A stretch of 64,000 nt of DNA from assembly GCA_049627345.1 (NCBI GenBank), contig JBMZXF010000005.1, forward strand, positions 2,514 to 66,513, written 5' to 3'. The notes under the pieces were generated by a model. The model saw only the letters and a program-made list of their open reading frames with translations, was not told where the DNA came from and ran no database searches. The stretch comes from Poseidonia sp. (lineage in GTDB: Archaea > Thermoplasmatota > Poseidoniia > Poseidoniales > Poseidoniaceae). Positions 1 through 64,000 of the stretch are shown one piece after another (positions within the stretch are counted from its first letter, which is position 1; each line of letters starts with the position of its first letter). Both the position numbers and the translations under genes were made by a program.

Positions 1-2884
1 TGATGGCCTCAGTCCCTCGATTGGCGACCAAATCAGCATTTTTCATCATCCGGTCCTGCTCTTTCTGGTCGTCAGACGAGACCCATTTCTCGAGCATCTC
101 CTGCAGCCCTTCGCGGGCACAAGCGAGGCGCTTTCCGCCGCACTTGAGGCAGGTGCCCGGTCGGTCCATGGATTCGAATCGGGCAACGCGAAAGCGACGA
201 ATGCCGTGGCATCGCAAACAGCACAGCACCGCACGTTCGTTGGTGAGGCGGCCGCGCAGACGCTCTCGCAGGGCCGCATTGTCCCAGTTGGGCAAGAGCA
301 TGTCGTCTTGGGTGCGGTTGGACAGGCCCAGCGGGCCCTGCGCCGTGATCTCAAGTGAGAGCACACCGGACTGAAGGCCTCTCAGCACGTCGGTAGCACC
401 TTTCACGTCCATGCGCTCGTGGAAGAGTTTCGAAAGCACCTCTTCCATGACGACGGTCCCGCGGTATTTGCGAAGCAGGGCTTGGAGGTTGATGCGACGC
501 GGGTCGACGCCGTGGCGCAAGATGCCGAAGATTTTGGCCACCTGCGCAAATCGCCACCTCACTTGACGGGAATTCGGGACGGTGATGCTGAGCAGTTGTT
601 CGATGGCTTCTGGCGGCGTTTCCATCAGCCAGCTCACGATGTCCTCGGGGCGTACACCGCCGACCTGAAGCGCAATGCGGGTGGGCTCGACGATGAGGCG
701 CCCCCAACTTCCCGATTTGGTCGAGGCCATGGCGAGCAGGAAGTTGCCCAAGGCCTCGTTGATCTTTGAGCCCTGGCAGCAGTTCAGGACAAAGGCGTCG
801 TCGCGCTCCTCCAGCGTCATCTTCCGGTCGGTGGGCAACGTGCCCGTGGCCTCAACATGAGCGGCGATGGTTTCGGCGAGCATGCTTCTGGCCTCGTCAT
901 CGAGCGGGTAGTCCAGCAGCCCTGCCGTTCGTGGCGGAACCAAGGCCAGGGGGTCCAATTCGGGTTGTTGCGGAGCCTCGAGCAGGCCGAGGTCGTGAGC
1001 GATGAGGTGGCGAAGGTAGCCGACGTCGCGAGCCACGGATTCAGGCACGGGCGGTAATTCACCCAGCCACTGAGGTGCTTTGCCGTGGTCGCTCACGGGC
1101 GCTACGAGCAATTCGGATTGCTCCGGGTCAGCGTCCACAATGAGCCACGTCCGCCCTGCGATGACGAAGCGCCGAGGCGTTCCATCATCGTCTTCGCCAG
1201 CATCGTTGAGGCTGAGAACGAAGGCTTCGTCCACGTTGCCGAGGCTGCGTCGAGTGACGGCATCGCGGACGCGGTAGGTCTTCTTGTCGGGAATCATCGA
1301 CAGGTGATTGGACACCCATTCGCGCGTCTTTCCTGCCGTGGACAACCAGCCTCGAGCAAAGCGCTTCGGGACATCCACCGTTCGTTCGGTGTAGATACGT
1401 GGAATCGCTTCGTCGGGCGTGTTGTAGAGCGGCAGTTCTTCGGGAAGTTCCTCGCCTCGAGCGAGGGCTTCCTCACGGGCGACCTGGTAGACGGCCTTCG
1501 GCCAGCGGTACCAAGGGACTTCGCTGGGCACCGGCGTGAACCGCAACACCCAGCGTTCGGCGAGCACCTGCAAGATGGCCTCGGTATCAGCCCGCTGCCA
1601 GCCCTCGAACTGAGGCGCTGCTGCGAGAAGGCGGGTGGCTTCGTCGATGCTGACCGCCTTGAAACAGTGCACCATCAACACCAGTTGATTGGCAGCGATG
1701 ACACCCGGGCGTGGGCGCCAGACCACCGGTTCAATGTCGCCCACCATGGCTCGCTGGGCCACGACCGCCGACTCGAGCAGATGGTCAACGTCCCATGAAA
1801 CGACGTGGCCACGGCCCACCCCGCCCAACCTGTGGTCGGCTCGCCCCACGCGCTGCAGCATGCGGTCGACCGATTTGGGTGAATGAACCTGCACGATGCG
1901 GCGGACGCTCCCCACGTCAATGCCGAGTTCAAGGCTGGAGGTGCACACCAATCCCGAGAGGCTCCCGTCTCGCAACTCATCTTCCATTTGCTGACGCGTC
2001 TCGGCCGCCAGCGACCCGTGATGCACGCCGATCTTGAGGTCGGGTGCCATCGCCTGAAGCCGCGTGGACAAGGTCTCGGCGTCGCTTCGACTGTTCACGA
2101 ACACCAAACAGGGCGATTGGGTTCGCAAAATGTGGCAGAGATGGCGGTAAGCGGCATGCTGCTTGGGACTGAGGGCCGCGTCAATGGCGCCGATTTCATC
2201 CTCGGGAAGCGGCGTGGGCGATTCAACCGTGAGTTTCGTAATGCGCTGACCCGTCGTGATGAGCGGTTTGGCCTTGCCGGGTGAAAGCCAGTGAGCGACG
2301 GCATCGGGGTTGCCAACCGTCGCCGAAAGTCCCAGCCGCTGAACGGGCCGACCAGTGAGGGCCTCAAGGCGAGAAAGCCCCACGCCGAGTTGCCAACCCC
2401 GCTCCGAAGCGGCCAAATCGTGGACTTCGTCCACCACCACGGCTTGAACCGTGCTCAACATGGCGCGCAAATTTTTGCCGCTGAACATGAGCTGGAAGGT
2501 CTCGGGCGTGGTCACCAAGAGGTTCGGTGGTTTCCGCGTTTGTTTGGCACGTTGCGCTTGGGTGGTGTCGCCGTGGCGAACATCGACTCGCAGGCCAACG
2601 GCCTCGGCCAGTTCGGTCAAGCGACGGTCAACGTCCCGATTCAACGCACGAAGCGGTGTGATGTAAAGGATGGACATGGAAGGCCAGCCTTCCTCGAGGC
2701 ACCGATGGAACAGGGGCAGAATACCCGCCATGGTTTTCCCAGAACCGGTGGGGGCGATGACGAGGCGGTCGTGACCTTCCATGACATCGGGCAGGACGTT
2801 CTCTTGGACGGGCGTCGGCTCCCATCCTTTTTCCTCCAGCGCAGCGGCAAGGTTTGGATGGAGCCGGGAGAAGACGCGTGACAT
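1..2884 (-). CDS. lhr: Lhr-like superfamily-2 (DEAD/DEAH-box) ATP-dependent helicase; C-terminus runs off the left window edge
   Basis: Absent from the ORF track because it has no in-window stop. I scanned the minus frame (codon first bases 2884, 2881, ...) from 2884 down to base 2 and saw no stop. An in-frame stop lies upstream at 2951-2953 and the ATG is at 2884-2882. Translation: MSRVFSRLHPNLAAALEEKGWEPTPVQ..., APTGSGKTMAG (Walker A), VVVDEVHDL (DEVH box), LSATVGNP, VHHGSLAAETRQQMEDELRDG, LELGIDVG, QRVGRADH (motif VI). Confidence 0.85.
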   Translation of the reverse strand, partial: MSRVFSRLHPNLAAALEEKGWEPTPVQENVLPDVMEGHDRLVIAPTGSGKTMAGILPLFHRCLEEGWPSMSILYITPLRALNRDVDRRLTELAEAVGLRVDVRHGDTTQAQRAKQTRKPPNLLVTTPETFQLMFSGKNLRAMLSTVQAVVVDEVHDLAASERGWQLGVGLSRLEALTGRPVQRLGLSATVGNPDAVAHWLSPGKAKPLITTGQRITKLTVESPTPLPEDEIGAIDAALSPKQHAAYRHLCHILRTQSPCLVFVNSRSDAETLSTRLQAMAPDLKIGVHHGSLAAETRQQMEDELRDGSLSGLVCTSSLELGIDVGSVRRIVQVHSPKSVDRMLQRVGRADHRLGGVGRGHVVSWDVDHLLESAVVAQRAMVGDIEPVVWRPRPGVIAANQLVLMVHCFKAVSIDEATRLLAAAPQFEGWQRADTEAILQVLAERWVLRFTPVPSEVPWYRWPKAVYQVAREEALARGEELPEELPLYNTPDEAIPRIYTERTVDVPKRFARGWLSTAGKTREWVSNHLSMIPDKKTYRVRDAVTRRSLGNVDEAFVLSLNDAGEDDDGTPRRFVIAGRTWLIVDADPEQSELLVAPVSDHGKAPQWLGELPPVPESVARDVGYLRHLIAHDLGLLEAPQQPELDPLALVPPRTAGLLDYPLDDEARSMLAETIAAHVEATGTLPTDRKMTLEERDDAFVLNCCQGSKINEALGNFLLAMASTKSGSWGRLIVEPTRIALQVGGVRPEDIVSWLMETPPEAIEQLLSITVPNSRQVRWRFAQVAKIFGILRHGVDPRRINLQALLRKYRGTVVMEEVLSKLFHERMDVKGATDVLRGLQSGVLSLEITAQGPLGLSNRTQDDMLLPNWDNAALRERLRGRLTNERAVLCCLRCHGIRRFRVARFESMDRPGTCLKCGGKRLACAREGLQEMLEKWVSSDDQKEQDRMMKNADLVANRGTEAI

Positions 2885-2962
2885 ACTCTCCCCACCCTCG
2901 TGGAGATGGCCTCTGCCCACTGCATTTGAGGATTTGGCTTTCCTCAACGTTCAGCGCAGCGC

Positions 2963-5900
2963 TCAATCGTCGTCGTCGTCAACGTCGTCCTCGTCGTCGT
3001 CCTCGTCGTCGTCTTCCCAGTCCGCTTCGTCCTCGGCAAAGGCACCCTCACCGTAATCGATGGAGGTACGCGTGGCGACCGTGAAGACCACGGCCAAGGT
3101 CATGATGCTCAGGATGGCAAACATCCACGCCAGTGGCTGCTCTCGAACGGAGTCGAACCAACCGAGGTATTGACCGTAAGCGATGGTGACGGCGTGTTCA
3201 GCCGAGTTGTCGTCGTCGTTGGCTTCGGGGACTTCATCCTCGTAATCAACAACGACACGAACGCGGTCCACGTCCTCCGATTCCCAAACGACCGAGACCG
3301 GGTACATTTCGCCAGCATCAATGCCGTTCACGCGAACGACATCAAACGGCTTTTCCGCAGAGCCTGCGAAGAAAGCGACCTTGAACTGCGAAGAGGTGTT
3401 GCCTCCAGCGTTGTAAATCGTGGCCGTGATGTCGATGTTGGCACCGGGGGCGATGTGATCGTCGCTCATCACGATGTTCTTGACCCGCAGTTCGGGACCC
3501 ACAGCGCCCAAACGCACCCACTGACGCTCGAAGTCAATGTCGTCGGAGGCCAATTCAGGGATGGGGCTGGCCTCGGAGTTGGACACGACGGGGAACTGGT
3601 TGCCGGCAGCATCGTAGCCGGTCACGTAGAAACCAACGAAATCGCCGGCCTTGGGGTCGATGGTACCGCCAGCCGTGATGTCAACCACACCCGTCCAAAT
3701 GACGTTCTGGCCGTCCTGCTGCATGCCCAACAAGGTGGAACCTGCACCGATGGTCATGGTTCGAGTAGCGTCTCGCATCACCCAGTGGACCACCTGCTTG
3801 GAGCCGGTCAAATCGGCGTCTTCGGTGCCTTGGAACTCCACTTCGATCTGCGTGAGGTCGTTGGTGGCGGAGATGTCGATGACGTTGAGGGGGGCCACGC
3901 GCCGGGTGACACGCGGCGCTGCGTCGTCGACCACGACCTGGAGCGTGGTGGAGACCAGCGTTCCCGTCATGTCTTCACCACGGCCGGGGATGTTCGTGAT
4001 GGAAATCAGGCAGGTGCGGGAAGGCGAGGATTGCAGCGTCAGCGCAGAGGAGAGCGGCACTTCGACGGCGTAGCCGCCATCGCTGGTCAACGAACCGTCG
4101 GACCAGAGTTTCTCACCGTCAAACACCTCGACGAGGATGCCCACGTCTCGAGGTGCTGGTGTTTGGCTGCCTTCGTAGACGACGCGACCGGTGAAGGCCA
4201 AACGGTCGTCCTTTCGAACACGACTGCCGTCAGCCACCGGGCCCGTACGAGGTTCACTGATGTCCTCGACCGCAAAGTCGGTGGGGGAAAGCATCAGGTC
4301 GTTTTCCACGCGGAAGGTGTGTTCCAACAGCAAAATACGGCTGGGGTCAGAACTGCCCAACTCCTTGTACAGCAAGGCCACATCGCCCATCTCCTCATCG
4401 GGCCAATCCCAACTGAAGGTGAAGTGGAAGTCGAGCAGGATCCACGGCAAACCGGATTCGTTGGTGGTCTGCACCATGCGGCTGGTGGGCAAGAGATGGA
4501 TGTAGGGTGAGTCCGACCAAAAGGTGTTGTTGGTACCGGAATAGGAGATGCTCTGTGCGTCTCGGGCCGGGTTGGGGCCTTCGAAGTCAAACACGAGGGA
4601 GATGAATTCGAAGTCGATGGCGGTGTTGGCATCGATGAAGCCGAGCGAGATGGTTTGCTCCATGCCCGCAAAGACGGCTTCGTTGTCCTCGTGGCCAAAC
4701 CACTCCAAACCGGTGAAGATGGCGGACGAGTCCTTTCGGGTGCGGAAGGTGGCGTCGTCGTAGAGGAAGCCTTCGCTGGACTCGAACCTCAACAGCTCGT
4801 CTTCGTCGTTCATGACGGTGAAGTGGAGCGGGTTGCCGGCTTGGTCGCCACCGTCCCAGAAGTAGGACACGCGTCCCATGTTCGGGTTGCGAGAGGTGTC
4901 AATGGTCGTGATGAACCACTTGGCGCGGGCCTCGGTCGTGTTGGACACCGCCTTGGAGACGTATTCTTCGGGATCGGCCTCGCCGTTGCGGTTGGCGTCG
5001 TGGTCGGCTTCCACCCAGTAGTTGAGCTCGAGTTCCATCGGGTGACCGACCTTGTCTTCGACCAGCACCTGAATCGTTTGCTCGTTGGTCGCTGCCTCGT
5101 ACGCATCGTCAACCGGGACAACCTGCTTGCGCTCTGGATGCGTGGCGTCCACAAGGAACGTGCGGCGCCATTCGCTGTTGGGTTGCTGGACGTGGTCGGG
5201 GTTGCGCTCGTTGTAGGTTTGAACCTCGTAGGTGAGGCCGTCAGGCACGTCGATGGTCGGGAGGTCAATCGGGATGAAGAACGACCCGTTGTTGTTGGTG
5301 GTGTCGCGTGCCGTCGCCTCGACGTAGCCGTTTCGTGAAATGCGAACGTCAAAGGCGCTGTCCTTGGGAGCGTCGTCGGTGTCTTGGAACCACATGGCGC
5401 CCACGAAGTAGAGTTGCTCACCGGCAGCGACCCACGAGCCGTCCTCAACGTCCAACGAGGTCAGCTCGCCGTCGTTGTCGCGAACGTTGAGCCAGCCCAG
5501 ACCAAAGGAGCGGTTGACGCGCAGGCCTTCGGTGGAGGTCAGCGGTTCAGGGGCGAAGCCTGCCGTTCCACTGTCGTCAAGGCAACCGACACGGAAGCGA
5601 ACGTTGTCTTGGTCGGGAAGTTCGCTGGTGATGAAGAACTTCCAGTGAATCTCGAGAATACCGTTGCTCTCCACCGAGTAGGAGGTGGGGTCGACCTCGA
5701 TGTACTGCGCCGGGTCGTTGGGGTCGGGGAACACGTCGCCGTACTGCCAGGAAATCACCGGCCAGTTGGCGGCGCTGCCGGCGGTCATCAGCGTCAGCTC
5801 GGCGCTCACCATGGCGTTCGCCGCTTCACCGATGACGTGGCGGGACACGACCTCGTAGGGCGTGATGCGCTCGTGGAGGATTTCACCCTCGGGGATGGTC

Positions 5901-8041
5901 ATGTCAAGGTTGGTCGTCTGCATCGTGTAGGTGATCTCAAACGAGACGATGGACAGTTTCCCTGCCGATTCTGACGTGAGTTCAACCGGGATGTCAACCG
6001 TACCGGATCCAGTGTTGGGGATGGCGTCGTTGAGTTTCTGCAACAGGGTGTTGCCGGATTGTTGGCTCGTGACCGTCGTCGGCCCGATGAGGGCGCCTGC
6101 TTGTGCGGAGCGCTGCCAAGCGGATGCCCCGTCGATGCTGAGGCCGGGTTGGCGCGGCGCATTGGAGTGAAGCGCGATCGAGAGGTCCGTGATGGAGGGT
6201 GTTGCGCCAGTGGACGACGTGGAGAGCATGATGCGGACACAGAAGTAGTACGAGGAGCCGGTCATCGATTTCGTGGTGTTGGGCGAGGTGTAGGACTGAA
6301 CGCCAGAGCCGCCGGTGCCGCAACTTGAGGAACTGGTCTTGTGGCCGACGTTCACGGTGATGGAGGTCCCCGCAGGCCGCGTTTCGTTCCAGTCCACCGT
6401 GGCGGCAACCACGCTGCTGCTGCCTGAACCGATGTACTGGTAGGCGTAGTAGTAGCCGCTGGTCTGATAGTTGGTCGTGTAGGACAAGACCACATCACCG
6501 AGCACCGGCGTTTTGGAGGCCGTGCCGTTGAGCGTGGCTCGCCATTTGATGGACGTGCCCGAGTTGGCAAAGGTGACCTTCTGGCCGACGCTTCCTGCCT
6601 TCCAGGTGACGCCCCCGTCGTTGGACACGTCCACGCGGACGCTGGTGCCGGTCGGGAAGGAGCCGAAAATACCGTCCACGTCGATGGTGTTGACCGCACG
6701 GGAAATCGACGTCGTTTGACCGACGATCATCTGCGAGGACACCGATGAAGAGCGCACGTCGAAGTGAGCGCCGTCGCCGTAGGTGTGGACCTTGCGCGTG
6801 CCTTGGCTGCAATAACTGGTGCTCGACCAGTGGCAGGAGAACATGACCTTGTTGTCATCGGTGTCGACCATGCCGTAGTGACCGCCACCCGGCATCACAC
6901 GCTCACCCTGGCTGGAGAGCAGGCCGCTGGCCATCGTGTAGTGGAAATGCTTGCTCTTGTAGTCCGTGTTCATGTAGTAGATGTTGTACATGACATTGGG
7001 CATGCTGACCGAAAGGCCTGCGCCGTGGTCGTAGTAGTACGACGTGGAAGTCATGAGCCACGTGCCGGTGACCACGGTTGGCGAGGACGGGTTGACCTCC
7101 TTCAGGTAGTGGTTCTGGGCGGAGGTGTCGTACACGCCGATGTACATCTTGCCGGTGTTATCGTCGAAGTCAACACCCGTGATGTAGTTGGGGTACTGGT
7201 AGTTGTAGGAATTCTTGCACACCCACTGCACTTGGGTGCCTGCCGTGTTCCAACCAACTTCCCACTTGTTCACCATGTAGTAAGAGTAGTGAGCCGTGTA
7301 GACGTTCCCGTTGTAGACCTCTGCGTCGTGGATGCTTCGTGTGGCCGAACTTCCGCACGTTCCGGTGCTGTAGGAGGCCGTGCCCAAATACGCACCCGTG
7401 CTGGCATCGATTCGCATGATGCTTGTGGGGGCGTTGGAGATGTACTGGCTGGAATAACGGATGATGTGAATTTCGGAGTTGTTCACGGGAACCGCTACGC
7501 CCGTGTAGCCCCACGGCGTGTTGCTGGCCGCCGTCAAATCAGCGAATTTCTTGGTCGGGCTGGTGTAGCCTTGGTCGCTCAGGGCCACGAATTCGCCGGT
7601 GGTGTTGAGGTGGGCGTTGCCGAGGGTGGCGACCGAGTTCGAGGAAGAGAAACGGGGCGTGAGTTCCGTGGGGTTGCCTTTCAGCGACATGGTTTGGCTG
7701 GACACCTCAACGTTGTCACGCCGGGCGGTGGTGAACGGAGAGGGCATACCGGCGTTGGAGCTGGTGTAGTCCTGGTCGCCAGCGCCGCCGTAGTGCGAGT
7801 CGGTGGTGAAGTTGGTGTACGTTGAGGTGCTCGCCTCGCCGAGCAGGTTGAAACTGGCCGATTGGACGTTGGCACCGATGGGCATGGTGATGACACCGGC
7901 GGGGCCGGCGCCCTTCTGGGAGAAGGTGTGTTCGTAGGAGGTGGAACCGTCCTTGAACTGCGTTTCCGTGGTCGCTGCAGCGGCCAACGGGGACATGACG
8001 GAGAGCACGAAAAGGAGCGTGAGGAAGATGGCTTGACGCAT
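2963..8041 (-). CDS. Giant secreted, membrane-anchored surface protein (1692 aa) with an Asp-box and a CARDB-like module
   Basis: Long ORF. The likely start is the ATG at 8041 (MRQAIFLTLLFVLSVMSPLAAAATTE, a signal peptide); the track's upstream extension to 8125 looks non-coding. Motifs: Asp-box SNDGGVTW and a CARDB-like stretch IAPGANIDITATIYNAGGNTSS. The C-terminus has a TM helix LAWMFAILSIMTLAVVFTVAT followed by a poly-acidic tail EDDDEDDDEDDVDDDDD. N-x-S/T sequons are very frequent. Confidence 0.9.
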   Translation of the reverse strand: MRQAIFLTLLFVLSVMSPLAAAATTETQFKDGSTSYEHTFSQKGAGPAGVITMPIGANVQSASFNLLGEASTSTYTNFTTDSHYGGAGDQDYTSSNAGMPSPFTTARRDNVEVSSQTMSLKGNPTELTPRFSSSNSVATLGNAHLNTTGEFVALSDQGYTSPTKKFADLTAASNTPWGYTGVAVPVNNSEIHIIRYSSQYISNAPTSIMRIDASTGAYLGTASYSTGTCGSSATRSIHDAEVYNGNVYTAHYSYYMVNKWEVGWNTAGTQVQWVCKNSYNYQYPNYITGVDFDDNTGKMYIGVYDTSAQNHYLKEVNPSSPTVVTGTWLMTSTSYYYDHGAGLSVSMPNVMYNIYYMNTDYKSKHFHYTMASGLLSSQGERVMPGGGHYGMVDTDDNKVMFSCHWSSTSYCSQGTRKVHTYGDGAHFDVRSSSVSSQMIVGQTTSISRAVNTIDVDGIFGSFPTGTSVRVDVSNDGGVTWKAGSVGQKVTFANSGTSIKWRATLNGTASKTPVLGDVVLSYTTNYQTSGYYYAYQYIGSGSSSVVAATVDWNETRPAGTSITVNVGHKTSSSSCGTGGSGVQSYTSPNTTKSMTGSSYYFCVRIMLSTSSTGATPSITDLSIALHSNAPRQPGLSIDGASAWQRSAQAGALIGPTTVTSQQSGNTLLQKLNDAIPNTGSGTVDIPVELTSESAGKLSIVSFEITYTMQTTNLDMTIPEGEILHERITPYEVVSRHVIGEAANAMVSAELTLMTAGSAANWPVISWQYGDVFPDPNDPAQYIEVDPTSYSVESNGILEIHWKFFITSELPDQDNVRFRVGCLDDSGTAGFAPEPLTSTEGLRVNRSFGLGWLNVRDNDGELTSLDVEDGSWVAAGEQLYFVGAMWFQDTDDAPKDSAFDVRISRNGYVEATARDTTNNNGSFFIPIDLPTIDVPDGLTYEVQTYNERNPDHVQQPNSEWRRTFLVDATHPERKQVVPVDDAYEAATNEQTIQVLVEDKVGHPMELELNYWVEADHDANRNGEADPEEYVSKAVSNTTEARAKWFITTIDTSRNPNMGRVSYFWDGGDQAGNPLHFTVMNDEDELLRFESSEGFLYDDATFRTRKDSSAIFTGLEWFGHEDNEAVFAGMEQTISLGFIDANTAIDFEFISLVFDFEGPNPARDAQSISYSGTNNTFWSDSPYIHLLPTSRMVQTTNESGLPWILLDFHFTFSWDWPDEEMGDVALLYKELGSSDPSRILLLEHTFRVENDLMLSPTDFAVEDISEPRTGPVADGSRVRKDDRLAFTGRVVYEGSQTPAPRDVGILVEVFDGEKLWSDGSLTSDGGYAVEVPLSSALTLQSSPSRTCLISITNIPGRGEDMTGTLVSTTLQVVVDDAAPRVTRRVAPLNVIDISATNDLTQIEVEFQGTEDADLTGSKQVVHWVMRDATRTMTIGAGSTLLGMQQDGQNVIWTGVVDITAGGTIDPKAGDFVGFYVTGYDAAGNQFPVVSNSEASPIPELASDDIDFERQWVRLGAVGPELRVKNIVMSDDHIAPGANIDITATIYNAGGNTSSQFKVAFFAGSAEKPFDVVRVNGIDAGEMYPVSVVWESEDVDRVRVVVDYEDEVPEANDDDNSAEHAVTIAYGQYLGWFDSVREQPLAWMFAILSIMTLAVVFTVATRTSIDYGEGAFAEDEADWEDDDEDDDEDDVDDDDD

Positions 8042-8181
8042 GTTGGTCACCCGACTGTATCGATGATGAGTTTCATCGCATTTCAATGATGCCCTCCGGC
8101 GACAGTCGGTCAACGATGCAAGCAACAGCGATTCATGGGAGGATTGAAGGCCTACGGTTCGTTGGTTGGGCCGGTGAAGGC

Positions 8182-8574
8182 ATGAGTGAAGAAGCAGGCT
8201 TCTTTGGGCGACTTTGGGCCAAACAACACGGAAAGCAATTCGGCATCAGCGCTACGGCGACCGGCGCCAGCGGCATCCTTCTCGTGGCTTGCATGTACCA
8301 GATTCTCTTCCTTCAGGACCACGCCGAGTGGAACGAATTTACCGGCGGCGCCATCGTCGGAGCGGTTCTTTCCCTCATCGTGTTTCTCGTCGCTTTCCCG
8401 GAATTCCTGCGTTTCCGCGGCTATGTGGCCCTGCTCGAAGAGATCAAGGAGATTCAATCCACCGCCGAACTGCGCCGTCGAAAAGCTGAGGGTGTCGAAG
8501 CAGCCGAAGCCCTGGGAGCAGGCCACCTTGAGCAGTGGAATGCTTTCCTTGATAAGCGCGGCGTGAAGCGGTAA
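8182..8574 (+). CDS. Small membrane protein, function unknown
   Basis: ATG at 8182 (MSEEAGFF...). Two hydrophobic helices (GASGILLVACMYQILFL; GGAIVGAVLSLIVFLVAFP) and a charged C-terminal helix. Lies 15 nt upstream of the signal peptidase gene on the same strand. Confidence 0.5.
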   Translation: MSEEAGFFGRLWAKQHGKQFGISATATGASGILLVACMYQILFLQDHAEWNEFTGGAIVGAVLSLIVFLVAFPEFLRFRGYVALLEEIKEIQSTAELRRRKAEGVEAAEALGAGHLEQWNAFLDKRGVKR

Positions 8575-8589
8575 GGCTGAGGGCGACCC

Positions 8590-9579
8590 ATGTCCGAGCA
8601 TGATCCACTGCGTTCGCTCGTCCTTGAGATCGGGCTCGCCGTGGCCATGATCGCGTGTTTGGTCGGCGCCATGTACGTCCACACCGGCTCCATGCCGCCC
8701 CTCGTGGTCGTGGAATCAAAGTCCATGATTCACGACGAAGCCGGCGAAATCGGCAGCATTGACGCAGGCGACCTCATCCTCGTTCACAATCAACCAGCGG
8801 AGACCATCGTCACCTATGCCGAAGCAACGGACGAGAACCATCCTGCCTACGGCTACGGCCAACACGGCCTCGAAGGCGATGTCATCATTTACGCCAAGAA
8901 CGGCGAGGGCGGCACGCCCATCATTCACCGGGCCATCATGCGCGTGGTGGCCGAGGAAACCGTCGCACCAAACCGCACCTCGGACAGCCCCTGCCCGGAG
9001 GAAGCCACCTACGACGAACTGCGCGTGGCCGAAGACGGATTACCCGGCTCCTGCATCCTCACCTGGTCGGTGCCCGGCACGAGCGTCACCAACGTCAGGA
9101 ACGTCACCGTGAAGTTTGACGGCACGGACGCTGGCTACTACGATTGCAAACGCCCCGCCCACGGGAACGTGGAGGCGCACCTCGTTGTGTGGCAGTGGGA
9201 ACCCCGCCACGAAGGGATGCTCACGCTTGGCGACAACAACAAGTGTTCCGTGGACCAAGGCGGCGGGGCCACCAACGGGTCGGCCGGTGTTCACAGCGCA
9301 TCGGGCGTTGTCGGCCCCATCCGCGACGACTGGGTCCTCGGGGTGGCCGGCGGCGAAATTCCTTGGCTCGGTACGGTCAAACTGATGGTGGGCGGGCCGG
9401 AATCCTACGGAACCCGCGACGTTCCCTCCATGTCGTTCATCGCCCTGTTTGCCGTGCTGGGTGGCGTGGTGTTCGCACCCGTTGTCAGCGAGAAGGTCTT
9501 CCGCTGGTGGCTGAACCGCTCGCCTGAACTGGTGATGATGGCCAAAACGAGCAGCGATCAGGACGACGAGGCGTCGTGA
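8590..9579 (+). CDS. Signal peptidase I, archaeal/ER Sec11 type (S26B), with large insertion and C-terminal TM
   Basis: N-terminal TM, then VVVESKSM (Ser nucleophile box), GTPIIHRAIMRV (His box) and TLGDNNKCSVD (GDNN Asp box). C-terminal TM FIALFAVLGGVVFAPVV. Confidence 0.8.
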   Translation: MSEHDPLRSLVLEIGLAVAMIACLVGAMYVHTGSMPPLVVVESKSMIHDEAGEIGSIDAGDLILVHNQPAETIVTYAEATDENHPAYGYGQHGLEGDVIIYAKNGEGGTPIIHRAIMRVVAEETVAPNRTSDSPCPEEATYDELRVAEDGLPGSCILTWSVPGTSVTNVRNVTVKFDGTDAGYYDCKRPAHGNVEAHLVVWQWEPRHEGMLTLGDNNKCSVDQGGGATNGSAGVHSASGVVGPIRDDWVLGVAGGEIPWLGTVKLMVGGPESYGTRDVPSMSFIALFAVLGGVVFAPVVSEKVFRWWLNRSPELVMMAKTSSDQDDEAS

Positions 9580-10310
9580 CCGGCCATTTTGAGCGCTTCG
9601 TCCATTGTCAACTCGCCGCATGCCACGCGCCGAGCGACCGCCAGCGAAAGGCTGAGGCGCCCCTTGGAGCGTTGACGGCTGATGCGCTGAAGGTTGCGAA
9701 GTTCGCCCTCGGTGACCTTCACGTCTCGTTGCTCATGGACGGGTTTTCCAGTCAGCATGGCGATTTTGATGGCCGCCGCACCGTGAGCGTGGCGAGGCTG
9801 CCCCGTGCTCGTGCGGTGTTCGTTGACGATCTCCACGTGATAGCCCATGGAAAGCATGCGATTGACCAACCGGTCGCGGTGCACGGGTGAGCCGTGGCCA
9901 ACCCGGACCAACACCTCCACCGGCCTGATGTCGTTGACCAGCTGAACCGTTGAATCGATGGCGTCGTCGATGGTTTCCATCTCTCTCTTGCCCAACACCA
10001 CGCCATCGGCGAGGAAGGCGAAGCCGGGTCGGGGCCCGGGGTCAACCCCCACGACCAGCCGTTTTGGAGGTGACTCAAGTTGACGTGAAAGCAACCACGT
10101 CGAGACCGTCGAGGCCACCGAATCCACGTCCACGGCCACACCACGGCCGCCCAACGAGGCCACTTCCTCCGGTGTTCCAAACCAGTAAGCGCCCTGCTCA
10201 ACGGGTTGTGAGGGAGAAATCTGCTTGACCGGGAGATTCCGTTGCGTGAATTCACTCAGCAGCCGGTGAGCCAACCGAAAGTCATCCGTCCGGACGTAAA
10301 GCGGCTTCAC
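9558..10310 (-). CDS. RNase H-fold (RuvC/YqgF-like, DUF460/COG2433-type) putative nuclease
   Basis: GTG start at 10310. LVVGVDPGPRPGFAFLADG resembles the first beta-hairpin and acidic residue of RuvC/YqgF-fold proteins; also VNEHRTS...HAHGAAAIKIA. The C-terminal helical region is basic. The family call is from memory. Confidence 0.6.
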   Translation of the reverse strand: MKPLYVRTDDFRLAHRLLSEFTQRNLPVKQISPSQPVEQGAYWFGTPEEVASLGGRGVAVDVDSVASTVSTWLLSRQLESPPKRLVVGVDPGPRPGFAFLADGVVLGKREMETIDDAIDSTVQLVNDIRPVEVLVRVGHGSPVHRDRLVNRMLSMGYHVEIVNEHRTSTGQPRHAHGAAAIKIAMLTGKPVHEQRDVKVTEGELRNLQRISRQRSKGRLSLSLAVARRVACGELTMDEALKMAGHDASSS

Positions 10311-10435
10311 GCCTTTCTACAACCCACCCTCCCGTTCTAACCTATCGGTCGGCGTTCAGTCCCCCGCATGGAACTCGTTTTCCACTGCGCTGGCTCGCCG
10401 AAGTTATCAAGAACGATGGACATCGATGTCGGCCC

Positions 10436-11098
10436 ATGACGGGCGCTTACGAGCGTGAACTCAGGGAGGTGCTGGCTGGCACCGACAAAGGCGTTCACGC
10501 CGTCACCAAGAGTTGTTCCCCCGAAGAACAACAACGCATGGGTCGGGTGAAGGAGCGGCCCTTCCTCGTGGTCCGTGCGGCTGGCTCTGGCATGGAAGGA
10601 AGCGGGGACCTCGTGGCGCTGCGAGGCGACTGCTGCTTTCCCATCGAAGTCAAATCAACTCGGGCCGAGAAACTCTACTTCTCCGGGCGAACGAAGGACC
10701 AGTTGCTCGCCATGATACGAGAGGGTGAGCGGTCCGGTTTGATGCCGCTCTACGCCCATCGGAGGAAGGGTGTTCGAGGCGACTCATGGCGAATTTTCCG
10801 CGTGGAGACCGAAGGCTTGACCGGGACACTGGCACGCTTGGCGACGATGATTCCTTCGCTCCCACTCACACGAACCGGTTCGCCGTTTATCGATTGGGAA
10901 CAAGGCATGCCGCTGAATCGATTCATCGGCTTGCTGTGTTCGCCCGAGGGGGAAACGGCTCCGCTGCGCGCCTTGAGCAAGCGGGCGTCGAACCAACGGA
11001 CCACGATGGCGGAGAATGAAGACCAAAGCACCGACGACATTTTGGCTGAACTCGCCCGCCGTCGCTCTACGTTGCTGCCGTTCACAGGTACGGAATGA
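10436..11098 (+). CDS. hjc: Hjc-type Holliday junction resolvase-like PD-(D/E)XK nuclease with ~90-aa C-terminal extension
   Basis: GAYERELREVLAG..., FLVVRAAGSG..., GDLVALRGDCCFPIEVKST matches the Hjc E...GS...D...E-x-K arrangement. At 220 aa it is well above the ~130 aa of canonical Hjc. Confidence 0.75.
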   Translation: MTGAYERELREVLAGTDKGVHAVTKSCSPEEQQRMGRVKERPFLVVRAAGSGMEGSGDLVALRGDCCFPIEVKSTRAEKLYFSGRTKDQLLAMIREGERSGLMPLYAHRRKGVRGDSWRIFRVETEGLTGTLARLATMIPSLPLTRTGSPFIDWEQGMPLNRFIGLLCSPEGETAPLRALSKRASNQRTTMAENEDQSTDDILAELARRRSTLLPFTGTE

Positions 11099-12539
11099 CC
11101 ATCGTGAACAGGAGCATCATGAGCAAGACCAGCGATGAATAGCTGGAGGCTCGGGTCGAAAGATGGTCAACCCACATGGGATGCAAGTCCCACAGTTTGA
11201 GTTTCCGACCCACACGTTTCACCCCGCTCAGGAAGGCGTGCAACATGTCCCGAAGCATGTGGCCCCCGTCAAACGGCACCATGGGGATGAGGTTGGTGAA
11301 CCCCAGCAGGATGTTGACCCACATCAGCCAAAACAGCAGGTGGGTCAGGAACATCAGCACGTCCGTTCCAAGCAGACCACCGACCAGGCCGTCGCCCGCC
11401 ACCATCAAGGCCTCTTCAAAGGGGTGAATGGCCACGCCGCCCATCTCGAACGGAATCAGCAAAATGGTGAGAATGTGAAACGGCAGGGAAAGTGCACGCT
11501 GGCCCCACGTTCCCTCGAAACGCGGCGACAGAGGACCGGCCAGGCGGTCGATACCGGCCGTGCCTTCTGACAGACCCTCCACCCCAAGGAAGGGGTCGCC
11601 AGGTTCGACCTCGAGGTTGGCGAGGACCTCTTCGCTCCAGCCAAGATCAAGGTAGTACTGGTGTTTGTCACCGAAGGTGGCCTGGAGGGTTTCGCGCGTC
11701 CCGTTTTGATGAATGACCACCATGTCAACGGTGTCGTTGCTTGAGTACGCAGACAGGATGGTTCGGAAATCTTCCGTGGTGTGAACGGGCTGGCCGTCGA
11801 TGGAGACCAGCGTGTCCCACGGTTGCATGCCGGCTTGGTCCGCACCGCCGTCAAGCACGACGCCCTGAACATGGATGTACTCTTCGTCGGCCACCAGCTG
11901 CGTCGCAAGACCGCCGAGCAGCAGAAACATGACGAACGCCGCAAAGAGGTTGGTCGCCGGTCCCGCAGCAAACATCCGCAAACGTTCCCGCCGAGGGGCA
12001 CGCATCAACTCGTCCGACTGAGGCTCGGCGAACGCACCGAGTGGCAGCGGTCCGAGTTGAAGCAGACCGAACGAGCGGACGCGCATGCCGTGGCCTCGGG
12101 CCAGCAGCCCGTGGCCGAATTCGTGAATCACCAAGGACACGACGAAGGCCACGACGCCCCAACCGAGGGGAATGACCGGATTGATGCCGGGCACAGCAAC
12201 GAGTTCACTGGCCGACGGAGGGGTGGCGGTGGGCGGTGAGATCAGCGAAGTGATGAAGGCCAACAACACGACCAGGCCAACCACCAACATGGACACCGAA
12301 CAGACCCACAACGAAACCTCACCGTAGGCTCTCCAAAACGAACGGGGGCGTGCCATCCAGTCGAGGAAGCGTTGCCCGCGCTGGGTGCGAACCATCAGCA
12401 CGATGCCGAGGGCGCGGGTGGCGTTCCAACGGTCGAGGGTCCCGTTTCGCTCCCATGTTTTGATGAGAACATACCAGCCGATGAGCAGGGCGAACAACAC
12501 GGTCCAGTCGGCCTGAACCGACCCCCAACTGCCCACCAT
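11082..12539 (-). CDS. Site-2 protease family (M50) membrane metalloprotease with PDZ domain
   Basis: HEFGHGLLARGHGM (HExxH), a PDZ-like stretch VQGVVLDGGADQAGMQPWDTLVSIDGQPV, a second M50 motif NLIPMVPFDGGHML, and multiple TM helices. Start taken at ATG 12539 (MVGSWG...). The track extension to 12770 is R/S/T/W-rich and looks non-coding. Confidence 0.85.
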   Translation of the reverse strand: MVGSWGSVQADWTVLFALLIGWYVLIKTWERNGTLDRWNATRALGIVLMVRTQRGQRFLDWMARPRSFWRAYGEVSLWVCSVSMLVVGLVVLLAFITSLISPPTATPPSASELVAVPGINPVIPLGWGVVAFVVSLVIHEFGHGLLARGHGMRVRSFGLLQLGPLPLGAFAEPQSDELMRAPRRERLRMFAAGPATNLFAAFVMFLLLGGLATQLVADEEYIHVQGVVLDGGADQAGMQPWDTLVSIDGQPVHTTEDFRTILSAYSSNDTVDMVVIHQNGTRETLQATFGDKHQYYLDLGWSEEVLANLEVEPGDPFLGVEGLSEGTAGIDRLAGPLSPRFEGTWGQRALSLPFHILTILLIPFEMGGVAIHPFEEALMVAGDGLVGGLLGTDVLMFLTHLLFWLMWVNILLGFTNLIPMVPFDGGHMLRDMLHAFLSGVKRVGRKLKLWDLHPMWVDHLSTRASSYSSLVLLMMLLFTMVIPYL

Positions 12540-12651
12540 GAGCCAGCCACGCGCTGTTCCGTCTTGAACATTGATACCGCTGCAAGGCAGGTCCGCGGGA
12601 CAAACCTTGATGATGGGTTGGCATCGCTTGTGTTGCATGCACCCCCACAAC

Positions 12652-13155
12652 ATGGCGATTGAGGTTTGGTGTGAGGAGACCTGGGGCGAGCGACCGGTTC
12701 GCGTCTCTGACTGGGCCAACCATGACGACGTCGTCCAAGTCCTCATTCGCCTTTCGGCCAGTGTTCTCATCGCTGATTTTCTGCTCGACAGCGACGGCTC
12801 GTTGTTGATTCAGCAGCACCTCCATATCCCCCTTGAGACATGGAACCCCGGGTCCATTCAAGGCATTCGAACGAGCGATGGGAAAACACGGTTCCAACAT
12901 CGCCGACAAAGCATCTACCTGTCGAGTGAGCTGCGCGTCCCCGAATGGGGGGCTGCGCTCCTTGAGGAGTGGTTAATGAGCATGCGAAGTGCGGTGAACC
13001 GACCCAAGGACCGAACACAACGCATCAACGAAATGAAGCGGATGAAACTCTCTGTTGAACGAAATTTGGAAAGCGCATCGCTGTCAAAGGTCAACGACGA
13101 GCGGATTTCACTCGACGCCAAATTGGACCGCATTGACTCGCGATTAGCGAACTGA
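12652..13155 (+). CDS. Hypothetical protein with C-terminal coiled coil (start uncertain)
   Basis: Third-position GC is about 68% in this frame, similar to confident genes. Protein-like sequence (VVQVLIRLSASVLIADFLL...) ending in the heptad-like NEMKRMKLSVERNLESASLSKVNDERISLDAKLDRIDSRLAN. Alternative starts: TTG 12571 and ATG 12975. No family recognised. Confidence 0.4.
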   Translation: MAIEVWCEETWGERPVRVSDWANHDDVVQVLIRLSASVLIADFLLDSDGSLLIQQHLHIPLETWNPGSIQGIRTSDGKTRFQHRRQSIYLSSELRVPEWGAALLEEWLMSMRSAVNRPKDRTQRINEMKRMKLSVERNLESASLSKVNDERISLDAKLDRIDSRLAN

Positions 13156-13782
13156 GTCCTGCATCGTCGTGTCCACACCGGGGAACTGATCTTCACCTTC
13201 TCGGTAGACCGTTCGCATGTTGCTGATGAAGTTCTTCTCCTTCACCACGATGGTGTAGTTCCGGATACCGTAGTCCTTCTCGCCGTCCATCATTTCGAGC
13301 AAGACCTGGAGGGTCAAACGAGCGCCCTCACGGTGCGGGTAGGCGAAGACGCCCATGGAAATCGGCGGTGAAACGACCGACGAAACGTCGCCCATCTCTT
13401 CGATGGTGGCGAACAGGTTCGCATAGGTTTCAGCGAGAAGTTCACGGCGGGATTCATCCTGATTCGGGCGACGGCAGTCCGGTCCGACCGCGTGAATGAT
13501 GTGCTTGTAGTTGGATTCGAGCGCAAACGGTTCGGTGACGACGTTCTTGGTAACGGCGCACGGAGGGGCGTTGATCTTGCGCATGTCCAGGCAGATGTTG
13601 CGCGTGACCTGTGTCAGTTCCTTGCCCGCTTTTTGGTGAATCATCGCGTCCAAGCCTTCGCGCCCCGAGAGACGGTTGTTGGCAGGCGTGATGAGGACAT
13701 CACCGCTGTGGTTCCAAACATCGCCACCCATCACGCGGAGGACACCGTGCTTGCACGTTCGTGCCATGTAGAGTTCGGCCAT
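13144..13782 (-). CDS. Macro domain protein (ADP-ribose binding / O-acetyl-ADP-ribose deacetylase family)
   Basis: VLITPANNRLSGREGLDAMIHQKAG, HIIHAVGPD, SSVVSPPISMGVFAYP match the macro-domain N-x-x-L-x-G-G-x-G, HxVGP and ISTGxxGxP boxes. Confidence 0.85.
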   Translation of the reverse strand: MAELYMARTCKHGVLRVMGGDVWNHSGDVLITPANNRLSGREGLDAMIHQKAGKELTQVTRNICLDMRKINAPPCAVTKNVVTEPFALESNYKHIIHAVGPDCRRPNQDESRRELLAETYANLFATIEEMGDVSSVVSPPISMGVFAYPHREGARLTLQVLLEMMDGEKDYGIRNYTIVVKEKNFISNMRTVYREGEDQFPGVDTTMQDSVR

Positions 13783-13805
13783 CAGTCCGGAGATGAGGCG
13801 ACCCT

Positions 13806-13817
13806 ACATATTATCTA
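13806..13817 (-). promoter_or_regulatory. TATA-like box for the macro-domain gene (near-leaderless)
   Basis: ACATATTATCTA is the only AT-rich block in the 137-bp divergent spacer. It lies 24-35 nt upstream of the ATG at 13782. Confidence 0.3.
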
Positions 13818-13890
13818 CGCCGGATTCCGATGAACCACCCTAAATCGCAGGGGTCGGGCCGGCGGAGCCGGTTGCCGTGAAAGCGATACG

Positions 13891-13900
13891 GCTAAAATGA
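13891..13900 (+). promoter_or_regulatory. TATA-like box for the giant PA14/LamG gene (near-leaderless)
   Basis: GCTAAAATGA is centred about 24 nt upstream of the ATG at 13920. Confidence 0.3.
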
Positions 13901-13919
13901 CGCTCTCGGTGCAGACAAC

Positions 13920-16900
13920 ATGTCGACGAAGGCGGCGAGCATCGCTTTCGTCGGGCTTCTGTTGCTGTCGCTTGTTCCGCCAAGCCCCGCAGCAACCTCC
14001 CCGAGTTCCTCGTCGCTCAGCCTCGGCGAAGAAGGGATGTTTCACGGGTTTCTGGTCGGGGAACAAACCGATGTGTGGAACCAGACGCCATGGCCTTCCA
14101 TCGCCGTGCCCGAGGGGTTCACGTACGAAAGCGTGATCGACTACAGCGATGTTGGCGTCCTCATCAACAACCTCTCAGAAGAAAGTCAGACCATCGGGTG
14201 GGCGTTCGTTGCAGCGAGAAACATCTCCCTCGATCGCGTGTTCGTGTTCAATCAATCCGGAACGCCCACCGGGGAGACCGTTAATCGAAATCAGTTCAAC
14301 ACGTACTTCGCGACGCCCTTCCTCGAGATGCTCCAAAACCGGAGCTCGGTGAACAGCCTCAACTACCTCGTGACGACCAAAGGCATACCGCTTCGTGTTT
14401 CGGGCGGCAACGACAAGGCCAGCTTCGACCAAGAATTGTCCCTTCTCGGTGGGGCGTACAACAGCACCATCGGTGCCAATTACTGGGGGACGCACGACTA
14501 CGGACCGCTGGCCGGCAAAGCCATGGAGCCTTTCACCCGAAGCAAGTACGGCTTCTTTCTGGTCACTCGCCTCACGGGCTACACGGTTGAAACGGCCCTC
14601 GACCTCATCGAACGCGCCAACCAAAGCCTCGGCAACCAGGGCACCTTCGTCCTTGACCTCGCCACCAACCGAAACAACTCCGGCTACAAGTTTTGGAACG
14701 ACGACCTCTACACGGCGAACACCACGCTCAGCAGCATGGGCGTGCCCGTGCTGTTCGACGAAGAGACGGAATTCATCACCAACGTCTCCAACGTGATGGG
14801 GTACGCCTCGTGGGGCAGCAACGACGGAAATTGGAACCGGAACTACTTGCCCAACAGCGGTTTTGACACCCTCGACGCCACCTGGCAGAGCGGTTCTCGC
14901 TATTGGAACCACACCTCACCGACGATTGCCCCCGAGGACAATTTCACATGGACCTACCAAACCGACACCAAGCAAGGTGGAAACGGCGCGTTTGAGGCCA
15001 GCCTTCGCACCGATTGCGACCAAGACGGTGGAAAAGGGATGCAAGGCATCTACGGCGAGTACTTTGACAACGATGGCGTGAGTTTCAGTGCCGCCAGCAT
15101 GCCCTCGCTCATCGACCGGCATCCCGATCGTGTCCAAATCGAGCCGCAGCTGAACCGAGGGGCCTCCAACAACGCCTACCCCGGCCTTGACGACCGGTTC
15201 AAGCAGCATTGGGGTGCGCGTTTCAGCGGACTGATCGATGTGCCCCATGCAGGCAACTGGACCTTCTTCATCAACTCGGATGACGGATCGGAAGTTTGGG
15301 TCAACGGTCAGTCCTTGGCCACCAACTACGGCATGCACGGCATGCAAGAACGGTCCGGTTCTGTCAACCTCACCGCAGGGCTGCATGATTTCCGCATTGA
15401 ATTCTTTCAGGGCGGCGGACCCCACGGGTTGATTTTTTCATGGCAGGGGCCGAATACACCGAAGGCTGTTATCCCCTCATCCGCCTTCTACGTCGCATCC
15501 GACAAGGCGCCAAAGGCGTCCAACCTCGTCCACCACTGGTCGTTTGAAGATGGGAGCGGGGCAACCGCAGTGGACAACGGTACCGACCAAGCCAACCTCT
15601 CGCTCAGCGGCATGGACAACACCAACTGGCGAGCATGCCCCGATGGAGGATGCTTGTGGTTCGACGGCACCAACGATGTTGCGAGTGTGAACGTGGACGA
15701 TGTGGACGGAAACATGACCGTGAGCCAGTGGGTGTGGGCCAACACCACCTCACCCTCCAGTTATGCCTCCACCTTTGCCGTGAGCGACCAAGCCGGCGCC
15801 AACGCCTCCTTTCAGCACATGATTTCAAATCAGGAATGGCACCTTCACAACAACCAAACCAAAACCTTCGGCGATGTCATCGCTCAACGCTGGACCCATC
15901 TGGTCACCGTGTTTGACAACGGAGACCTTCGCCAGTACATGGATGGCGTCCTCGTCAGGGAAGACACGTACCCCAGCGGTTCGTTCACCAACGTTGACCT
16001 CTACAAGTTGGGTGTCAACCGAGCCGGCAGCGCCTATTTCGAAGGCATGATCGACGAGGTCATGGTCTGGGACGTGGCCCTTGAAGACCACGACATCACG
16101 GCCTTGCGACGGACCATCATCGACAACTGCACCTCCTACACGGGAGCGGGGGTTGGGGTGGCCACGCTCGAAACCTCGTTCGCCATTCCTGCCGACCTCG
16201 TGGACCATGCGTGGAACATCTACGTCTACGGCCAACGAGAAGGCGAGGTCAACGGCGCGTTCTCGCTCAGCGTTGATGGTGTTGACAGCACGGGTACCCT
16301 GCTCTCCACCAACACGTCCAATGCCAAGACCTTCACGACCTCGTGGGCCTACCAAACCATGCGAATGCGCCCTGCGGCTCAGGCCACAGCGTTGAACATC
16401 AAGGTGGTGCTCGACGTTGAGTCCACCTCCACCGTTGGTTCGCTCTACATTGATTCTGTCATTCTACGGGCCATCCGGCCCCACATGGACTGGGTCAACG
16501 GTTCCATTGCAGACACCGCTGTCTCCACGGGTGGACGTTCGTTCAACTGGGGCACAGCCTACGGACAATCCCTCGTTGCCGACCTGCTGGAAGATGGCGT
16601 ATCGGGGGTCAAAGGCTACGTCTACGAACCCTACCTGACGGCCGTCGGCTTGCCGAGCACCTTCATGCCGACCTATGCTTCTGGCTACAACTTGGCCGAA
16701 AGTCACGCCGCTGCCAACCTGTACACCGGATGGATGGCCGTGGTGGTCGGCGATCCAAAGATGGCCCCCTACGTCAGCACCCTTCACGATGTGAACATCG
16801 TTGCGGCTCGTTCGGTTGGCTTCGTCAACCTCGGCGAACCGACGACGATCGAAGTCATGGTCGAAAACCTCGGCATGGCGGCGTCCAACGGAACCCTGGA

Positions 16901-19262
16901 GGTTCGCGGCGTGCTCGGCAACACCCTCCTGAACCAAACCCCGTTGGTGCTTCCTGCAGGAGACCAGCACGGCAGCCGCACCACGGTGAACGTGACCGTT
17001 GTGCCAACATCAAGCGGATACCTTGACCTCCGCGTTCGCTACGTCAACGGAACACCTGAACGTCATTTCGGGAACAACCTCCAGTCCCTGTCGGTCATCG
17101 TGAACGCCCCTCCGAGCATCGAGGACGTGTACTGCAGCGCGTCCTCGCTTTCGCGGGGGGGCTACACGATTTGTTCGGTGGAAACCAGCGATGACATCGG
17201 CGTGGTCAACGCCACGCTAACATGGCAAATCGTTGCTCCGAACGCTACGCTCAACGAAACGATGTGGAACGTGCTCCACCTCGGACCGGTTGGCGAGACA
17301 AGGTGGGAAGGTTCGCTGGTGATTCCAGCCGATGCCGCCCTTGGCGGCGTGGTGCTTCGGGCGACGGTGATGGACGAACAACAGATGGCGGCGACGATGA
17401 CCGTCAACAACGTCACGCAAGTGGTGGATGCCCCCCCAACGTGGTACGGCCCGCACGCTTCGGGCGTTGACCCACCGTCATGGAACAACGCTTCCTTCCT
17501 GCCAAACAAACCACCGATTGGACTGCCCCGGCACGAAACGACGACGCTCACCGCCTGCGTGATGGACGCCGACTACAACCTGAATGCGCCTGCGCCGATG
17601 TTCATGACCAATCGCGGCACGTTGGGCAACACGTCGTACGTGCCTCAATCGGTTGCTCACCTCTACTGCTACACGACGACCTTGGCGCTCGAACAAGGCA
17701 GTGATCTCAACGATGTGGACCTCGAAGTTCGCACCGACGCCGGCTCACTTCTGCTCCAGCGCACCCTGCGGGTGGCCGACCGAGCACCTGTTCTCACGGT
17801 CCACGTTGAATCGACCAACGGCACCGTGCTCGACCGCGTGGTGGGCAACGCCGAGGAACAGGTACGAATTGAAGTGGCCGATGTGGACGACCCGAACACG
17901 TCCTTTGTCGGTGATTTGACATTGCAGTGGCCCGGTGGCGAACCCATTCAACTCCCGCTTGACATCGGTCAGGGTGAGCGAGAGGTGGTGATCTCGCTCG
18001 ACCAACTGATGGTCCCGCTGGAGGGCGGGGATTTGCAGTTGACCGCGAGCGGGCGGGGGATGCACGGTTCAACGGCTTCGGTGAGCCTCAGCGTTCCGTT
18101 CCTTCTCACGCCCCCTGCGATCGTCCTCTTCGAAGCATGCGATGACCAAGGCCAGGTAACGAACATGACCTTTGGGCAGATCGCTACCTTGATCGTCGTC
18201 GTGGAGAGCGACCGACCGCTCCAAAGCACCAGCGCTCAGCTCGCCCAAACAGGGTGGGCCATCAATGCACCGTTGATTGAGGCCCCGACATGGGAGGTAG
18301 CACCGGAGGCTTGCAGGCTCACGGTGCAGGATGATGTGCACCAGGTGTTCTACTTCCGACTCAAATTGGACAACTCCCTGGTCGACGGCGAAGGGAAGGC
18401 GGTGTTCTCCGTAAGCGACCTCGACGGGTTGGTCAAATCTCAATCGCTTGACTTGTACTTCCAACACGCTCCGACGGTCATTGAGGAAGTGGTCTTCTCT
18501 GCGGCGAAACCGGGCAGCGACCTCTCCACCAATTACACGGTCAGCGACCTTGATGGCTTGGAACAGGTGGCGTGCGCGTACAACCTCTACGGCGAAGCGG
18601 GAGAACTCCTGACCCAAGCCGTGGTTACCGGTGGAACTGAAGGGATGTTTACCAATGTCCTGCGATTCCAATACCCCATCCCCCTCAGCCTTGCCAACAC
18701 CACGCTCACGGCCAACCTGACCTGCTTGGATGAACTTCAGCAGGCCTTTGCCTCGTCGGACTCCGTTCTCATCGGTCCTGCTGAAACCTGTGTTGGGTGC
18801 GAGACGGTTGACGACACGCCGCCGAAACCAACCACACAAGGCAACGAGTCGCTTGGTCTGATGCTCATCGGTTTGGGAGGTCTGGCAGCAGCGATGGTGC
18901 TGCTCACCACGGTGCTTCGACGTCGAAGCGTGAACGGTACGGACAAAGCTTGGGGCGACGATGTGTTCGACCCTCTGCAGAACACGGAAGACCTGTTTGA
19001 ACGTGAAGCCGTGTCGGACCTGTTTGCGGAGGAGGTTGACGACTCCTCGGACGTCAGCAGCGACTTGAGCTCGGAGGCCAACGGTGAAACAGAGACCGAA
19101 GAGGCCGTGCCAAGCATCGTTCCGGCAGGGTGGACCCTGGACGCTTACCGCACGTGGTTGGACGGCCCGACGCCCGACGGTTGGACGGACGACCAATGGG
19201 CAACCTATGTTGAGGCGTCCAAAGCCACACTCGCAGAAGCCTCACCTTCATCGGAAGGGTGA
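13920..19262 (+). CDS. Giant secreted, membrane-anchored surface protein (1780 aa) with PA14, LamG-like and CARDB-like modules
   Basis: Signal peptide MSTKAASIAFVGLLLLSLVPPSPAA. PA14-like stretch GIYGEYFDNDG...WGARFSGLIDVPHAGNWTFFINSDDGSEVWVNG...HDFRIEFFQGGGPHGL. Concanavalin/LamG-like stretch LVHHWSFEDGSGATAVDNG...CLWFDGTNDVASV...LVTVFDNGDLRQYMDGVLV. CARDB-like stretch EPTTIEVMVENLGMAASNGTLEV. TM helix LGLMLIGLGGLAAAMVLLTTVL followed by RRRS and a ~115-aa acidic cytoplasmic tail. Dense in N-x-S/T sequons. Confidence 0.9.
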   Translation: MSTKAASIAFVGLLLLSLVPPSPAATSPSSSSLSLGEEGMFHGFLVGEQTDVWNQTPWPSIAVPEGFTYESVIDYSDVGVLINNLSEESQTIGWAFVAARNISLDRVFVFNQSGTPTGETVNRNQFNTYFATPFLEMLQNRSSVNSLNYLVTTKGIPLRVSGGNDKASFDQELSLLGGAYNSTIGANYWGTHDYGPLAGKAMEPFTRSKYGFFLVTRLTGYTVETALDLIERANQSLGNQGTFVLDLATNRNNSGYKFWNDDLYTANTTLSSMGVPVLFDEETEFITNVSNVMGYASWGSNDGNWNRNYLPNSGFDTLDATWQSGSRYWNHTSPTIAPEDNFTWTYQTDTKQGGNGAFEASLRTDCDQDGGKGMQGIYGEYFDNDGVSFSAASMPSLIDRHPDRVQIEPQLNRGASNNAYPGLDDRFKQHWGARFSGLIDVPHAGNWTFFINSDDGSEVWVNGQSLATNYGMHGMQERSGSVNLTAGLHDFRIEFFQGGGPHGLIFSWQGPNTPKAVIPSSAFYVASDKAPKASNLVHHWSFEDGSGATAVDNGTDQANLSLSGMDNTNWRACPDGGCLWFDGTNDVASVNVDDVDGNMTVSQWVWANTTSPSSYASTFAVSDQAGANASFQHMISNQEWHLHNNQTKTFGDVIAQRWTHLVTVFDNGDLRQYMDGVLVREDTYPSGSFTNVDLYKLGVNRAGSAYFEGMIDEVMVWDVALEDHDITALRRTIIDNCTSYTGAGVGVATLETSFAIPADLVDHAWNIYVYGQREGEVNGAFSLSVDGVDSTGTLLSTNTSNAKTFTTSWAYQTMRMRPAAQATALNIKVVLDVESTSTVGSLYIDSVILRAIRPHMDWVNGSIADTAVSTGGRSFNWGTAYGQSLVADLLEDGVSGVKGYVYEPYLTAVGLPSTFMPTYASGYNLAESHAAANLYTGWMAVVVGDPKMAPYVSTLHDVNIVAARSVGFVNLGEPTTIEVMVENLGMAASNGTLEVRGVLGNTLLNQTPLVLPAGDQHGSRTTVNVTVVPTSSGYLDLRVRYVNGTPERHFGNNLQSLSVIVNAPPSIEDVYCSASSLSRGGYTICSVETSDDIGVVNATLTWQIVAPNATLNETMWNVLHLGPVGETRWEGSLVIPADAALGGVVLRATVMDEQQMAATMTVNNVTQVVDAPPTWYGPHASGVDPPSWNNASFLPNKPPIGLPRHETTTLTACVMDADYNLNAPAPMFMTNRGTLGNTSYVPQSVAHLYCYTTTLALEQGSDLNDVDLEVRTDAGSLLLQRTLRVADRAPVLTVHVESTNGTVLDRVVGNAEEQVRIEVADVDDPNTSFVGDLTLQWPGGEPIQLPLDIGQGEREVVISLDQLMVPLEGGDLQLTASGRGMHGSTASVSLSVPFLLTPPAIVLFEACDDQGQVTNMTFGQIATLIVVVESDRPLQSTSAQLAQTGWAINAPLIEAPTWEVAPEACRLTVQDDVHQVFYFRLKLDNSLVDGEGKAVFSVSDLDGLVKSQSLDLYFQHAPTVIEEVVFSAAKPGSDLSTNYTVSDLDGLEQVACAYNLYGEAGELLTQAVVTGGTEGMFTNVLRFQYPIPLSLANTTLTANLTCLDELQQAFASSDSVLIGPAETCVGCETVDDTPPKPTTQGNESLGLMLIGLGGLAAAMVLLTTVLRRRSVNGTDKAWGDDVFDPLQNTEDLFEREAVSDLFAEEVDDSSDVSSDLSSEANGETETEEAVPSIVPAGWTLDAYRTWLDGPTPDGWTDDQWATYVEASKATLAEASPSSEG

Positions 19263-19287
19263 TGTGCTGGCACCACCAGTGGCCACC

Positions 19288-19524
19288 ATGGCCATTGGAT
19301 ACGTCCTCATCAACGTTCAACCCGGAACCGAACAACGCGTCTACGAAGGCGTGCGTGCGCTTCCTCATGTGACGGATGCGACGGTTCTGTTCGGCGATCA
19401 CGATCTGATCGTGAAGTTGGAAGCCGACGACTTGGCCACGATCGCCAAAGCCGTGGTGGAACACATCCGTTCCGTGGAGGGCGTGGTCGACACCAAAACA
19501 CTCGCAGGGGCCGACCTCGATTGA
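19288..19524 (+). CDS. Stand-alone Lrp/AsnC-type ligand-binding (RAM) domain protein, 78 aa
   Basis: ATG at 19288. MAIGYVLINVQPGTEQRVYEGVRALPHVTDATVLFGDHDLIVKLEADD...IRSVEGVVDTKT has the beta-alpha-beta-beta-alpha-beta pattern of AsnC C-terminal domains. Confidence 0.7.
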   Translation: MAIGYVLINVQPGTEQRVYEGVRALPHVTDATVLFGDHDLIVKLEADDLATIAKAVVEHIRSVEGVVDTKTLAGADLD

Positions 19525-19588
19525 GGTCGTTTGAAACCGATGGGCTGCGCCAATGAGGCTGAAAAACACGCTCCGGAATGGGGTACTG

Positions 19589-19621
19589 TGCGCCATATGT
19601 GGCGCAGTATGCGTGTTTTTC
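19589..19621 (+). terminator. Hairpin plus T-run downstream of the RAM-domain gene
   Basis: TGCGCCA-TATG-TGGCGCA (7-bp stem, 19589-19606) followed by the T-run GTGTTTTTC at 19613-19621. Archaeal termination typically uses oligo-T. Confidence 0.35.
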
Positions 19622-19624
19622 GGC

Positions 19625-19637
19625 AAAAATATTATAT
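19625..19637 (+). promoter_or_regulatory. BRE/TATA promoter of the MC1 gene
   Basis: AAAAATATTATAT (purine-rich BRE-like run plus TATA). It lies 37 nt upstream of the ATG at 19674, with a GGAGG Shine-Dalgarno-like motif at 19661-19665. Confidence 0.5.
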
Positions 19638-19673
19638 GCTCTAGGGTGGAACGGTGGACCGGAGGAAATCCAA

Positions 19674-19943
19674 ATGGCAGACGGAAAGAAATACTTCGTT
19701 CTCATGGAGAACGGAAAGGACACCACGCAAGTATTTGCAAGCAAGCAACCCCGCGGTGCAGCCCTCAAGGCTGCAACCCGTGGACACACCGACATCAAAC
19801 TGCGAGAGCGTGGCACCAAGCGTGTTCACCACTTCACTGGCAGCATTTCGATGGTCGACAAGCCCGCTGGCGGTCCTGACTGGCTTCCTGACAAGATCAA
19901 GAAGGCCAACGTCAAGAAGCAAGGCATTCTGCACCTCGACTGA
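19674..19943 (+). CDS. Archaeal chromatin protein MC1
   Basis: ATG at 19674. MADGKKYFVLMENGKDTTQVFASKQPRGAALKAATRG..IKLRERGTKRVHHFTG...VDKPAGGPDWLPDKIKKANVKKQGILHL aligns along its whole length with Methanosarcina MC1 as I remember it (KQPRQAALKAANRG...RLRERGTKKVHVF...PAWMPEKISKPFVKK). Confidence 0.9.
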   Translation: MADGKKYFVLMENGKDTTQVFASKQPRGAALKAATRGHTDIKLRERGTKRVHHFTGSISMVDKPAGGPDWLPDKIKKANVKKQGILHLD

Positions 19944-20002
19944 GGATTGCAGCCTGTGCTGACCCTTCTTCCAGCTCTCTGAGTTGTACAACGGCCTCTC
20001 TG

Positions 20003-20036
20003 GTGCCAAGGCACGAGACAGGCCCCTTCCCTTTTT
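20003..20036 (+). terminator. Hairpin plus T-run downstream of MC1
   Basis: GTGCC-AA-GGCAC at 20003-20014, then CCCTTTTTC with T5 at 20032-20036. Confidence 0.3.
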
Positions 20037-20137
20037 CACCCTCTTCACCGACGAGTTGATAAACACGGCCGGGTACTTCCCGTTGTCCTCAGGGACACGG
20101 GATGCACACCCGCTCCGGCGGGAGGCGGTGACGCCAA

Positions 20138-21223
20138 ATGAACGAACGAGGGATGCGAACGCCACAACCGCAAGCGCGGAGGCCAAGTCAACGTCGCCTC
20201 ACGCAAGAACAGGTGACCCTTCCCGCTCGGCTCATTCACCTCCGCCACCTTCCCTGGCTGGAGTGCTACCGTCGCCAACTGCAAACGGAAAACAAATCCG
20301 AAAACACACAGAAGTCCTACTTTTACGGACTCCGACCGTTGGTCGAAACGGTGCTTCCTGGAGAGGACGTGCTCGACGAAACAACGTACGAGTCCCTCAG
20401 CATTGAGACGCTCGCAGAACGGATGGAACCCATGAACGGTCGCCTTGACCTTTGGGCGCACAGCATCGCGGGCCTCAAACCGACGACCTACAACGCCCGG
20501 ATTGCCGCTGCTCGCCACCTGATTCGTTGGCTCGGGCTGATGTGGCCCGACCATCTTCAGCGGGCACGAACCGGAAAACGCCTGCCAAGGACGTTGACCC
20601 GACGTGAATTGACCTCCGTCCTTGAAGCGGCAGCGCTGAGTGAAGACCCAGCGGCCTCGCTGGTGGTGACCATGATGCTCGATACCGGCATGCGCGTCAG
20701 TGAAATCTGCGAGCTGAACATGGAGGACATCGATTTTGATGATGGGTCCGCTCGCGTTCTGGGCGGCAAAGGCGACAAAGACCGATTGGTGTTGTTCACC
20801 AAGCGGACCGTTGAACGCCTCCAGGCATGGATTCCCATTCGTAGCCGTCTTGCACCCGCATCCGAATCGGCGTGTTTCGTGAACCGGCACGGACGTCGCC
20901 TCCAGCCGCGCGGTGTCCAGCGGATGATGGATTCGCTCGGCCAAGAAGCCAACCTCCCCAAGGGGAAGTTAACCCCGCACGTGCTTCGCCATAACTTCGC
21001 GACCGGGCTGCTCGAACGCGGTGCCGATTTGGTCACCATTCAGCGCTTGATGGGTCACGCCACCATTGCGACCACCCGTGTTTACCTCGAGATTTCCGAC
21101 CAAACCCTGCGAGAGGTCTACCATCGTGCTCAATCCATGCGCGAAGACATGGACGAACGCCCGATGGAAAGCGCCCCTGTTGAGGAGACTACACCGTCCA
21201 CCAGTACGCACGGCATTGTGTGA
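20138..21223 (+). CDS. xerA: Tyrosine recombinase, XerA/XerC-like
   Basis: Catalytic signature in order: DTGMRVSE (Arg), GKGDKDR (Lys), HVLRHNFAT (His-x-x-Arg), LMGHATIATTRVYLE (His, Tyr). Confidence 0.9.
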   Translation: MNERGMRTPQPQARRPSQRRLTQEQVTLPARLIHLRHLPWLECYRRQLQTENKSENTQKSYFYGLRPLVETVLPGEDVLDETTYESLSIETLAERMEPMNGRLDLWAHSIAGLKPTTYNARIAAARHLIRWLGLMWPDHLQRARTGKRLPRTLTRRELTSVLEAAALSEDPAASLVVTMMLDTGMRVSEICELNMEDIDFDDGSARVLGGKGDKDRLVLFTKRTVERLQAWIPIRSRLAPASESACFVNRHGRRLQPRGVQRMMDSLGQEANLPKGKLTPHVLRHNFATGLLERGADLVTIQRLMGHATIATTRVYLEISDQTLREVYHRAQSMREDMDERPMESAPVEETTPSTSTHGIV

Positions 21224-21406
21224 TCATGAGGTCGATTTTTTCCGCTTCATCACCCGTTCAGGACCCACCCAATCTCGGTGCGGATGAATGGTCTTCCCTT
21301 GATGACCCTCGATGGGGCAGTGTTTGCCCGAGCGACAGCGAGAGCAGTTTCCTTTCGGGGGAAGTTCGACCGTCTTGCGAAGGCGACCGTACTTTCGCCT
21401 TGGCAT
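21224..21406 (-). CDS. Possible small basic Zn-ribbon-like protein (60 aa), speculative
   Basis: MPRRKYGRLRKTVELPPKGNCSRCRSGKHCPIEG...: very basic, with C-x-x-C-x5-C. It lies 53 nt downstream of the HhH gene on the same strand, and its stop abuts the xerA stop in a TGATCA junction like three confident gene pairs. Third-position GC is only about 60%. Confidence 0.3.
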   Translation of the reverse strand: MPRRKYGRLRKTVELPPKGNCSRCRSGKHCPIEGHQGKTIHPHRDWVGPERVMKRKKSTS

Positions 21407-21459
21407 GGGAAGAACTTGGCGAGAAGGCCTTCAAAGGTAGCGGTTGAGCATCGGTGGCT

Positions 21460-21963
21460 TCACCGCTTCTTGAACCAGGGCATGTCCTTGACGGACTTTG
21501 GAACACTGATGTTGGAGCCTTTTCGGTCCTTGTCCCTCGACGTTTTCAGGGTCGTTCCTGCCGATTTGGTTTTCTCGACGACCTTTTCGGCCACCTTCTG
21601 GCCTTTTCCAACGGCTTTTTCGGTGGCCGCTTTGGTCGAGGAAGCAGCTTTCTTTGAGGCGGATTTGGCTTTCGTGGCAGCCTTCTTTGAGGCTGATTTC
21701 GCCTTTGAAGCGGCCTTCTTCGCTGCGCCGGCTGCTTTTCCAGTGGCTTTCTTTGCTGTTTCTTTGGTGGAGGTCGCTGCCTTGGCGGCGGCCGAGACCT
21801 TCTTGGCAACAGCGGCCGAGAGCCCTGCTTTTTGGAGGTCGCCGACGCTGGCCTTGGCCAACTTGGCCACGGTCCCCAATTTTGCTGCTGTCAGTTTCTT
21901 TGCCGTTGCTGCACCAACACCGGGCAACGACGTGATGCCCGAACCGCTTGCTTTCCCTGCCAT
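21460..21963 (-). CDS. Helix-hairpin-helix DNA-binding protein with histone-H1-like Lys/Ala-rich tail
   Basis: ATG at 21963 (an alternative ATG at 22017 is in frame). MAGKASGSGITSLPGVGAATAKKLTAAKLGTVAKLAKASVGDLQKAGLS carries two HhH-like units. This is followed by AKKATGKAAGAAKKAASKAKSASKKAATKAKSASKKAAS. Confidence 0.75.
   Translation of the reverse strand: MAGKASGSGITSLPGVGAATAKKLTAAKLGTVAKLAKASVGDLQKAGLSAAVAKKVSAAAKAATSTKETAKKATGKAAGAAKKAASKAKSASKKAATKAKSASKKAASSTKAATEKAVGKGQKVAEKVVEKTKSAGTTLKTSRDKDRKGSNISVPKSVKDMPWFKKR
21645..21723. repeat. Imperfect 33-nt tandem repeat (about 2.3 copies) inside the HhH gene
   Basis: CAGCTTTCTTTGAGGCGGATTTGGCTTTCGTGG and CAGCCTTCTTTGAGGCTGATTTCGCCTTTGAAG match at 26 of 33 positions. 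On the minus strand they encode the repeated KAKSASKKAA(S/T) unit. Confidence 0.6.
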
Positions 21964-22969
21964 GGTTTCACCTGCTCCGTCATGGAATGGGCCCAACTTG
22001 AACCTTCCTGCATCCATCAACGGCGCCCAGAGCCGGTTCCTTCATCAGTGCCTCGGCTGTCCACAGGGTGTCGTGGGGAGTGCCGTGGACGAAGTGGTCA
22101 ATGCAACGCATTCGGTGTTGGTCGCACAAGTGCGGCATGCTGATGCGTCGCACAAAATTGACACAGCACATCAACTGTTGCGCGGCAAGCACTACAGCGG
22201 CCCAAGCCGGGTGGTCTACCTCGGTGATGTCGCCAAGGCCATCTTGGCCCAACTCGCGCATCCTGACACCCCCGTCTTCACCCAAGCCCCCGGTTACAAT
22301 GAGCAACGATGGACGCTCGTAACCAACAGCGGTGACCTTCGCGTGGAAATCCAATCCCTCCCGTACTGGGGTTGGGGGCTGGTGACCTCGGGCTACCTGA
22401 ACGTGATTCGACTGGGTGGACCGCTCGCCGAGCGAGCACGCCTCGTGCTCGACACCTGCAGCGCCCTCGGCCAATCGCCGTGGGAAATGGCTCACTTGAG
22501 AGGGGCGGAACGATGGGCAGGACGGAATCTCAAGGTGAACCTCAAGGAAAACGAGCGGCACTGGCGAGCGCTGCTTGAAACCGGAAAAACCAATTTGAAT
22601 GAATTCATTGAATCCATGCGTACACGGGCCATGGAGGCGTGGTCGGAAACGATTGACGAGGCTGACGAGTGGCGGGCCATCATTGACGACGACCTTCACA
22701 TGGCCCGACAAGCGTTGGCCGAAGACAATGCGCCCGGCGTTGAGCGAGCCATTGCACGCCTTGAGGCGACCCTGATTCAGATGGCAGTCAATCCCGAGGC
22801 CGATTACATCCCTGCTCCAACCACGCGATTTTCTGACGGAACGGACATCATGAGCAAGAACGGCGAACGCGCTGTCGGCGTGCTCGAAGTGAAAGCCTCA
22901 TTGTTGGCCGAAGAAGATGTCCCGTTCGTTGACCTGACACAGGACACCCTCCTTGATGAGGAAGAATGA
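21962..22969 (+). CDS. Hypothetical protein with acidic C-terminus (start uncertain)
   Basis: The track ORF 21278-22969 is antisense to the HhH gene up to about 21960 (F/A-rich artefact). From about 22000 onward the sequence is protein-like with typical third-position GC. Candidate starts: ATG 21962, TTG 21998, GTG 22073. Ends ...VPFVDLTQDTLLDEEE. No family recognised. Confidence 0.6.
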   Translation: MVSPAPSWNGPNLNLPASINGAQSRFLHQCLGCPQGVVGSAVDEVVNATHSVLVAQVRHADASHKIDTAHQLLRGKHYSGPSRVVYLGDVAKAILAQLAHPDTPVFTQAPGYNEQRWTLVTNSGDLRVEIQSLPYWGWGLVTSGYLNVIRLGGPLAERARLVLDTCSALGQSPWEMAHLRGAERWAGRNLKVNLKENERHWRALLETGKTNLNEFIESMRTRAMEAWSETIDEADEWRAIIDDDLHMARQALAEDNAPGVERAIARLEATLIQMAVNPEADYIPAPTTRFSDGTDIMSKNGERAVGVLEVKASLLAEEDVPFVDLTQDTLLDEEE

Positions 22970-23019
22970 ACGACGCGTCGCGTTGATAAGGGGGAGGTCG
23001 CTGGCCACAACCGGTCCCC

Positions 23020-23211
23020 ATGGCGACGAAGAAGAAAAACGACGGCAGCGGCATTCAGCAGGCTGCAGGTTTGATTCGATATTTCGATGAGGAATCCGAA
23101 GAATCTTGGAAGATCACGCCAGCGCAAGTGTACCTTGCATGCATCGGCCTCGGCGGTTTCTTTTACCTTGTCAACCAAGGTGTCGTTCAGGCCATTTGGA
23201 ACCTGTTCTGA
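23020..23211 (+). CDS. secG: Preprotein translocase subunit Sec61-beta (archaeal SecG)
   Basis: 63 aa. Contains the AAGLIRYFDEE signature followed by a single C-terminal TM (VYLACIGLGGFFYLVN), the tail-anchored Sec61-beta architecture. Confidence 0.85.
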   Translation: MATKKKNDGSGIQQAAGLIRYFDEESEESWKITPAQVYLACIGLGGFFYLVNQGVVQAIWNLF

Positions 23212-23213
23212 AG

Positions 23214-23654
23214 CTACAACGGCTGAATCAGCACGACCCGTTGGTCGTTCTCTGCCATGCAACGAGCCACTTCAAGCGCCGTTGAGAGGTCTTCGGTCAC
23301 GCCCAACACCTCTTCGCCGTCGCTCGTTTGAAGGACCAATCGGTGCGTGAGTTCCTGGAGTGTAGCGGCTTCGATTCGTTCAAAGATCCAATGCTCGTTT
23401 TCGATGCGGACCAGCGCTGGAACCTCGGTCAATGGACCCATTTGTTCACCGATACGCTGTGCACGTGACGTGAGTGAAGCGAGGTCCTGAACCGGCCGCC
23501 AAAGTCGTTGACGCAACGGCATGCGTAATTTTCGTCGTGGTTCAACGCCTGCGCGAAAGGCTCGTGCCATAAGGGTCCCATCCCTGAAATCCGAAGATTT
23601 CAGTTGCCGCTTCGCTCGTGCACTCTTAAAGAGCGCGACCGACAGAAGGGTCAA
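23214..23654 (-). CDS. Hypothetical protein (start uncertain)
   Basis: A TTG at 23654 overlaps the upstream gene stop by 4 nt. Alternative ATGs at 23570 and 23522. No motif recognised. Confidence 0.5.
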   Translation of the reverse strand: MTLLSVALFKSARAKRQLKSSDFRDGTLMARAFRAGVEPRRKLRMPLRQRLWRPVQDLASLTSRAQRIGEQMGPLTEVPALVRIENEHWIFERIEAATLQELTHRLVLQTSDGEEVLGVTEDLSTALEVARCMAENDQRVVLIQPL

Positions 23655-25012
23655 ACCACCGATTCTACAGGGCTTCGCTGACGCTCACGTCGGTACCATG
23701 CAGCGGTGTAGGCGGTGGTGGACACCGCCGTCGCCGCACCCCAAAACAACGCTCGCTCAGGTGATGACGAGGCACAGAGAAGCCAACCCCCCAGCAGCAG
23801 GCAAGCGGCCAAACCACCAGCTGTCCGACCTGACGGACCTGCCATGACAAACAGATGGACCACAGGGAAGACGCCACCGGCCACCAACATCGCCGGCAGG
23901 AGGAGCCAACCCCCGTCGGCCATCAGCGCAGCCACCGGCAGGAACAGCATCGTCGCCATGCGAAACCACCACGCTTCCGGGTGGTGAGCAGCATCGAAGC
24001 CAACCATGGGCAAGGCCATGGCCATCACCCCTGCTGTCAGTGCAAGCGCTGCCCAACGCCAACCGGTCAAGGCAGCATCCAAGCCCGTACCGTACACTTC
24101 GACGGCGTTGGCGGTGGTGGAGGTGATGCTCACCAACACGACGCTGGTGATGACGAGGGTCCACATCAACAGGTTGGCTTGACGAGCGGCCGCTGAGTGA
24201 AGGCCCTCGGCCACCGTGGAAAAGGCGTGAGACGTCGCCATGAGGGTCGCATAGACGGCGATGAGGAGGCCCGTGGCCAGTCGACCGTCCGTCATCGGCC
24301 GAGCCCACCAATCGGGCGTCATCACGTCGGTTTGCATCAACAACCACCACGCAACGGCACCCGCCGCTGCGGTCTTCATCAGTGCACGATGGAACAACAA
24401 CCGGGTTTCGCCACTCGACGCCATGCGCGCCGTGGCGCTCATGATCTCTCCAGCCATCATCAACAGGAGGGTGAAGAGAACGGTGGAAACAAACGCCCAC
24501 CAGGGCGCCACCGTGAGCGTGGGGGTCGCAGGGGCCGAGGTCATCGGTTCGTAGGCCGAGGGGGCAAACAACACCATGAGCGTGAGCAACCCCCACCAAC
24601 CTGCGTGGGTCATCATCCGGGATTGGATGGCTTCCTTCGTGGCCAGAGAAGCGCCACGAAGGCTGGGCAACCCGGGCGAGAGCACGGCGAACACCAACAA
24701 CGAGAACAGGGCACCTTCAACAGCGCCCTGACCGGTGAACAAGACCTGCAGTCGAGCCGCCATGCTGGCACCTTGACCCAAGATCAGCGCGACTTCCGGA
24801 TGGGTGGCGTCAAGCCCGATGAGATCGATGGCCCTCGAGAACAGCAGGCCCAAGACCATGACGGGCGGCGTCCAAACGTACAATCGCCTGAACAGCGGGC
24901 GTTGCTCGAGGCTTCGGAGCAGCGAAAACGCCGCCGTCCACGAAAGGCAGGCCAGGAACAGCGCAGGCAGGAACCACGGTGCAGAGGCCGCCAGCATGAC
25001 CGGGAAGGCCAC
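23651..25012 (-). CDS. Polytopic integral membrane protein, function unknown
   Basis: About 12 hydrophobic segments across 453 aa, rich in A/L/G/W. GTG at 25012 or ATG at 24997. Confidence 0.7.
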   Translation of the reverse strand: MAFPVMLAASAPWFLPALFLACLSWTAAFSLLRSLEQRPLFRRLYVWTPPVMVLGLLFSRAIDLIGLDATHPEVALILGQGASMAARLQVLFTGQGAVEGALFSLLVFAVLSPGLPSLRGASLATKEAIQSRMMTHAGWWGLLTLMVLFAPSAYEPMTSAPATPTLTVAPWWAFVSTVLFTLLLMMAGEIMSATARMASSGETRLLFHRALMKTAAAGAVAWWLLMQTDVMTPDWWARPMTDGRLATGLLIAVYATLMATSHAFSTVAEGLHSAAARQANLLMWTLVITSVVLVSITSTTANAVEVYGTGLDAALTGWRWAALALTAGVMAMALPMVGFDAAHHPEAWWFRMATMLFLPVAALMADGGWLLLPAMLVAGGVFPVVHLFVMAGPSGRTAGGLAACLLLGGWLLCASSSPERALFWGAATAVSTTAYTAAWYRRERQRSPVESVV

Positions 25013-25068
25013 GCCTCACCTTTTCATCATGGCGGAAGACCAAAAGCGAGGACGGCCGAGCCCAACCT

Positions 25069-26826
25069 GTGCGAGGGCCAACGGACGCTGCTGAAGAGCG
25101 ACGGGCCTACGCCCAACGCTCCTCCTTGACAGCGCTCGCGCGCCATTTGGGTCGGGACGAAACGAGTTGGTTGGAGACCGCACTTGAGCCACTGCCGGAA
25201 ACATTCCGCATCTCCCTCCACCGAAGCGACCGAGCGTGGACCGTCGAGCAGGTCAAATCCCTCGGAGCGGTCGAACTTCCTTGGATGGGAGATGAAACGG
25301 CCTTCGTCATGCCCTTTGCTCGAGGACGAGCGCCTGAAGGACGAGCGCAGCGAATGATGGCCCTGCTTCACGAAACCGGCCGAATCACGCGCCAAGAAGC
25401 CGCCAGCATGCTCCCCGTGCGGCTGCTCACGACGAACAGTGGTGCGCTTGCCCTTGACATGTGCGCTGCACCCGGCTCAAAAACAACGCAACTCGGCGAA
25501 CGCTTGCATCCAGGCGGCGTGGTCGTGGCCAACGAACCGGTCTCGGGCCGGCTCAACATGTTGGTCAGCAACCGCAGCCGTTTGGGGCTGGCCAACATCG
25601 TGGTCACGCAACACGACGGTCGACACTTCGGACGGCTGCCGCCTCCTGGCTTCGATGCCATTCTTGCCGATGTGCCCTGCACGGGGACGGCCACCACACG
25701 AAAGAACCGAGACGTGTGGTGGGATTGGACGCCCAAGGAGAGTCGGAAGATGTTCAAGATGCAGGTGGACATCACGGTGCGCGGCGCCTCGCTGTTGGTA
25801 CCGGGCGGCCACCTCGTCTATTCCACCTGCAGCATGGACCCGGTGGAAAACGAAGCGGTGGTCGCAGAGGTGCTGCGCCGATGCCCCTACCTCGAACTTG
25901 TTCCGATGACCCTCGACGGCATTGAGCTCCATCCCGGTTTGACCGCATGGCCCGCGCTGAACGAGGATGGCGAGCCTGTGCCGCTGCCCGAGACGAAGGA
26001 CCTGCCGTTCTTCCAGCCCGAACACCTGGCTCCCAGCGACCGCCTCACCCTTGGCGTCGGCGATGAGGGGCAGGAAGCAGCGGTGGAATCCCAACTCCCC
26101 CGCTGCCTGCGATTGTGGCACGACGACAACAACACGGGTGGGTTCTTTGTCGCACAGTTCAGACACGTGTCCGAAGGGGAAGAAACCGTCGCCAAGGCCT
26201 ACCGTTCGCGCCGTGCGACGCGCCACGACAGCGATTGGACGCCCACCGTCAAGGCGCCCCCGAAGCCAACCTCCAACTCCGTTGTCAAGGCCCAGGCTGA
26301 GGTCGTTCAACTCGTGGAATCCATGTACGGCATCGACTTCAGTGGCTCTTCGATGTGGCAGCGCGGAAAACGACTCAACGTTGCACCACCGATGGTGCAC
26401 GAGCGATTGTTCAAGCCGCCTTCACCCACCAACAAGGGCGACGTATGGGGTGGCGATTCCTTCCACCCCGTGAGGGTGGTGCACGCCGGTCTCCCGGCCT
26501 TTACCCTCAAGAAAAATTCGTGGCGCTCCCGTCAGGAAGCGCTGTACGTCTACGGTAACCAATTCGAGAACAACGTCGCCACCGTGACCCCTGAGGTGTT
26601 CGTTCGACTTCTTCGCGGTTGGGCGCCGCTGCTCGAGGAGTTCGCCGGAGAAACCAACCTCGACAACCTTCCTGCCGGTGCCTTCCTGTTGCGAAGTTCA
26701 CTGCCCTGGGGCACGGAAACCATCTCGGTGTGGATCGGGGCTCGAATCACGCTGATGATCGACGTGAACGAACAAAACATCCTCCGCTACAAGCTCGACC
26801 TCCCCTGGCGGGACGAGGAGGAATGA
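25069..26826 (+). CDS. NOL1/NOP2/Sun-family RNA (cytosine-C5) methyltransferase
   Basis: DMCAAPGSKTTQL (SAM motif I), ILADVPCTGTATTRKN (motif IV Pro-Cys), LVYSTCSMDPVENE (motif VI Thr-Cys). GTG start. Confidence 0.9.
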   Translation: MRGPTDAAEERRAYAQRSSLTALARHLGRDETSWLETALEPLPETFRISLHRSDRAWTVEQVKSLGAVELPWMGDETAFVMPFARGRAPEGRAQRMMALLHETGRITRQEAASMLPVRLLTTNSGALALDMCAAPGSKTTQLGERLHPGGVVVANEPVSGRLNMLVSNRSRLGLANIVVTQHDGRHFGRLPPPGFDAILADVPCTGTATTRKNRDVWWDWTPKESRKMFKMQVDITVRGASLLVPGGHLVYSTCSMDPVENEAVVAEVLRRCPYLELVPMTLDGIELHPGLTAWPALNEDGEPVPLPETKDLPFFQPEHLAPSDRLTLGVGDEGQEAAVESQLPRCLRLWHDDNNTGGFFVAQFRHVSEGEETVAKAYRSRRATRHDSDWTPTVKAPPKPTSNSVVKAQAEVVQLVESMYGIDFSGSSMWQRGKRLNVAPPMVHERLFKPPSPTNKGDVWGGDSFHPVRVVHAGLPAFTLKKNSWRSRQEALYVYGNQFENNVATVTPEVFVRLLRGWAPLLEEFAGETNLDNLPAGAFLLRSSLPWGTETISVWIGARITLMIDVNEQNILRYKLDLPWRDEEE

Positions 26827-27965
26827 ACGTGCATCGAACCATGCTGTGGTTGGTGCTGACGCTCTTGGTACTCCCCGGTGCGTTTGCAGCAGAGCAACCG
26901 TGGGCCATCCATGCCACCGTTGAACTGCAACCCAGCACGGCGGATGGGTTGGAAGAAGTCTACGTGCCATCTTCCCTCGACAACCTTCCCGAAGCCAACG
27001 AAGGCCTGGTTCGCTGGACGTGGTGGTCGTGGAGCGATGAAACCGGCTCGAGCTGGCCGGACGATGATGCACTCTACCGGGCGTCGAGTCGCAACCTCTC
27101 CGTGGAGGCGAACCAGACCGGCGCGACGGTGGAGATGCATGCACTTCCCACGACGTCCATGGTTGAGGTCACGGGCGAGGTCAAGGTGGTTTCTGCAGAG
27201 GACGGCGCACGAATGGTGGCGTTTGACCTCGAGGTCATGCCACTGTTCAACTTGAGCAATCACACCATTCTCTACGTGGTTCTGACCGAGGACCGTGCGG
27301 CTGACCAACACCAGCGGCAAGCGAATCACCTCGTTCGTGAACTTCGCCCGGAGGTTGGGTTTTCCGTGAAAGCCAACACCAGCACGCCCTTCGTTTCCAT
27401 GCTTCCTGCCGACCACCTCGAGGCGGCCGGCGTGGACCTGATGGAGGTCCCGACCGGTTGGTCCTACACCGTGGCGGTGTTTGGCGCAGGAGCGGACGAA
27501 GACAACGAAAGCCGATTGCTTTGGATGGCTCACGACAGGCTCCCCTCACCGCAACAGAGCGTCAGTCCAACCCAAACCTGGACGCCGTTGCTGCTCACCG
27601 CCGTCACAGCGGTCATTGCCGTCTCCATCATCGGTGCTCTCCGGCAGCGGGAACAAGCCATTCCGAACCTCCAAGCGACATGGTCAACCGAGGAACCCCT
27701 GCAGGTCCAGGTTCGCCTCCAAGCCGGCACCCGCCCGTTCAAGATCACCGCTTGGACGGTCAGCGAACCTTGGCAGTTCAAAGGTCGCCCCTCAAGATTG
27801 GAACTCAAGGCCGGCGAGAACACGCAAACTACGGTCTTGTTCCGGGAGGCGATGGACCAGGACGTCCACATTGACGTGGCCATTGAGATCGAAGACTTTG
27901 GAGCGTGGAAGCAACACCTGTGGTTGAGTGTGCACCCCTCAGAGGGAACCAAGACCTCACGGTGA
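26823..27965 (+). CDS. Secreted/membrane protein, function unknown
   Basis: ATG at 26823 overlaps the upstream stop (ATGA). Signal peptide MNVHRTMLWLVLTLLVLPGAFAAEQ and a TM WTPLLLTAVTAVIAVSIIGAL near residue 300. Confidence 0.7.
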   Translation: MNVHRTMLWLVLTLLVLPGAFAAEQPWAIHATVELQPSTADGLEEVYVPSSLDNLPEANEGLVRWTWWSWSDETGSSWPDDDALYRASSRNLSVEANQTGATVEMHALPTTSMVEVTGEVKVVSAEDGARMVAFDLEVMPLFNLSNHTILYVVLTEDRAADQHQRQANHLVRELRPEVGFSVKANTSTPFVSMLPADHLEAAGVDLMEVPTGWSYTVAVFGAGADEDNESRLLWMAHDRLPSPQQSVSPTQTWTPLLLTAVTAVIAVSIIGALRQREQAIPNLQATWSTEEPLQVQVRLQAGTRPFKITAWTVSEPWQFKGRPSRLELKAGENTQTTVLFREAMDQDVHIDVAIEIEDFGAWKQHLWLSVHPSEGTKTSR

Positions 27966-27999
27966 AGGGTTGAAGGCCTGCGTGGACCTCAGGTCAACC

Positions 28000-28458
28000 A
28001 TGGACTTGGACGCCACCGACCGTGCCTTGTTGATGCTGCTCAGCGAAGACGCCCGTGTCAGCCACCGTTCGCTTGCACGAACCCTTGGCTTGGCCCAAGG
28101 AACGGTGACCAACCGCATTCGTCGTCTCGAAGACGAAGGGGTCATTGAGGGGTATCGGGTGGCCCTCAACCCGACCCAACTCGGATGGTCGATGACCATC
28201 ATGGCTGGCCTACGGATTCAGAAAGGACGCATGATTGACGTGCAGCAGAAAATTTCTGCAGACCCTCGTGTGTTTGCCGTGTACGATGTTACTGGTGACT
28301 GGGATTCCATCGTCCTCGCTCGCGTCAGGGACCGAGCCGACCTCGACAACCTGACCAAGACCGTCTTCACGCTGGACGGCGTTTCACGCTCGTACACCCA
28401 CGTTGTGCTTAACACGGTGAAGGAAGAGGCCTTTCCTTCGTTGGTCAGCGAAGATTGA
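28000..28458 (+). CDS. lrp: Lrp/AsnC-family transcriptional regulator
   Basis: ATG at 28000. DRALLMLLSEDARVSHRSLARTLGLAQGTVTNRIRRLEDEGVI (HTH) plus a RAM domain (VFAVYDVTGDWDSIVLARV). Confidence 0.9.
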   Translation: MDLDATDRALLMLLSEDARVSHRSLARTLGLAQGTVTNRIRRLEDEGVIEGYRVALNPTQLGWSMTIMAGLRIQKGRMIDVQQKISADPRVFAVYDVTGDWDSIVLARVRDRADLDNLTKTVFTLDGVSRSYTHVVLNTVKEEAFPSLVSED

Positions 28459-28939
28459 GTTCCTCGTCGTACATATCAATCAGCGGACCAAGCACCTCCG
28501 CAAGACCGGACAAGCCTTCCACCACCCGCGTCTCAGGCTTCAGGCAGCGCATCAGCGTTGAGCGAAGCTGTTCGTCAAACCGAACATCGAGCGACTCGAG
28601 GTTTCGTCGAATGTTGGCTTGAAGGCGTCCACCCGTGCGGTCCCAATCCATGAACACGATGACGCTCGGGCCACCGTCCTTCTCGCTGCGCCGACCGTAG
28701 GTCTCAACAAGGTACACCAGCACATCATCCACCGGCCAACCGCGGTTCAAGACCTCAACCGCACCACTGAACCCCAGCCGTTCCAAGGCCTCTCGGTCTC
28801 GTCGACCTTCAACCAACATCACAGCGCCCGCGCTTCGATTACGCTGTCGGGCGTGGGCCAACGCTTGGGCCGCTTGGTGCCAACGCTCCTCGGCGTTGGA
28901 CGACCCTCGGCCCAATCCGTGGAAGGAATCCGCCGTCAT
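28445..28939 (-). CDS. Toprim-domain protein (COG1658 / UPF0292-like)
   Basis: VMLVEGRRDREALERLGF (Toprim Glu) and VIVFMDWDRTGGRL (DxD). Confidence 0.75.
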   Translation of the reverse strand: MTADSFHGLGRGSSNAEERWHQAAQALAHARQRNRSAGAVMLVEGRRDREALERLGFSGAVEVLNRGWPVDDVLVYLVETYGRRSEKDGGPSVIVFMDWDRTGGRLQANIRRNLESLDVRFDEQLRSTLMRCLKPETRVVEGLSGLAEVLGPLIDMYDEELNLR

Positions 28940-29259
28940 GGTTGGTCATCTCCAAAGGGTTCCAGCAGCGTGGTGAGTTCGCCGACCGAAAGCCCCTCAA
29001 CGCGGACCGATTTCAACCTTGAGCGTTGGCCGTTGGTGATGGAGAGGGTGGACGGATCAAGCCGGAGTTGGGTCGCCAGGACATGGATGACGGCTCGGTT
29101 GGCTTGGCCCGCTTTCGCGACGGCCTTGACGGCGACGGACACGCGGGAGCGCCACGGATTGAACCCCGTGATGCCCTGAACCTTCGCACCGGGTTGAACC
29201 TCAATGTCCATGAGAACCGCACCGTCCAACGTCTCAGAAAGAGAGGAACGAACGGCCAT
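28936..29259 (-). CDS. DUF167 / YggU-family (UPF0235) protein
   Basis: ATG at 29259. IEVQPGAKVQGITG......VAVKAVAKAGQANRAVIHVLATQL....LSITNGQRSRLKSVRVEG follows the YggU pattern (V.PGAK...APP..G.AN.A....LA......I..G..SR.K...I.G). Its stop overlaps the Toprim gene start by 4 nt. Confidence 0.8.
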   Translation of the reverse strand: MAVRSSLSETLDGAVLMDIEVQPGAKVQGITGFNPWRSRVSVAVKAVAKAGQANRAVIHVLATQLRLDPSTLSITNGQRSRLKSVRVEGLSVGELTTLLEPFGDDQP

Positions 29260-29473
29260 AATGAACACTCGCCGCGGGGGGTTCAAGTAGCATCGCCCGG
29301 ATGGTTTCGGCGAGGCTGGGTTGGGTGCGAGAAGCGTTCAATTTCGACACGAAAAAATCGCGAAAAAAACGCGCACCGTGGCCCCATGTGATGGTTGAAA
29401 CACAGGAGCGTTCTAACCCCCATCAAGCAACGCTTAAGGGGGGGCTACACGGCCGGTCAAACAGGGTGGTTGC

Positions 29474-30457
29474 ATGGTAGCAGAAGATACGGTATTTGCT
29501 GTTCTCTATGATAAGTTCATGTTTTGGTCCATTCTGGTCGGCATCTTCACGTTCGGCTGGTTGTTTTTGGCCATGCTTCGCTACCGAGAAGGCGTTGAGC
29601 CCGATACCACTCACGTTGACCACATCGAAGTCGGTTCGTTCCCGGTCGACCGGCACAACACCAAACTCGAGGTCTTCTTCTACGTCCTGCCCACCGTGAT
29701 CGTGGCGTGGCTCATCGTCCTCGCCCTCTCCTCCAACACGGCCGTCTGGGTCATTCCCGGCGAAGATGACGCTCACGACATGAAGATCATCGGCAAGCAG
29801 TGGTTCTGGGAATACGAGTACAAGGACGCCTTGACCTGGGAAGACGACCCCGCCATCACCGGCATTGACGTCGACTGGAGCGGTACCGCTCTGACCGTTT
29901 CAAGCACCAACGCCGCAGCGGTCAACGTGTCCATCCAAAAGGGCGCAGATGCGCTTCCAAGCACCTCCCTTGACACGGTCACGGGCGAAGCGCTCGCCGA
30001 AGTGACCTTTGACCCGTACAAGCATTCCATCGTCGAAGTGACCGACGCAGACGGCAACGTGCTCCACACGTGGATGCACATTCCACGGCAGCACGTGTTC
30101 TCCTCAGCCCTTGGTGAAGACATGATTCTCCCGTGCGATGAAGCCGTCGTGTTCGAGATGCACTCCGCTCCCTCCGACGACTCCAACCCCAACTACATCG
30201 GTGTCCAGCACTCGTTCTGGCTCCCTGAATGGGGCGTGAAGGAAGACTTGGTTCCCGGCATCGAAGGTGGCACCTACATGACCATCACCGCCGACGACCC
30301 TGGCACCTTCCCCATCCGTTGTGCAGAATACTGTGGCAACCAGCACTCCATGATGATCGGTCAGGTGAAGATCGTGGCCGCCGAGGGTACGGACTGTGCC
30401 GTTGATACCGGCGTCAAAAAGAGCGGTGAATCCCCGCCTGCTGGAGGTGCGTACTGA
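29474..30457 (+). CDS. coxB: Cytochrome c oxidase subunit II (CuA cupredoxin) with internal insertion
   Basis: Two N-terminal TM helices, GKQWFWEYEY, VQHSFWLPEWGVKED and the CuA site CAEYCGNQHSMM. Confidence 0.9.
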   Translation: MVAEDTVFAVLYDKFMFWSILVGIFTFGWLFLAMLRYREGVEPDTTHVDHIEVGSFPVDRHNTKLEVFFYVLPTVIVAWLIVLALSSNTAVWVIPGEDDAHDMKIIGKQWFWEYEYKDALTWEDDPAITGIDVDWSGTALTVSSTNAAAVNVSIQKGADALPSTSLDTVTGEALAEVTFDPYKHSIVEVTDADGNVLHTWMHIPRQHVFSSALGEDMILPCDEAVVFEMHSAPSDDSNPNYIGVQHSFWLPEWGVKEDLVPGIEGGTYMTITADDPGTFPIRCAEYCGNQHSMMIGQVKIVAAEGTDCAVDTGVKKSGESPPAGGAY

Positions 30458-32760
30458 TGCGCGGCCGCGCCACCCTCCTGCTCGGCGTCTTGCTCGTCGC
30501 CCTCATGGCCGCACCGCAATTCACGGCTGCCCCGGGCGGTATCGGTGCTGCAGGCGACCAAGGCTGCACCTGCCACGGCGGTGCATCGCCCGACACGACC
30601 GTCATCGTCGACGGCTTGCCAACGACCTACAACGCCAGCGAGACCTACACCTTCACCGTGACCGTCCAGAACGATGTCATGGAAATCAATGAGGTTGATT
30701 GGAACGGCCGCGCTGGCGGTTTCCGCATCCTTGTTTCCCACGGCGACATCGTTGCCGTTCCCGATTCGCTGAGCCAAATGATGGACGGCGGCCTCACGCA
30801 CACTGACGAGGCCAACACCGTCCGCTCGTGGACCTTTGAGTGGACCGCTCCCGCGGCCGACGACCTCAACGTCGAGATGACCATTTACGGCAACGCTGTG
30901 AACGGCGGCAACGGTGCCGGCGGCGACCACTGGAACGTGGCCACAGCCTCCATCGCTGGCATCAACGCCGGCGCGGTCGCCCCAAGCGCCAGCGCTCTGG
31001 TCATCTTTGTCACCTCCATCGGTCTGGCCGCCGGACTCATCTTCACCGGCATCCTCTGGGTGTTCTACCGACGCTCCCCCGAGACCTTCACCATGGAGAA
31101 GTTCTGGGGCTTCCTCAAGCCATGGTTGACCACGACCGACCACAAGGAAGTTGGTATCATGTACTTCCTGTTCGGGTTCTTCTTCTTCCTCGTTGGTGGG
31201 TTGTTGGCGCTGCTGTTCCGCATTCAGTTGGCCCTCCCCGAGAACGACTTCTTGACCTACGACGAGTACAACTCCTTCTTCACGCTGCACGGCACGACGA
31301 TGATTTTCCTCGCCGCCATGCCCATGATTGCCGGATTCATGAACTACGTCCTGCCGCTCCAGATCGGTGCCAAGGACTTGGCCTTCCCCCGCATCAACGC
31401 CATGGGTCTGTGGTTGCTCGTCTTCTCCGCACCGCTCATCTTTACCGGCGTCTTTTCGGGCGAAGGTGCTGACATCACGTGGGTCATGTACCCGCCCTAC
31501 TCCTCGCTCAACGAGGCGAACTTGGGCTCCACGCTCGCTGATTACGGTTCCAACCCCGGTACGACGGCGTTCATCTCGGGCATGCTCATGCTCGGTGCGT
31601 CCTCGACCTTGGGTGGTGTGAACTTCATCACCACCGTGTTTACGATGCGAGCACCTGGTGTTACTTGGATGAAGATGCCCCTGTTCACCTGGTCGGTCTT
31701 CATCAGCGTGTTCATGCTCTTCATGTCCCTGCCTGCCCTCATCATCGGCGTGGCCTTCCTGCTGTTTGACCACACCATTGGAACGCAGTTCTTCGTGGCT
31801 GGCGGCGACCCGTTGCTCTTCCAGCACCTGTTCTGGTTCTTTGGCCACCCCGAAGTGTACGTGGTCATTGTGCCGGCCTTCGGTATCGTTTCCGAAGTCC
31901 TCGCCACCTCAGCTCGACGATCCATCTTCGGCTACAAGTCGATGGTGTTCGCCATGGCCGGTATCGGCATCGTCGGTTTCATCGTCTGGGGCCACCACAT
32001 GCTGACCTCGGGTATGGACCCGTTCTGGCGTGCCCTGTTCATGATCATGACCATGCTCGTTGCCATTCCGACCGGTGCGAAAATCTTCAACTGGCTGGCC
32101 ACCCTTTGGGGCGGTTCGCTCGTCATGAAGACCCACACCCTGTGGTCGCTGGGCTTCCTGGTCACCTTTACCCTTGGCGGTATCTCGGGCATGTTCTTCC
32201 CCGTGGCCGGTCTTGACATCCACTTCCACGACTCGTACTTCGTCGTAGCGCACTTCCACTACGTGTTCATCGGCGGTACCGTCTTCGCGCTGTTCTCTGC
32301 CGTCTACTACTGGTACCCCAAGGCCACCGGTCGAAAACTGAACGAGACCCTCGGCCTCTGGCACTTCCTCATCGGCTTTGCTTCCTACAATGCAGCCTTC
32401 TGGCCCATGCACGCCCTCGGTATCATGGGGATGCCTCGACGAACCCACACCTACACCATTGAGTCCGGCTTTGCCGAGTACAACATGGCGGTGTCCACCT
32501 TTGCCTTCATCTTCGGGATCAGCCAGCTCCTGCTGGTGTGGAACATCCTCTACTCGGCTCGCCGTGGCGAACCTGTGGGCAAGGACCCCTGGGGCGGATG
32601 GTCGCTCGAGTGGTCCACCACTTCACCACCGCCAACCCCGTCGTTCCACGACATTCCAACGCAGCACGACATGAACGAGGAGTTCGGCCACCACAAGCAC
32701 GACGGCCCGTCCCTCAAAGAGAAACTGTGGTCTGCTGAAGCGAAGGGGGCGGAAGAATGA
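30457..32760 (+). CDS. coxA: Cytochrome c oxidase subunit I (A-type) fused to a 212-aa N-terminal extracytoplasmic domain
   Basis: The canonical part runs from 31093: WLTTTDHKEVGIMY, WFFGHPEVYV, WGHHMLTSG, HFHYVFIGG. The N-terminal extension has a signal/TM segment, GDQGCTCHGG, and a second TM. The ATG overlaps the coxB stop (TGATG). Confidence 0.95.
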   Translation: MRGRATLLLGVLLVALMAAPQFTAAPGGIGAAGDQGCTCHGGASPDTTVIVDGLPTTYNASETYTFTVTVQNDVMEINEVDWNGRAGGFRILVSHGDIVAVPDSLSQMMDGGLTHTDEANTVRSWTFEWTAPAADDLNVEMTIYGNAVNGGNGAGGDHWNVATASIAGINAGAVAPSASALVIFVTSIGLAAGLIFTGILWVFYRRSPETFTMEKFWGFLKPWLTTTDHKEVGIMYFLFGFFFFLVGGLLALLFRIQLALPENDFLTYDEYNSFFTLHGTTMIFLAAMPMIAGFMNYVLPLQIGAKDLAFPRINAMGLWLLVFSAPLIFTGVFSGEGADITWVMYPPYSSLNEANLGSTLADYGSNPGTTAFISGMLMLGASSTLGGVNFITTVFTMRAPGVTWMKMPLFTWSVFISVFMLFMSLPALIIGVAFLLFDHTIGTQFFVAGGDPLLFQHLFWFFGHPEVYVVIVPAFGIVSEVLATSARRSIFGYKSMVFAMAGIGIVGFIVWGHHMLTSGMDPFWRALFMIMTMLVAIPTGAKIFNWLATLWGGSLVMKTHTLWSLGFLVTFTLGGISGMFFPVAGLDIHFHDSYFVVAHFHYVFIGGTVFALFSAVYYWYPKATGRKLNETLGLWHFLIGFASYNAAFWPMHALGIMGMPRRTHTYTIESGFAEYNMAVSTFAFIFGISQLLLVWNILYSARRGEPVGKDPWGGWSLEWSTTSPPPTPSFHDIPTQHDMNEEFGHHKHDGPSLKEKLWSAEAKGAEE

Positions 32761-34133
32761 GCGGCGGAGAAGCGGACGTGAAAAACAGCATCTGGATGCG
32801 CGCCGTGCTGTACGGCGGCGTGTTCCTTGCCGTTGGTATCCTCGCCTTTGCCACCATGGGCGTGGGCGTGGCCAACGTCAAGCACCACGAATACGAGGAC
32901 GCCATCGAAAAATACGAGGAAGCGAAGTACGCTTACGAGGACGCCAAGGCCAACAATGCCAGCGATGAGGAGATCAAAGCGCTCAAGGCCGCCAAGGAAG
33001 AGGCGCACCACCACGAAGTGGACGCACACCTCTCCTACCTGACGTGGCGAACGGCGGGCATCACCATCTTGCTGATGTGCATCACCTACATGGCGTTCAT
33101 CGGCCTTGGTGGCTTCATGAATTCGATTTATCCGGACGACCACGGTCATGACGACCACGGCTACGGCGGCGACGACCACGAGCATCACGGCTCAGGTTCA
33201 CCCATCGTGTTCTCGCTGGGTGTTCTGCTGTTCCTGATGGGCTTCCCCTCGTTCCAGGCCGTCCTTGGCAACCTGCTCTCCGGCGTGGACGCCAACCTCG
33301 GTGATCTGGGCCTCAGCATGCTTGGATTGACCGTCATCACGGCCGGTGTGGCCAACTGGTGGCGAGAAGACCTGCCCTTCATCGGCAACCACGAGCAAAT
33401 CGCCACCTCGGACCCCTTCAAAGGCCAGCACATCCGCAAGGCCGGTATCTGGGTGTTCATCATGTCCGAAGTGATGGTCTTCGCCACCTTCTTCTCGTCC
33501 TACCTCCGCATGCGAACCGAATGGTGCACGGACTGGCAGTACTCCGCTCAAAACTGCGAATCGGTCAACGTGTTGACCGCTTCTGACTTCCTCCGACCAA
33601 ACGGTGGTATGCTCAACGGCGTGGGCGGTCAAGGCGACTTCATGACCATTCTGCCCGGTGCCATCAACACCTTCGCCCTCATCATCTCGTCCTACACCAT
33701 CGTGCTGGCGCTCAAGACGGCCAAGCAGAAGGATTGGACGGCCCCCGAAGGCCTCATGGGCAAGTTGATGCCCGACCAGAAATCGGCGGTCCGCAACTAC
33801 CTGTTGGCCACCTTCTTGCTCGGTTCGATGTTTATCGTGCTCAAGCTCGTTGAGTGGAGCCACCTGGTGGCAGAAGGCTTCTCCATCGGTGTTCAGCCTG
33901 CTGAAGGCGTGATTGACTACACGGGCCAGGCAGCGTCCATCTTCTACATCTCGACCGGCGCTCACGGTGTTCACGTGTTCGTTGGTTTGTTGGTGATGCT
34001 GTACCTGATCTTCAAGGCTGACACCGTCGGCTACGACGAAAAGAACGCACAGGGCATCGAGTACTTCGGCCTTTACTGGCACTTTGTTGACTTGGCATGG
34101 GTGGTTATCTTCCCAGCCTTCTATCTGTATTGA
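32757..34133 (+). CDS. coxC: Cytochrome c oxidase subunit III with ~220-aa N-terminal membrane extension
   Basis: The C-terminal part is typical (IWVFIMSEVMVFATFFSSYL...GAHGVHVFVGL...YWHFVDLAWVVIFPAFYLY). The extension has TM helices and His-rich loops. The ATG overlaps the coxA stop (ATGA). Confidence 0.9.
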   Translation: MSGGEADVKNSIWMRAVLYGGVFLAVGILAFATMGVGVANVKHHEYEDAIEKYEEAKYAYEDAKANNASDEEIKALKAAKEEAHHHEVDAHLSYLTWRTAGITILLMCITYMAFIGLGGFMNSIYPDDHGHDDHGYGGDDHEHHGSGSPIVFSLGVLLFLMGFPSFQAVLGNLLSGVDANLGDLGLSMLGLTVITAGVANWWREDLPFIGNHEQIATSDPFKGQHIRKAGIWVFIMSEVMVFATFFSSYLRMRTEWCTDWQYSAQNCESVNVLTASDFLRPNGGMLNGVGGQGDFMTILPGAINTFALIISSYTIVLALKTAKQKDWTAPEGLMGKLMPDQKSAVRNYLLATFLLGSMFIVLKLVEWSHLVAEGFSIGVQPAEGVIDYTGQAASIFYISTGAHGVHVFVGLLVMLYLIFKADTVGYDEKNAQGIEYFGLYWHFVDLAWVVIFPAFYLY

Positions 34134-34142
34134 GGTGAGACT

Positions 34143-34538
34143 ATGGGAGAACATGAAACAACTGGAATCTTTGAATCGATCGTTGACAAGTTGCCCGGCA
34201 ACTTTGACATCTACTTCTGGAACTTCGTCGTGCTGATGTTTTTCACGCTGTTTGAAGTGGCTGCCGTATTCTTTGAGAAAATCCCCGGCACCGACATCCA
34301 CATCACGCTCTCCGCGGTGTGGGCCATCCTCATCGGCGTGGGTGTCATCAAAGGCTACGGCATTGCCGCCTACTTCATGCACTTGAAAGGCGACCCACGC
34401 ATCTACACCCGAACCGCTCTGTTCCCGGTGCTGTTCGTCCTGTTGATGCTCTGGGGCATCGGTTTGTCCAACCCTGGCTCCGTCCAAGCACTCCCAGAAT
34501 GGTGCACGCCCAACTGGGACTTCGCCATGGAACGCTGA
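34143..34538 (+). CDS. Cytochrome oxidase small subunit IV (prokaryotic COX4_pro-like)
   Basis: 131 aa with three TM helices. IKGYGIAAYFMHLKGDP matches the ...YFMHL... box. Sits directly after coxC. Confidence 0.7.
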   Translation: MGEHETTGIFESIVDKLPGNFDIYFWNFVVLMFFTLFEVAAVFFEKIPGTDIHITLSAVWAILIGVGVIKGYGIAAYFMHLKGDPRIYTRTALFPVLFVLLMLWGIGLSNPGSVQALPEWCTPNWDFAMER

Positions 34539-34547
34539 GGCAGCTGC

Positions 34548-36071
34548 ATGCGCCCGAAAAGCATCCTTGCTGTTCTGCTCGTCACCTTGGTGCTCTCTGG
34601 AACCGCCACGGCCTACAAGGGAAAGCAACTCGCTCGAGAAGCGATTGACATCGCACCCCTTACCGACCAGAACGGTGAGCAGTATGCCCTGACCACGGAC
34701 ACCAACGGCGTGGTGGTGGTCTCGTTCATCTTCACCCGTTGCCCTGACGTATGCCCCATCCTGACACAATCGCTCATCGCCGTTGAGGCCTCGCTGACCG
34801 ATGAAGAGCGAAAGGACGTGACCTTCGTTTCCATCACCGTGGATCCGAACCATGACACGCCCGAGGTGCTCAAAGAATACAGCGAGCGCATGGGCGCGAC
34901 GTGGCCGCACCTGACGGGAAGCATGGAGGAACTCGAAGAGGTCTGGGCCACCTTCGCTGTCGTCGTTCAACAGAACGTCATTGACATGCACGTGGCTGAC
35001 TACCAGCCCGGCGAGGCATCGGTGACCGTTGTGGACGCCAACAACAACAGCTCCCAACACATGTTCGCTTGGTCGGGATGGACCGCGACCAACCTGATGG
35101 CTGAAGAAGCGAACTGGACCCTCAACACCTCGGTGAGCGATTGGGGGCGCATGCTTCACGGCATCAACGGCGTCGATTCGCCCTCAGACTGGTCATGGTA
35201 CTGGGAACTCAACCTGTGGAACAATACCAACGCCACCTGGGAAGCCTCCGGTGTCGGCATGGACGATCTCGACGCCAACGAACACCGACATTTGGCGTGG
35301 ATGCCGTCCACGAGTAACCGCTCTGATCTCCCTCAACCCAACGCCAGCCAAGCCTCCAGCGTGAGCGTCCTCTGGCCCAACGGAACCACAGCGCAACAGG
35401 GAATTGACACGTTCAACGCCTACCACATCACCGAAGGTGCGCTGACCGCCGCATCGGTCAACCGCAGCATCGAGGATTCATCCTACGGCCACTACTTGAC
35501 CAGCCTTGCCGACCATGAGGCCCCAGAGGATTACAGTTGGTGGTGGAACCTCTACGCTTGGAATACCGGGGAAACGGGGTGGGAATCCTCCAACCTTGGC
35601 ATGGACGACTTCGTCGAACCGCACCACATCGCTTGGGCCCCCTCCTACGTCAACGCCTCCACCATTCCTTCACCCGTCGCCGGTGAAAGCAACGACGAAA
35701 CCGCCTGTGACGGACACGGTTGGGAAATGGGCAGCGGTGCCTCGAAGCATTGCATGTGCGACGAGGGCTACACCTGGGCGGAAGGTGATCAACTCAGTTG
35801 TGTCTCGGAAACCACGGAAGATTACAACGTGGGCCATTCCACCATCACCTACATCCTCAACGACGATCTGGAACCCACCGTCGCATGGACCGGCGACAAC
35901 TGGCGCGTTGAGGATTTCACGGCTGACGTTCGAGCGTTGTTGGAAAAAGAACAACTCGGTGGAAACACGACCGAAGTGGTGCCTTTCCTCCCGCTGACCA
36001 TGACGCTTGGATCCCTCATCATGGCGGTCGTGACGGTTCGCTTCGCTCGCTGCCCAACCAACGAAGGTTAG
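34548..36071 (+). CDS. SCO1/SenC copper chaperone fused to Trp-rich repeats, an EGF-like Cys module and a C-terminal TM
   Basis: VVVVSFIFTRCPDVCPILT (the CxxxC of SCO1), VSITVDPNHDTPEVLKEY, GATWPHLTG. Then two copies of D(W/Y)SW(Y/W)W(E/N)L..WN......WE.S..GMDD......H.AW.PS. Then CDGHGWEMGSGASKHCMCDEGYTWAEGDQLSC and a TM LPLTMTLGSLIMAVVTV. Confidence 0.85.
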   Translation: MRPKSILAVLLVTLVLSGTATAYKGKQLAREAIDIAPLTDQNGEQYALTTDTNGVVVVSFIFTRCPDVCPILTQSLIAVEASLTDEERKDVTFVSITVDPNHDTPEVLKEYSERMGATWPHLTGSMEELEEVWATFAVVVQQNVIDMHVADYQPGEASVTVVDANNNSSQHMFAWSGWTATNLMAEEANWTLNTSVSDWGRMLHGINGVDSPSDWSWYWELNLWNNTNATWEASGVGMDDLDANEHRHLAWMPSTSNRSDLPQPNASQASSVSVLWPNGTTAQQGIDTFNAYHITEGALTAASVNRSIEDSSYGHYLTSLADHEAPEDYSWWWNLYAWNTGETGWESSNLGMDDFVEPHHIAWAPSYVNASTIPSPVAGESNDETACDGHGWEMGSGASKHCMCDEGYTWAEGDQLSCVSETTEDYNVGHSTITYILNDDLEPTVAWTGDNWRVEDFTADVRALLEKEQLGGNTTEVVPFLPLTMTLGSLIMAVVTVRFARCPTNEG

Positions 36072-36112
36072 GGGCGAAAGAAGAAAAAGCGAGGCGCTAC
36101 CCGCAACACGAA

Positions 36113-36198
36113 GCAGTCGTCGCATAGCCTGGTATTGCGCCGGATTTGAAATCCGGTGTCCCCGTGACTCGGGAGTTCAAATCTCTCCGACTGCGCCA
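36113..36198 (+). tRNA. tRNA-Ser (anticodon UGA), class II with long variable arm, CCA encoded
   Basis: Folded by hand, 86 nt. Acceptor GCAGTCG/CGACTGC; D-arm GCAT-AGCCTGGTA-TTGC; anticodon stem CCGGA/TCCGG with loop TTTGAAA; 14-nt variable arm (GTC-CCCGT-GAC); T-arm GGGAG-TTCAAAT-CTCTC; discriminator G followed by CCA. Confidence 0.9.
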
Positions 36199-36258
36199 TT
36201 TCCCCACATTGCCTTTTGCAGGGAAGACTTCTCAAACTCCACCCGCCCTCATCGTGCC

Positions 36259-37749
36259 ATGCGCAGAGCCGTGCTCGCCTTTTGCCTCATCGCCAGCATG
36301 GCCTTGGCCGGTTGCCTCGGACCTTCAACGGCCAGCTGGGGAAGCGGAGCTGGAACCGTTGACGTCGATTTCTCCATGGAGGGTACGACGGTGAAAACGA
36401 CCCTCGCAGGCGACGCTCGCACGATCACTGACCTCCAGCCGGTGGGGTGCACGCCCGGCTCCGACGGTGGAACCCTTGCCGCCGGACAGGGCGAGCCGAT
36501 CACCTTCACCGGGTACTTGGCCTCCAGCCAGTTCTACGATTCACACGACACCATCATGGGTGCAAAGGGCCTTGAGTTGGGCGTCACCACGGCCGTGGCC
36601 ATTCAATCGATGTCGTTCGACCAAGCTGCCGCCGTGGTCGACGGCGATGGCGCCCGTATCGATGTCAAGCAGTGGTCGCTGCCGCTTCAGCCAGAAACCG
36701 GTGCCGGCAGCGTCGACCTTGACGAAGTGGATTCAGAGTCGGACACCGACTGGTTCATCCTCGGTCTCATTCCCATGTCCGAACACATCCTCGATGGCAT
36801 GACGGCCCTCAACGAGTGGCATCAACCCGTGGTGGTCCACGGCTACTTGGTCGCCGCTGGTAATTCAAGCAACAACCAGTACGGCTACCAGGCCACGTGG
36901 CACAAAGCCGACAACGGGTGTGCCATGACCGTTGGCACCAACAACCGAGAGGATGCCTTGGTCTTCGTCAGCAAAATCACGTTGGACGGCGCCACGGTGT
37001 CCTCCAGCGGTGAGGCTGATGACGAGTGGGTTCAGGGCGACGTGCCCTTCCTCGGTCGTGGCGGTTTCATCATGTTCTTCCTGGTTGTTGGCCTGGGTGG
37101 CTCAGCCGGCTTGTTCATCGTGTCGAACCAGATGATGATGAAATCAGCCAAGCAATCCATGGCCAACCTGATTGGCGACGAGGGCATGAAAAAGGCAGCC
37201 AGCGTGAAATCCGACGCCAAAGCAGCCAAGAAAGCAGGGATGGAATCACCGGAGGAGCGCCAGCAACGCATGGACAAGGAGCGAAAAACCGCTGAAAAAG
37301 AAGCGGCCAAGCAGCGCGGCCCTCCGAAGAAAGAAGAGAAGAAGGAGCAGAGCGGCGATGCGCTCGGTGGGTTCGACCTCGACAGCGTCCTGGCATCCAC
37401 CTCAACCGGTACATCTGGGCCTGGTGGTTCGGCCCCAGGCGGGCGAAAGAGTTCCGTCGTGGCCACCGATGCTGCGAAAGAAATGGATCGCATGAGCACG
37501 CAAGAGCCCTCAACCTCTTCGCTCCCCGCCTCCATCGGCCAGGCGCGACGAAGTGCCCCGCCCAGCATGTCAAACGTGGGTGAAGCGGCTGCTGCCCCAG
37601 AACCGAGCAAGAAGCCCCCCGTGCGCCGCCGAAAGGCCGTCAAGAAGACCAAGCCCGCTGCTGCGAGCGAGCCCGAACCGGCGTACGAAGCGCCTGCGCC
37701 TGCACCTGCGTACGAAGAGGAAGAAGAGTTTTCAGACTTCTCCTTCTAA
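36259..37749 (+). CDS. Membrane-anchored surface protein with lipobox-like signal and Lys/Glu/Pro-rich cytoplasmic tail
   Basis: MRRAVLAFCLIASMALAGCLG (L-A-G-C lipobox-like), a ~260-aa ectodomain, the TM GGFIMFFLVVGLGGSAGLFIV, then a charged low-complexity tail (KKAASVKSDAKAAKKAG...KKEEKKEQ...PPVRRRKAVKKTKPAA). Confidence 0.7.
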   Translation: MRRAVLAFCLIASMALAGCLGPSTASWGSGAGTVDVDFSMEGTTVKTTLAGDARTITDLQPVGCTPGSDGGTLAAGQGEPITFTGYLASSQFYDSHDTIMGAKGLELGVTTAVAIQSMSFDQAAAVVDGDGARIDVKQWSLPLQPETGAGSVDLDEVDSESDTDWFILGLIPMSEHILDGMTALNEWHQPVVVHGYLVAAGNSSNNQYGYQATWHKADNGCAMTVGTNNREDALVFVSKITLDGATVSSSGEADDEWVQGDVPFLGRGGFIMFFLVVGLGGSAGLFIVSNQMMMKSAKQSMANLIGDEGMKKAASVKSDAKAAKKAGMESPEERQQRMDKERKTAEKEAAKQRGPPKKEEKKEQSGDALGGFDLDSVLASTSTGTSGPGGSAPGGRKSSVVATDAAKEMDRMSTQEPSTSSLPASIGQARRSAPPSMSNVGEAAAAPEPSKKPPVRRRKAVKKTKPAAASEPEPAYEAPAPAPAYEEEEEFSDFSF

Positions 37750-37766
37750 TACATCATGAATGAGAA

Positions 37767-38825
37767 TTATGCAGGGCGCATAATTTTGACGGCGTGCTCC
37801 AACACTTCCATGCGAAGCGGTGTGGAACCGATGTTTTCGCCATCGATGTTGATGGCCGTGGGTTGCTCGGTCTCGATGGACAACGTCCTGAACCGGTGGT
37901 AGTCAACCCGAGGATGATACACGTGCCTGCCTTCGCTCTTGAGCATGCCAAAGGCCTTGAGCACGTCCCTTCGGGTCATTTTCTTCAAAATCCCGATGTC
38001 CATTTGCCCGTCATCCATCGAAGCCCCCGGTGCAAGCGGGAGCAGTGAGCCTCCTGTTTGGCTGTTTTGAACCAAGAACAACGTGAAATCATCGGTGATG
38101 GTACGGTCATCCAGTCGCAAGGTCGCCGTACGACGTTTTGCTGCAAGGATGGCCAAGACGATGCCGACGTCGTACCGAATCGGCCCCATCCACCGCATCT
38201 TCTCCGCCTGAATGGTCGAATCAACGCCAAGCCCCCATGTCACCAAATTGTGAGAGTACCGGACCATGGGCTCACCGGTTGAGCCCGGCAAGCCTTCCGT
38301 CAGTTCAACACGGGCCAGGTCAAGCAATTGGCACCGTCCACCCAACATGGCCTCGACGGCATCCTCGGTCGAGGAGAGGCCGAGATCGTTCGCTTGGGAA
38401 TTCCCCGTTCCAGCTGGTATGATCGCGAAGGTTTCGCATCGGTCGGTGCCCACCTGCATGCGCCCGGTGATGACTTCTGAGAGTGATCCGTCACCGCCGA
38501 CGACGGCCACCACCTCGTCAGTCCCTACGTCCAATTCCGCAGCCAGAGCGACCAAATGCCCGCTGTAAGCGGAATAGGAAGCTGAAATGTCCACCCCTGC
38601 TTGCTTCACCTGGTCGATGACTTGGGTTGCTACGGCACGCCCTCGTTTCTTGCCTGCAAAGGGATTGACCAACAAGTGAACCTTCGCAGGCTTGGTGGAG
38701 GTCGTCCCCTCGAGGGTGAAGACATCGGCAAAACGAGGGCGGTGGACACCCTTCCTCTTTTTTGAGGAGGTATCGGGTGCGAATTCAATCGGGTCCCCGA
38801 GGCCCGTCTCAGCGGTGTTCGCCAT
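37767..38825 (-). CDS. Diacylglycerol-kinase-catalytic-domain lipid kinase (YegS/BmrU/LCB5 family)
   Basis: VHLLVNPFAGKKRG, VVAVVGGDGSLSEV (GGDG box), FAIIPAGTGNSQANDLG. Confidence 0.85.
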   Translation of the reverse strand: MANTAETGLGDPIEFAPDTSSKKRKGVHRPRFADVFTLEGTTSTKPAKVHLLVNPFAGKKRGRAVATQVIDQVKQAGVDISASYSAYSGHLVALAAELDVGTDEVVAVVGGDGSLSEVITGRMQVGTDRCETFAIIPAGTGNSQANDLGLSSTEDAVEAMLGGRCQLLDLARVELTEGLPGSTGEPMVRYSHNLVTWGLGVDSTIQAEKMRWMGPIRYDVGIVLAILAAKRRTATLRLDDRTITDDFTLFLVQNSQTGGSLLPLAPGASMDDGQMDIGILKKMTRRDVLKAFGMLKSEGRHVYHPRVDYHRFRTLSIETEQPTAINIDGENIGSTPLRMEVLEHAVKIMRPA

Positions 38826-38893
38826 ACCGATTCTACCCCTGAGCGGGCCTTTGAAGCCTTCTCAACAACGGGTTTTTGTCGTTTATTCGCCTT

Positions 38894-38913
38894 CAATAAT
38901 TTATTATTCATTA
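38894..38913. promoter_or_regulatory. AT-rich block in the divergent lipid-kinase/ribD spacer (candidate TATA elements)
   Basis: CAATAATTTATTATTCATTA is by far the most AT-rich stretch in the 150-bp spacer between divergent starts at 38825 and 38976. Confidence 0.3.
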
Positions 38914-38975
38914 CGCATACTTTTGCCCCATCGCGCCCGTTTGATGCCGGGGCCGATGCAAGCAGTCATGAACGA

Positions 38976-40028
38976 GTGGAGGGTGGGCCAAGCGTGAGCG
39001 CTGATTGGAGCGACAACGACCGCGTGTTCATGGAGCACGCGCTGCTGGTGGCTGAACGCGGCCGCGGCAAGGTCAGCCCGAACCCCCTGGTGGGGTGTGT
39101 GCTCGTCAAGGACAACGTGGTCATCGCTGAAGGATGGCACGACCATCTGGGTGGATTGCACGCCGAACAAATGGCCATTCACGATGCAGAGGAAAAGGGG
39201 CATTCTCCCAACGGCTCGACGGCCTACGTGACCTTGGAGCCGTGCAACCATTTCGGGCGAACACCCCCCTGCACGGAAGCGCTCATGTGGGCCGGTGTCA
39301 GCGAGGTCGTCATCGCGCACCACGACCCCAACCCTACCGTGCGAGGCAACGGATGCAGGGTGCTCGAAGAGGCCGGCATCCCAACCCGTGTCGGCCTGAT
39401 GGAATCGGATGCACACGAACAGATGCGGGCCTTCATGCACTGGTGCGAGCACCGTCGTCCGCTCATCACGGTCAAACTGGCGCTCGATGCCAACGGTTCG
39501 GTGGACGACCGTTCGGAGGCAGCCCAACGGTTCACCTCTCGTGGCTGCCTCGAGAAGGTCCACGAATTGCGACGTGATTGTGACGCCGTGTTGGTCGGTG
39601 TGGAAACCGTCAACCGCGACGATCCTCAACTCACCGTTCGCCTCGTCCCTGCCCCGCGCCAGCCGCTGCGCGTGGTCATCGACCCGCAACGACGCATCAA
39701 TCCAAAGGCGACCTTGCTTCACGACGGTGCCGAGACGTTGTTGATGCAGGAAGAATTCACCAGCCTTCCCTCCCTGCTCCATCAACTCGCAGACAGGGAC
39801 ATCCAGCGCGTCTTGGTGGAAGGCGGCCCTGCAACCGTTCATCGGTTCCTCGAAGCTGGTTTGGTGGACGAGGTGTTCTTGGTCCACAGCACTGCCGTCC
39901 ACCAATCACCCATTCCTTCCAACCTTGATGGCCAGGTGCTGGCCAACGCTGGCCTCTCCATGCACGAAGAACTCGTGTGGGGTGAAGAGCGAGTGGAGCA
40001 CTACCTCAGGAACGTCAACGCAGCGTGA
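38976..40028 (+). CDS. ribD: Bifunctional riboflavin biosynthesis protein RibD (pyrimidine deaminase + reductase)
   Basis: FMEHALLVAERGRGKVSPNPLVGCVLV, LHAEQMAI, VTLEPCNHFGRTPPCTEAL (CDA zinc site), then a reductase half (ITVKLALDANG...VLVEGGPATV). GTG start at 38976 or 38994. Confidence 0.9.
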   Translation: MEGGPSVSADWSDNDRVFMEHALLVAERGRGKVSPNPLVGCVLVKDNVVIAEGWHDHLGGLHAEQMAIHDAEEKGHSPNGSTAYVTLEPCNHFGRTPPCTEALMWAGVSEVVIAHHDPNPTVRGNGCRVLEEAGIPTRVGLMESDAHEQMRAFMHWCEHRRPLITVKLALDANGSVDDRSEAAQRFTSRGCLEKVHELRRDCDAVLVGVETVNRDDPQLTVRLVPAPRQPLRVVIDPQRRINPKATLLHDGAETLLMQEEFTSLPSLLHQLADRDIQRVLVEGGPATVHRFLEAGLVDEVFLVHSTAVHQSPIPSNLDGQVLANAGLSMHEELVWGEERVEHYLRNVNAA

Positions 40029-40830
40029 GGATGTCGTCCCAGCGGTGGGAAGAGCCCTTTCGAAACAACCCCTCGTGGAAGGCGCGTTGGTGCATGTGAA
40101 CGCAACGGGAAAGGCGGCCACGGTGGTTGTAGCAGCCCTGTCGGGTGTGGACGACCACCAACAATTCATCCAACGAAACCGGCGGCCCGGTCGGTTCAGG
40201 CATGGGGAGCGAAACGCGTTCGGTTGTGCCGTCCCATTCCACGTCCGACGTTGACGGAGGTTGAAGCGTTGGGTTGTGTTCGAAGCGAACCGTTCCCTCT
40301 CCCAGTTTCACCGGGCGCCACGTCGAGCGAACCCCGTTGTCCAACCATTCTCGGATGCGCTTGAGTTGTTCTTTCGAGGCCATCCCCACATGGCTCATCT
40401 CCCACCAGCCAGGGGTTCGCGCCAGGGTGACGTGATGAACACCGGGATAGGCATCTCGAGGATCCAAGCCATCAGCCCACGTACGGCAAATGCCCTCAAG
40501 TCGAACGGGAATCAACGGCAGCGGCCCCATGTTCATCTCTTGAAGGCGGTAAGGGTTCGCCAGTTCACCTTGAAGCAAGATGGGTCGGCGCTCACGCAAC
40601 GACGGCGCCCCTGCCTGCTGCAGCAGTTCGTCGAGCGTCCCGTTGCCCGTGCCGTACGAGCCAAGGTAGGCCCGCAGGGCCTCGCCCTCAAGCGGTTGCT
40701 CCGTCATCGCCCCGGTGAACCGGTCGAGCCGGAGAACCGCCTCCTTGGTGAACAGGACAGGATGCTCCGGAAGCGGCAGAGGTGAGTTGTTCGAGGCGTA
40801 GGGCCATTGCCTTGGGGATCCCTCGTGCAT
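40015..40830 (-). CDS. Hypothetical protein, 271 aa
   Basis: ATG start and protein-like composition, 38 nt downstream of the Zn-ribbon gene on the same strand. No family recognised. Confidence 0.6.
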   Translation of the reverse strand: MHEGSPRQWPYASNNSPLPLPEHPVLFTKEAVLRLDRFTGAMTEQPLEGEALRAYLGSYGTGNGTLDELLQQAGAPSLRERRPILLQGELANPYRLQEMNMGPLPLIPVRLEGICRTWADGLDPRDAYPGVHHVTLARTPGWWEMSHVGMASKEQLKRIREWLDNGVRSTWRPVKLGEGTVRFEHNPTLQPPSTSDVEWDGTTERVSLPMPEPTGPPVSLDELLVVVHTRQGCYNHRGRLSRCVHMHQRAFHEGLFRKGSSHRWDDILTLR

Positions 40831-40868
40831 GAGGGTGGCTGTTCAAGGCCCGTACATGAACCTCGCTT

Positions 40869-41303
40869 TCAGTGCGTGTAGGTGGTCTCGAACATGCAGG
40901 CTGGACAGGTGACCTTGATGGGACGAATGTCAGGAATGCCCAGTGCAACGCCGCAAGCAGAACAGAGGATGGCTTGGTTGACCTGTTCACGACGCTGTGT
41001 TGCCTCCCTCGACGGGTCGTATTCGAAATGAAGGCGTTGCTTGTCCACATACGTAGGTGCTGTGGGGGCAACGGCCTGCTCCAAACCGGGCAGATGTTTG
41101 TGGGTGGTGTCCCACGACCCGGGCGCAGGTGCTGGCGGAGTTTGGGTGGTTGGGGCGTTTCCAAGGTTGGCCATGGCCGCTTGAAGGGTGGCTTCGTCGA
41201 CGCCGTAGGCTTTGCACAATCGGTCAAGTTCCAACAATTGGTCGTAGCCTGTCATCGCTTTGACAGCACGTAACTCATGCTCGGGAACCGGTGCCATGGG
41301 CAT
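40869..41303 (-). CDS. Hypothetical protein with C-terminal Zn-ribbon
   Basis: A helical N-terminal domain, a Pro-rich linker (TTQTPPAPAPG), and C-terminal CSACGVALGIPDIRPIKVTCPAC (CxxC...CxxC). Confidence 0.6.
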   Translation of the reverse strand: MPMAPVPEHELRAVKAMTGYDQLLELDRLCKAYGVDEATLQAAMANLGNAPTTQTPPAPAPGSWDTTHKHLPGLEQAVAPTAPTYVDKQRLHFEYDPSREATQRREQVNQAILCSACGVALGIPDIRPIKVTCPACMFETTYTH

Positions 41304-41444
41304 CCGTCACGCCTGCTGGAATTTATTTCTTGAGGGTCACGGTATCGTCTGCGCCTCCAACCACATTTTCCGGATTCAAGAAATCATAGGGGGTTTTTCG
41401 GAAGGGTTCAAAAGAGGTCGGCTGACGGGGCCGGTTGAGTCATC

Positions 41445-41909
41445 ATGGCCACACGACCCTTTTTCCGCAAGGCCAACAAAGCCCATGCTTCTCGCCAAGG
41501 TGTGCGTGAAGTCCTCTGTGGAAACGTCATGCAGCACGCTCATGCCCTCCTGACCAGCGACTCGATGGCTACGGTCCTCGACGTGCTGACCAAACACGAT
41601 TGGGACCACATTTTCATCGTGGATGACGAGGGGGTGCCCATGGGCCGCATTCACGCCGTCGACCTGCTCAAAATGGTGGCCAAGAAAACCGTCAACCGGG
41701 ACATTGCATGGATGCATTCCATTCCAGCACAGCAAGTGCTGAATCACCCACCCATGACCGTTCGAGCCAGCACGCCCCTCCTGAAAGCAGGCGCATTGAT
41801 GTTGACGCACGACCTCAATCAGATCGGCGTCGTGGACGACGAGGGTGCGCTCATCGGCGTGGTGGGCCACAGCACGGTGGCGAAGGTGCTGCCGAGGTTT
41901 TTGCTCTGA
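41445..41909 (+). CDS. CBS-domain pair protein
   Basis: Two CBS-like units (HIFIVDDEGVPMGRIHAVDLLK and LNQIGVVDDEGALIGVVGHSTV). Confidence 0.85.
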   Translation: MATRPFFRKANKAHASRQGVREVLCGNVMQHAHALLTSDSMATVLDVLTKHDWDHIFIVDDEGVPMGRIHAVDLLKMVAKKTVNRDIAWMHSIPAQQVLNHPPMTVRASTPLLKAGALMLTHDLNQIGVVDDEGALIGVVGHSTVAKVLPRFLL

Positions 41910-43031
41910 TCAGATGCCCCAGTAGCGGTCAGCCTGCGCTTGTCGGGTCTGCAAGGTGCGGACCACGGTGGTGACCATCCACAGCACCGCCACCCACACG
42001 ATGGGCGTGGTGAGATCGTCGAGAATCATTTGGACACTGAATTCGTAAGACGTACCGCTGAGCACTCGGATGGCAATGTCGAGGGCAGCGTTCAGGAAGG
42101 AATAGACCACCATACCGAACACGCTCAGAACGATGAGGCTCCCAGAAAAGGAACCGCGCTTCAAGCGCAACAGCATGAACCCGGCCGTGGAGGTCAGGAA
42201 CGCAATCACCGTCCATGCCAGCGAAGAGTGAATGACACTCAGCCACAACACCGACTGTGAATCGACCGTTCCTTCGGCCAGTCCGAAGGCACGCCAACCT
42301 TCAGCCACAGCGAAAATGGCACTGAACAAGGTCGCCGTCCACAACAGGGAGGAAAACATGGCTGCGTCGGCGTTCTCTCGCATCTCCTGAATGACACGGT
42401 TGACGGTTGATTCGATGCCAGCACCCTTGCTGAAGATGTACAAACCAAGGACGAGGGGTAAAGCGCCAATGACCACGCCGCCAATTTCGTTGGGCAGCAT
42501 GATGCCCAACCCAAAGATGGCCAAAACAGCGCCCAGCGGGATCATGAACCGAGAGCGCCACTTGGGGTCTTCGAGCGCCTTGACGATGTAGTAGTACGTC
42601 CCCTCGATGCCTTTGGATTGACGGACGATGACCTTCTCAACGTGGTCGATTCGAACTTGCGAGGTGATGATGGGCAGGACGCTCTCGTCCTCGGCACCGT
42701 CGGTGACCAGAATGGCCTGGTCCGGCTGGAAGGCTGAGACCACTTCGTCGAGTTGCGCAGCGATGGCTCGGTCGGAGCGGACACCGACCTTTTCGTCGCC
42801 GGTCAAAATGGCGACTTCAACTTCGTCCTCCTCGCCTTTTGATTCCACGATTTTGTCGTTTTGGGAGAGCGCCCCAAGAATCGCGTTGGTATCGCTTTCC
42901 TCGGGGTCGGCAATGCCGAGTTTGAGCGCCGCCGTGAGAACATTGCGTCGACCGACGACAGGGCCGCGAATGGACGTCTTCAACCCGAGGTCGTTGTCTC
43001 GATCAACCGTGATGACCAACGTTCTCGTCAC
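41910..43031 (-). CDS. DUF373-family archaeal membrane protein
   Basis: LVITVDRDNDLGLKTSIRGPVVGRRNVLTAALKLGIADPEESDTNAILGAL is the conserved soluble head. Six or more TM helices follow. GTG start. Confidence 0.8.
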   Translation of the reverse strand: MTRTLVITVDRDNDLGLKTSIRGPVVGRRNVLTAALKLGIADPEESDTNAILGALSQNDKIVESKGEEDEVEVAILTGDEKVGVRSDRAIAAQLDEVVSAFQPDQAILVTDGAEDESVLPIITSQVRIDHVEKVIVRQSKGIEGTYYYIVKALEDPKWRSRFMIPLGAVLAIFGLGIMLPNEIGGVVIGALPLVLGLYIFSKGAGIESTVNRVIQEMRENADAAMFSSLLWTATLFSAIFAVAEGWRAFGLAEGTVDSQSVLWLSVIHSSLAWTVIAFLTSTAGFMLLRLKRGSFSGSLIVLSVFGMVVYSFLNAALDIAIRVLSGTSYEFSVQMILDDLTTPIVWVAVLWMVTTVVRTLQTRQAQADRYWGI

Positions 43032-43110
43032 TCGTGTGCACCCCCGTTTGGTCAGCCCACCGCGCTTCTTTCATTCAAACCCTTGTGAAAAAATCCCCTT
43101 GCCATGAAGC

Positions 43111-44727
43111 TCAGGCAGGGGCGCTGACGGTGCGGAAACGCACCGAATCGATGTCGTCCTGGCCCGGGGGTGGATCTTCCCAATCAGGGTCGCCAGGAAG
43201 CACCAGTTCCGTCCCAAGGCTCACCAGTTCTGCCGAAAGATAACGCTGCTCGTTCACCAAAGCCGCCCAATCGTTTGATTCGTCTTTCCAACGGCTCCAT
43301 CGTCGCAGGTTTTGTGCTCCGACGACCAACCTGGCGTACAGCTTCAGGTGCAACCTCGCAGAGGTGGGCCACCACGCCATGAAGACCAAGAACACGCCGA
43401 TGGCGGGGAGTTTGGTGACGCTAAGCAACAACCAGTGCGAGAGAAGCACGGCATTGAGCGGGCTGGCGGAACTGAGCAAGGACCACGTGATGAAGGCGGA
43501 GGCGAGCACCCACCAAATGGGAAAGAACACGATGGCGGAAAGGACCTTCATCGAACCGATGGCAGAGGAGTCAATCTCCCGTCGTTTCATGGCGTTGCTG
43601 AACCATCCGTTGGCCTTGTAGGGGACGGCATTTCCCGCCACGGCGCTCCACGTGACCAAGCCAAACATCCACGAAAAAGCCCACAGCCACTGAAGGAAAA
43701 TTTTCACGTACGCCAGCGGCGAAAGTCGCTCGGGACGTGAATCCACGTCGTAGGGGGTGATGCCACGGTCCTCCAACTCCTCGAAGTGATTCCGGCAACG
43801 TTCAGCCAGTCGGTGAGTTTCCTCGGACCGATGCTCGGCCATGAACTCCCAACCGGCTCGTAGACGGCGGGCGGCGAGCACCGAGGCTGAGAACGAAGGT
43901 TTGGTCAACTTGTCTCCGGCCAGCCGTTGTTTTTCCGCATAGACCAAACTTCGACCTCGCCAGATGAGCGTCCGTTCAGCCCACGAGGATTTGGCGTGAT
44001 TCACACGGTGGAGTTCAGCAGCAAAGAGTTCGGTAACCTCGTTCACCCAAGCCCGGTCAAGCCGGTCCTGCGCCTCGCCGTCCTGCGCCTTCCCATTCTG
44101 CTCGAGCGAGGGTGGATCGGGGAGCACCATCGTGCGCTCGATCACGACGGCTGCACGCTCGCGGAAGCGTTCCGTCTCTGAATAGTGGAGGCCGACGGGA
44201 ATGACGTGAGGTCGTGGGAGCCCTGCAGCATCGGCTTCCCGCAGCGCCGCCAAAAGGATTCGAGCGGCTCCCGACCGAACGCGACGAACTTCCGAATCGC
44301 TGTGCGTGGAGCCTTCTGGAAAAATCAGCACGTCCTTGCCCCTCGCAAGGCCGGAAGCGAGACCTGCCAGGCGCTCAGCATTTCGTTGTCGTGCACCGTC
44401 CGGGTCGCTGGTGTCGTTGGCCCGTTCGACAGGAACAACGCCGGAGAGTTTCAACAAACGCCCCAGGAACGGCACTCGAAACAGGGTGTGCTTTGCAACG
44501 GTGGTCAACTGACCGGGGAGTACAGCGGTCATCAGCATGGGGTCGATGAGGCCACTCGGGTGCCACGTGATGTACAACCGGCCGCCCTCAGGAGGAAGAT
44601 GCTCATCGTCCACGACGTTGACTTCTCGGAACCAAACACCGGTCAAAAAGCGGTAGAATCGACGAACTAAACGATAGGAGAACGGGAGGGGACTGGCCTG
44701 GGCTCTGGACCCCTCACCTGCCTCCAT
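43111..44727 (-). CDS. PlsC/LPLAT-superfamily acyltransferase with C-terminal membrane domain
   Basis: YITWHPSGLIDP (His...Asp box), VAKHTLFRVPFLG, VLIFPEGSTHSD (FPEG box), VIPVGLHYSE. The C-terminal ~200 aa contain three or more TM helices. Confidence 0.8.
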   Translation of the reverse strand: MEAGEGSRAQASPLPFSYRLVRRFYRFLTGVWFREVNVVDDEHLPPEGGRLYITWHPSGLIDPMLMTAVLPGQLTTVAKHTLFRVPFLGRLLKLSGVVPVERANDTSDPDGARQRNAERLAGLASGLARGKDVLIFPEGSTHSDSEVRRVRSGAARILLAALREADAAGLPRPHVIPVGLHYSETERFRERAAVVIERTMVLPDPPSLEQNGKAQDGEAQDRLDRAWVNEVTELFAAELHRVNHAKSSWAERTLIWRGRSLVYAEKQRLAGDKLTKPSFSASVLAARRLRAGWEFMAEHRSEETHRLAERCRNHFEELEDRGITPYDVDSRPERLSPLAYVKIFLQWLWAFSWMFGLVTWSAVAGNAVPYKANGWFSNAMKRREIDSSAIGSMKVLSAIVFFPIWWVLASAFITWSLLSSASPLNAVLLSHWLLLSVTKLPAIGVFLVFMAWWPTSARLHLKLYARLVVGAQNLRRWSRWKDESNDWAALVNEQRYLSAELVSLGTELVLPGDPDWEDPPPGQDDIDSVRFRTVSAPA

Positions 44728-44776
44728 GACATGACCTTGGCATCATTTGATTTAGAGAACACGCCTGAAGCGAGGC

Positions 44777-46006
44777 TCAACCTTCGGAATTGGTGCCATT
44801 TTCGTCCAGGGCTGCATCGTTCCCGGATACCTCGCTGGGTGAAGGGCGTTCCGTGAGCCGTTTCCAGCGTTGCGTCGCTCGTATATACTTCAGCGGATGG
44901 TCCATCCACGATTGGTCGCAGGTGCGGTTATCACCCGGAAGCACGGGGCAGTTGTGATTCACCTTGAGTTTCCCACAACCGGCGGGCGTGTATTCGTGCT
45001 GATACACGTGCTGAACTTGGTAGGAGGTGGTGGCTTCGCTGAAATCGGGGGCCCCACGGAAGAAGTTCACACACGACTCCTGCGGCAGCGCCAGCGTGGC
45101 GGACATCGAGGCGAGGAACAAGCGCCCGAAGTGGTTGACGTTAACGCCACCAGCGAGGTCGGCGATGATCTTCTGCATGCAGGGCGGCCAATCGCTTTCC
45201 TCGGCACCGACCAGTGCAATGGCTTCGCTGGCTTTGTTGGCCATCAGGTTTCTGACCATCCCGACGGGTTCAGCCAGCCGAACGGCGAGGTCGGTGGTAA
45301 CCTCCGCCATTTTTTCAAGGGCTTCCGCCTCAATGCCAGCCTTGATTCGTTCACGCAACAACCTGGCCAATTTGGCCGATGAAGCGTATTGACGCTCGTT
45401 GTGGAGTTTGACCCAACCGTTCTCGATGTCAACGTTCGGTAGGCGCCATCGGTTGCCGGTGATCTTCGGACAGACCTCGATGAAATCCGCAAGGCCGACT
45501 CGCCATTCGTTCGACGGCGACTGGCGAAGTTGGTGCATGGACATGCCAGCCATGGCGGGGGATGCGATTGACGAACCGCTCATGGATTCCACTTGGGACA
45601 GGTAGGTGTTGGCTACGGCAGGGAGGTTGTTGGCGTCCTGAATCAACAGTTGCTCTGCTCGTGCCGCCTCAGCCTGCGCCCAGCGAGCGATGAGCCGCTC
45701 GTCTTCGCTGGCGCACATCACCAAGCGAGCGTAGTAGAACGAGAACGCCTCGATGAGGCGCCCCTCCTCGGTGTGAATGTCGCCGCCGACGACCTGAACG
45801 CCCTCCTTGGATTGCACCGAGTCGATGAGACGGATGCGTGCTCGCTGGCGAGCCTGTTCCATCCACGGCCCTTCCAGCAATTCGTTCAGGTCGATGCTGT
45901 GTCGAACAGCCATGTTTCGAATCCAATCCGAAGCCTGAGGCAGGAACGGATACCGGGCCAAGGTGACCTCATCCGCAATGGAGGGCGGAGAGGTGGGGAC
46001 GGGCAT
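44777..46006 (-). CDS. priL: DNA primase large subunit PriL
   Basis: LARYPFLPQA, SFYYARLV, DWPPCMQKII, NHFGRLFLASM, and Fe-S cysteines in YTPAGCGKLKVNHNCP...RTC. ATG at 46006 (GTG 46042 is an alternative). Confidence 0.85.
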   Translation of the reverse strand: MPVPTSPPSIADEVTLARYPFLPQASDWIRNMAVRHSIDLNELLEGPWMEQARQRARIRLIDSVQSKEGVQVVGGDIHTEEGRLIEAFSFYYARLVMCASEDERLIARWAQAEAARAEQLLIQDANNLPAVANTYLSQVESMSGSSIASPAMAGMSMHQLRQSPSNEWRVGLADFIEVCPKITGNRWRLPNVDIENGWVKLHNERQYASSAKLARLLRERIKAGIEAEALEKMAEVTTDLAVRLAEPVGMVRNLMANKASEAIALVGAEESDWPPCMQKIIADLAGGVNVNHFGRLFLASMSATLALPQESCVNFFRGAPDFSEATTSYQVQHVYQHEYTPAGCGKLKVNHNCPVLPGDNRTCDQSWMDHPLKYIRATQRWKRLTERPSPSEVSGNDAALDENGTNSEG

Positions 46007-46083
46007 GGTGGGAGGACGGGGCCACGGATTATGAAGTTCCACATTGGGTGGAGTTCTTGACCTGCAGCCGCTCCACTCGGCTC

Positions 46084-46815
46084 ATGAGGCTGGCTGCTCA
46101 CGCATCGCTGGTGGCCCTTCAGCATGAGGTGAGAGCCCATTTTGGCTGGGGATACGAGGCCGACCAGCGGAGTGCCGCCATGCTGCGAGAGGCGTGCAAC
46201 CATCATCCCCAGGCCGAGGGTTGTGGTTGGACAGCCGAGGCCCGGGAAGCCACGTTGAGCCGTCTCCACCAAACGCTCACCGAAGCCCAACACATCGTGC
46301 TCGTCGGTGCGGGTGTGCGTGAAGAGGACTTTGAACAAGCATGGGACGAAGGCACCGTTTTCGTCGCCGCTGACGGAGCGGTAGGGGCGTGCTTGGAACG
46401 CGTGGAGGTGGTGTGCGTCGTGTCCGACCTCGACGGTGAACCGCACCTGTCCAGAGCGGTCGAGAGGAACATTCCCTTGGTGGTTCACGCCCACGGAGAC
46501 AACATCGAAACATGGCAAGCTTGTCTTCAACGATGGGCTTCGTCGGGCGGCATCCCCTTGGTGCTCACCCATCAGTGCGACGAGGTCTACGAGGACGCTT
46601 ACAACGTCGGCGGGTTCACCGACGGCGACCGAGCAGCCTGCTTCCTGTTGGCCTTGGGCGTCCCCGCGGAGCGGATGTCCTTTGTCGGCTATTCAACCGA
46701 CTGTGTCGGGCCATGGTCGGGAACAACCGACCCTCAACGGAAACTCGCCAAACTTGCTTGGATGGCGCAGGTGTTGGACCTCATTGACCCGAATTGGGTC
46801 CAACGCCGACGGTGA
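46084..46815 (+). CDS. mptE: MptE-like (DUF115) 6-hydroxymethylpterin diphosphokinase family protein
   Basis: VLVGAGV...VFVAADGAVGACL...VVSDLDGE...PLVVHAHGDNIE...GGFTDGDRA. ATG at 46084 (GTG 46048 is an alternative). Confidence 0.75.
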   Translation: MRLAAHASLVALQHEVRAHFGWGYEADQRSAAMLREACNHHPQAEGCGWTAEAREATLSRLHQTLTEAQHIVLVGAGVREEDFEQAWDEGTVFVAADGAVGACLERVEVVCVVSDLDGEPHLSRAVERNIPLVVHAHGDNIETWQACLQRWASSGGIPLVLTHQCDEVYEDAYNVGGFTDGDRAACFLLALGVPAERMSFVGYSTDCVGPWSGTTDPQRKLAKLAWMAQVLDLIDPNWVQRRR

Positions 46816-46873
46816 ACACCTGACGGTGCAAGGCGAACATAAGGCTAAGAGGACCACGCCGCAACCGGTCCGC

Positions 46874-47494
46874 ATGGAGAAGGCATGGTCGTGGCAAACC
46901 GTGCTTCTGTGGGCAGCGGCTATCGTGTTGGTCAACGTGCTGTGGCTCAACGTCGCCGGCCAATCAGCGCCCAATGAAATCAATGCTGAAAACCAGTTCC
47001 AAACCTATCGCGAGGTGGACATATCACCCGTCTTTGGCTCCTCTTCACCCATTCCTGCCTCCATCGAAACCGTCTTTTCCAGTACGTCATTGGACGAAGG
47101 AAACGTCAGCTACGCCATCAAACTCGAGAACCAAACCACCGTCCACGCTTGGTCGGGTCTTCTCTCCGACGAGGCCACGGTCTGGACCGGCGAACTTGAG
47201 CCCGGAACCTACACGATTGAAACCATGGTGGACGAAGGCATCGTGGTCGAGCAACAGCTCGAACTGAAACCGCTCGCAGCGGTGCAAACGGTGGGTCACG
47301 GTGTTCTCACGGCGCTGTTGGTTCTGCTCGCTTGGGGCGAACAAGGGGTTCGTACACTGCTGGCTCGTCGTGCAGCCTCAAAGCCCACCCAGCAGGAAGA
47401 AAAGGCACCGTTCAAGCCTGCAGGTTACTCACACGAAGAGGACCCGTTGACGTGGGATGCTTCAGATTCGCCGTGGCGCGAACCCTTGCGCTGA
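46874..47494 (+). CDS. Membrane protein, function unknown
   Basis: ATG at 46874. N-terminal TM WQTVLLWAAAIVLVNVLWL, a beta-rich ectodomain, and a second TM GHGVLTALLVLLAW. The upstream part of the track ORF overlaps the MptE-like gene out of frame. Confidence 0.65.
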   Translation: MEKAWSWQTVLLWAAAIVLVNVLWLNVAGQSAPNEINAENQFQTYREVDISPVFGSSSPIPASIETVFSSTSLDEGNVSYAIKLENQTTVHAWSGLLSDEATVWTGELEPGTYTIETMVDEGIVVEQQLELKPLAAVQTVGHGVLTALLVLLAWGEQGVRTLLARRAASKPTQQEEKAPFKPAGYSHEEDPLTWDASDSPWREPLR

Positions 47495-50400
47495 TCACAA
47501 AAAGTCGGACAAGGAAAGTTGCTTGGCGCGGTCGTTGTTGAACAACGAGTCGGCACTGGACGCCAACCACTCGGCGTTTTGTCGCGTGTACAAATCCACG
47601 CCGTAGTGGTCCATGACGAACCGCATGACTTCGATGTACTTTCGAACCGCACCCTCGGAGACGGTCAGCGCTAAGTTTCCGTTGCACAAGCCGCCTTCTG
47701 TCTTGGCAACACCCATGCGGGCAAGACCTCGCCCGGTCTCCTTCTTCGGCTGGATACAACTGCCGGAAATGGGCATGCGTCGGTAGGAATGAGCGCATTT
47801 GAGGCAGCGGACTTTTTGACGGCCGTAGGCGTTGAGGTTGCCCCGAAGGTCCGGAAGGAAGTGAGACCGCACCACGCTTGAGGCCACCTGGCGAACGTTG
47901 ACACCGCGCAAACGATGGCCAAGGGCCAACTGCCCGTTCATTTTGTCAATCATCGTCTCAAGCGTCTTGTACGCTGAAAGCGCCGGTCCTTGGTCGATGG
48001 CATGGCAGTCGTGGGTGTAGCCGTATCCACGCACAGCCGCCACGCTTCCGAGCCGACGTTCAACGAAATCCATGCGGTCCTGAATGTCCTTCGGGTGGGG
48101 CTGGCTCAGGGTTGCCTCGTAGAAATCGCGCTCGTAGAACCATGCTGCGTCGACGTTGAGGGCCTCTTTGTCAACTTCCGTGGGATTCAAGCGGGTGGTC
48201 AACACGAGCGGCGCGTCCATTTGACCGCCACGGTTGGCAGGCAAAATATCACGGCTGAAGTTAAGCAGACCGTCCATCAACAGCATGATGGCGTCTTCAT
48301 CGCCGTCACAATTTCGCCGCTTGGCGGCATGGAACAGTGGGTGAGCGTAGCCGCCTGAACAGTCCGCCCAACCGATGATGCGAGACAGCACCCCGCCGCT
48401 GGTGTGGGGCGCAAGGGCACAGATGAGGTGGCCAACGAGGTCGTCGGCCTTGTCGGCGTTGTAGTAGGGTTCCATGTTGTAGAACCGAATCAGCAATTCG
48501 TCGATGTACTTGGCCGTACGAAGCAAGAAATCGGCCGCTCCTTTGGCGACGATGAAATCCTGTGGGAAGAGTTCGAGCATTTGTTCGTCGTCTTCCAATG
48601 GTGCACCGCGGTAATCGTGCGTGTAGCCCAGACCGTGCAGGGTTTTCCAGGGGACGCCAATTTCACGTGGCGTGAAGTGCGTGGTTGGCACGTCGCTCAT
48701 GTCGTACCGGACCGTGCCGTCCCTGAACACTGGCAACTCGTGTTTGGCACGGAGGATGCCTTTCTCAATGGCTTCCGGAGTTTGGTCTCGACTGTTCAGT
48801 TTCTTCACGCATTTGACCTGCGCAGGCAGGCGGTCAATCCCGAGACGGATACGGGCATCCTCCACCATCTCGTCCATGCGCACCGATTGGACCTCGCCCC
48901 TCCGGTAAGCGTTGGATTTCGTTGGGTTGGCGGTGGTTGGGCCACCGCAGGTTTCGCCGGCTTTGCTCTCCCCGTGGGCATCCAGTGCCCGATGGTGACA
49001 GCGGAGGTAAGGCGATTCTTGGCCGCAGGTTGAGCAGGTACGCCGACCGAGTTGGACGCGTATCGTTCGCTTGTCGATGGCGTTGTTGAGCAAGCGTTGG
49101 TTGCCACCGTTCAATTCGATGGGGAACAACGAGTGCGTCATCGGGTTCATGACCCGGGGCGCTGCCTTCTCGGGTCGCCCCATTCTGCAACCTACACGGA
49201 CCGGAGCGCTGTGCTCCCAGCGAAGGTCCGAGAGCGACCGAACAAGCACCATGATGCCCTCAACGGCATGCTCGTCTTCGAGACGTTGAGCGGCGAGGTA
49301 AGCGGCGGGGTCGCGAGGGCCAGGGTCGGGAACCGAGGCAGCCGCATCTCTGCCCACCTGGTCGGTTTCTGCGATGCCAAGCCCCCGCTGACGGGCACCG
49401 GTCTCGGCAGCGATTCGAATGGTGGCGCGCTCCTTTTCCAGCGCACCTTTCCGAGCCCGTTCCTCGTTCAACACCTCTTTGGCCTGACGGAGAGCGTGAA
49501 TTCGTTCGTCCGCAACGTGATGGGCGTTCTTCGTTCGCAGAGGCTTTTCCCCTTCGAAAGCGAAGCCAAGACCCTCGAGGAGGGCTTCCCATCCTGCTGT
49601 CACCACGATGTCGTCGCCTTCATGGTGGTGAGGAAGACCCAGGAGCATCAAGGCGCCTTTGACCAACCCGTGCTGGTGAAGGGCCCATCCTTCGGGAAGT
49701 TCGTTGGCCATGATCGGCGCTTGGAGTTCAACCTTTGACCCAGGGAGTTGAACGGTGTCGAGTGAAGGGAGGGTTTCGGGTTGGAGCTCATCCATCTTCT
49801 TTGGCGTCCAATTCCGAGCCCCTCCCGGCAAGCGCAAACGGCGTTCACTGGGCAAGGGGCGGGCTCCCTCCGGCGCTTCGCCATCGGCCGGTTGGGCTTC
49901 AATGATCGAGGTTTCAATCTGGGTCAACAGGGCAGGAAGCCACTCGAGTGGGAGATCCTTGAACCAGGGATTGTGGGGCGGGGGCAGGGAGGTGGCGTAC
50001 CGACGGGCAAAGCGATGCGCTTGACTCCACGTCAACTCGCATTGACGAAGGCGTTCATGCCAGTCGCATCGAACCCAAAACTGAGCGCGGCCGTCCTCTG
50101 CCTCCGAGGCAAGGAGGCCGGGCGCACCCGACGGCCAATCCGACCTGTTGTCGCCTAATACCTCAAGGAACGCATCGATGTCGTCTTCGCTCACGAGGTT
50201 GTCCAGCATGTCGCTGGCCCACCAGTCCATGGTGTAGCCTGCAGGGACGAGGCGCTTGTTGTTCTCCATGAACTCACCATAGCCGATGACCAACTCGCCG
50301 TTGTCCCACACCTGCTTGACCCGATGGCGTAGCACGGCGTACGCCGAAGGCTCGTCAATGCGCAAAAATCGTCCGTCCTCCAACACCACCCAAGGACCCT

Positions 50401-51613
50401 CGGCCTCATCGCAGGGCGTGATGGCGCAGGCCTTCCCCGGCCGTTCGATTTTCATCTGCGTCCCGATGGTGATGAAATCATCCAGCGCCAGCATGGAGGC
50501 GGTGTTGGTGGAAGCAGCCGCCAAACCCGAGGGTCGTGCGCGGCCGTAGCGGAGTCGAAAGCCGCCCGGTTGGAGCGGCCCACCGAACACCGGCCGGCCG
50601 GCAATGATGTCCTTCATGAATTTGGTAATCGGTTGAATCTGCTGACTTTTGAACGTGGCTTTGCCGGCGTCCGCCGATTCTTTTCCACGTGCTGCGAATT
50701 TCGCAATAAAGTCCCATCCGGGCACGCTCAACCGTTCGGTATGCTTCTGAATCTTCGGTGCTTTCAGGCACATACCTTCACCGATGACGAGGAGGACACC
50801 GCCTCTGATACGGGCCTCGTCGATGTTTCGGACGTTGCCATAACCAGCGCACTCGATGCGTTCGGTGGATTCACCGTTGATCATCACCGGGCACGCACGG
50901 ACGATTTCGTCAATTTCCTGGGGCGATGGTCGATACTGAAGGTTACCCCGATAGAGACCAAATTCCTCCTTCACGCGCTCGACTTCAGGGTCCGTCGGCT
51001 GATAGTGGCCGATGTTGAGTTCCCGACGAATCATGTCGGCGATGAGAACGGCCAGCGCTTGGGCGGTTCCACCTGCGGCGCGTATCGGGCCTGCGAAATG
51101 AACCGAGACGAACTGGGAGCCGTCGATGTTGTTGAGCAGACGGACCTCACTGATACCTTCCAACGGGGCCACAAGAACGGCCTCGGTCAGCACCGCAAGG
51201 CCGACACGAAGGCCAACATCAATGGATTTCTCCAAATCATATCCTGAATCTCGGAACCCGCGGGCCACCGACTGTGCGATGATGATCGAGGTGGTTTCGC
51301 GGTCGTGTTCCTCCAAGAGGCTACGAATGTCGTCGGCGACCTCGTAGCCCTCGAGGTGTTCAATGAGGAGCTTTTCCGTTCGGCCGGCCAGGTCGGAGGC
51401 TCGGGGGATTTCCACCCTGTCCTTGTGGTCAAGTCCTTGTTGACGGGCTTGTTCAGCGATGCGATACGCGTCATCCGCTCGTTCGTCGAGCCACTGGTGA
51501 TACGACGTCATTTCGCGCTCCAAACGCTCAACGTCGACGCCAATGAGGGGATTTTTTGCCCCCAAATTCACGCCCTCGTCCGCTTGGCTCATGTTCGCTC
51601 GGATGGTGTTCAT
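47495..51613 (-). CDS. polC: DNA polymerase II (PolD) large subunit DP2
   Basis: 1372 aa. Conserved HPLFHAAKRRNCDGDEDAIMLLMDGLLNFS catalytic box, GRMGRPEKA, Zn-finger cysteines (CSTCGQES...LRCHH; CLKCAHSYRRMPISGSC). Confidence 0.95.
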   Translation of the reverse strand: MNTIRANMSQADEGVNLGAKNPLIGVDVERLEREMTSYHQWLDERADDAYRIAEQARQQGLDHKDRVEIPRASDLAGRTEKLLIEHLEGYEVADDIRSLLEEHDRETTSIIIAQSVARGFRDSGYDLEKSIDVGLRVGLAVLTEAVLVAPLEGISEVRLLNNIDGSQFVSVHFAGPIRAAGGTAQALAVLIADMIRRELNIGHYQPTDPEVERVKEEFGLYRGNLQYRPSPQEIDEIVRACPVMINGESTERIECAGYGNVRNIDEARIRGGVLLVIGEGMCLKAPKIQKHTERLSVPGWDFIAKFAARGKESADAGKATFKSQQIQPITKFMKDIIAGRPVFGGPLQPGGFRLRYGRARPSGLAAASTNTASMLALDDFITIGTQMKIERPGKACAITPCDEAEGPWVVLEDGRFLRIDEPSAYAVLRHRVKQVWDNGELVIGYGEFMENNKRLVPAGYTMDWWASDMLDNLVSEDDIDAFLEVLGDNRSDWPSGAPGLLASEAEDGRAQFWVRCDWHERLRQCELTWSQAHRFARRYATSLPPPHNPWFKDLPLEWLPALLTQIETSIIEAQPADGEAPEGARPLPSERRLRLPGGARNWTPKKMDELQPETLPSLDTVQLPGSKVELQAPIMANELPEGWALHQHGLVKGALMLLGLPHHHEGDDIVVTAGWEALLEGLGFAFEGEKPLRTKNAHHVADERIHALRQAKEVLNEERARKGALEKERATIRIAAETGARQRGLGIAETDQVGRDAAASVPDPGPRDPAAYLAAQRLEDEHAVEGIMVLVRSLSDLRWEHSAPVRVGCRMGRPEKAAPRVMNPMTHSLFPIELNGGNQRLLNNAIDKRTIRVQLGRRTCSTCGQESPYLRCHHRALDAHGESKAGETCGGPTTANPTKSNAYRRGEVQSVRMDEMVEDARIRLGIDRLPAQVKCVKKLNSRDQTPEAIEKGILRAKHELPVFRDGTVRYDMSDVPTTHFTPREIGVPWKTLHGLGYTHDYRGAPLEDDEQMLELFPQDFIVAKGAADFLLRTAKYIDELLIRFYNMEPYYNADKADDLVGHLICALAPHTSGGVLSRIIGWADCSGGYAHPLFHAAKRRNCDGDEDAIMLLMDGLLNFSRDILPANRGGQMDAPLVLTTRLNPTEVDKEALNVDAAWFYERDFYEATLSQPHPKDIQDRMDFVERRLGSVAAVRGYGYTHDCHAIDQGPALSAYKTLETMIDKMNGQLALGHRLRGVNVRQVASSVVRSHFLPDLRGNLNAYGRQKVRCLKCAHSYRRMPISGSCIQPKKETGRGLARMGVAKTEGGLCNGNLALTVSEGAVRKYIEVMRFVMDHYGVDLYTRQNAEWLASSADSLFNNDRAKQLSLSDFL

Positions 51614-51698
51614 GCCGACCCTTTATCATCACCTCGGTAGCGGTGAATGGCCGTGTGAGAGAAGGAAAGTTCATGTCGTGTCCACCAAGGAGGCGACC

Positions 51699-52298
51699 AT
51701 GGGCGTTCACGACACTGTTCGCGGGCATGAGCGTTGGTCAAGGCTGGCCGAATTGGTGCACGACTTGGCCTTTCTTGACGGCGGGCACGATGCAGCGTTC
51801 ACCCTTGCCAGTGGACGAGAGTCTCGCTGGTTCTTCGACACCAAACCCGTGATGATGCACCCCGAAGCCGCCGGCATCATGGGCGAGTTGCTCAACCTGC
51901 GCATCCAAGCCATGGGCGCTTCCCTCGTCGGGGGGCTTGAATTGGGCGCTGTGCCCCTCACCGCCATTGTGGTGGCCTCGCCTCACGCACCCAGCGCGCT
52001 CCGCGGCTTCATGGTGAGGAAGAACCCCAAGGGCCGAGGCGGTAGGAAAACCAACAACCCCCCCGGCATTGAGGGAACCTCATTGGAAGCGGGCGGCAAC
52101 GTGGTCATCGTTGAGGACGTGACCACCACCGGTGGGTCGTCGATTCTCGCCGTTGAGCGTATTCATCAGGACACTTCGTGCCGAGTCGTCGGCGTCATCA
52201 GCATTCTCGACCGTGAAGAGGGGGCAGAAGCAGCGTTTGCCGAGGCGGGCATTCCCTTCGAGTCCCTCTTGACGCGGTCCGACATCGTGGCGTTGTGA
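51699..52298 (+). CDS. pyrE: Orotate phosphoribosyltransferase
   Basis: ATG at 51699, preceded by AAGGAGG. FTLASGRESRWFFD and the PRPP loop VVIVEDVTTTGGS. Confidence 0.9.
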   Translation: MGVHDTVRGHERWSRLAELVHDLAFLDGGHDAAFTLASGRESRWFFDTKPVMMHPEAAGIMGELLNLRIQAMGASLVGGLELGAVPLTAIVVASPHAPSALRGFMVRKNPKGRGGRKTNNPPGIEGTSLEAGGNVVIVEDVTTTGGSSILAVERIHQDTSCRVVGVISILDREEGAEAAFAEAGIPFESLLTRSDIVAL

Positions 52299-52307
52299 GG
52301 TGGTCCG

Positions 52308-53600
52308 TTGCACCGGAGCCTGACCCCAAGCCAAACCACCACCGAAGGGTTGGTTGAACGGGCGCAGGACACCACGGCCCCGGAGGGGTTGGTGTTCTAT
52401 CACGCCAACGAAGGGCGTCCGTTGGCCACCCCCTGGCAGGTCGCTGCGCTGCGTGCGGGGATGGTCGGCCGTCACACCCTGCCAGAGGGCTGGGTGCTCG
52501 ACTGCGCCTGTGGAAGTGGCATCCAGTTGGCAGCCTACGCCACGGCCCTCAAGCGGCCCGTGCTGGGCGTCGAGTTGGCGGAAGAACGCGCAAAGGCCAG
52601 CGCCGTGAACGTCCGTTCGCTGGTTGAGCACAGCCGCGCAAGCGACGAGGGTTGGTACCGTTCCAGCCGCATCATCAACGGGGACGGAACCGACGCCGTG
52701 GGCGTCCTGAAATCATTGGATGAGCCGTGGACCACCGTGGCGTTCCTCCATCTCGACCCGGCACGGCCAAGAAACAGTCGGACGCATGCGCTCGAGGAAA
52801 TGCAGCCCCCGTTGCACCGTGTGCTGACCGCATGGGCGCCGCACTTTACCCCGTCCGAAGCGGGGCCGGCGGTTCTGCTCGACCTCTCCCCCCGCCTGAC
52901 CGCTGCGCAGCGGGCACAAGTCGAAGCCATCGTGGACGAGACATGGCCGGGCATCGCCAGAACTTGGGAGTGGACCTCTCGAGGCCGGGGGCGTGTGGAC
53001 CGGTTGGCGTTGTGGCTGGGTGGTGTAGCCGATCCGAACGCCTCGCGCCGCTTCGTTCGCGTCCCTCCATCGATGGCGGACCAGCCGGTCATCCTCCGTG
53101 CAACCACCAACACCGTTGAACTCGAAGAACGCCATCATCCGCCGAAGCGAAACGAGCATGTCAGCATCCTTGACGCTGCCCTGTTGGAGAGCGGTTTGAT
53201 GGTCGACTGGCTGCAACGCGTCGCACCAAACGATGAGGGGCGTTGGGCCACGCTTGAAGGACGGCGGCCTCAACTCCATCACGAACGCCCGCTCCAACTT
53301 CAACCAGGCGACCAACGCCTCGTTCAGGCCACCGGGAGGGTGGTCGAACTTCTCTCGTTCACGCTTGACGAGACGACGGTTGACCAATTGGTGGCCGTCG
53401 CATTGGACCATCGCTTGTCCTCCGTCAAACTCCGCTTTGATTTGGACCCGGCCCTGCAGCCGAAACTTCAGGGTTCACTCGACCGACAACTCAAGCGAAG
53501 GCACGGCGACCGAGTCGGATTTGTCGCCCGCCACCCCCACGGCGAGGTGCTCTTGCTCTGCGTTTCTCCCAACACGTCGGATGAACCTGCCGTGATTTGA
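52308..53600 (+). CDS. Class I SAM-dependent methyltransferase with C-terminal extension
   Basis: VLDCACGSGIQLAAYA (motif I), VLGVELAEERA, INGDGTD, AFLHLDPARP. TTG start. It resembles the bacterial family with a THUMP-like C-terminal domain (from memory). Confidence 0.7.
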   Translation: MHRSLTPSQTTTEGLVERAQDTTAPEGLVFYHANEGRPLATPWQVAALRAGMVGRHTLPEGWVLDCACGSGIQLAAYATALKRPVLGVELAEERAKASAVNVRSLVEHSRASDEGWYRSSRIINGDGTDAVGVLKSLDEPWTTVAFLHLDPARPRNSRTHALEEMQPPLHRVLTAWAPHFTPSEAGPAVLLDLSPRLTAAQRAQVEAIVDETWPGIARTWEWTSRGRGRVDRLALWLGGVADPNASRRFVRVPPSMADQPVILRATTNTVELEERHHPPKRNEHVSILDAALLESGLMVDWLQRVAPNDEGRWATLEGRRPQLHHERPLQLQPGDQRLVQATGRVVELLSFTLDETTVDQLVAVALDHRLSSVKLRFDLDPALQPKLQGSLDRQLKRRHGDRVGFVARHPHGEVLLLCVSPNTSDEPAVI

Positions 53601-53708
53601 GGGCTTTTCGCGGCTCAGTGGCGCGGATTTCATCATCGCGGTCTTGATATATGGGAGGTTGGTCGGAGGGATGCTTGACACTGTGGTGTTAACGTTGAGG
53701 TGAACGAT

Positions 53709-54176
53709 ATGGCACGACCTAAGGATGAGGACCTTGGTGATGACTTTTCTTACATTCTGCGAATGGCAGATACGGACATGGATGGCTTGAAGCCGCTGGC
53801 GACCGCCCTGACCTCGGTCAAGGGTGTCGGTGCCCGCACCGCCATTCAAATCTGCAAAAACACCGGGTTTGACCCCTACGCCCTCGCCGGTTTCCTCGAC
53901 ACCGACCAGCAAGAGCAACTTCGTGTGGCCATCGAGTCCTACGCCGAGAGCGTCCCCCTCTGGATGCTCAACCGACAGCGAGACCTCGAGACGGGCAACG
54001 AAATCCACCTCACTGGACAACAAGTCCGATTCACCCTTCAAGACGACATCAACCGCCTTCGAACCATGAAGTGCTACCGTGGTGTTCGGCACGCCTCCGG
54101 CAACAAGGTCCGTGGTCAACGCGGTCGCTCCAATGGCCGTGGTGGCCTGACCCTCGGTGTCAGCCGAAAGAAGTGA
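53709..54176 (+). CDS. rps13: 30S ribosomal protein S13 (uS13)
   Basis: ATG at 53709 with GAGGTG upstream. ILRMADTDMDGLKPLATALTSVKGVGARTAIQICKNTGFDP...YRGVRHASGNKVRGQR. Confidence 0.9.
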   Translation: MARPKDEDLGDDFSYILRMADTDMDGLKPLATALTSVKGVGARTAIQICKNTGFDPYALAGFLDTDQQEQLRVAIESYAESVPLWMLNRQRDLETGNEIHLTGQQVRFTLQDDINRLRTMKCYRGVRHASGNKVRGQRGRSNGRGGLTLGVSRKK

Positions 54177-54191
54177 TGAGGAGGAATCAAC

Positions 54192-54842
54192 ATGGGAGAG
54201 CCAAAGTTTTCACGACCCAAGTACGACACGCCTTCGCACCCTTGGAAGGCTGACCGAATTGAAGAAGAGCACGCCATCCAAGGCAACCACGGTCTCAAGA
54301 ACATGAAGGAGATTTGGAAGGCCAAGTCCCAACTTCGACGACACCGACGTCAAGCCATGCGCCTGATCGGGAACGTCGACACCACCGAAGGCCACGGCAA
54401 GCGAGAGCGGGAAGACTTGCTTCGCTCCCTTCACCACAAGGGCCTCATCGAATCCGATGCTGAACTCGGCGATATTCTCTCGCTCAGCACGGAGGACGTG
54501 CTGAACCGTCGCCTCCAGGCTCAAGTGTACTACAAGGGCCTGGCCTGCACCATGAAGCAAGCCCGCCAACTTGTCACGCACGGCCAGATTTGCATCGGCG
54601 ACCAGAAGATCACCATTCCATCCTATGCCGTGAGCCGGGACGAAGAAGGCGAGCTCCGCTATCACCCCGCTTCCCCGCTCAACGACCCGAACCACCCCAT
54701 TCGAAAGGCCATTGAAGGCGTTCGTGAAGCCGCCAACTACGAAGACGAAGACGTCAGCCCCGAAGCCACGGCCGAGTTCGCTGAAGAGGTTCGAGAGGCT
54801 GCAGAAGCCTCCACGGAAGCCATTGAAGGAGGCGATGAATGA
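54192..54842 (+). CDS. rps4: 30S ribosomal protein S4 (uS4) with acidic C-terminal tail
   Basis: [25 protein letters not shown], and an S4 RNA-binding domain [41 protein letters not shown] lies upstream. Confidence 0.9.
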   Translation: [216 protein letters not shown]

Positions 54843-55225
54843 TGTCCCGCAAAGCCATTGTCAACATCTTTAGCTCGTACAACAACATCCTCATGACGGC
54901 CACCGATTTGACCGGTGCCGAGACCATCACCACCTGCAACGGCGGTGAAGTCGTGAAGGCTGGCAAGGACAAGGGCGGCCAATTTGCTGCTACTCGCTCT
55001 GCTGAGCGCATGGCTGACGCACTGAAGGACAAGGAGTTCACCGAACTCATCGTCAAGTACCGTGCTCCTGGCGGCAACCTCTCCAACAACACCGGCCCCG
55101 GCGCTCAGGCCGCCATCCGTGCATTGACCCGTGCGGGCATGACCATCACACGAATCGAAGACGTCACCCCCATCGCTCACGATGGTACCAAGAAAAAGGG
55201 TGGCCGACGTGGCCGCCGTGTCTGA
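54839..55225 (+). CDS. rps11: 30S ribosomal protein S11 (uS11)
   Basis: IVNIFSSYNNILMTATDLTG...GPGAQAAIRALTRAGMTITRIEDVTPIAHDGTKKKGGRRGRR. The ATG overlaps the S4 stop (ATGA). Confidence 0.95.
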   Translation: MMSRKAIVNIFSSYNNILMTATDLTGAETITTCNGGEVVKAGKDKGGQFAATRSAERMADALKDKEFTELIVKYRAPGGNLSNNTGPGAQAAIRALTRAGMTITRIEDVTPIAHDGTKKKGGRRGRRV

Positions 55226-55243
55226 TGAAGGAGTTGAACACAC

Positions 55244-56176
55244 ATGAAGACCGAGATTGTTGAAGGCTGGCCTCAAGGCCACGAGATTCGAATCCTCATC
55301 AGCGAGACCGACGCTTCCCAGGTCAACGCCATCCGTCGTGCGCTCATCGCCGATGTCCCCAAACTCGCCATCACCCGCGTGGATTTCTCGCAAGGTGTAA
55401 CCCAAGACAACAAGGGCGAAGTCGTGGAGTCCGTCAACGTGCTTCCCGATGAAGTGCTCGCTCACCGCTTGGCCATGATCCCCATTCCCACCAACCTCAA
55501 CGAGGGTTTGGTCTTCCCCAACGAGTGTGCCAACTGCCAAGACGTCGTTGAGAAGGACAAGGGCTGCCCCATGTGCCAGGTGCTCTACACGCTTTCTGCT
55601 CGCGGCCCATCCGCCGACGCTGAAGAGGAGTACAAGACCGTCTACGCCGGCGACATCACCACCATCTCCGACCCCGTCTTTGACATCCGAGACGAGCACA
55701 AGCAAATCCCACTGACCGTCCTGTCCAAGGGGCAATTCCTGGAATTCTACGCTTTTGCTGTGCTCGGTCGAGGCCGAGACCACGCCAAGTGGTCCCCTGT
55801 GGCTGCTGTTGGTTTCCGCCCGCACCGCGTGGCCGTCCTCAACAAACCCAAGAAGGCCAGCGTGCTGTTTGACCTCGGCTTGACCACCTCGGACGGTACG
55901 GCCATCGACGCCAAGCTCTTCGGCAAGGACAAGAAATTGAACGACATCAACCACGTGATGGACCTTGAGAAGGCCCTTCACCAAGTGGGCGAAGGCACCG
56001 GCCGAGAGGAAGCCTTTGACGACGCCATTACCCTCGAGCCTGTTGAAGGCGCCTACGTGTTCTCCTACGAAACCGACGGCAGCCTTGACCCGGTCACGGC
56101 CTTCAACATGGCCCTTGACGAACTCAAGAACCGGTTCGACAACCTGAGCGAAGACTTGGCCTCCGCTTTGGCTTGA
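55244..56176 (+). CDS. rpoD: DNA-directed RNA polymerase subunit D (Rpo3)
   Basis: VNAIRRALIADVPKLAI...VLPDEVLAHRLAMIPI, a Cys cluster CANCQ...CPMCQ, and the canonical position after S13-S4-S11. Confidence 0.9.
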   Translation: MKTEIVEGWPQGHEIRILISETDASQVNAIRRALIADVPKLAITRVDFSQGVTQDNKGEVVESVNVLPDEVLAHRLAMIPIPTNLNEGLVFPNECANCQDVVEKDKGCPMCQVLYTLSARGPSADAEEEYKTVYAGDITTISDPVFDIRDEHKQIPLTVLSKGQFLEFYAFAVLGRGRDHAKWSPVAAVGFRPHRVAVLNKPKKASVLFDLGLTTSDGTAIDAKLFGKDKKLNDINHVMDLEKALHQVGEGTGREEAFDDAITLEPVEGAYVFSYETDGSLDPVTAFNMALDELKNRFDNLSEDLASALA

Positions 56177-56219
56177 ACCGGCGCGGGATTCATCAGCCGA
56201 TGCCCCTTCGCTTGGAAGG

Positions 56220-57251
56220 ATGACCACCGTTACGCAGCGCTGCGGTGGCCACATCACCCTTCTGTTTACGGTTGACAAATCAACCACCCTGAAACGAAGT
56301 CAAGGCAGCAAGGGTGCGGGGTTTTCCATTCATCATGGCGTGGAAATCACAGGAACCCTCCATCGCAAGAACACCTCCGATGCTGAACCCATGGCGGGGG
56401 AAACGCCTGACCTTCGGGTGAAACCACACGCACCGGAGCCCTCCACCGTGACGGTGAAGGACATGCACGGTGAACACCTTGAACGCGTGGATCTGTACCT
56501 GGATTTCATTGAGGCATGTTATGATGCCACGCTCCTGCGCTCAAACGAACACATCAACATGGAGGTCACCCTTGAGTGCCCGACCAGTCAAGGGTTTGGC
56601 ATGTCGGCCGCCGGCCTCATCGCCGCCGGTCGAGTGATTCACGCCCTCACAGGACGGGGGCGGGCCACGCAATACCTGAAAATCGCGCATCGCATTGAGC
56701 GAGCCCACGGAGCTGGACTCGGCGACGTGCTCGGAGCCTCCGTCGGGGGGGTCGAACTGAGGTTAGCACCTGGTGCACCCGGTTGGCCCGGACACGCCAA
56801 CTCCTTCGAAGCCAACGTACCGGTTCTGCTGGCATGGGACCCGCTCGAAGAGCGACACACGTCCACCTACATCGATGACCCAGCGTGGCAACGGTCCATC
56901 ACCATCGCAGGCGGGGCCGGTGTATCCGCGCTCGCCGCCGGGCCGTGGACACCCGAGCGTTGGGGCGATCTTCTGCTGGCATCGAGAACGTTTGCCACCG
57001 CCTCTGGCATGTTGGAGGAAGAGGAGCGAGCGCGAATTCGCCGTCATGCCCTTGAAGCGGTGCAGGACGGGGGCTGGCAGGCTTCAATGGCGGTCCGTCT
57101 TTGCATGCTCGGCAGTTCGGTGGCTGTGCTCCCCCGCTCGTTGGACGACGGCATCAGCATGGAGGCGTTGGAAGACCTTGCTGAACGCATTCGCCAACGG
57201 GGATTTGCCTGTCTCATCACGAACATTTCGCCGGTCAGTCATCTGGATTGA
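56220..57251 (+). CDS. Pantoate kinase (archaeal CoA pathway, GHMP-kinase fold)
   Basis: CGGHITLLFTV...SQGSKGAGFSIHHGVEI, ECPTSQGFGMSAAGLIAAG (GHMP motif), AHRIERAHGAGLGDVLGASVGGVELRLAPGAPG. Confidence 0.75.
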   Translation: MTTVTQRCGGHITLLFTVDKSTTLKRSQGSKGAGFSIHHGVEITGTLHRKNTSDAEPMAGETPDLRVKPHAPEPSTVTVKDMHGEHLERVDLYLDFIEACYDATLLRSNEHINMEVTLECPTSQGFGMSAAGLIAAGRVIHALTGRGRATQYLKIAHRIERAHGAGLGDVLGASVGGVELRLAPGAPGWPGHANSFEANVPVLLAWDPLEERHTSTYIDDPAWQRSITIAGGAGVSALAAGPWTPERWGDLLLASRTFATASGMLEEEERARIRRHALEAVQDGGWQASMAVRLCMLGSSVAVLPRSLDDGISMEALEDLAERIRQRGFACLITNISPVSHLD

Positions 57252-58281
57252 GCCGGGAGAGGTCGATCGGGCTTGCATCGAGCATGAGCACACCGGGCAA
57301 GAAGAGGTTCTCAGAGAACCCGTGGCGGAACATGATGGCGCCGCTGCCCCATTCCTCGATGTAGCGGTTCATCTGTTTCTTCATCTTCTTTCGCTGGAAC
57401 TCGACGTCCGCCCCGTAGAAGTGTTTGGCGTCGATCCAAGCCACGGGCTGACCGTTGATGTAGACGTGATCCAAAAACAGCAGATCGGGCGTTCGTACGG
57501 GGCGACCGAGCAGTTCGGACTGTTCCTTGACCATCTCGGGCTGACGGCGCAGACGAATTCCCTGCGCTTCAAACCAATCGGCAAGGATGTCCTCAAACAG
57601 GTCGGCTTTGACCTGGGTCTCGGACTGGTCAACGCTTGAGACGCGGTCCACGGCTTCGGCCGCTTCGAATTCCTCTCGCTCTCGCTGCTTCATGGACGAG
57701 GGGGTTCGCAAACTTTCCTTGATGCGCTTCTTCGACCATCCCATCGCTTCGAGAACGACACGGAAAATGTTGACCGGTGGGAAATCATACTTCTTGGAAA
57801 GTTCGACCACCGAGGTTCCCTCTCGGTAGAGCCGGGCAAGCTCGCGGGCCTTTGATTTCAGCCGGTGGTGAGAATACACCGTCTTCTGCTGGAGAAGCGC
57901 GGACCGGAGGGAGAGGGCTTGGTCGAGGTTCATTTGCTCGGATTCAACCTGTGCGGCAATGGCGTCAACCCGCTCATCGCTGAGCCAGCCAAAATCACCG
58001 CGCTTGACCACCAGCGATGCGACGCGCTCCTCGGCCTTCAACGGCACCGGTTGGGGCGTCCACGAGAGGTGAAACGTGCGAGGCGATTCCATGTCCTTGG
58101 GAAACGCCATCGGGAGCGGGGTCCGGTCAAACCGCGATTCAGCATCGGCGTTCATCGAGGCAACGTCGTCTGCAAATCGCTCCATTTGTTGCGAGCGCTT
58201 CGGTCCGCCATAGCGGCGTTTGGACGATGAGCCACGCCGTTGTTGTTGCCGACGATTCGGCCGCCGTGAACCCTCACCCAT
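57235..58281 (-). CDS. CDIN1/C15orf41-like 'TPD-motif' PD-(D/E)XK nuclease with N-terminal HTH region
   Basis: ATG at 58281; the track extension to 58719 overlaps the neighbouring gene start and looks non-coding. HTH-like LARLYREGTSVVELSKKYDFPPVNIFRVVL. Nuclease core GRPVRTPDLLFLDHVYINGQPVAWIDAKHFYGADVEF...YIEEWGSGAIMFRHGFSENL. Confidence 0.75.
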   Translation of the reverse strand: MGEGSRRPNRRQQQRRGSSSKRRYGGPKRSQQMERFADDVASMNADAESRFDRTPLPMAFPKDMESPRTFHLSWTPQPVPLKAEERVASLVVKRGDFGWLSDERVDAIAAQVESEQMNLDQALSLRSALLQQKTVYSHHRLKSKARELARLYREGTSVVELSKKYDFPPVNIFRVVLEAMGWSKKRIKESLRTPSSMKQREREEFEAAEAVDRVSSVDQSETQVKADLFEDILADWFEAQGIRLRRQPEMVKEQSELLGRPVRTPDLLFLDHVYINGQPVAWIDAKHFYGADVEFQRKKMKKQMNRYIEEWGSGAIMFRHGFSENLFLPGVLMLDASPIDLSRLNPDD

Positions 58282-58383
58282 GCATCCCCCTTTCTGACGA
58301 CACTCAATGAAGGCTCCCCCAAAGACGCGTTCACGGAAACACGAGGGGTTCTTATGCAGAGGCACCTTGGTTGATGTGTGAGA

Positions 58384-61056
58384 ATGAGTCGCATCGTGCC
58401 GTTCTTGCTCGTGAGCATGATGCTGCTCGCCCCGTTGTCCATCCCCGGCGGAAACGAAGGTGAGGCAACCCTGCGCCAGGTCACGTCCAGCCACACCTCG
58501 GCCGAAAACGCCAGTGGTTGGTTGGCCAGCGCAGGAGGCGCAAATTACGAGCGCGTCCAAGGCATGGTTCCCTTGCCCAACGGCAGCATGCTTGTGGGCG
58601 GCATGTTTGAACAAAACGTGGAATTCCACGGCGACGTGGTTGGTTTCTCGAGCGATGACTCCAGTTTTGGCATTGATTTTTTCTTGGCATGGATCGATGA
58701 AAACGGGAACTGGACTCAAACCGTCGCCGGTACAAGCGACGGACTTGACGGCATTGACGCCATGGACCGCATGAGCGACGGGACCATCATCGTCGCCGGC
58801 ACGTTCTGTGATATGACCAAGGGCGACGCCTGCAACATGACCCTGGGCGAACTCGCCCCCATCAACAAATCAGCTGACGAACACGAAAACGCCGTCTTCG
58901 TGGCTGGCATGACGTCCACGGGCGAGTGGATGTGGGCAACGAGCTTTTCCAATCCCTACCAGCTCTCCGTCATCGACATGATGGTCGGCCCAAACGACGA
59001 AATTCACCTCGCCCTCCTTCACCGAGATTCGCTGACCTCCGGTGGCGAGTTGGCACCTGGAAGCCTCTCCGAGGATTCCGTGGCCATCATCGTGCTGGAC
59101 AGCGTTGGAGAGCACCGCCACATGCATACGGTCTTCTCCAGCCAGAACCTCGAAAGCACAGGGTCGCTCTGCGCAGACTACAACGGTGAAACCTACTTTG
59201 CGACCTCGTTCCTCGAAATCGTCAGTTTTGGGGAAAATGAACTCACCAGCGAGGGAACCTCGCACGTCGCCGTGGCCAAATACAACTCGGGCGGATGGCT
59301 CTGGGCCGCCGGTGCCGGAGGAACGGGAGACTCCACAGCCACCGATTGCGATGGTCGCCATGAAGGTGGTGTGGCCGTCGTGGGTGATTTCCTCCAAAAC
59401 ATGACGTTTGGCGACATCGAACTCCCGCCCTCGGCATGGGTCGATTTCTACGAAGCCCATCTTTCACCCCAAGGTGAATGGATGCACGCCACCGCCTTCG
59501 GGGGCGGTGCAGCGGACCACGCCGTGGCGATTCATCTCACCGAACAAGGCGATTCGCTCATCTTGGGCAAAACCACAGGGACGCTCGTGCTGGGAGAGTA
59601 CACCCTCACCGATATCGACGGCAAAAACGACGGAAACCATCACGACCTCTTCCTCGGACGGCGACAAGCCAACAGCACGTGGGATTGGGCCATCTCAGCA
59701 GGCGGGCAAGGCGACGATCTCCCCGACACCCTCGCCATGAGTGCAACCGGTTCACCGGTCATCTCCTTCATCGCGAACAACGACGGCGCTTACGGAGCCC
59801 ATTCGTTTGAGCAGCGCGACAATTACGACATGGGCGTTTGGCTGTACGAGACCGACCTGGACCTCGACGGGGTGCTGGACGGGCTCGACAACTGTCCTGG
59901 TCTGGCCAACAACGACCAAGCCAACCTCGACGGCGACGCCTTCGGCGATGTTTGTGACGATGACGTCGATGGGGACAGTGTGCTGGACGTGGACGACGAT
60001 TGCCCGACGGGTGACGTCGGATGGGAAGCCAACACCATCTCCGACCATGACAGCGACGGGTGCCGAGACCTGACGGAAGATTTGGACGACGACGAGGATG
60101 GTATCTTCGACGAATACGACCTCTGTCCCAAGGGACCTGTTGGATGGGTTTCCACCGAGGAGAACGACATCGAGTCGGACGGGTGCTCGGATGAGGACAA
60201 CGACGAGGACGGCTTCGTTGACCAAGCGGATAATTGTCCGGCCGTGGCCAACCCGACCCAAGCCGACCTGGACAACGACGGCATCGGTGATGCTTGCGAC
60301 GCCGACAAAGACGGTGACGGCATCGCCGTTCCCGACGACAACTGCCCCAACGACATCCAGTCGTGGGTCTCCTTCTCTTGGAACGATTACGACAGCGACG
60401 GGTGCCTTGACGAAACCACGGACGAGGACGATGACGACGATTCGGTGTTGGACGTCAACGACGCCTGCCCCATGGGCGAAAAGAACTGGGGTGACAATGC
60501 CTCGGTGTACGACAACGACGGCGACGGGTGCCATGACGACCTCGAGGACGACGACGACGACCAAGACGGCATCAAGGACCCGATGGACCGGTGCCCTCGC
60601 GGCCTGATCGGCCCTGCTCAGCCCGGCCAAGACAACGACGGCGACGGATGCATCGATGCGGTTGAGGACGATGACGACGACCAAGACGGGGTGCTTGACC
60701 CGCTGGACCGCTGCCCGAACACCGACCCCGAGCAAACGGCTTCGCCGAACGGATGCAGTGAATATCAGCTGGACGACGACAACGACGGCGTGGTCAACGC
60801 TTACGACTTCTGTGGGAATTCACCGGTGGACGCTGTGGTTGACGAGCGCGGATGCGAAGCGACCGTTGTCAACCCTGCGGGCGAGAGCGACGACGGTGGC
60901 GTGAGTGCATCAACCCTCATTTTCCTGCTTGCTGGTGCCGTCATCGTGTACGCGATCTACACCAATGCACAACGACCTGGCCCCCCGCTGCCAAAGACCC
61001 AACCCGAATCCATCACGACCCCACCGCCCCGTCCTGCCATGGACGAAGAGGCTTGA
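58384..61056 (+). CDS. Secreted, membrane-anchored protein with beta-propeller-like N-terminal region and thrombospondin type-3-like Ca-binding repeats
   Basis: ATG at 58384 (GTG 58378 is an alternative). Signal peptide SRIVPFLLVSMMLLAPLSIP. Repeated G..D.G.A......DG...V.G.F blocks. More than 10 D-x-D-x-D-G-x-x-D-x-x-D-x-C repeats. TM LIFLLAGAVIVYAIY and a Pro-rich tail. Confidence 0.9.
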   Translation: MSRIVPFLLVSMMLLAPLSIPGGNEGEATLRQVTSSHTSAENASGWLASAGGANYERVQGMVPLPNGSMLVGGMFEQNVEFHGDVVGFSSDDSSFGIDFFLAWIDENGNWTQTVAGTSDGLDGIDAMDRMSDGTIIVAGTFCDMTKGDACNMTLGELAPINKSADEHENAVFVAGMTSTGEWMWATSFSNPYQLSVIDMMVGPNDEIHLALLHRDSLTSGGELAPGSLSEDSVAIIVLDSVGEHRHMHTVFSSQNLESTGSLCADYNGETYFATSFLEIVSFGENELTSEGTSHVAVAKYNSGGWLWAAGAGGTGDSTATDCDGRHEGGVAVVGDFLQNMTFGDIELPPSAWVDFYEAHLSPQGEWMHATAFGGGAADHAVAIHLTEQGDSLILGKTTGTLVLGEYTLTDIDGKNDGNHHDLFLGRRQANSTWDWAISAGGQGDDLPDTLAMSATGSPVISFIANNDGAYGAHSFEQRDNYDMGVWLYETDLDLDGVLDGLDNCPGLANNDQANLDGDAFGDVCDDDVDGDSVLDVDDDCPTGDVGWEANTISDHDSDGCRDLTEDLDDDEDGIFDEYDLCPKGPVGWVSTEENDIESDGCSDEDNDEDGFVDQADNCPAVANPTQADLDNDGIGDACDADKDGDGIAVPDDNCPNDIQSWVSFSWNDYDSDGCLDETTDEDDDDDSVLDVNDACPMGEKNWGDNASVYDNDGDGCHDDLEDDDDDQDGIKDPMDRCPRGLIGPAQPGQDNDGDGCIDAVEDDDDDQDGVLDPLDRCPNTDPEQTASPNGCSEYQLDDDNDGVVNAYDFCGNSPVDAVVDERGCEATVVNPAGESDDGGVSASTLIFLLAGAVIVYAIYTNAQRPGPPLPKTQPESITTPPPRPAMDEEA
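59854..60858 (+). repeat. Coding array of thrombospondin type-3-like (DxDxDGxxDxxDxC) repeats
   Basis: Examples: DLDGVLDGLDNCP, NLDGDAFGDVCD, DVDGDSVLDVDDDCP, DHDSDGCRD, DDDEDGIFDEYDLCP, DNDEDGFVDQADNCP, DLDNDGIGDACD, DKDGDGIAVPDDNCP, DYDSDGCLD, DNDGDGCHDD, DDDQDGIKDPMDRCP, DNDGDGCIDA, DDDQDGVLDPLDRCP, DDDNDGVVNAYDFC. Confidence 0.7.
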
Positions 61057-63882
61057 TCAGACATAGACAACCGCTGGGGAGAGCGGCATGGCTGAGGCGG
61101 CTCGCCCGGTGCCATCGTCCTCGCTTTCGCCGAGCACCACATGGACCGTGCTGAGTTGAAGTTCCTCTGCAATAAAGGCGTGAGCAGCAGCAAGCACCGC
61201 CGCCTCATCGAGGGAAGAAGCGACCACGGCCTTCGAGGCATCGTCCCACTTGAACACTTGAGGCAGCATTTTCTTGCCCCAGAAGCCCATCATCTCACCT
61301 TTCCGCTCACCTTGGGCCAGCGGGAGTTCTTGGAGAACGGGAATGAACTGCTTGGGATGGCCACCGTCCTGAATAAACGCCAACGCTGCTTGAGCCATGC
61401 TTCGCTTCCATGCAGGCGAGACCACGAAGGTGGCTTCGGTCGCTGGCTGGCCCAAGTGACGCTCGGCCACCACGCGAACCTTTCGAGCCTGCTCCAGCAC
61501 GTCTCGGATGTACTGCTCACCGTCGAGCAGGGTTTGCTGGGCTTCCGACAACAAGGCAGGCATGCTCATCGTGCTGCCTGCGACAAGACCGTCGGTGTCG
61601 TCCAGTGCAGCCCACCATTCTTCGGCGAGGTGAGGCGTTGACACCGAGACCATCTGGGCCCACAATGGGAGCCAGCGGCGTGCGACGTCCACATTCTGAC
61701 CGCCCCTCCGGGTGTACCAGTTGATGTCTTTGATGATCTCATAGTGAGAGATTTCAACGGCTCGTCGCAAATCGTAGGCCTCCATGGCTTCAGCGAAATC
61801 ATGCACGCGCTGGGCGAAACGGGCCTCCAGCCAGCCGTCCAAGGGTGAGGCTGTTGCAGACCACCCCAACAGCTGCTCCGGCATGCCACGCATTTGCACC
61901 ATCACGCGATGGTTGGCGTCAAGCGCTGCGTCCGACCAGTCCATGCCGGCCGTCGGGTTGGCTGCAAAGAGAATGAACAGGCGGACGGTGTCGGCGCCGT
62001 AGCGGGCGATCATGTCCTCGGGTGAGACGGTGTTGCCCAGCGACTTGCTCATCTTGGCAGAGCGAGAACCGAGTTCACTCGCGCAATGGGGGCAAGGTTG
62101 GCCCTCATGGGCCGTGGACAAGGTGACGCCGCACGGCTGGCAGAAGGGAGCGGCTTTGTTGACCATGCCCTGGCAGAGCAGTTCGTTGAACGGCTCGTCG
62201 ATGTCAACCAGGCCGAGGTCGCGAAGCGCTTTGGTCATGAAACGGGCGTAGATGAGGTGCATCTGAGCGTGTTCAATACCACCGCAGTAAAAATCGACGT
62301 GCATCCAATGGTTGGCCACCGCCTTGGCAAAGGATTCCTCATCGTTCAAGGCGTCGGTGTAGCGCAGGAAATACCACGATGAATCGATGAACGTGTCCAT
62401 CGTATCCGTTTCTCGTTGAGCTGGTAAACCGCAACGGGGGCAATCCACGTTCAGGAAGGCCTCGGAGGTTGCCAGCGGGTTGCCCTGGCCGAACACCACA
62501 TCGCGAGGCAGTTCAACCGGAAGGTCCTGCTCGGGTACGGGGACGGGGCCGCATTCACCGCAGTGAATCACAGGAATGGGGGTGCCCCAATATCGCTGCC
62601 TGGAGATGAGCCAAGGTCGAATTTTCCAGTTGATGGTTTGGGACCCTCGTCCCGCCTTCTCCAGGGCGTCGCATACCGCTTGTTTCGCTTCCGACCCGTA
62701 GAGGCCGTCAAAACCCTCGAGCGGGCTGTTGACCATCCATCCAAGGTCAACCTCGGCTTTGTCCAAGGGTGCGTCGCCGTCGCCGCCTTCCTTCATCACC
62801 AGCACGCGCTTGATGGGGATGTCGTATTGCTTGGCGAAATCGTGGTCTCGCTCGTCGTGGGCAGGTACAGCCATCACGGCACCAGTTCCATAGGTGGCGA
62901 TGACGAAATTGCCGATCCAAATAGGGACATGTTCACCGGTCAACGGATGAATGGCGTAGCGTCCGGAAAACACACCCTTCTTCTTGTTCATGTTCTTGAT
63001 GCGGTCAAACTCCGCCATCGAAGCGACTTCGTCGTACAGGGCCCGCCAACCTGCTTCGTGCTCGGTTCCTGCGACCAAGGATTCGGCCAGCGGGTGTTCG
63101 GGAGCGAGGGTGACAAAGGTGGAACCGAACAACGTGTCGGGACGGGTGGTGAAGACTTCGATGTCCCGCTCATCGTCCACAATGCCAAAGCGGATGTTCG
63201 CGCCCTCAGAGCGGCCCAGCCAGTCTCGCTGGAGCGATTTGACGTGCTCGGGGAACCCAATCGTGTCAAGCCCGTCCTCAAGTTCTTGGCCGTAGGATGG
63301 GAGGTCAAGGAACCACTGATTCATCTCTTTCTGGGTGACGGGTCCGTTGCAGCGCCAGCAACGACCCGCTTTCACCTGCTCGTTGGCGAGCACGGTGTTG
63401 CACGAATTGCACCAATTCACGGGCGAGAACTCGCGCGTCGCCAAGCCGTTTTCCATGAACTTGGTGAAGAACCACTGGTTCCACTTGTAGTACCGGGGGT
63501 CGTGGCTCTTGAGCGTGCGTCGCCAATCGTACGAGAAGCCCATTCGCTTGATCTGTTCCGTGATGGACGCCATGTTCCGTTCGGTGATGTCGTGGGGGTG
63601 GCCGCCCTCTGAAATCGCGGCGTTCTCTGCGGGCATGCCAAAGGAGTCGAAGCCCATGGGGTAGAGCACATCAAAGCCCATCAGTCGCTTGAATCGAGCC
63701 ACGGCGTCGCCAATGGAATAATTACGAACGTGCCCCATGTGCATTTTTCCCGACGGGTATGGGTACATCTCAAGGCAGTAGAACTTGGGGCGGTCGCTGT
63801 GAATGTCAGCGTGAAACAAGCCTGCTTCGTCCCATCGCTGCTGCCACCCAACTTCGTCCACGGGTTCTGCCTCGGCTGACAT
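61057..63882 (-). CDS. leuS: Leucyl-tRNA synthetase, bacterial type
   Basis: [51 protein letters not shown] closely parallels E. coli LeuS ([20 protein letters not shown]...GWDAFGLPAE). Also [16 protein letters not shown] and KMSKSLGN. Confidence 0.95.
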   Translation of the reverse strand: [941 protein letters not shown]

Positions 63883-63929
63883 GGTTCATCACCGTCCACT
63901 GGACAACCGTGGCCACTCAACGACACGCT

Positions 63930-64000
63930 ATGAAATCCACGCCTCGGTTCGGCACGGGAGCGCCAACCTCAGACGAGGTCGTCGTGAGCGAAGTCATCGC
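63930..64000 (+). CDS. Possible 5' end of a gene running off the right edge (speculative)
   Basis: ATG at 63930, open to the window end (MKSTPRFGTGAPTSDEVVVSEVIA...), with third-position GC about 70%. Only 23 codons are visible. Confidence 0.25.
   Translation, partial: MKSTPRFGTGAPTSDEVVVSEVI

What the first reader, a model, noticed from the sequence alone, without database searches (positions are those of the whole stretch)
30457..31092. Secreted Cys-x-Cys-His domain fused in frame to the N-terminus of cytochrome oxidase subunit I
The coxA ORF starts at 30457, coupled to the coxB stop (TGATG), and runs 212 codons before the canonical CoxA N-terminus (MEKFWGFLKPWLTTTDHKEVG, internal ATG at 31093).

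The extension has, in order:
- a signal/TM segment (LLLGVLLVALMAAP)
- a ~150-aa beta-rich soluble domain that opens with GDQGCTCHGG and closes with NAVNGGNGAGGDHWN
- a second TM (ALVIFVTSIGLAAGLIFTGILWVFY)

This topology puts the domain on the outer face, where CuA accepts electrons, and returns the chain to the cytoplasm as CoxA helix I requires. The fusion is therefore topologically coherent and not a random read-through.

The operon contains no cytochrome c (no CXXCH) and no blue-copper donor gene. The domain is therefore a candidate novel electron-entry or metal-binding module. From memory it resembles reeler/DOMON-like bacterial extracellular domains; I have not verified that.
Basis: partly seen in the sequence, partly recalled or inferred. 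Interest (0 to 1): 0.7.

Follow-up and report, generated by a model that had tools for sequence, protein, structure and literature searches.

The report
Reeler-fold heme domain fused to oxidase
In the abundant marine archaea Poseidoniales, the core subunit of the oxygen-reducing respiratory enzyme always carries an extra outward-facing domain whose conserved Cys-x-Cys-His site looks like an unusual heme-c attachment point, so it may be the "missing cytochrome c" that feeds this enzyme electrons.

Summary
ORF 30457-32760 (767 aa) encodes a signal/TM segment, a ~150-aa beta-sandwich domain, a second TM helix and then a complete CoxA.

The fusion is real and order-wide:
- Intact 745-805-aa ORFs occur in 19+ species of both Poseidoniales families.
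- The internal Met is not conserved (Ile, Val or Trp elsewhere).
- dN/dS of the domain is 0.046.

The domain is not unclassified. It belongs to NCBIfam NF041895 ("choice-of-anchor V", uncharacterised), which I show to be a prokaryotic branch of the Reeler domain.

The decisive finding concerns the invariant Cys-x-Cys-His. In bacterial and archaeal members of the same family it aligns with C-xx-C-H, C-x4-C-H and C-x5-C-H. Variable Cys spacing with a fixed Cys-His is the hallmark of covalent heme-c sites. Poseidoniales also keep the heme-c chaperone CcmE (55/55 with CPSKY), although no cytochrome c has been reported for them.

Best explanation (p~0.57): a new Reeler-fold c-type cytochrome built into subunit I that relays electrons to CuA.

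Unproven: heme binding itself, and the presence of CcmC/CcmF, which I did not find in the regions sampled.

The parts
29474..30457 (+). coxB (subunit II, 327 aa) with a complete CuA site (H...CAEYCGNQHSMM) and a ~100-aa insertion in the cupredoxin domain. Its stop overlaps the coxA start.
   Evidence: Pfam COX2 and NCBIfam CoxB hits; sequence read.
30457..32760 (+). Fused coxA ORF, 767 aa: signal/TM1, Reeler-like domain, TM2, then CoxA.
   Evidence: Intact orthologous ORFs of 745-805 aa in L004-L024.
30457..30528 (+). N-terminal signal peptide or TM1 (aa 1-24). It is followed by a signal-peptidase-like site and the conserved x-P-x-G motif (P26, G28).
   Evidence: Hydrophobicity, AF2 helix 2-17, invariant P20/P26/G28. 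Cleavage is inferred.
30529..30981 (+). Extracytoplasmic beta-sandwich domain (aa 25-175). It belongs to NCBIfam NF041895 (choice-of-anchor V), a prokaryotic Reeler-superfamily domain.
   Evidence: NF041895 at 94 bits vs cut-off 42; AF2 pLDDT 87.6; Foldseek reeler hits; profile vs Spondin-1 at E 3.6e-6.
30565..30576 (+). Cys37-Thr-Cys39-His40, the candidate contracted heme-c attachment motif (C-X1-C-H).
   Evidence: Invariant in 19 fused orthologues. Present in 178 of 186 family proteins; the rest are truncated fragments or a singleton. Aligns with CxxCH/Cx4CH/Cx5CH in homologues.
30631..30639 (+). Conserved N-A-S sequon (N59-S61), a probable N-glycosylation site marking the outside location.
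   Evidence: An N-x-S/T sequon lies 23-25 residues after C37 in all fused orthologues. Glycosylation is inferred.
30799..30801 (+). His115, the second invariant histidine and candidate distal ligand of the cofactor.
   Evidence: Invariant in the fused orthologues. The column is H or Q family-wide. Aligns with His in the FRRS1 reeler motif AVSH.
30889..30906 (+). G-N-A-V-N-G family signature loop (aa 145-150), followed by D157-x-W159-N160.
   Evidence: Invariant or near-invariant columns.
30988..31074 (+). TM2 (aa 178-206), which returns the chain to the cytoplasm. It is followed by YRRSPETF and the non-conserved Met213.
   Evidence: AF2 helix 178-206. Position 213 is I, V or W in most orthologues.
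31123..32760 (+). Canonical A-type heme-copper oxidase subunit I core (aa 223-767).
   Evidence: TIGR02891 CtaD_CoxA at E 5e-192 over aa 223-735; Pfam COX1 over aa 232-685.
32757..34133 (+). Subunit III-like gene (458 aa) with a long N-terminal extension and a His/Asp-rich stretch.
   Evidence: Pfam COX3 on aa 339-457 only; sequence.
34143..34538 (+). Subunit IV-like gene (131 aa).
   Evidence: Pfam COX4_pro.
34548..36071 (+). SCO1/SenC copper-chaperone gene (507 aa) with a ~350-aa C-terminal extension and a TM anchor.
   Evidence: Pfam SCO1-SenC on aa 38-147.

Best explanation
**Shown**
- In all sampled Poseidoniales, subunit I of the A-type heme-copper oxidase is made as one polypeptide. Its N-terminus is a signal/TM segment, a ~150-aa outward-facing beta-sandwich and a second TM helix.
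- That domain belongs to an uncharacterised prokaryotic family (NCBIfam NF041895, 'choice-of-anchor V'), which is a branch of the Reeler domain superfamily.
- The family carries an invariant Cys...Cys-His site with 1, 2, 4 or 5 residues between the cysteines, plus a second conserved His/Gln.

**Inferred**
- The site is a covalent heme-c attachment site. In the archaeal oxidase it takes the contracted C-x-C-H form.
- The domain is translocated by Sec. Heme is attached outside the membrane by the archaeal System I machinery, whose chaperone CcmE these archaea conserve. His40 (and possibly His115) ligate the iron.
- The resulting built-in, Reeler-fold cytochrome c sits beside the CuA domain of CoxB. 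It passes single electrons to CuA, then heme a, then heme a3-CuB. The electrons would come from halocyanin, from the cytochrome b/Rieske complex, or from the free-standing membrane-anchored paralogues of the same domain.
- It would therefore be a functional analogue of the cytochrome c domain of caa3 oxidases, with a different fold, a different motif and a different fusion partner.
For: **The fusion is real and constrained**
- establish the ORF and its domains.
- Searches show intact ORFs in 19+ species of both families. Met213 is replaced by I, V or W in most of them.
- One search gives dN/dS 0.046 for the domain.

**Family and fold**
- NF041895 scores 94 bits against a cut-off of 42.
- The AF2 model has pLDDT 87.6.
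- Foldseek top hits are F-spondin reeler domains at E 4e-5.
- Pfam Reeler is the family hit by the most members, 12 of 80.
- Four bacterial members exceed the Reeler gathering score.
- The family profile hits Spondin-1 at E 3.6e-6.

**Heme-c signature**
- C-x-C-H is present in 178 of 186 members, and the middle residue varies freely.
- Of 57 bacterial homologues found with the W-x-A-P...A-G-N-A-V-N-G pattern, 36 have CxxCH, 12 have Cx4CH and 4 have CxCH.
- All 10 bacterial homologues tested are NF041895 members at 75-108 bits.
- In the joint alignment both Cys and the His are invariant columns, and the spacer is a clean insertion.
- Within Poseidoniales, orthologous surface proteins read SGC-GG-CHG (L254) or SGC-GSNSS-CHG (L218, L224).
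- Fifteen of 16 sub-threshold PDB hits of the profile are c-type cytochromes at the motif region.
- A CKCH motif binds heme c in Kuenenia (PMC7096707).

**Maturation system**
- CcmE with the archaeal CxxxY heme-binding motif occurs in 55 of 55 Poseidoniales loci as CPSKY, and also in a divergent lineage.
- This includes the MAG whose fusion is 93% identical to the window's (L099 and L004).
- L254 lies on the same contig as CcmE locus L122. L224 is in the same MAG as CcmE locus L117.
- The archaeal CcmE Cys is the proven heme site, and ccmE is also solitary in M. acetivorans (PMC9084895).

**A gap this would fill**
- MGII have cytochrome b and Rieske but no cytochrome c1 (PMC6336850).
- A CxxCH-based census found no genuine cytochrome c in MGII fosmids.
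- There is no exported CXXCH ORF in the window. In 1.36 Mb of Poseidoniales loci there is none outside this family.

**Electron acceptor and possible partners**
- CoxB keeps a full CuA site.
- The free-standing ~200-aa paralogues consist of signal peptide, domain and a C-terminal TM anchor, as in membrane-tethered cytochromes c.
Against: - No experiment shows heme on any member of this family.
- CcmC and CcmF (or CcmAB) were not found in any archaeal locus I could fetch. Only a few genomic regions per genome were sampled.
- From memory (Allen et al. 2009, Biochem J), E. coli System I hardly matures CXCH. The proven CKCH case uses System II.
- The candidate distal His is Gln in the 318-aa paralogues and in some bacterial members.
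- Most bacterial members are T9SS-anchored, adhesin-like multidomain surface proteins with SprB, CARDB and PKD repeats.
- Paralogues sit in non-respiratory gene neighbourhoods.
- Eukaryotic Reeler domains are regarded as adhesion modules with no known cofactor (PMC10691727).
- Halocyanins are available as donors, so the oxidase does not strictly need this domain.
- The geometry of the site and its distance to CuA could not be examined, because no model coordinates were accessible.
Confidence: 0.57

Rival explanations
1. Non-heme metal site. Cys37, Cys39, His40 and His115 bind Cu (or Zn). The domain would then be one of three things: a copper-based one-electron relay, a copper-capturing or chaperone module serving CuB/CuA assembly alongside the operon's SCO1, or a domain held together by a structural metal that replaces the Reeler disulfide.
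For: - A Cys2His(2) ligand set is invariant in the fused orthologues.
- The motif is flanked by Gly (G36, G41), as in metal knuckles.
- From established knowledge, Sco proteins bind Cu through two Cys and one His, and Cox11 has an Ig-like fold with a CFCF motif.
- The operon carries SCO1.
- One family member is fused to a plastocyanin-type copper domain (P0244).
- The HMM alignment to F-spondin places His115 next to the F-spondin Cys (SNCPVAV). I recall that this Cys disulfide-bonds to the N-terminal segment, which would mean the four residues cluster.
Against: - The Cys-Cys spacing varies over 1, 2, 4 and 5 residues while Cys-His adjacency stays fixed. That is typical of heme c. Adjacent Cys-His rarely co-ligate one metal ion.
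- There is no sequence or fold match to Cox11, PCuAC, Sco or cupredoxins.
- It does not explain why Poseidoniales keep CcmE.
- The plastocyanin fusion is a single rare cluster.
Confidence: 0.2
2. A structural or adhesive Reeler module with no redox role. The two cysteines form a small disulfide loop. The domain is an extracellular 'crown', docking or S-layer-contact element of the oxidase, one of several lineage-specific extensions on the Poseidoniales cox proteins.
For: - The Reeler fold is classed as an adhesion module.
- Family members occur mostly at the N-terminal tip of adhesin-like surface proteins.
- CoxB, CoxC and SCO1 of this operon all carry extra extracytoplasmic segments.
- Paralogue neighbourhoods are not respiratory.
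Against: - It does not explain the invariance of the His directly after the second Cys across archaea and bacteria, nor the second conserved His.
- From general knowledge, C-x-C disulfides are strained and rare.
- It leaves CcmE without a substrate.
- A strictly conserved fusion to subunit I with dN/dS 0.046 points to a function tied to the enzyme.
Confidence: 0.13
3. The domain does bind heme c, but not to feed CuA. It could instead scavenge or store heme or iron at the cell surface, sense redox state, or detoxify peroxide or NO. The oxidase would serve only as its membrane anchor (the 'choice of anchor').
For: - The family uses many unrelated anchors: T9SS tails, TM helices, and C-terminal anchors resembling PGF-CTERM.
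- Bacterial members sit on the cell surface, far from any oxidase.
- Halocyanins can serve as the donor.
Against: - The fusion to CoxA is universal and ancient in the order.
- MGII otherwise lack a cytochrome c or c1.
- An oxidase with CuA is the natural partner of a one-electron heme carrier.
Confidence: 0.08
4. Artefact. The extension is an assembly or annotation read-through, and translation really starts at Met213.
For: Some database entries are split or frameshifted: P0003 and P0043 and the long-read contig L167.
Against: - Those entries also have other cox genes broken, which indicates indel errors.
- Nineteen or more independent assemblies have intact ORFs, and Met213 is absent from most of them.
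- The domain is under purifying selection.
- It matches a curated family model.
Confidence: 0.01

Closest known systems
caa3-type cytochrome c oxidases (e.g. Thermus thermophilus, Bacillus; from established knowledge)
   Same: An A-type heme-copper oxidase with CuA that carries its own covalently fused one-electron heme-c donor on the outer face. That is the proposed mode of action here.
   Different: In caa3 the donor is a classical all-alpha class I cytochrome c with CXXCH, fused to the C-terminus of subunit II. Here the candidate donor is a beta-sandwich Reeler-type domain with C-x-C-H, fused through an extra TM helix to the N-terminus of subunit I. CoxB has no cytochrome domain.
NCBIfam NF041895 'choice-of-anchor V' domain proteins
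   Same: The extension is a member: 94 bits against a cut-off of 42 over model positions 4-149. It shares the x-P-x-G, C...CH, W-x-A-P and G-N-A-V-N-G signatures.
   Different: Known members are free surface proteins anchored by T9SS tails, TM helices or sorting signals, and none has been characterised. Here the 'anchor' is a respiratory enzyme. I found no literature on this family.
Reeler domain (Pfam PF02014; F-spondin/reelin N-terminal domain; SDR2/FRRS1/CG8399 ferric reductases)
   Same: Same fold (Foldseek E 4e-5). Homology is detectable at family level. As in SDR2/CG8399, the domain sits extracellularly at the N-terminus of a transmembrane heme protein.
   Different: The window sequence alone does not reach the Pfam threshold. 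Eukaryotic Reeler domains have no Cys-Xn-Cys-His motif, use the N-terminal Cys in a disulfide (from memory), and have no known cofactor.
Contracted CKCH heme-c motif of the Kuenenia stuttgartiensis tetraheme cytochrome (Ferousi et al. 2019, cited in PMC7096707)
   Same: A C-X1-C-H motif that covalently binds a functional heme c.
   Different: That case is one heme in an alpha-helical multiheme protein, matured by System II in a bacterium. Here C-X1-C-H is the rule for a whole archaeal protein family with a different fold, presumably matured by archaeal System I.
Cytochrome f (from established knowledge; PDB 2jxm chain B appears at rank 35)
   Same: A beta-sandwich c-type cytochrome whose heme motif lies close to the mature N-terminus and which is held on the membrane by a C-terminal TM helix. 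The ~200-aa paralogues have that layout.
   Different: There is no detectable homology, only a generic beta-sandwich resemblance (TM 0.32-0.37). Cytochrome f uses CXXCH and the N-terminal amino group as ligand, which is untested here.
Cox11/CtaG and Sco copper chaperones
   Same: Membrane-anchored, outward-facing domains with Cys-based sites that act on the same enzyme. Cox11 has an Ig-like beta-sandwich fold (from memory), unlike the thioredoxin-like Sco.
   Different: No sequence or structural match. The motif behaves like a heme-c site across homologues.

Membership tests
NCBIfam NF041895 choice-of-anchor V domain | Score above the curated cut-off of the family HMM over most of its length. 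| tested here: met
   94.0 bits vs 42, model positions 4-149 of 150, E 9e-27.
NCBIfam NF041895 choice-of-anchor V domain | N-terminal secretion signal, with the domain followed by one of several alternative anchors. | tested here: met
   A signal/TM segment precedes the domain and a TM helix follows it. Relatives use T9SS tails or TM anchors. Here the anchor continues into CoxA.
Reeler domain (Pfam PF02014) | Score above the Pfam gathering threshold (21 bits). | tested here: not met
   No hit for the window sequence at E<=1. It is met only by relatives: L243 24.5, L191 30.8, L199 32.3 and L221 28.3 bits. Twelve of 80 members hit weakly.
Reeler domain (superfamily level) | Reeler beta-sandwich fold and profile-level homology to solved reeler domains. 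| tested here: met
   Foldseek ranks 1-5, 8, 9 and 11 are F-spondin reeler domains, E 4e-5 to 3e-4, TM(target) 0.49-0.57. The family profile hits Spondin-1 at E 3.6e-6.
c-type cytochrome | Cys-Xn-Cys-His heme attachment motif in an exported domain. | tested here: met
   C37-T-C39-H40 lies in the extracytoplasmic domain. The equivalent site in family members is CxxCH, Cx4CH or Cx5CH. n=1 is non-canonical but has a proven precedent.
c-type cytochrome | The organism has a cytochrome c maturation system. | tested here: inconclusive
   CcmE with an intact CPSKY motif is present in 55 of 55 Poseidoniales loci. CcmC and CcmF were not found in the limited regions fetched. Whole genomes could not be searched.
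c-type cytochrome | Heme covalently bound through thioether bonds. | not testable with these tools
   Requires heme staining, pyridine hemochrome spectra or mass spectrometry.
c-type cytochrome (class I fold, Pfam Cytochrom_C families) | Match to a known cytochrome c family or fold. | tested here: not met
   No Pfam or NCBIfam cytochrome c hit. There are only sub-threshold local matches at the motif. The fold is a beta-sandwich.
caa3-type oxidase | Cytochrome c domain fused to the C-terminus of subunit II. | tested here: not met
   CoxB (327 aa) ends after the CuA domain and has no CXXCH.
caa3-type oxidase | A-type subunit I plus a CuA-bearing subunit II. | tested here: met
   TIGR02891 at E 5e-192. 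The CuA ligands H...C-x-E-x-C-x3-H-x2-M are present in CoxB.
DOMON domain | Match to DOMON profiles or fold. | tested here: not met
   No DOMON family appears among the Pfam hits of 80 members at E<=5 or among the Foldseek top 50.
Cupredoxin / blue copper protein | Cupredoxin profile and type-1 Cu ligands (H, C, H, M). | tested here: not met
   No Copper-bind or cupredoxin hit on the extension. The ligand pattern is absent.
Cox11/CtaG copper chaperone | PF04442 match and CFCF motif. | tested here: not met
   No hit in Pfam or NCBIfam. No Cox11 structure appears among the Foldseek top 50.

The most novel reading that the evidence does not exclude
Prokaryotic Reeler domains (choice-of-anchor V) are a previously unrecognised structural class of c-type cytochromes with a C-X(1,2,4,5)-C-H site.

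In Poseidoniales, among the most abundant archaea of the surface ocean, they would form the entire outer-face electron relay. Membrane-tethered paralogues would replace cytochrome c1 and c, and one copy is hard-wired into subunit I of the terminal oxidase. All CXXCH-based censuses would therefore have missed the cytochromes c of this order.

A corollary is that the enigmatic Reeler domains of eukaryotic Reeler-DOMON-cytochrome b561 ferric reductases may descend from redox modules.
Probability: 0.4. Interest if true: 0.85.

Novelty: new variant of a known kind. Interest (0 to 1): 0.72.

Why it matters
- **A gap in MGII respiration.** Poseidoniales are among the most abundant planktonic archaea, and none has been cultured. 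Their respiratory chain is described as having cytochrome b and Rieske but no cytochrome c1, together with a 'cytochrome c oxidase' that has no known cytochrome c. If the fused domain and its paralogues bind heme c, that gap closes and the orphan CcmE gene is explained.
- **A new kind of oxidase.** It would add a fourth way in which heme-copper oxidases acquire a built-in donor. It would be the first by fusion to subunit I and the first with a non-classical fold.
- **A blind spot in annotation.** Motif-based (CXXCH) cytochrome surveys would be shown to miss whole families that use a one-residue spacer. This would make C-X-C-H a common heme motif instead of a curiosity.
- **A testable idea for other families.** It gives a hypothesis for several thousand uncharacterised surface proteins of Bacteroidota, and for the function of Reeler domains generally.
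- **An easy experiment.** All of this can be tested with a simple heme-stain and mass-spectrometry experiment on one 150-aa domain.

Tried and rejected
1. **Paralogue gene context.** I looked at the 318-344-aa form next to PNT and TatC, the 237-aa form, the ~205-aa form next to FtsZ and RadA, and a bacterial T9SS form. Synteny is conserved, but there are no respiratory or biogenesis partners except CcmE ~7 kb from the 318-aa paralogue. Uninformative for mechanism.
2. **Conserved neighbours in bacteria.** None in 57 bacterial loci.
3. **CcmC and CcmF in Poseidoniales.** I used a WWD-motif regex and HMMs built from the bacterial control loci. There were no hits. The positive control worked, but only a few regions per genome were available, so this is a limitation and not evidence of absence.
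4. **Split genes.** The apparent splits (P0003, P0043, L167) are rejected as frameshift or indel errors, because other cox genes on L167 are broken too.
5. **Tat export of the paralogues.** SRRF-type N-termini occur, but the twin Arg is not conserved among orthologues. Rejected.
6. **Halocyanin fusion (P0244).** It is real, on six contigs, but it is a single rare cluster. I keep it only as weak support.
7. **Cox11, DOMON, cupredoxin and PCuAC readings.** No sequence or fold support.
8. **Small ORF next to CcmE in L172.** It is a wrong-frame artefact.
9. **Technical failures.**
   - Alignments A1 and A6 were too diverse for the search for related loci.
   - My first DNA pattern had two N too many and returned only chance hits (L177-L182). 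That wasted one genome scan. I corrected and validated the pattern on the window.
10. **Comparison with the FRRS1 reeler.** The hhalign result against a single recalled sequence was weak (probability 10%). I use it only as a pointer.
11. **Literature.** I found no paper on choice-of-anchor V, on Ccm genes in MGII, or on a cofactor in Reeler domains.

Full report
**1.

The window has an ORF at 30457-32760 (+, 767 aa). Its ATG overlaps the TGA of coxB in the sequence TGATG. Pfam COX1 covers only aa 232-685, and the NCBIfam CtaD/CoxA model covers aa 223-735. The first ~222 residues are therefore additional.

- They contain a hydrophobic N-terminal segment (aa 1-26) and a second one at aa 166-204.
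- AlphaFold2, run on an 80-sequence alignment, gives a confident model (mean pLDDT 87.6). It shows helix 2-17, a beta-sandwich with strands from 47 to 168, and helix 178-206.
- Positive charges (MRGR, YRRS) lie on the cytoplasmic ends. A conserved N-x-S sequon lies in the domain.

**2. The fusion is the real gene product**

- A scan of one genome per GTDB species found the contiguous arrangement only in Poseidoniales. It occurs in both families: Poseidoniaceae at 56-93% identity and Thalassarchaeaceae at 36-41%.
- Nineteen or more loci carry intact ORFs of 745-805 aa.
An internal start is therefore impossible there.
- Against the closest relative, the domain has dN/dS 0.046 and the CoxA core 0.023.
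- Database entries that look split (P0003, P0043, L167) are frameshifted assemblies. On L167 the other cox genes are broken as well.

**3. What the domain is**

Pfam finds nothing on the window sequence. NCBIfam NF041895, 'choice-of-anchor V domain', matches at 94 bits against a cut-off of 42. This is a curated but uncharacterised family, and I found no literature on it.

Four lines of evidence make it a prokaryotic branch of the Reeler domain:
- Foldseek's best PDB matches are the reeler (reelin-N) domains of F-spondin (E 4e-5 to 3e-4, TM 0.49-0.57).
- Reeler is the Pfam family hit by the most members, 12 of 80.
- Four bacterial members exceed the Pfam Reeler gathering score.
- A profile that includes the bacterial members hits Spondin-1 at E 3.6e-6.

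No DOMON, cupredoxin or Cox11 signal was seen.

The family is large: 208 clusters at 50% identity with E<=1e-30 and 2376 with E<=1e-10. The looser counts may include CoxA-only matches.

In Poseidoniales the family is expanded into several paralogues:
- ~200-aa proteins with signal peptide, domain and a C-terminal TM anchor;
- 237-aa forms;
- 315-355-aa forms with extra TM helices next to TatC;
- ~290-aa forms and 810-875-aa surface proteins.

**4. The conserved site**

Nineteen fused orthologues share these invariant residues: P26, G28, G36, C37, C39, H40, P55, Y64, G88, H115, W125, P132, N146, V148, N149, G150, D157, W159 and N160.

Of 186 family proteins retrieved with archaeal queries, 178 have C-x-C-H with a freely variable middle residue. 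The rest are truncated fragments or a singleton.

The key result came from a DNA-pattern scan for the C-terminal signature W-x-A-P-(11 aa)-A-G-N-A-V-N-G. I validated the pattern on the window and then ran it on all species genomes.
- Fifty-seven bacterial loci, almost all Bacteroidota, encode homologues. At the same place they have C-x-x-C-H in 36 cases, C-x4-C-H in 12 and C-x-C-H in 4.
- All ten tested are bona fide NF041895 members at 75-108 bits.
- In a joint alignment both cysteines and the histidine are invariant columns. The spacer appears as an insertion between the cysteines.
- The same variation occurs inside Poseidoniales. Orthologous surface proteins read SGC-GG-CHG (L254) or SGC-GSNSS-CHG and SGC-GSNNQ-CHG (L218, L224).

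A fixed Cys-His dyad with a variable Cys-Cys spacer is the known behaviour of heme-c attachment sites. CXXCH, CX3CH, CX4CH and CX15CH are established knowledge, and CKCH is shown for Kuenenia.

With the same profile, 15 of the 16 sub-threshold PDB hits after Spondin are c-type cytochromes aligned at the motif.

The second conserved residue, His115, is H or Q family-wide. In the HMM alignment to F-spondin it falls next to the F-spondin Cys (SNCPVAV), which I recall being disulfide-bonded to the N-terminal segment (the disulfide is from memory). So it probably lies beside the Cys motif.

**5. A maturation system without a known substrate**

Contigs with the 318-aa paralogue also encode CcmE, the System I heme chaperone. 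It ends in ...TSCPSKYE, the archaeal CxxxY form whose Cys is the experimentally shown heme-binding residue (PMC9084895).

- CcmE occurs in 55 Poseidoniales species representatives, all with CPSKY, and also in a divergent lineage.
- One is the MAG whose fusion is 93% identical to the window's (L099 and L004). Others are the contig or MAG that carry the CX2CH and CX5CH proteins (L122 with L254; L117 with L224).
- ccmE is solitary here, as it is in M. acetivorans.

Yet MGII are described as lacking cytochrome c1 (PMC6336850). A CxxCH-based census of archaeal cytochromes c listed nothing genuine for MGII. I saw no exported CXXCH ORF in the window, and none outside this family in 1.36 Mb of Poseidoniales loci.

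Limitation: I could not find CcmC or CcmF. Only a few regions per genome could be fetched.

**6. Mechanism proposed**

Shown: a Reeler-type domain with a heme-c-like site is a permanent outward-facing part of subunit I, and CoxB keeps a full CuA centre.

Inferred:
- Heme is attached by the archaeal Ccm system.
- The domain acts as a built-in cytochrome c, passing electrons to CuA.
- It receives those electrons from halocyanin, from the cytochrome b/Rieske complex, or from the membrane-tethered paralogues.

I give this a probability of about 0.57.

**7. Evidence against, and rivals**

- No member has been characterised.
- E. coli System I is reported to mature CXCH poorly (from memory).
- His115 is not universal.
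- Most bacterial members are tips of adhesin-like T9SS proteins.
- Paralogue neighbourhoods are not respiratory.
- Halocyanins are present and highly expressed in these archaea (PMC9723583).

| Reading | Probability |
|---|---|
| Built-in heme-c relay to CuA | ~0.57 |
| Cu or Zn site, as relay, chaperone or structural | ~0.20 |
| Purely structural or adhesive module with a disulfide | ~0.13 |
| Heme-binding domain with another role | ~0.08 |
| Artefact | ~0.01 |

One family member fused to a plastocyanin-type domain (P0244) is real but rare.

**8. Comparison with known systems**

It would work like the cytochrome c domain of caa3 oxidases. It is not a member of that kind, because the fold, the motif and the fusion partner all differ (see the membership table). 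It is a member of NF041895 and, at superfamily level, of the Reeler domain. Architecturally it parallels the Reeler-DOMON-cytochrome b561 ferric reductases, whose Reeler domain has no known function (PMC10691727).

**9. Verdict**

The finding is real and order-wide. It is more interesting than a generic fused domain, because family-wide variation of the motif points to a new fold class of c-type cytochrome in a globally abundant archaeal group. The function is still an inference, and one simple heme-binding experiment would settle it.

Noticed in passing
window 29474-30457 (coxB): Subunit II has a ~100-aa insertion inside its cupredoxin domain. Pfam COX2 matches only aa 244-296 plus a short earlier stretch. 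The CuA ligands are intact. The insertion might contact the fused domain.
   Followed up: no
window 32757-34133 (coxC-like): The subunit III homologue is 458 aa, and only its last ~120-155 residues match COX3 models. The long N-terminal extension contains a His/Asp-rich stretch (DDHGHDDHGYGGDDHEHHGSG) that looks metal-binding.
   Followed up: no
window 34548-36071 (SCO1-like): The SCO1/SenC domain (aa 38-147) is followed by a ~350-aa extension with repeated Trp-rich motifs (SDWSWYWELNLWN..., EDYSWWWNLYAWN...), a Cys-rich segment and a C-terminal TM helix. No family match.
   Followed up: no
L001/L099/L172 and 55 loci L085-L139: Poseidoniales conserve a solitary ccmE (CPSKY motif) downstream of pyrD. 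About 7 kb away, in conserved synteny, lies a block of pntAB, a 315-355-aa Reeler-domain paralogue and a long TatC. No c-type cytochrome has been described for these archaea.
   Followed up: partly
L174-L176 (protein P0244, 647 aa): An archaeal protein combines the same domain (GCKCH), three CARDB repeats, a plastocyanin/azurin-type copper domain (YYLCEPHATSGM) and a C-terminal TM anchor. It is present on six contigs but is a single rare cluster.
   Followed up: yes
L183-L262 (bacterial loci, e.g. L193, L196, L243): Dozens of Bacteroidota species representatives in this scan alone encode T9SS-anchored surface proteins whose N-terminal Reeler/choice-of-anchor V domain carries a canonical CxxCH or Cx4CH. 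Many are followed by SprB repeats. If they bind heme, they are cell-surface cytochromes of unknown role.
   Followed up: partly
protein P0313 (547 aa): An Ala-rich (probably high-GC) protein has the domain, then a TM helix, a long linker and a C-terminal bundle of TM helices containing conserved-looking His residues (FALHGILGL, KKIHGLVAAAM). This is reminiscent of a di-heme membrane module and parallels eukaryotic Reeler-cytochrome b561 proteins.
   Followed up: no
window 30631-30639 and orthologues: An N-x-S/T sequon lies 23-25 residues after the first Cys in essentially all fused orthologues of both Poseidoniales families. The 318-aa paralogues have the same sequon (YNVSE). This suggests a conserved N-glycosylation site.
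   Followed up: partly
protein P0003 (NCBI, Poseidonia sp., 209 aa) and L167: The public annotation of a near-identical MAG calls the domain a separate 209-aa 'choice-of-anchor V' protein because of a frameshift at about aa 189. A long-read contig (L167) has cox1, cox3 and sco1 all fragmented. Such errors hide the fusion in databases.
   Followed up: yes
window 2963-8125 (-), 13920-19262 (+), 58378-61056 (+): Three very large ORFs (1720, 1780 and 892 aa), of which at least two have N-terminal signal-like segments. They are probably surface or secreted proteins typical of MGII. Not analysed.
   Followed up: no
L107 and L134 (titles: Verrucomicrobiales, Phycisphaerae MAGs): These contigs carry CcmE 54-70% identical to the Poseidoniales protein, and L107 also carries the paralogue signature. 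They look like Poseidoniales contigs mis-binned into bacterial MAGs.
   Followed up: no

Follow-up and report, generated by a model that had tools for sequence, protein, structure and literature searches.

CDIN1 (C15orf41) is a human disease gene that is mutated in hereditary anaemia. Its product consists of an HTH-containing helical N-domain followed by a nuclease domain (PMC7261414), and the original description tied it to Hjc-type resolvases. The human protein was at first found to be inactive on many DNA and RNA substrates (Shroff 2020; PMC7261414), and has since been described as an RNA 3' exonuclease, with an active site formed by E166, D196, E214 and K216 (Brolih 2026; PMC13463051). Indeed, human CDIN1 was inactive on a 20-mer DNA and on the other DNA substrates tested, but cut RNA (PMC13463051). 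It acts on the 3' ends of RNA in duplexes or hybrids; by itself, it is limited to a single 2-nt cut, Codanin-1 being required for processive activity. The statement in an earlier note on this DNA that the biochemistry of CDIN1 is poorly defined has thus been overtaken, although, given the negative result of Shroff 2020, the RNA-exonuclease activity depends on a single study from 2026. Apart from human CDIN1, no member of the family has given a positive result in an assay, and we found no assay of any archaeal member in the literature searched.

Orthologues have been reported in archaea, with an E-value of 1e-34 between the human and archaeal proteins, while Codanin-1 is confined to eukaryotes (Swickley 2020; PMC7092493). 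In the archaea considered here, the family is already known, since proteins nearly identical to ours are named "TPD domain-containing" or "C15orf41 family protein". A more distant point of comparison is phage T7 endonuclease I, a small, domain-swapped, junction-resolving PD-(D/E)XK dimer, which has no N-domain and cuts DNA junctions.

The gene and its family membership

The window, a stretch of 64,000 nt from the marine Group II archaeon Poseidonia sp. (contig JBMZXF010000005.1), contains one complete gene of this family, whose features are listed in Table 1. The earlier note had placed this ORF exactly, and the three peptides it quoted, RTPDLLFLDHVYINGQPVAWIDAKHFYGADVEF, EEWGSGAIMFRHGFSENL and YREGTSVVELSKKYDFPPVNIFRVVL, were all found in the translation. 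The first of these holds both the TPD motif (residues 264-266) and the DAK triplet (residues 284-286), and YREGTSVVELSKKYDFPPVNIFRVVL corresponds to residues 152-177. The convergent neighbour is a GHMP-kinase ORF (56220-57251, + strand). The overlap of 17 nt between the two genes, also claimed previously, is real; the best NCBIfam matches of the neighbour were to pantoate kinase models, but with a score of 71 bits, far below the cut-off of 380.

Table 1. Features of the TPD-family locus, with positions in the window.
Feature	Coordinates	Strand	Basis
CDIN1/TPD-family CDS, complete (ATG start, 348 aa + stop)	57235..58281	-	ORF and translation; Pfam PF14811, 68.6 bits
3'-end overlap with convergent GHMP (pantoate-kinase-like) gene, 17 nt	57235..57251	.	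ORF coordinates
Conserved element GGGGGAGCCTTCATTGA, -39 to -23 from ATG	58304..58320	-	BRE/TATA-like by inference
Basic tail, residues 1-32, ending in KRRYGGPKR	58186..58281	-	11 K+R versus 1 D+E
Lineage-specific helical extension, residues 33-64 (helices 29-35 and 37-52)	58090..58185	-	Model
Helical N-domain, residues 65-199	57685..58089	-	Common to whole family; homology to proteins of about 260-300 aa from residue ~65; BFVD superposition
HTH-like three-helix unit, residues 145-179, including YREGTSVVELSKKYDFPPVNIFRVVL	57745..57849	-	Model helices
C-terminal PD-(D/E)XK-type nuclease domain, residues 200-348	57238..57684	-	Pfam TPD region; element order
E230 codon, predicted first metal ligand (human E166 equivalent)	57592..57594	-	Invariant; helix 223-239
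T264-P265-D266, TPD motif (D266 = human D196 equivalent)	57484..57492	-	Conservation in relatives
D284-A285-K286, (D/E)-x-K motif (human E214-x-K216 equivalent)	57424..57432	-	Conservation; spacing

Family membership was confirmed: the gene encodes the form that the CDIN1 (C15orf41, Pfam TPD) family takes in Poseidoniales, with its catalytic set intact. In an HMM search, which the earlier note had proposed as a check, the protein matched Pfam TPD (PF14811) well above threshold (E 6.2e-19, 68.6 bits versus a gathering score of 27), residues 200-329 being aligned to profile positions 4-127 of 138; a search of the genome with the TPD profile gave 71 bits. The single protein gave no match in NCBIfam and nothing significant in a PDB sequence search. 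A search of the whole library returned 1201 relatives at E<=0.001, homologues across Poseidoniales being 54-94% identical. Saprolegnia proteins, which are named CDIN1 by UniRef, matched the window protein at E 1e-61. The link back to human CDIN1 is an indirect one, by way of Pfam, these eukaryotic homologues and Swickley 2020.

To describe the catalytic residues, we used an alignment of 93 diverse relatives (23-60% identity). E230, P265, D266, W282 and K286 were invariant, T264 was conserved in at least 90%, and position 284 was always D or E; moreover, the TPD motif was found in essentially all full-length relatives. The distance from D266 to D284 is 18 residues, the same as from D196 to E214 in human CDIN1 (human residues from PMC13463051). 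The claimed resemblance of the C-terminal half to the CDIN1 core, with its TPD motif and D...(D/E)-x-K geometry, is supported by the alignment of the catalytic positions. These positions, invariant or restricted to D/E, indicate selection on catalysis. Overall, the window protein and human CDIN1 share their Pfam family, two-domain plan, catalytic set and spacing; the window protein differs in having D where the human protein has E in the (D/E)xK motif, and in an extra N-terminus of about 64 residues with a tail of charge +10. The Codanin-1/ASF1 context exists only on the human side.

Domains and predicted structure

The AlphaFold (AF2) model of the 348-aa protein was confident (pLDDT 88.6, pTM 0.82). 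Within the nuclease domain, the modelled elements, from the N- to the C-terminal side, were helix 223-239, which carries E230, strand 244-246, an inserted helix 247-258, strands 267-275 and 282-286, helix 294-311 and strand 314-318. D266 lies at the start of strand 267-275, and D284 and K286 both lie in strand 282-286. This corresponds to the helix-strand-strand-strand-helix-strand order of a PD-(D/E)XK core, with Glu on helix 1, Asp on strand 2 and (D/E)xK on strand 3, an assignment that was judged by secondary-structure order only.

In the model, the HTH-like segment that had been noted in the middle of the protein consists of three short helices (145-153, 158-165 and 169-179) within a confident N-domain. 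P169 was near-invariant in the 93 relatives, as were Y152 and R174 in a 13-sequence alignment. In Pfam, this unit matched only DUF742, below threshold (E 0.007).

The first 32 residues are as basic as previously described; they form a lineage-specific tail of about 30 aa that closes with (K/R)RYGG. Residues 1-18 were disordered in the model, whereas pLDDT was 86-98 over residues 21-60. A tail of this kind was present in 49 of the 54 cluster representatives, with a median net charge of +10, and its composition was conserved while its sequence was variable, except that an R-[YF]-G-[GTS] motif was found in most tail-bearing representatives (42 out of 49). In the helical extension that follows, R50 and F51 were invariant within Poseidoniales. 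The extension is beyond the reach of relatives of 255-300 aa, with which alignments begin at about residue 65-140.

When the full-length model was compared with BFVD by Foldseek, it fitted giant-virus proteins over its full length, including proteins that are named TPD or CDAN1-interacting nuclease 1. The best match was A0A8F8SNR0 (E 2e-22, TM 0.71/0.81, 292 columns); others were a TPD protein of Powai lake megavirus (3e-12) and the 'CDAN1-interacting nuclease 1' of a mimivirus (4e-9). Against the PDB, in which no entry for CDIN1 was found, the full-length model returned only noise, with no match below E 0.14. The nuclease domain was also re-predicted in isolation for a second Foldseek search; the resulting list was enriched in PD-(D/E)XK enzymes, of which none reached E<0.001, the best being the nuclease domain of DdmD (E 0.017, probability 0.84). 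With the family profile, the sole sequence matches in the PDB were to phage T7 endonuclease I (3cae, E 0.027 over 48 residues; 1m0d, E 1.5), and Hjc was not matched. This marginal similarity comprises a helix Glu and a 'TPDFLL' strand with the catalytic Asp, as in the TPD family.

Relatives and genomic setting

Other Thermoplasmatota have canonical TPD proteins of about 255-300 aa, a type that is also found in Methanosarcina acetivorans. These proteins carry the same motifs and are encoded by single-copy chromosomal genes, but lack the basic tail. With the window protein they shared 21-29% identity (E 1e-12 to 1e-27), and they formed a separate clade with 100/100 support. The nearest relatives outside Poseidoniales were instead proteins of protists, oomycetes and giant viruses (MMETSP P0127 and P0132; Saprolegnia P0150; GVMAG contigs; mimivirus/megavirus), led by an MMETSP protein with 46.5% identity (E 6e-89), and including the Saprolegnia homologue (35.6% identity, E 1e-61) and those from giant-virus contigs (24-39% identity). 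In the eukaryotic homologues, the short basic tail is replaced by long N-terminal extensions that are unrelated, which brings these proteins to 415-787 aa overall. A profile search of a 5.8-billion-protein set returned Poseidoniales matches only, and in cluster look-ups the only named members were oomycete, MMETSP and viral-metagenome proteins.

On sequence comparison, the Poseidoniales protein thus resembles its counterparts in protists, oomycetes and giant viruses (35-47% identity) far more than those in other Thermoplasmatota (21-29%), which is a modest addition to what is known of the family. Pfam TPD scores ranged from 65 to 80 bits in Poseidoniales and from 45 to 86 bits in the protist, oomycete and giant-virus homologues, versus 125-168 bits in other Thermoplasmatota. 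By these scores the Poseidoniales proteins are a divergent branch, and their substrate preference may therefore differ. A quick tree of 145 rows had nested the eukaryotes within Poseidoniales; this placement was discarded, as the inner branches collapsed in a careful tree of 30 rows, in which AU tests rejected neither Poseidoniales monophyly (p 0.10) nor a single archaeal side (p 0.11). Any exchange among Marine Group II archaea, protists and giant viruses may have run in either direction.

One copy of the gene was found in each of the 41 Poseidoniales genomes searched, and 227 of 401 Thermoplasmatota genomes had a match. The gene stands alone, with one divergent, one convergent and no same-strand neighbour, in conserved synteny. 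In the related loci, which were found with the 13-sequence alignment and were all from Poseidoniaceae, it lies between LeuRS/TSP3 and a GHMP-RpoD-S11-S4-S13 block, and the convergent arrangement with the GHMP gene is kept; in MGIIb, it likewise adjoins LeuRS and GHMP. We looked for an operon partner and rejected all candidates, because neighbours were conserved only within lineages and differed between families (GlmS, adenine deaminase, FolE2, radical SAM, GcvH, and others). Gene context gave no functional clue. Several other Thermoplasmatota families have, next after the TPD gene and in the same orientation, a gene for a Cas4-like PD-(D/E)XK nuclease; a homologue of the latter is present in this genome (E 4.5e-29), but in Poseidoniales it is unlinked to the TPD gene. 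This genome, at 87% completeness, gave no match to Codanin-1_C (PF15296); as the control genomes were all prokaryotic, that search is weakly informative.

Upstream of the gene, GGGGGAG-N-CTTCATTGAGTGTCG was kept in the Poseidonia loci, and the 14 nt preceding the ATG were variable. At an equal distance from the ATG, GGCGAGGATTCAAAGA is found in other Poseidoniaceae. GGGGGAGCCTTCATTGA is a putative BRE/TATA-like promoter element, which would imply a leaderless or short-leader mRNA. We also considered GGGGGA before the ATG as a Shine-Dalgarno sequence, and set this aside since that stretch varies among Poseidonia loci, conservation being found from -39 to -15 instead.

Probable function and alternatives

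The protein is most likely a metal-dependent PD-(D/E)XK nuclease. Our preferred reading, to which as a whole we give a probability of roughly 55%, is that of a CDIN1-family metal-dependent nuclease that trims RNA 3' ends and whose tail and extra helices may fill the role of Codanin-1. It would be an active, divalent-metal-dependent enzyme with a housekeeping job in nucleic-acid metabolism and, by analogy with human CDIN1, would trim RNA from a free 3' end, probably with a preference for duplex RNA or, in RNA:DNA hybrids, for the RNA strand. The N-domain and the nuclease domain would hold the substrate in the cleft that separates them. As no Codanin-1 was found, the tail may replace the surface that Codanin-1 provides; the Arg-rich tail and the extra helices might form a positively charged surface that feeds in the substrate, the part that Codanin-1 plays in humans.

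The nuclease might instead be structure-specific and act on DNA rather than RNA, by resolving Holliday junctions or branched DNA or by processing DNA ends, a reading that we regard as possible but somewhat unlikely. It is favoured by the profile alignment with T7 endonuclease I, which takes in the 'TPDFLL' strand as well as the helix Glu, and by the Foldseek list for the isolated domain, led by the DNA enzymes DdmD, McrC, AgeI, NucS and Hef/XPF; however, each of these links is statistically weak, none having E<0.001, and the same list contains cap-snatching endonucleases, which cut RNA. The link to Hjc-type resolvases with which C15orf41 was first described points the same way, but it was on RNA, not on the DNA substrates tested, that the human protein proved active. 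The Cas4-like gene that follows the TPD gene in several Thermoplasmatota families, and whose homologue is kept here, would also suit an enzyme of DNA, yet the two genes are unlinked in Poseidoniales.

A catalytically silent protein that binds nucleic acids or regulates, either as a scaffold or as an HTH factor whose nuclease fold has degenerated, is very unlikely. The helical N-domain with its HTH-like unit and the basic tail suggest binding, and early work detected no nuclease activity for human C15ORF41; nevertheless, in the 93 relatives the four catalytic positions do not vary, other than between D and E, and activity of the human enzyme has now been reported. We give almost no weight to a recently acquired nuclease of a mobile element or defence system. 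The family does occur in giant viruses, and the Poseidoniales branch clusters with sequences of protists and viruses and not with other archaea, but the gene is single-copy in all 41 genomes of the order and has the same chromosomal position across the Poseidoniaceae loci searched, no integrase, repeat or defence partner was seen nearby, and any transfer must predate the order. A further proposal combines this kinship with the tail: instead of the ancestral CDIN1 of Thermoplasmatota, Poseidoniales would have a distinct CDIN1 of the marine eukaryote and giant-virus type, exchanged with protists and giant viruses, in which the Arg-rich RYGG tail and the extra helices might make the nuclease independent of Codanin-1. 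We consider this combination doubtful.

The earlier note had also suggested that a prokaryotic orthologue could be a tractable model. Poseidoniales are uncultured, so this applies to the recombinant protein only and not to the organism. The argument for a model protein holds for the archaeal family generally, which is already annotated and published. The activity of human CDIN1 was shown only in 2026, and the protein is still without an experimental structure; a compact, Codanin-1-independent archaeal homologue could aid crystallography and help to separate intrinsic catalysis from partner-dependent substrate feeding. The points specific to this lineage are the conserved polybasic tail and the kinship with protist and giant-virus proteins, the latter being of modest significance for gene flow between domains of life in the ocean.

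Family assignment, active site and predicted fold

A search with the Pfam TPD model (PF14811) matched residues 200-329 of the window protein (E = 6.2e-19; 68.6 bits against a gathering score of 27), in agreement with the earlier note, which had proposed an archaeal homologue of human CDIN1 (C15orf41). The assignment is correct, but was already known. PF14811 is present in all of the closest database proteins (54-94% identity), which, where named by NCBI, are called "TPD domain-containing protein" or "C15orf41 family protein" (Candidatus Poseidonia / Poseidoniales), so the proposed annotation already exists; the best locus in the genome collection, from a Poseidoniales MAG, was 99% identical. 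Moreover, C15orf41 orthologues have been reported in Euryarchaeota, with an E-value of 1e-34 between human and archaeal proteins (Swickley et al. 2020, PMC7092493). No NCBIfam model and, by sequence, no PDB chain matched the window protein, and our literature search found no paper characterising an archaeal family member.

All peptides quoted from the protein were found in the translated ORF, with the TPD motif at residues 264-266 and the (D/E)-x-K motif, as D-A-K, at 284-286. An alignment of 93 diverse relatives sharing 23-60% identity with the query showed E230, P265, D266, W282, and K286 to be invariant and residue 284 to be always D or E, with T264, Q303, Y307, G312, and G314 conserved in at least 90%. 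The active-site residues of human CDIN1 are E166, D196, E214, and K216 (Brolih et al. 2026, PMC13463051). Both proteins have the same 18-residue D-to-(D/E) spacing and the same (D/E)-x-K motif; the catalytic residues, on whose alignment the earlier note had staked its assignment, therefore align and are intact.

The AlphaFold2 model, built with an alignment of 54 Poseidoniales sequences, had a pLDDT of 88.6 and a pTM of 0.82, with disorder limited to residues 1-18 and 216-220. Residues 65-199 were modelled as a helical domain, in which three short helices (145-153, 158-165, and 169-179) cover the peptide described as HTH-like. Residues 221-335 showed the PD-(D/E)XK element order: the first helix carries E230, a strand opens with D266, and the strand after it bears D284 and K286, followed by one long helix and two more strands. 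Using Foldseek against BFVD, we obtained full-length matches to CDIN1-family giant-virus proteins, including A0A8F8SNR0 (E = 2e-22, TM 0.71/0.81, 292 columns), a Powai lake megavirus "TPD domain-containing protein" (E = 3e-12), and a mimivirus "CDAN1-interacting nuclease 1" (E = 4e-9). The full model gave nothing significant against the PDB, in keeping with the literature, according to which no structure of CDIN1 has been determined experimentally. The isolated nuclease domain retrieved mostly PD-(D/E)XK enzymes, the best with an E-value of only 0.017; among these were the DdmD nuclease domain, bunyavirus cap-snatching endonucleases, McrC, AgeI, NucS, and Hef/XPF. T7 endonuclease I was reached by the family profile (E = 0.027), with the helix Glu and the "TPDFLL" strand aligned. 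We assign the protein to the PD-(D/E)XK superfamily because of its motifs, its element order, the weak links of the DdmD and T7 endonuclease I type, and the literature.

The gene and its surroundings

Coordinates of the CDIN1-family gene and associated features (window positions unless a contig is named)
Feature	Position	Strand	Remarks
GHMP-kinase gene	56220-57251	+	Convergent with the CDIN1 gene; 17-nt 3' overlap, as described earlier
CDIN1-family gene	57235-58281	-	348-aa ORF, ATG start (ORF listing and translation)
Divergent intergenic region	58282-58377		96 bp; contains two conserved elements (Poseidonia loci)
GGGGGAG-N-CTTCATTGAGTGTCG	58320-58296	-	About -39 to -15 from the CDIN1-gene ATG; conserved among Poseidonia loci
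TGCATAAGAACCC (GGGTTCTTATGCA on plus)	58358-58346	-	About 20-30 nt before the TSP3-repeat gene GTG
TSP3-repeat gene	58378-61056	+	892 aa
Leucyl-tRNA synthetase gene	61057-63882	-	
Cas4-like nuclease homologue	G000 (source genome) contig C17:13430-14506	-	Loci L124/L125; unlinked, on a contig other than that of the CDIN1 gene

The CDIN1 gene belongs to the core of Poseidoniales genomes: PF14811 was single-copy in all 41 sampled. It was found in 227 of the 401 sampled Thermoplasmatota genomes, and Methanosarcina acetivorans was the only control genome to carry it. The order LeuRS, TSP3-repeat protein, CDIN1 gene, and convergent GHMP kinase is kept in nearly all 80 Poseidoniaceae loci, with RpoD-S11-S4-S13 after the GHMP kinase in most; in MGIIb genomes, the gene is also flanked by LeuRS, GHMP, and RpoD.

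In the window, the gene has no same-strand neighbour and diverges from the TSP3 gene. The two intergenic elements look like back-to-back BRE/TATA-type promoters. The one nearer the CDIN1 gene has a counterpart in other genera (GGCGAGGATTCAAAGA) at equal distance from the ATG, and the 14 nt immediately preceding the ATG differ among Poseidonia loci. This element is probably the BRE/TATA-like promoter of a leaderless or short-leader mRNA, a reading that would support the annotated ATG. A longer TTG-initiated frame, up to 58719, was rejected as read-through from upstream; such a frame would run into the divergent neighbour and is without support from relatives.

The convergent neighbour had been called pantoate kinase. 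Two pantoate kinase models were indeed its best NCBIfam matches, but at 71 and 53 bits these fall far under the cut-offs of 380 and 500, so this identity is plausible rather than established; the gene encodes either a very divergent pantoate kinase or another GHMP kinase. The TSP3-repeat protein is rich in thrombospondin type-3 calcium-binding repeats (Pfam TSP_3, E = 8e-22), and the leucyl-tRNA synthetase scored 845 bits with the bacterial-type model TIGR00396 versus 267 with the archaeal TIGR00395.

Outside Poseidoniales, neighbours of the CDIN1 gene vary by family and are mostly metabolic genes. The exception is one group of families, where the TPD gene is directly followed, on its own strand, by a Cas4-like PD-(D/E)XK nuclease. 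The source genome keeps a homologue of this nuclease (E = 4.5e-29, 35% identity, 438-aa frame); Pfam Cas_Cas4 itself had no match there.

Kinship with protist and giant-virus proteins

Sequence comparisons group the Poseidoniales CDIN1 gene with those of marine protists and giant viruses in one branch. The window protein was 46.5% identical to an MMETSP protist transcript product (E = 6e-89), 35.6% to Saprolegnia proteins named CDIN1 by UniRef (E = 1e-61), and 24-39% to proteins of giant-virus MAG contigs (E = 2e-12 to 1e-48), versus 21-29% for other Thermoplasmatota (E = 1e-12 to 1e-27), one family of the same class among them. Pfam scores split these relatives the way identity does, with about 125-168 bits in other Thermoplasmatota, 65-80 in Poseidoniales, 86 in Saprolegnia, 74-79 in MMETSP products, and 45-83 in viral-metagenome members. 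With representatives picked by similarity to the query, none of them from animals, both the 145-row and the 30-row tree grouped the other Thermoplasmatota as one clade, apart from Poseidoniales, eukaryotes, and viruses (99-100% support); AU tests on the 30-row tree rejected neither Poseidoniales monophyly (p = 0.10) nor a single archaeal side (p = 0.11).

The nearest non-Poseidoniales relatives (among P0123-P0175, with P0127 and P0132 from MMETSP and P0150 from Saprolegnia) are long proteins of 415-787 aa, in which the CDIN1 module is C-terminal and no Pfam domain matches the N-terminal 100-470 residues. Eukaryotes account for at least four of them: two come from MMETSP transcripts and two from genes in oomycete genomes. 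Full-length CDIN1-family proteins are encoded on 22 giant-virus contigs (L126-L147, IMG/VR; GVMAG, up to 476 kb); none of these proteins (24-39% identical) was near-identical to the window protein, and nothing in the IMG/VR matches pointed to viruses of Marine Group II archaea carrying a copy.

Alignments with relatives of 255-300 aa begin only at about residue 65, so residues 1-64 are lineage-specific. The basic N-terminus recognised earlier was borne out by 11 Lys+Arg versus 1 Asp+Glu in residues 1-32. Such a tail, variable in sequence and with a net charge of about +10, was present in 49 of the 54 Poseidoniales cluster representatives; for the other five, which are shorter, the start had been called at an internal Met codon instead. 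An R-[YF]-G-[GTS] motif, mostly (K/R)RYGG, closes 42 of the 49 tails. Helices within residues 29-52 were modelled with a pLDDT of 86-98.

Probable activity

The window protein is probably an active metal-dependent nuclease. Human CDIN1 is the sole family member with positive biochemistry; it acts as an RNA 3' exonuclease, is inactive on 20-mer DNA, and the positively charged coiled-coil domain of its partner Codanin-1 passes substrate into its active site (Brolih et al. 2026, PMC13463051). An earlier study had found no activity at all for human C15ORF41 (Shroff 2020). Codanin-1 is confined to eukaryotes (PMC7092493), and its domain was not found in the source genome. By analogy, the archaeal protein may be a stand-alone enzyme trimming RNA or hybrid 3' ends, its basic tail helping to hold the substrate, a reading to which we give a probability of roughly 0.55. 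The weak links to T7 endonuclease I and DdmD, together with the Cas4-like partner of the TPD gene in other lineages, suggest instead a structure-specific DNA nuclease, the main rival, which we regard as rather unlikely. To the family as already described, the present analysis makes two modest additions: the basic N-terminal tail and the affinity to protist and giant-virus members.
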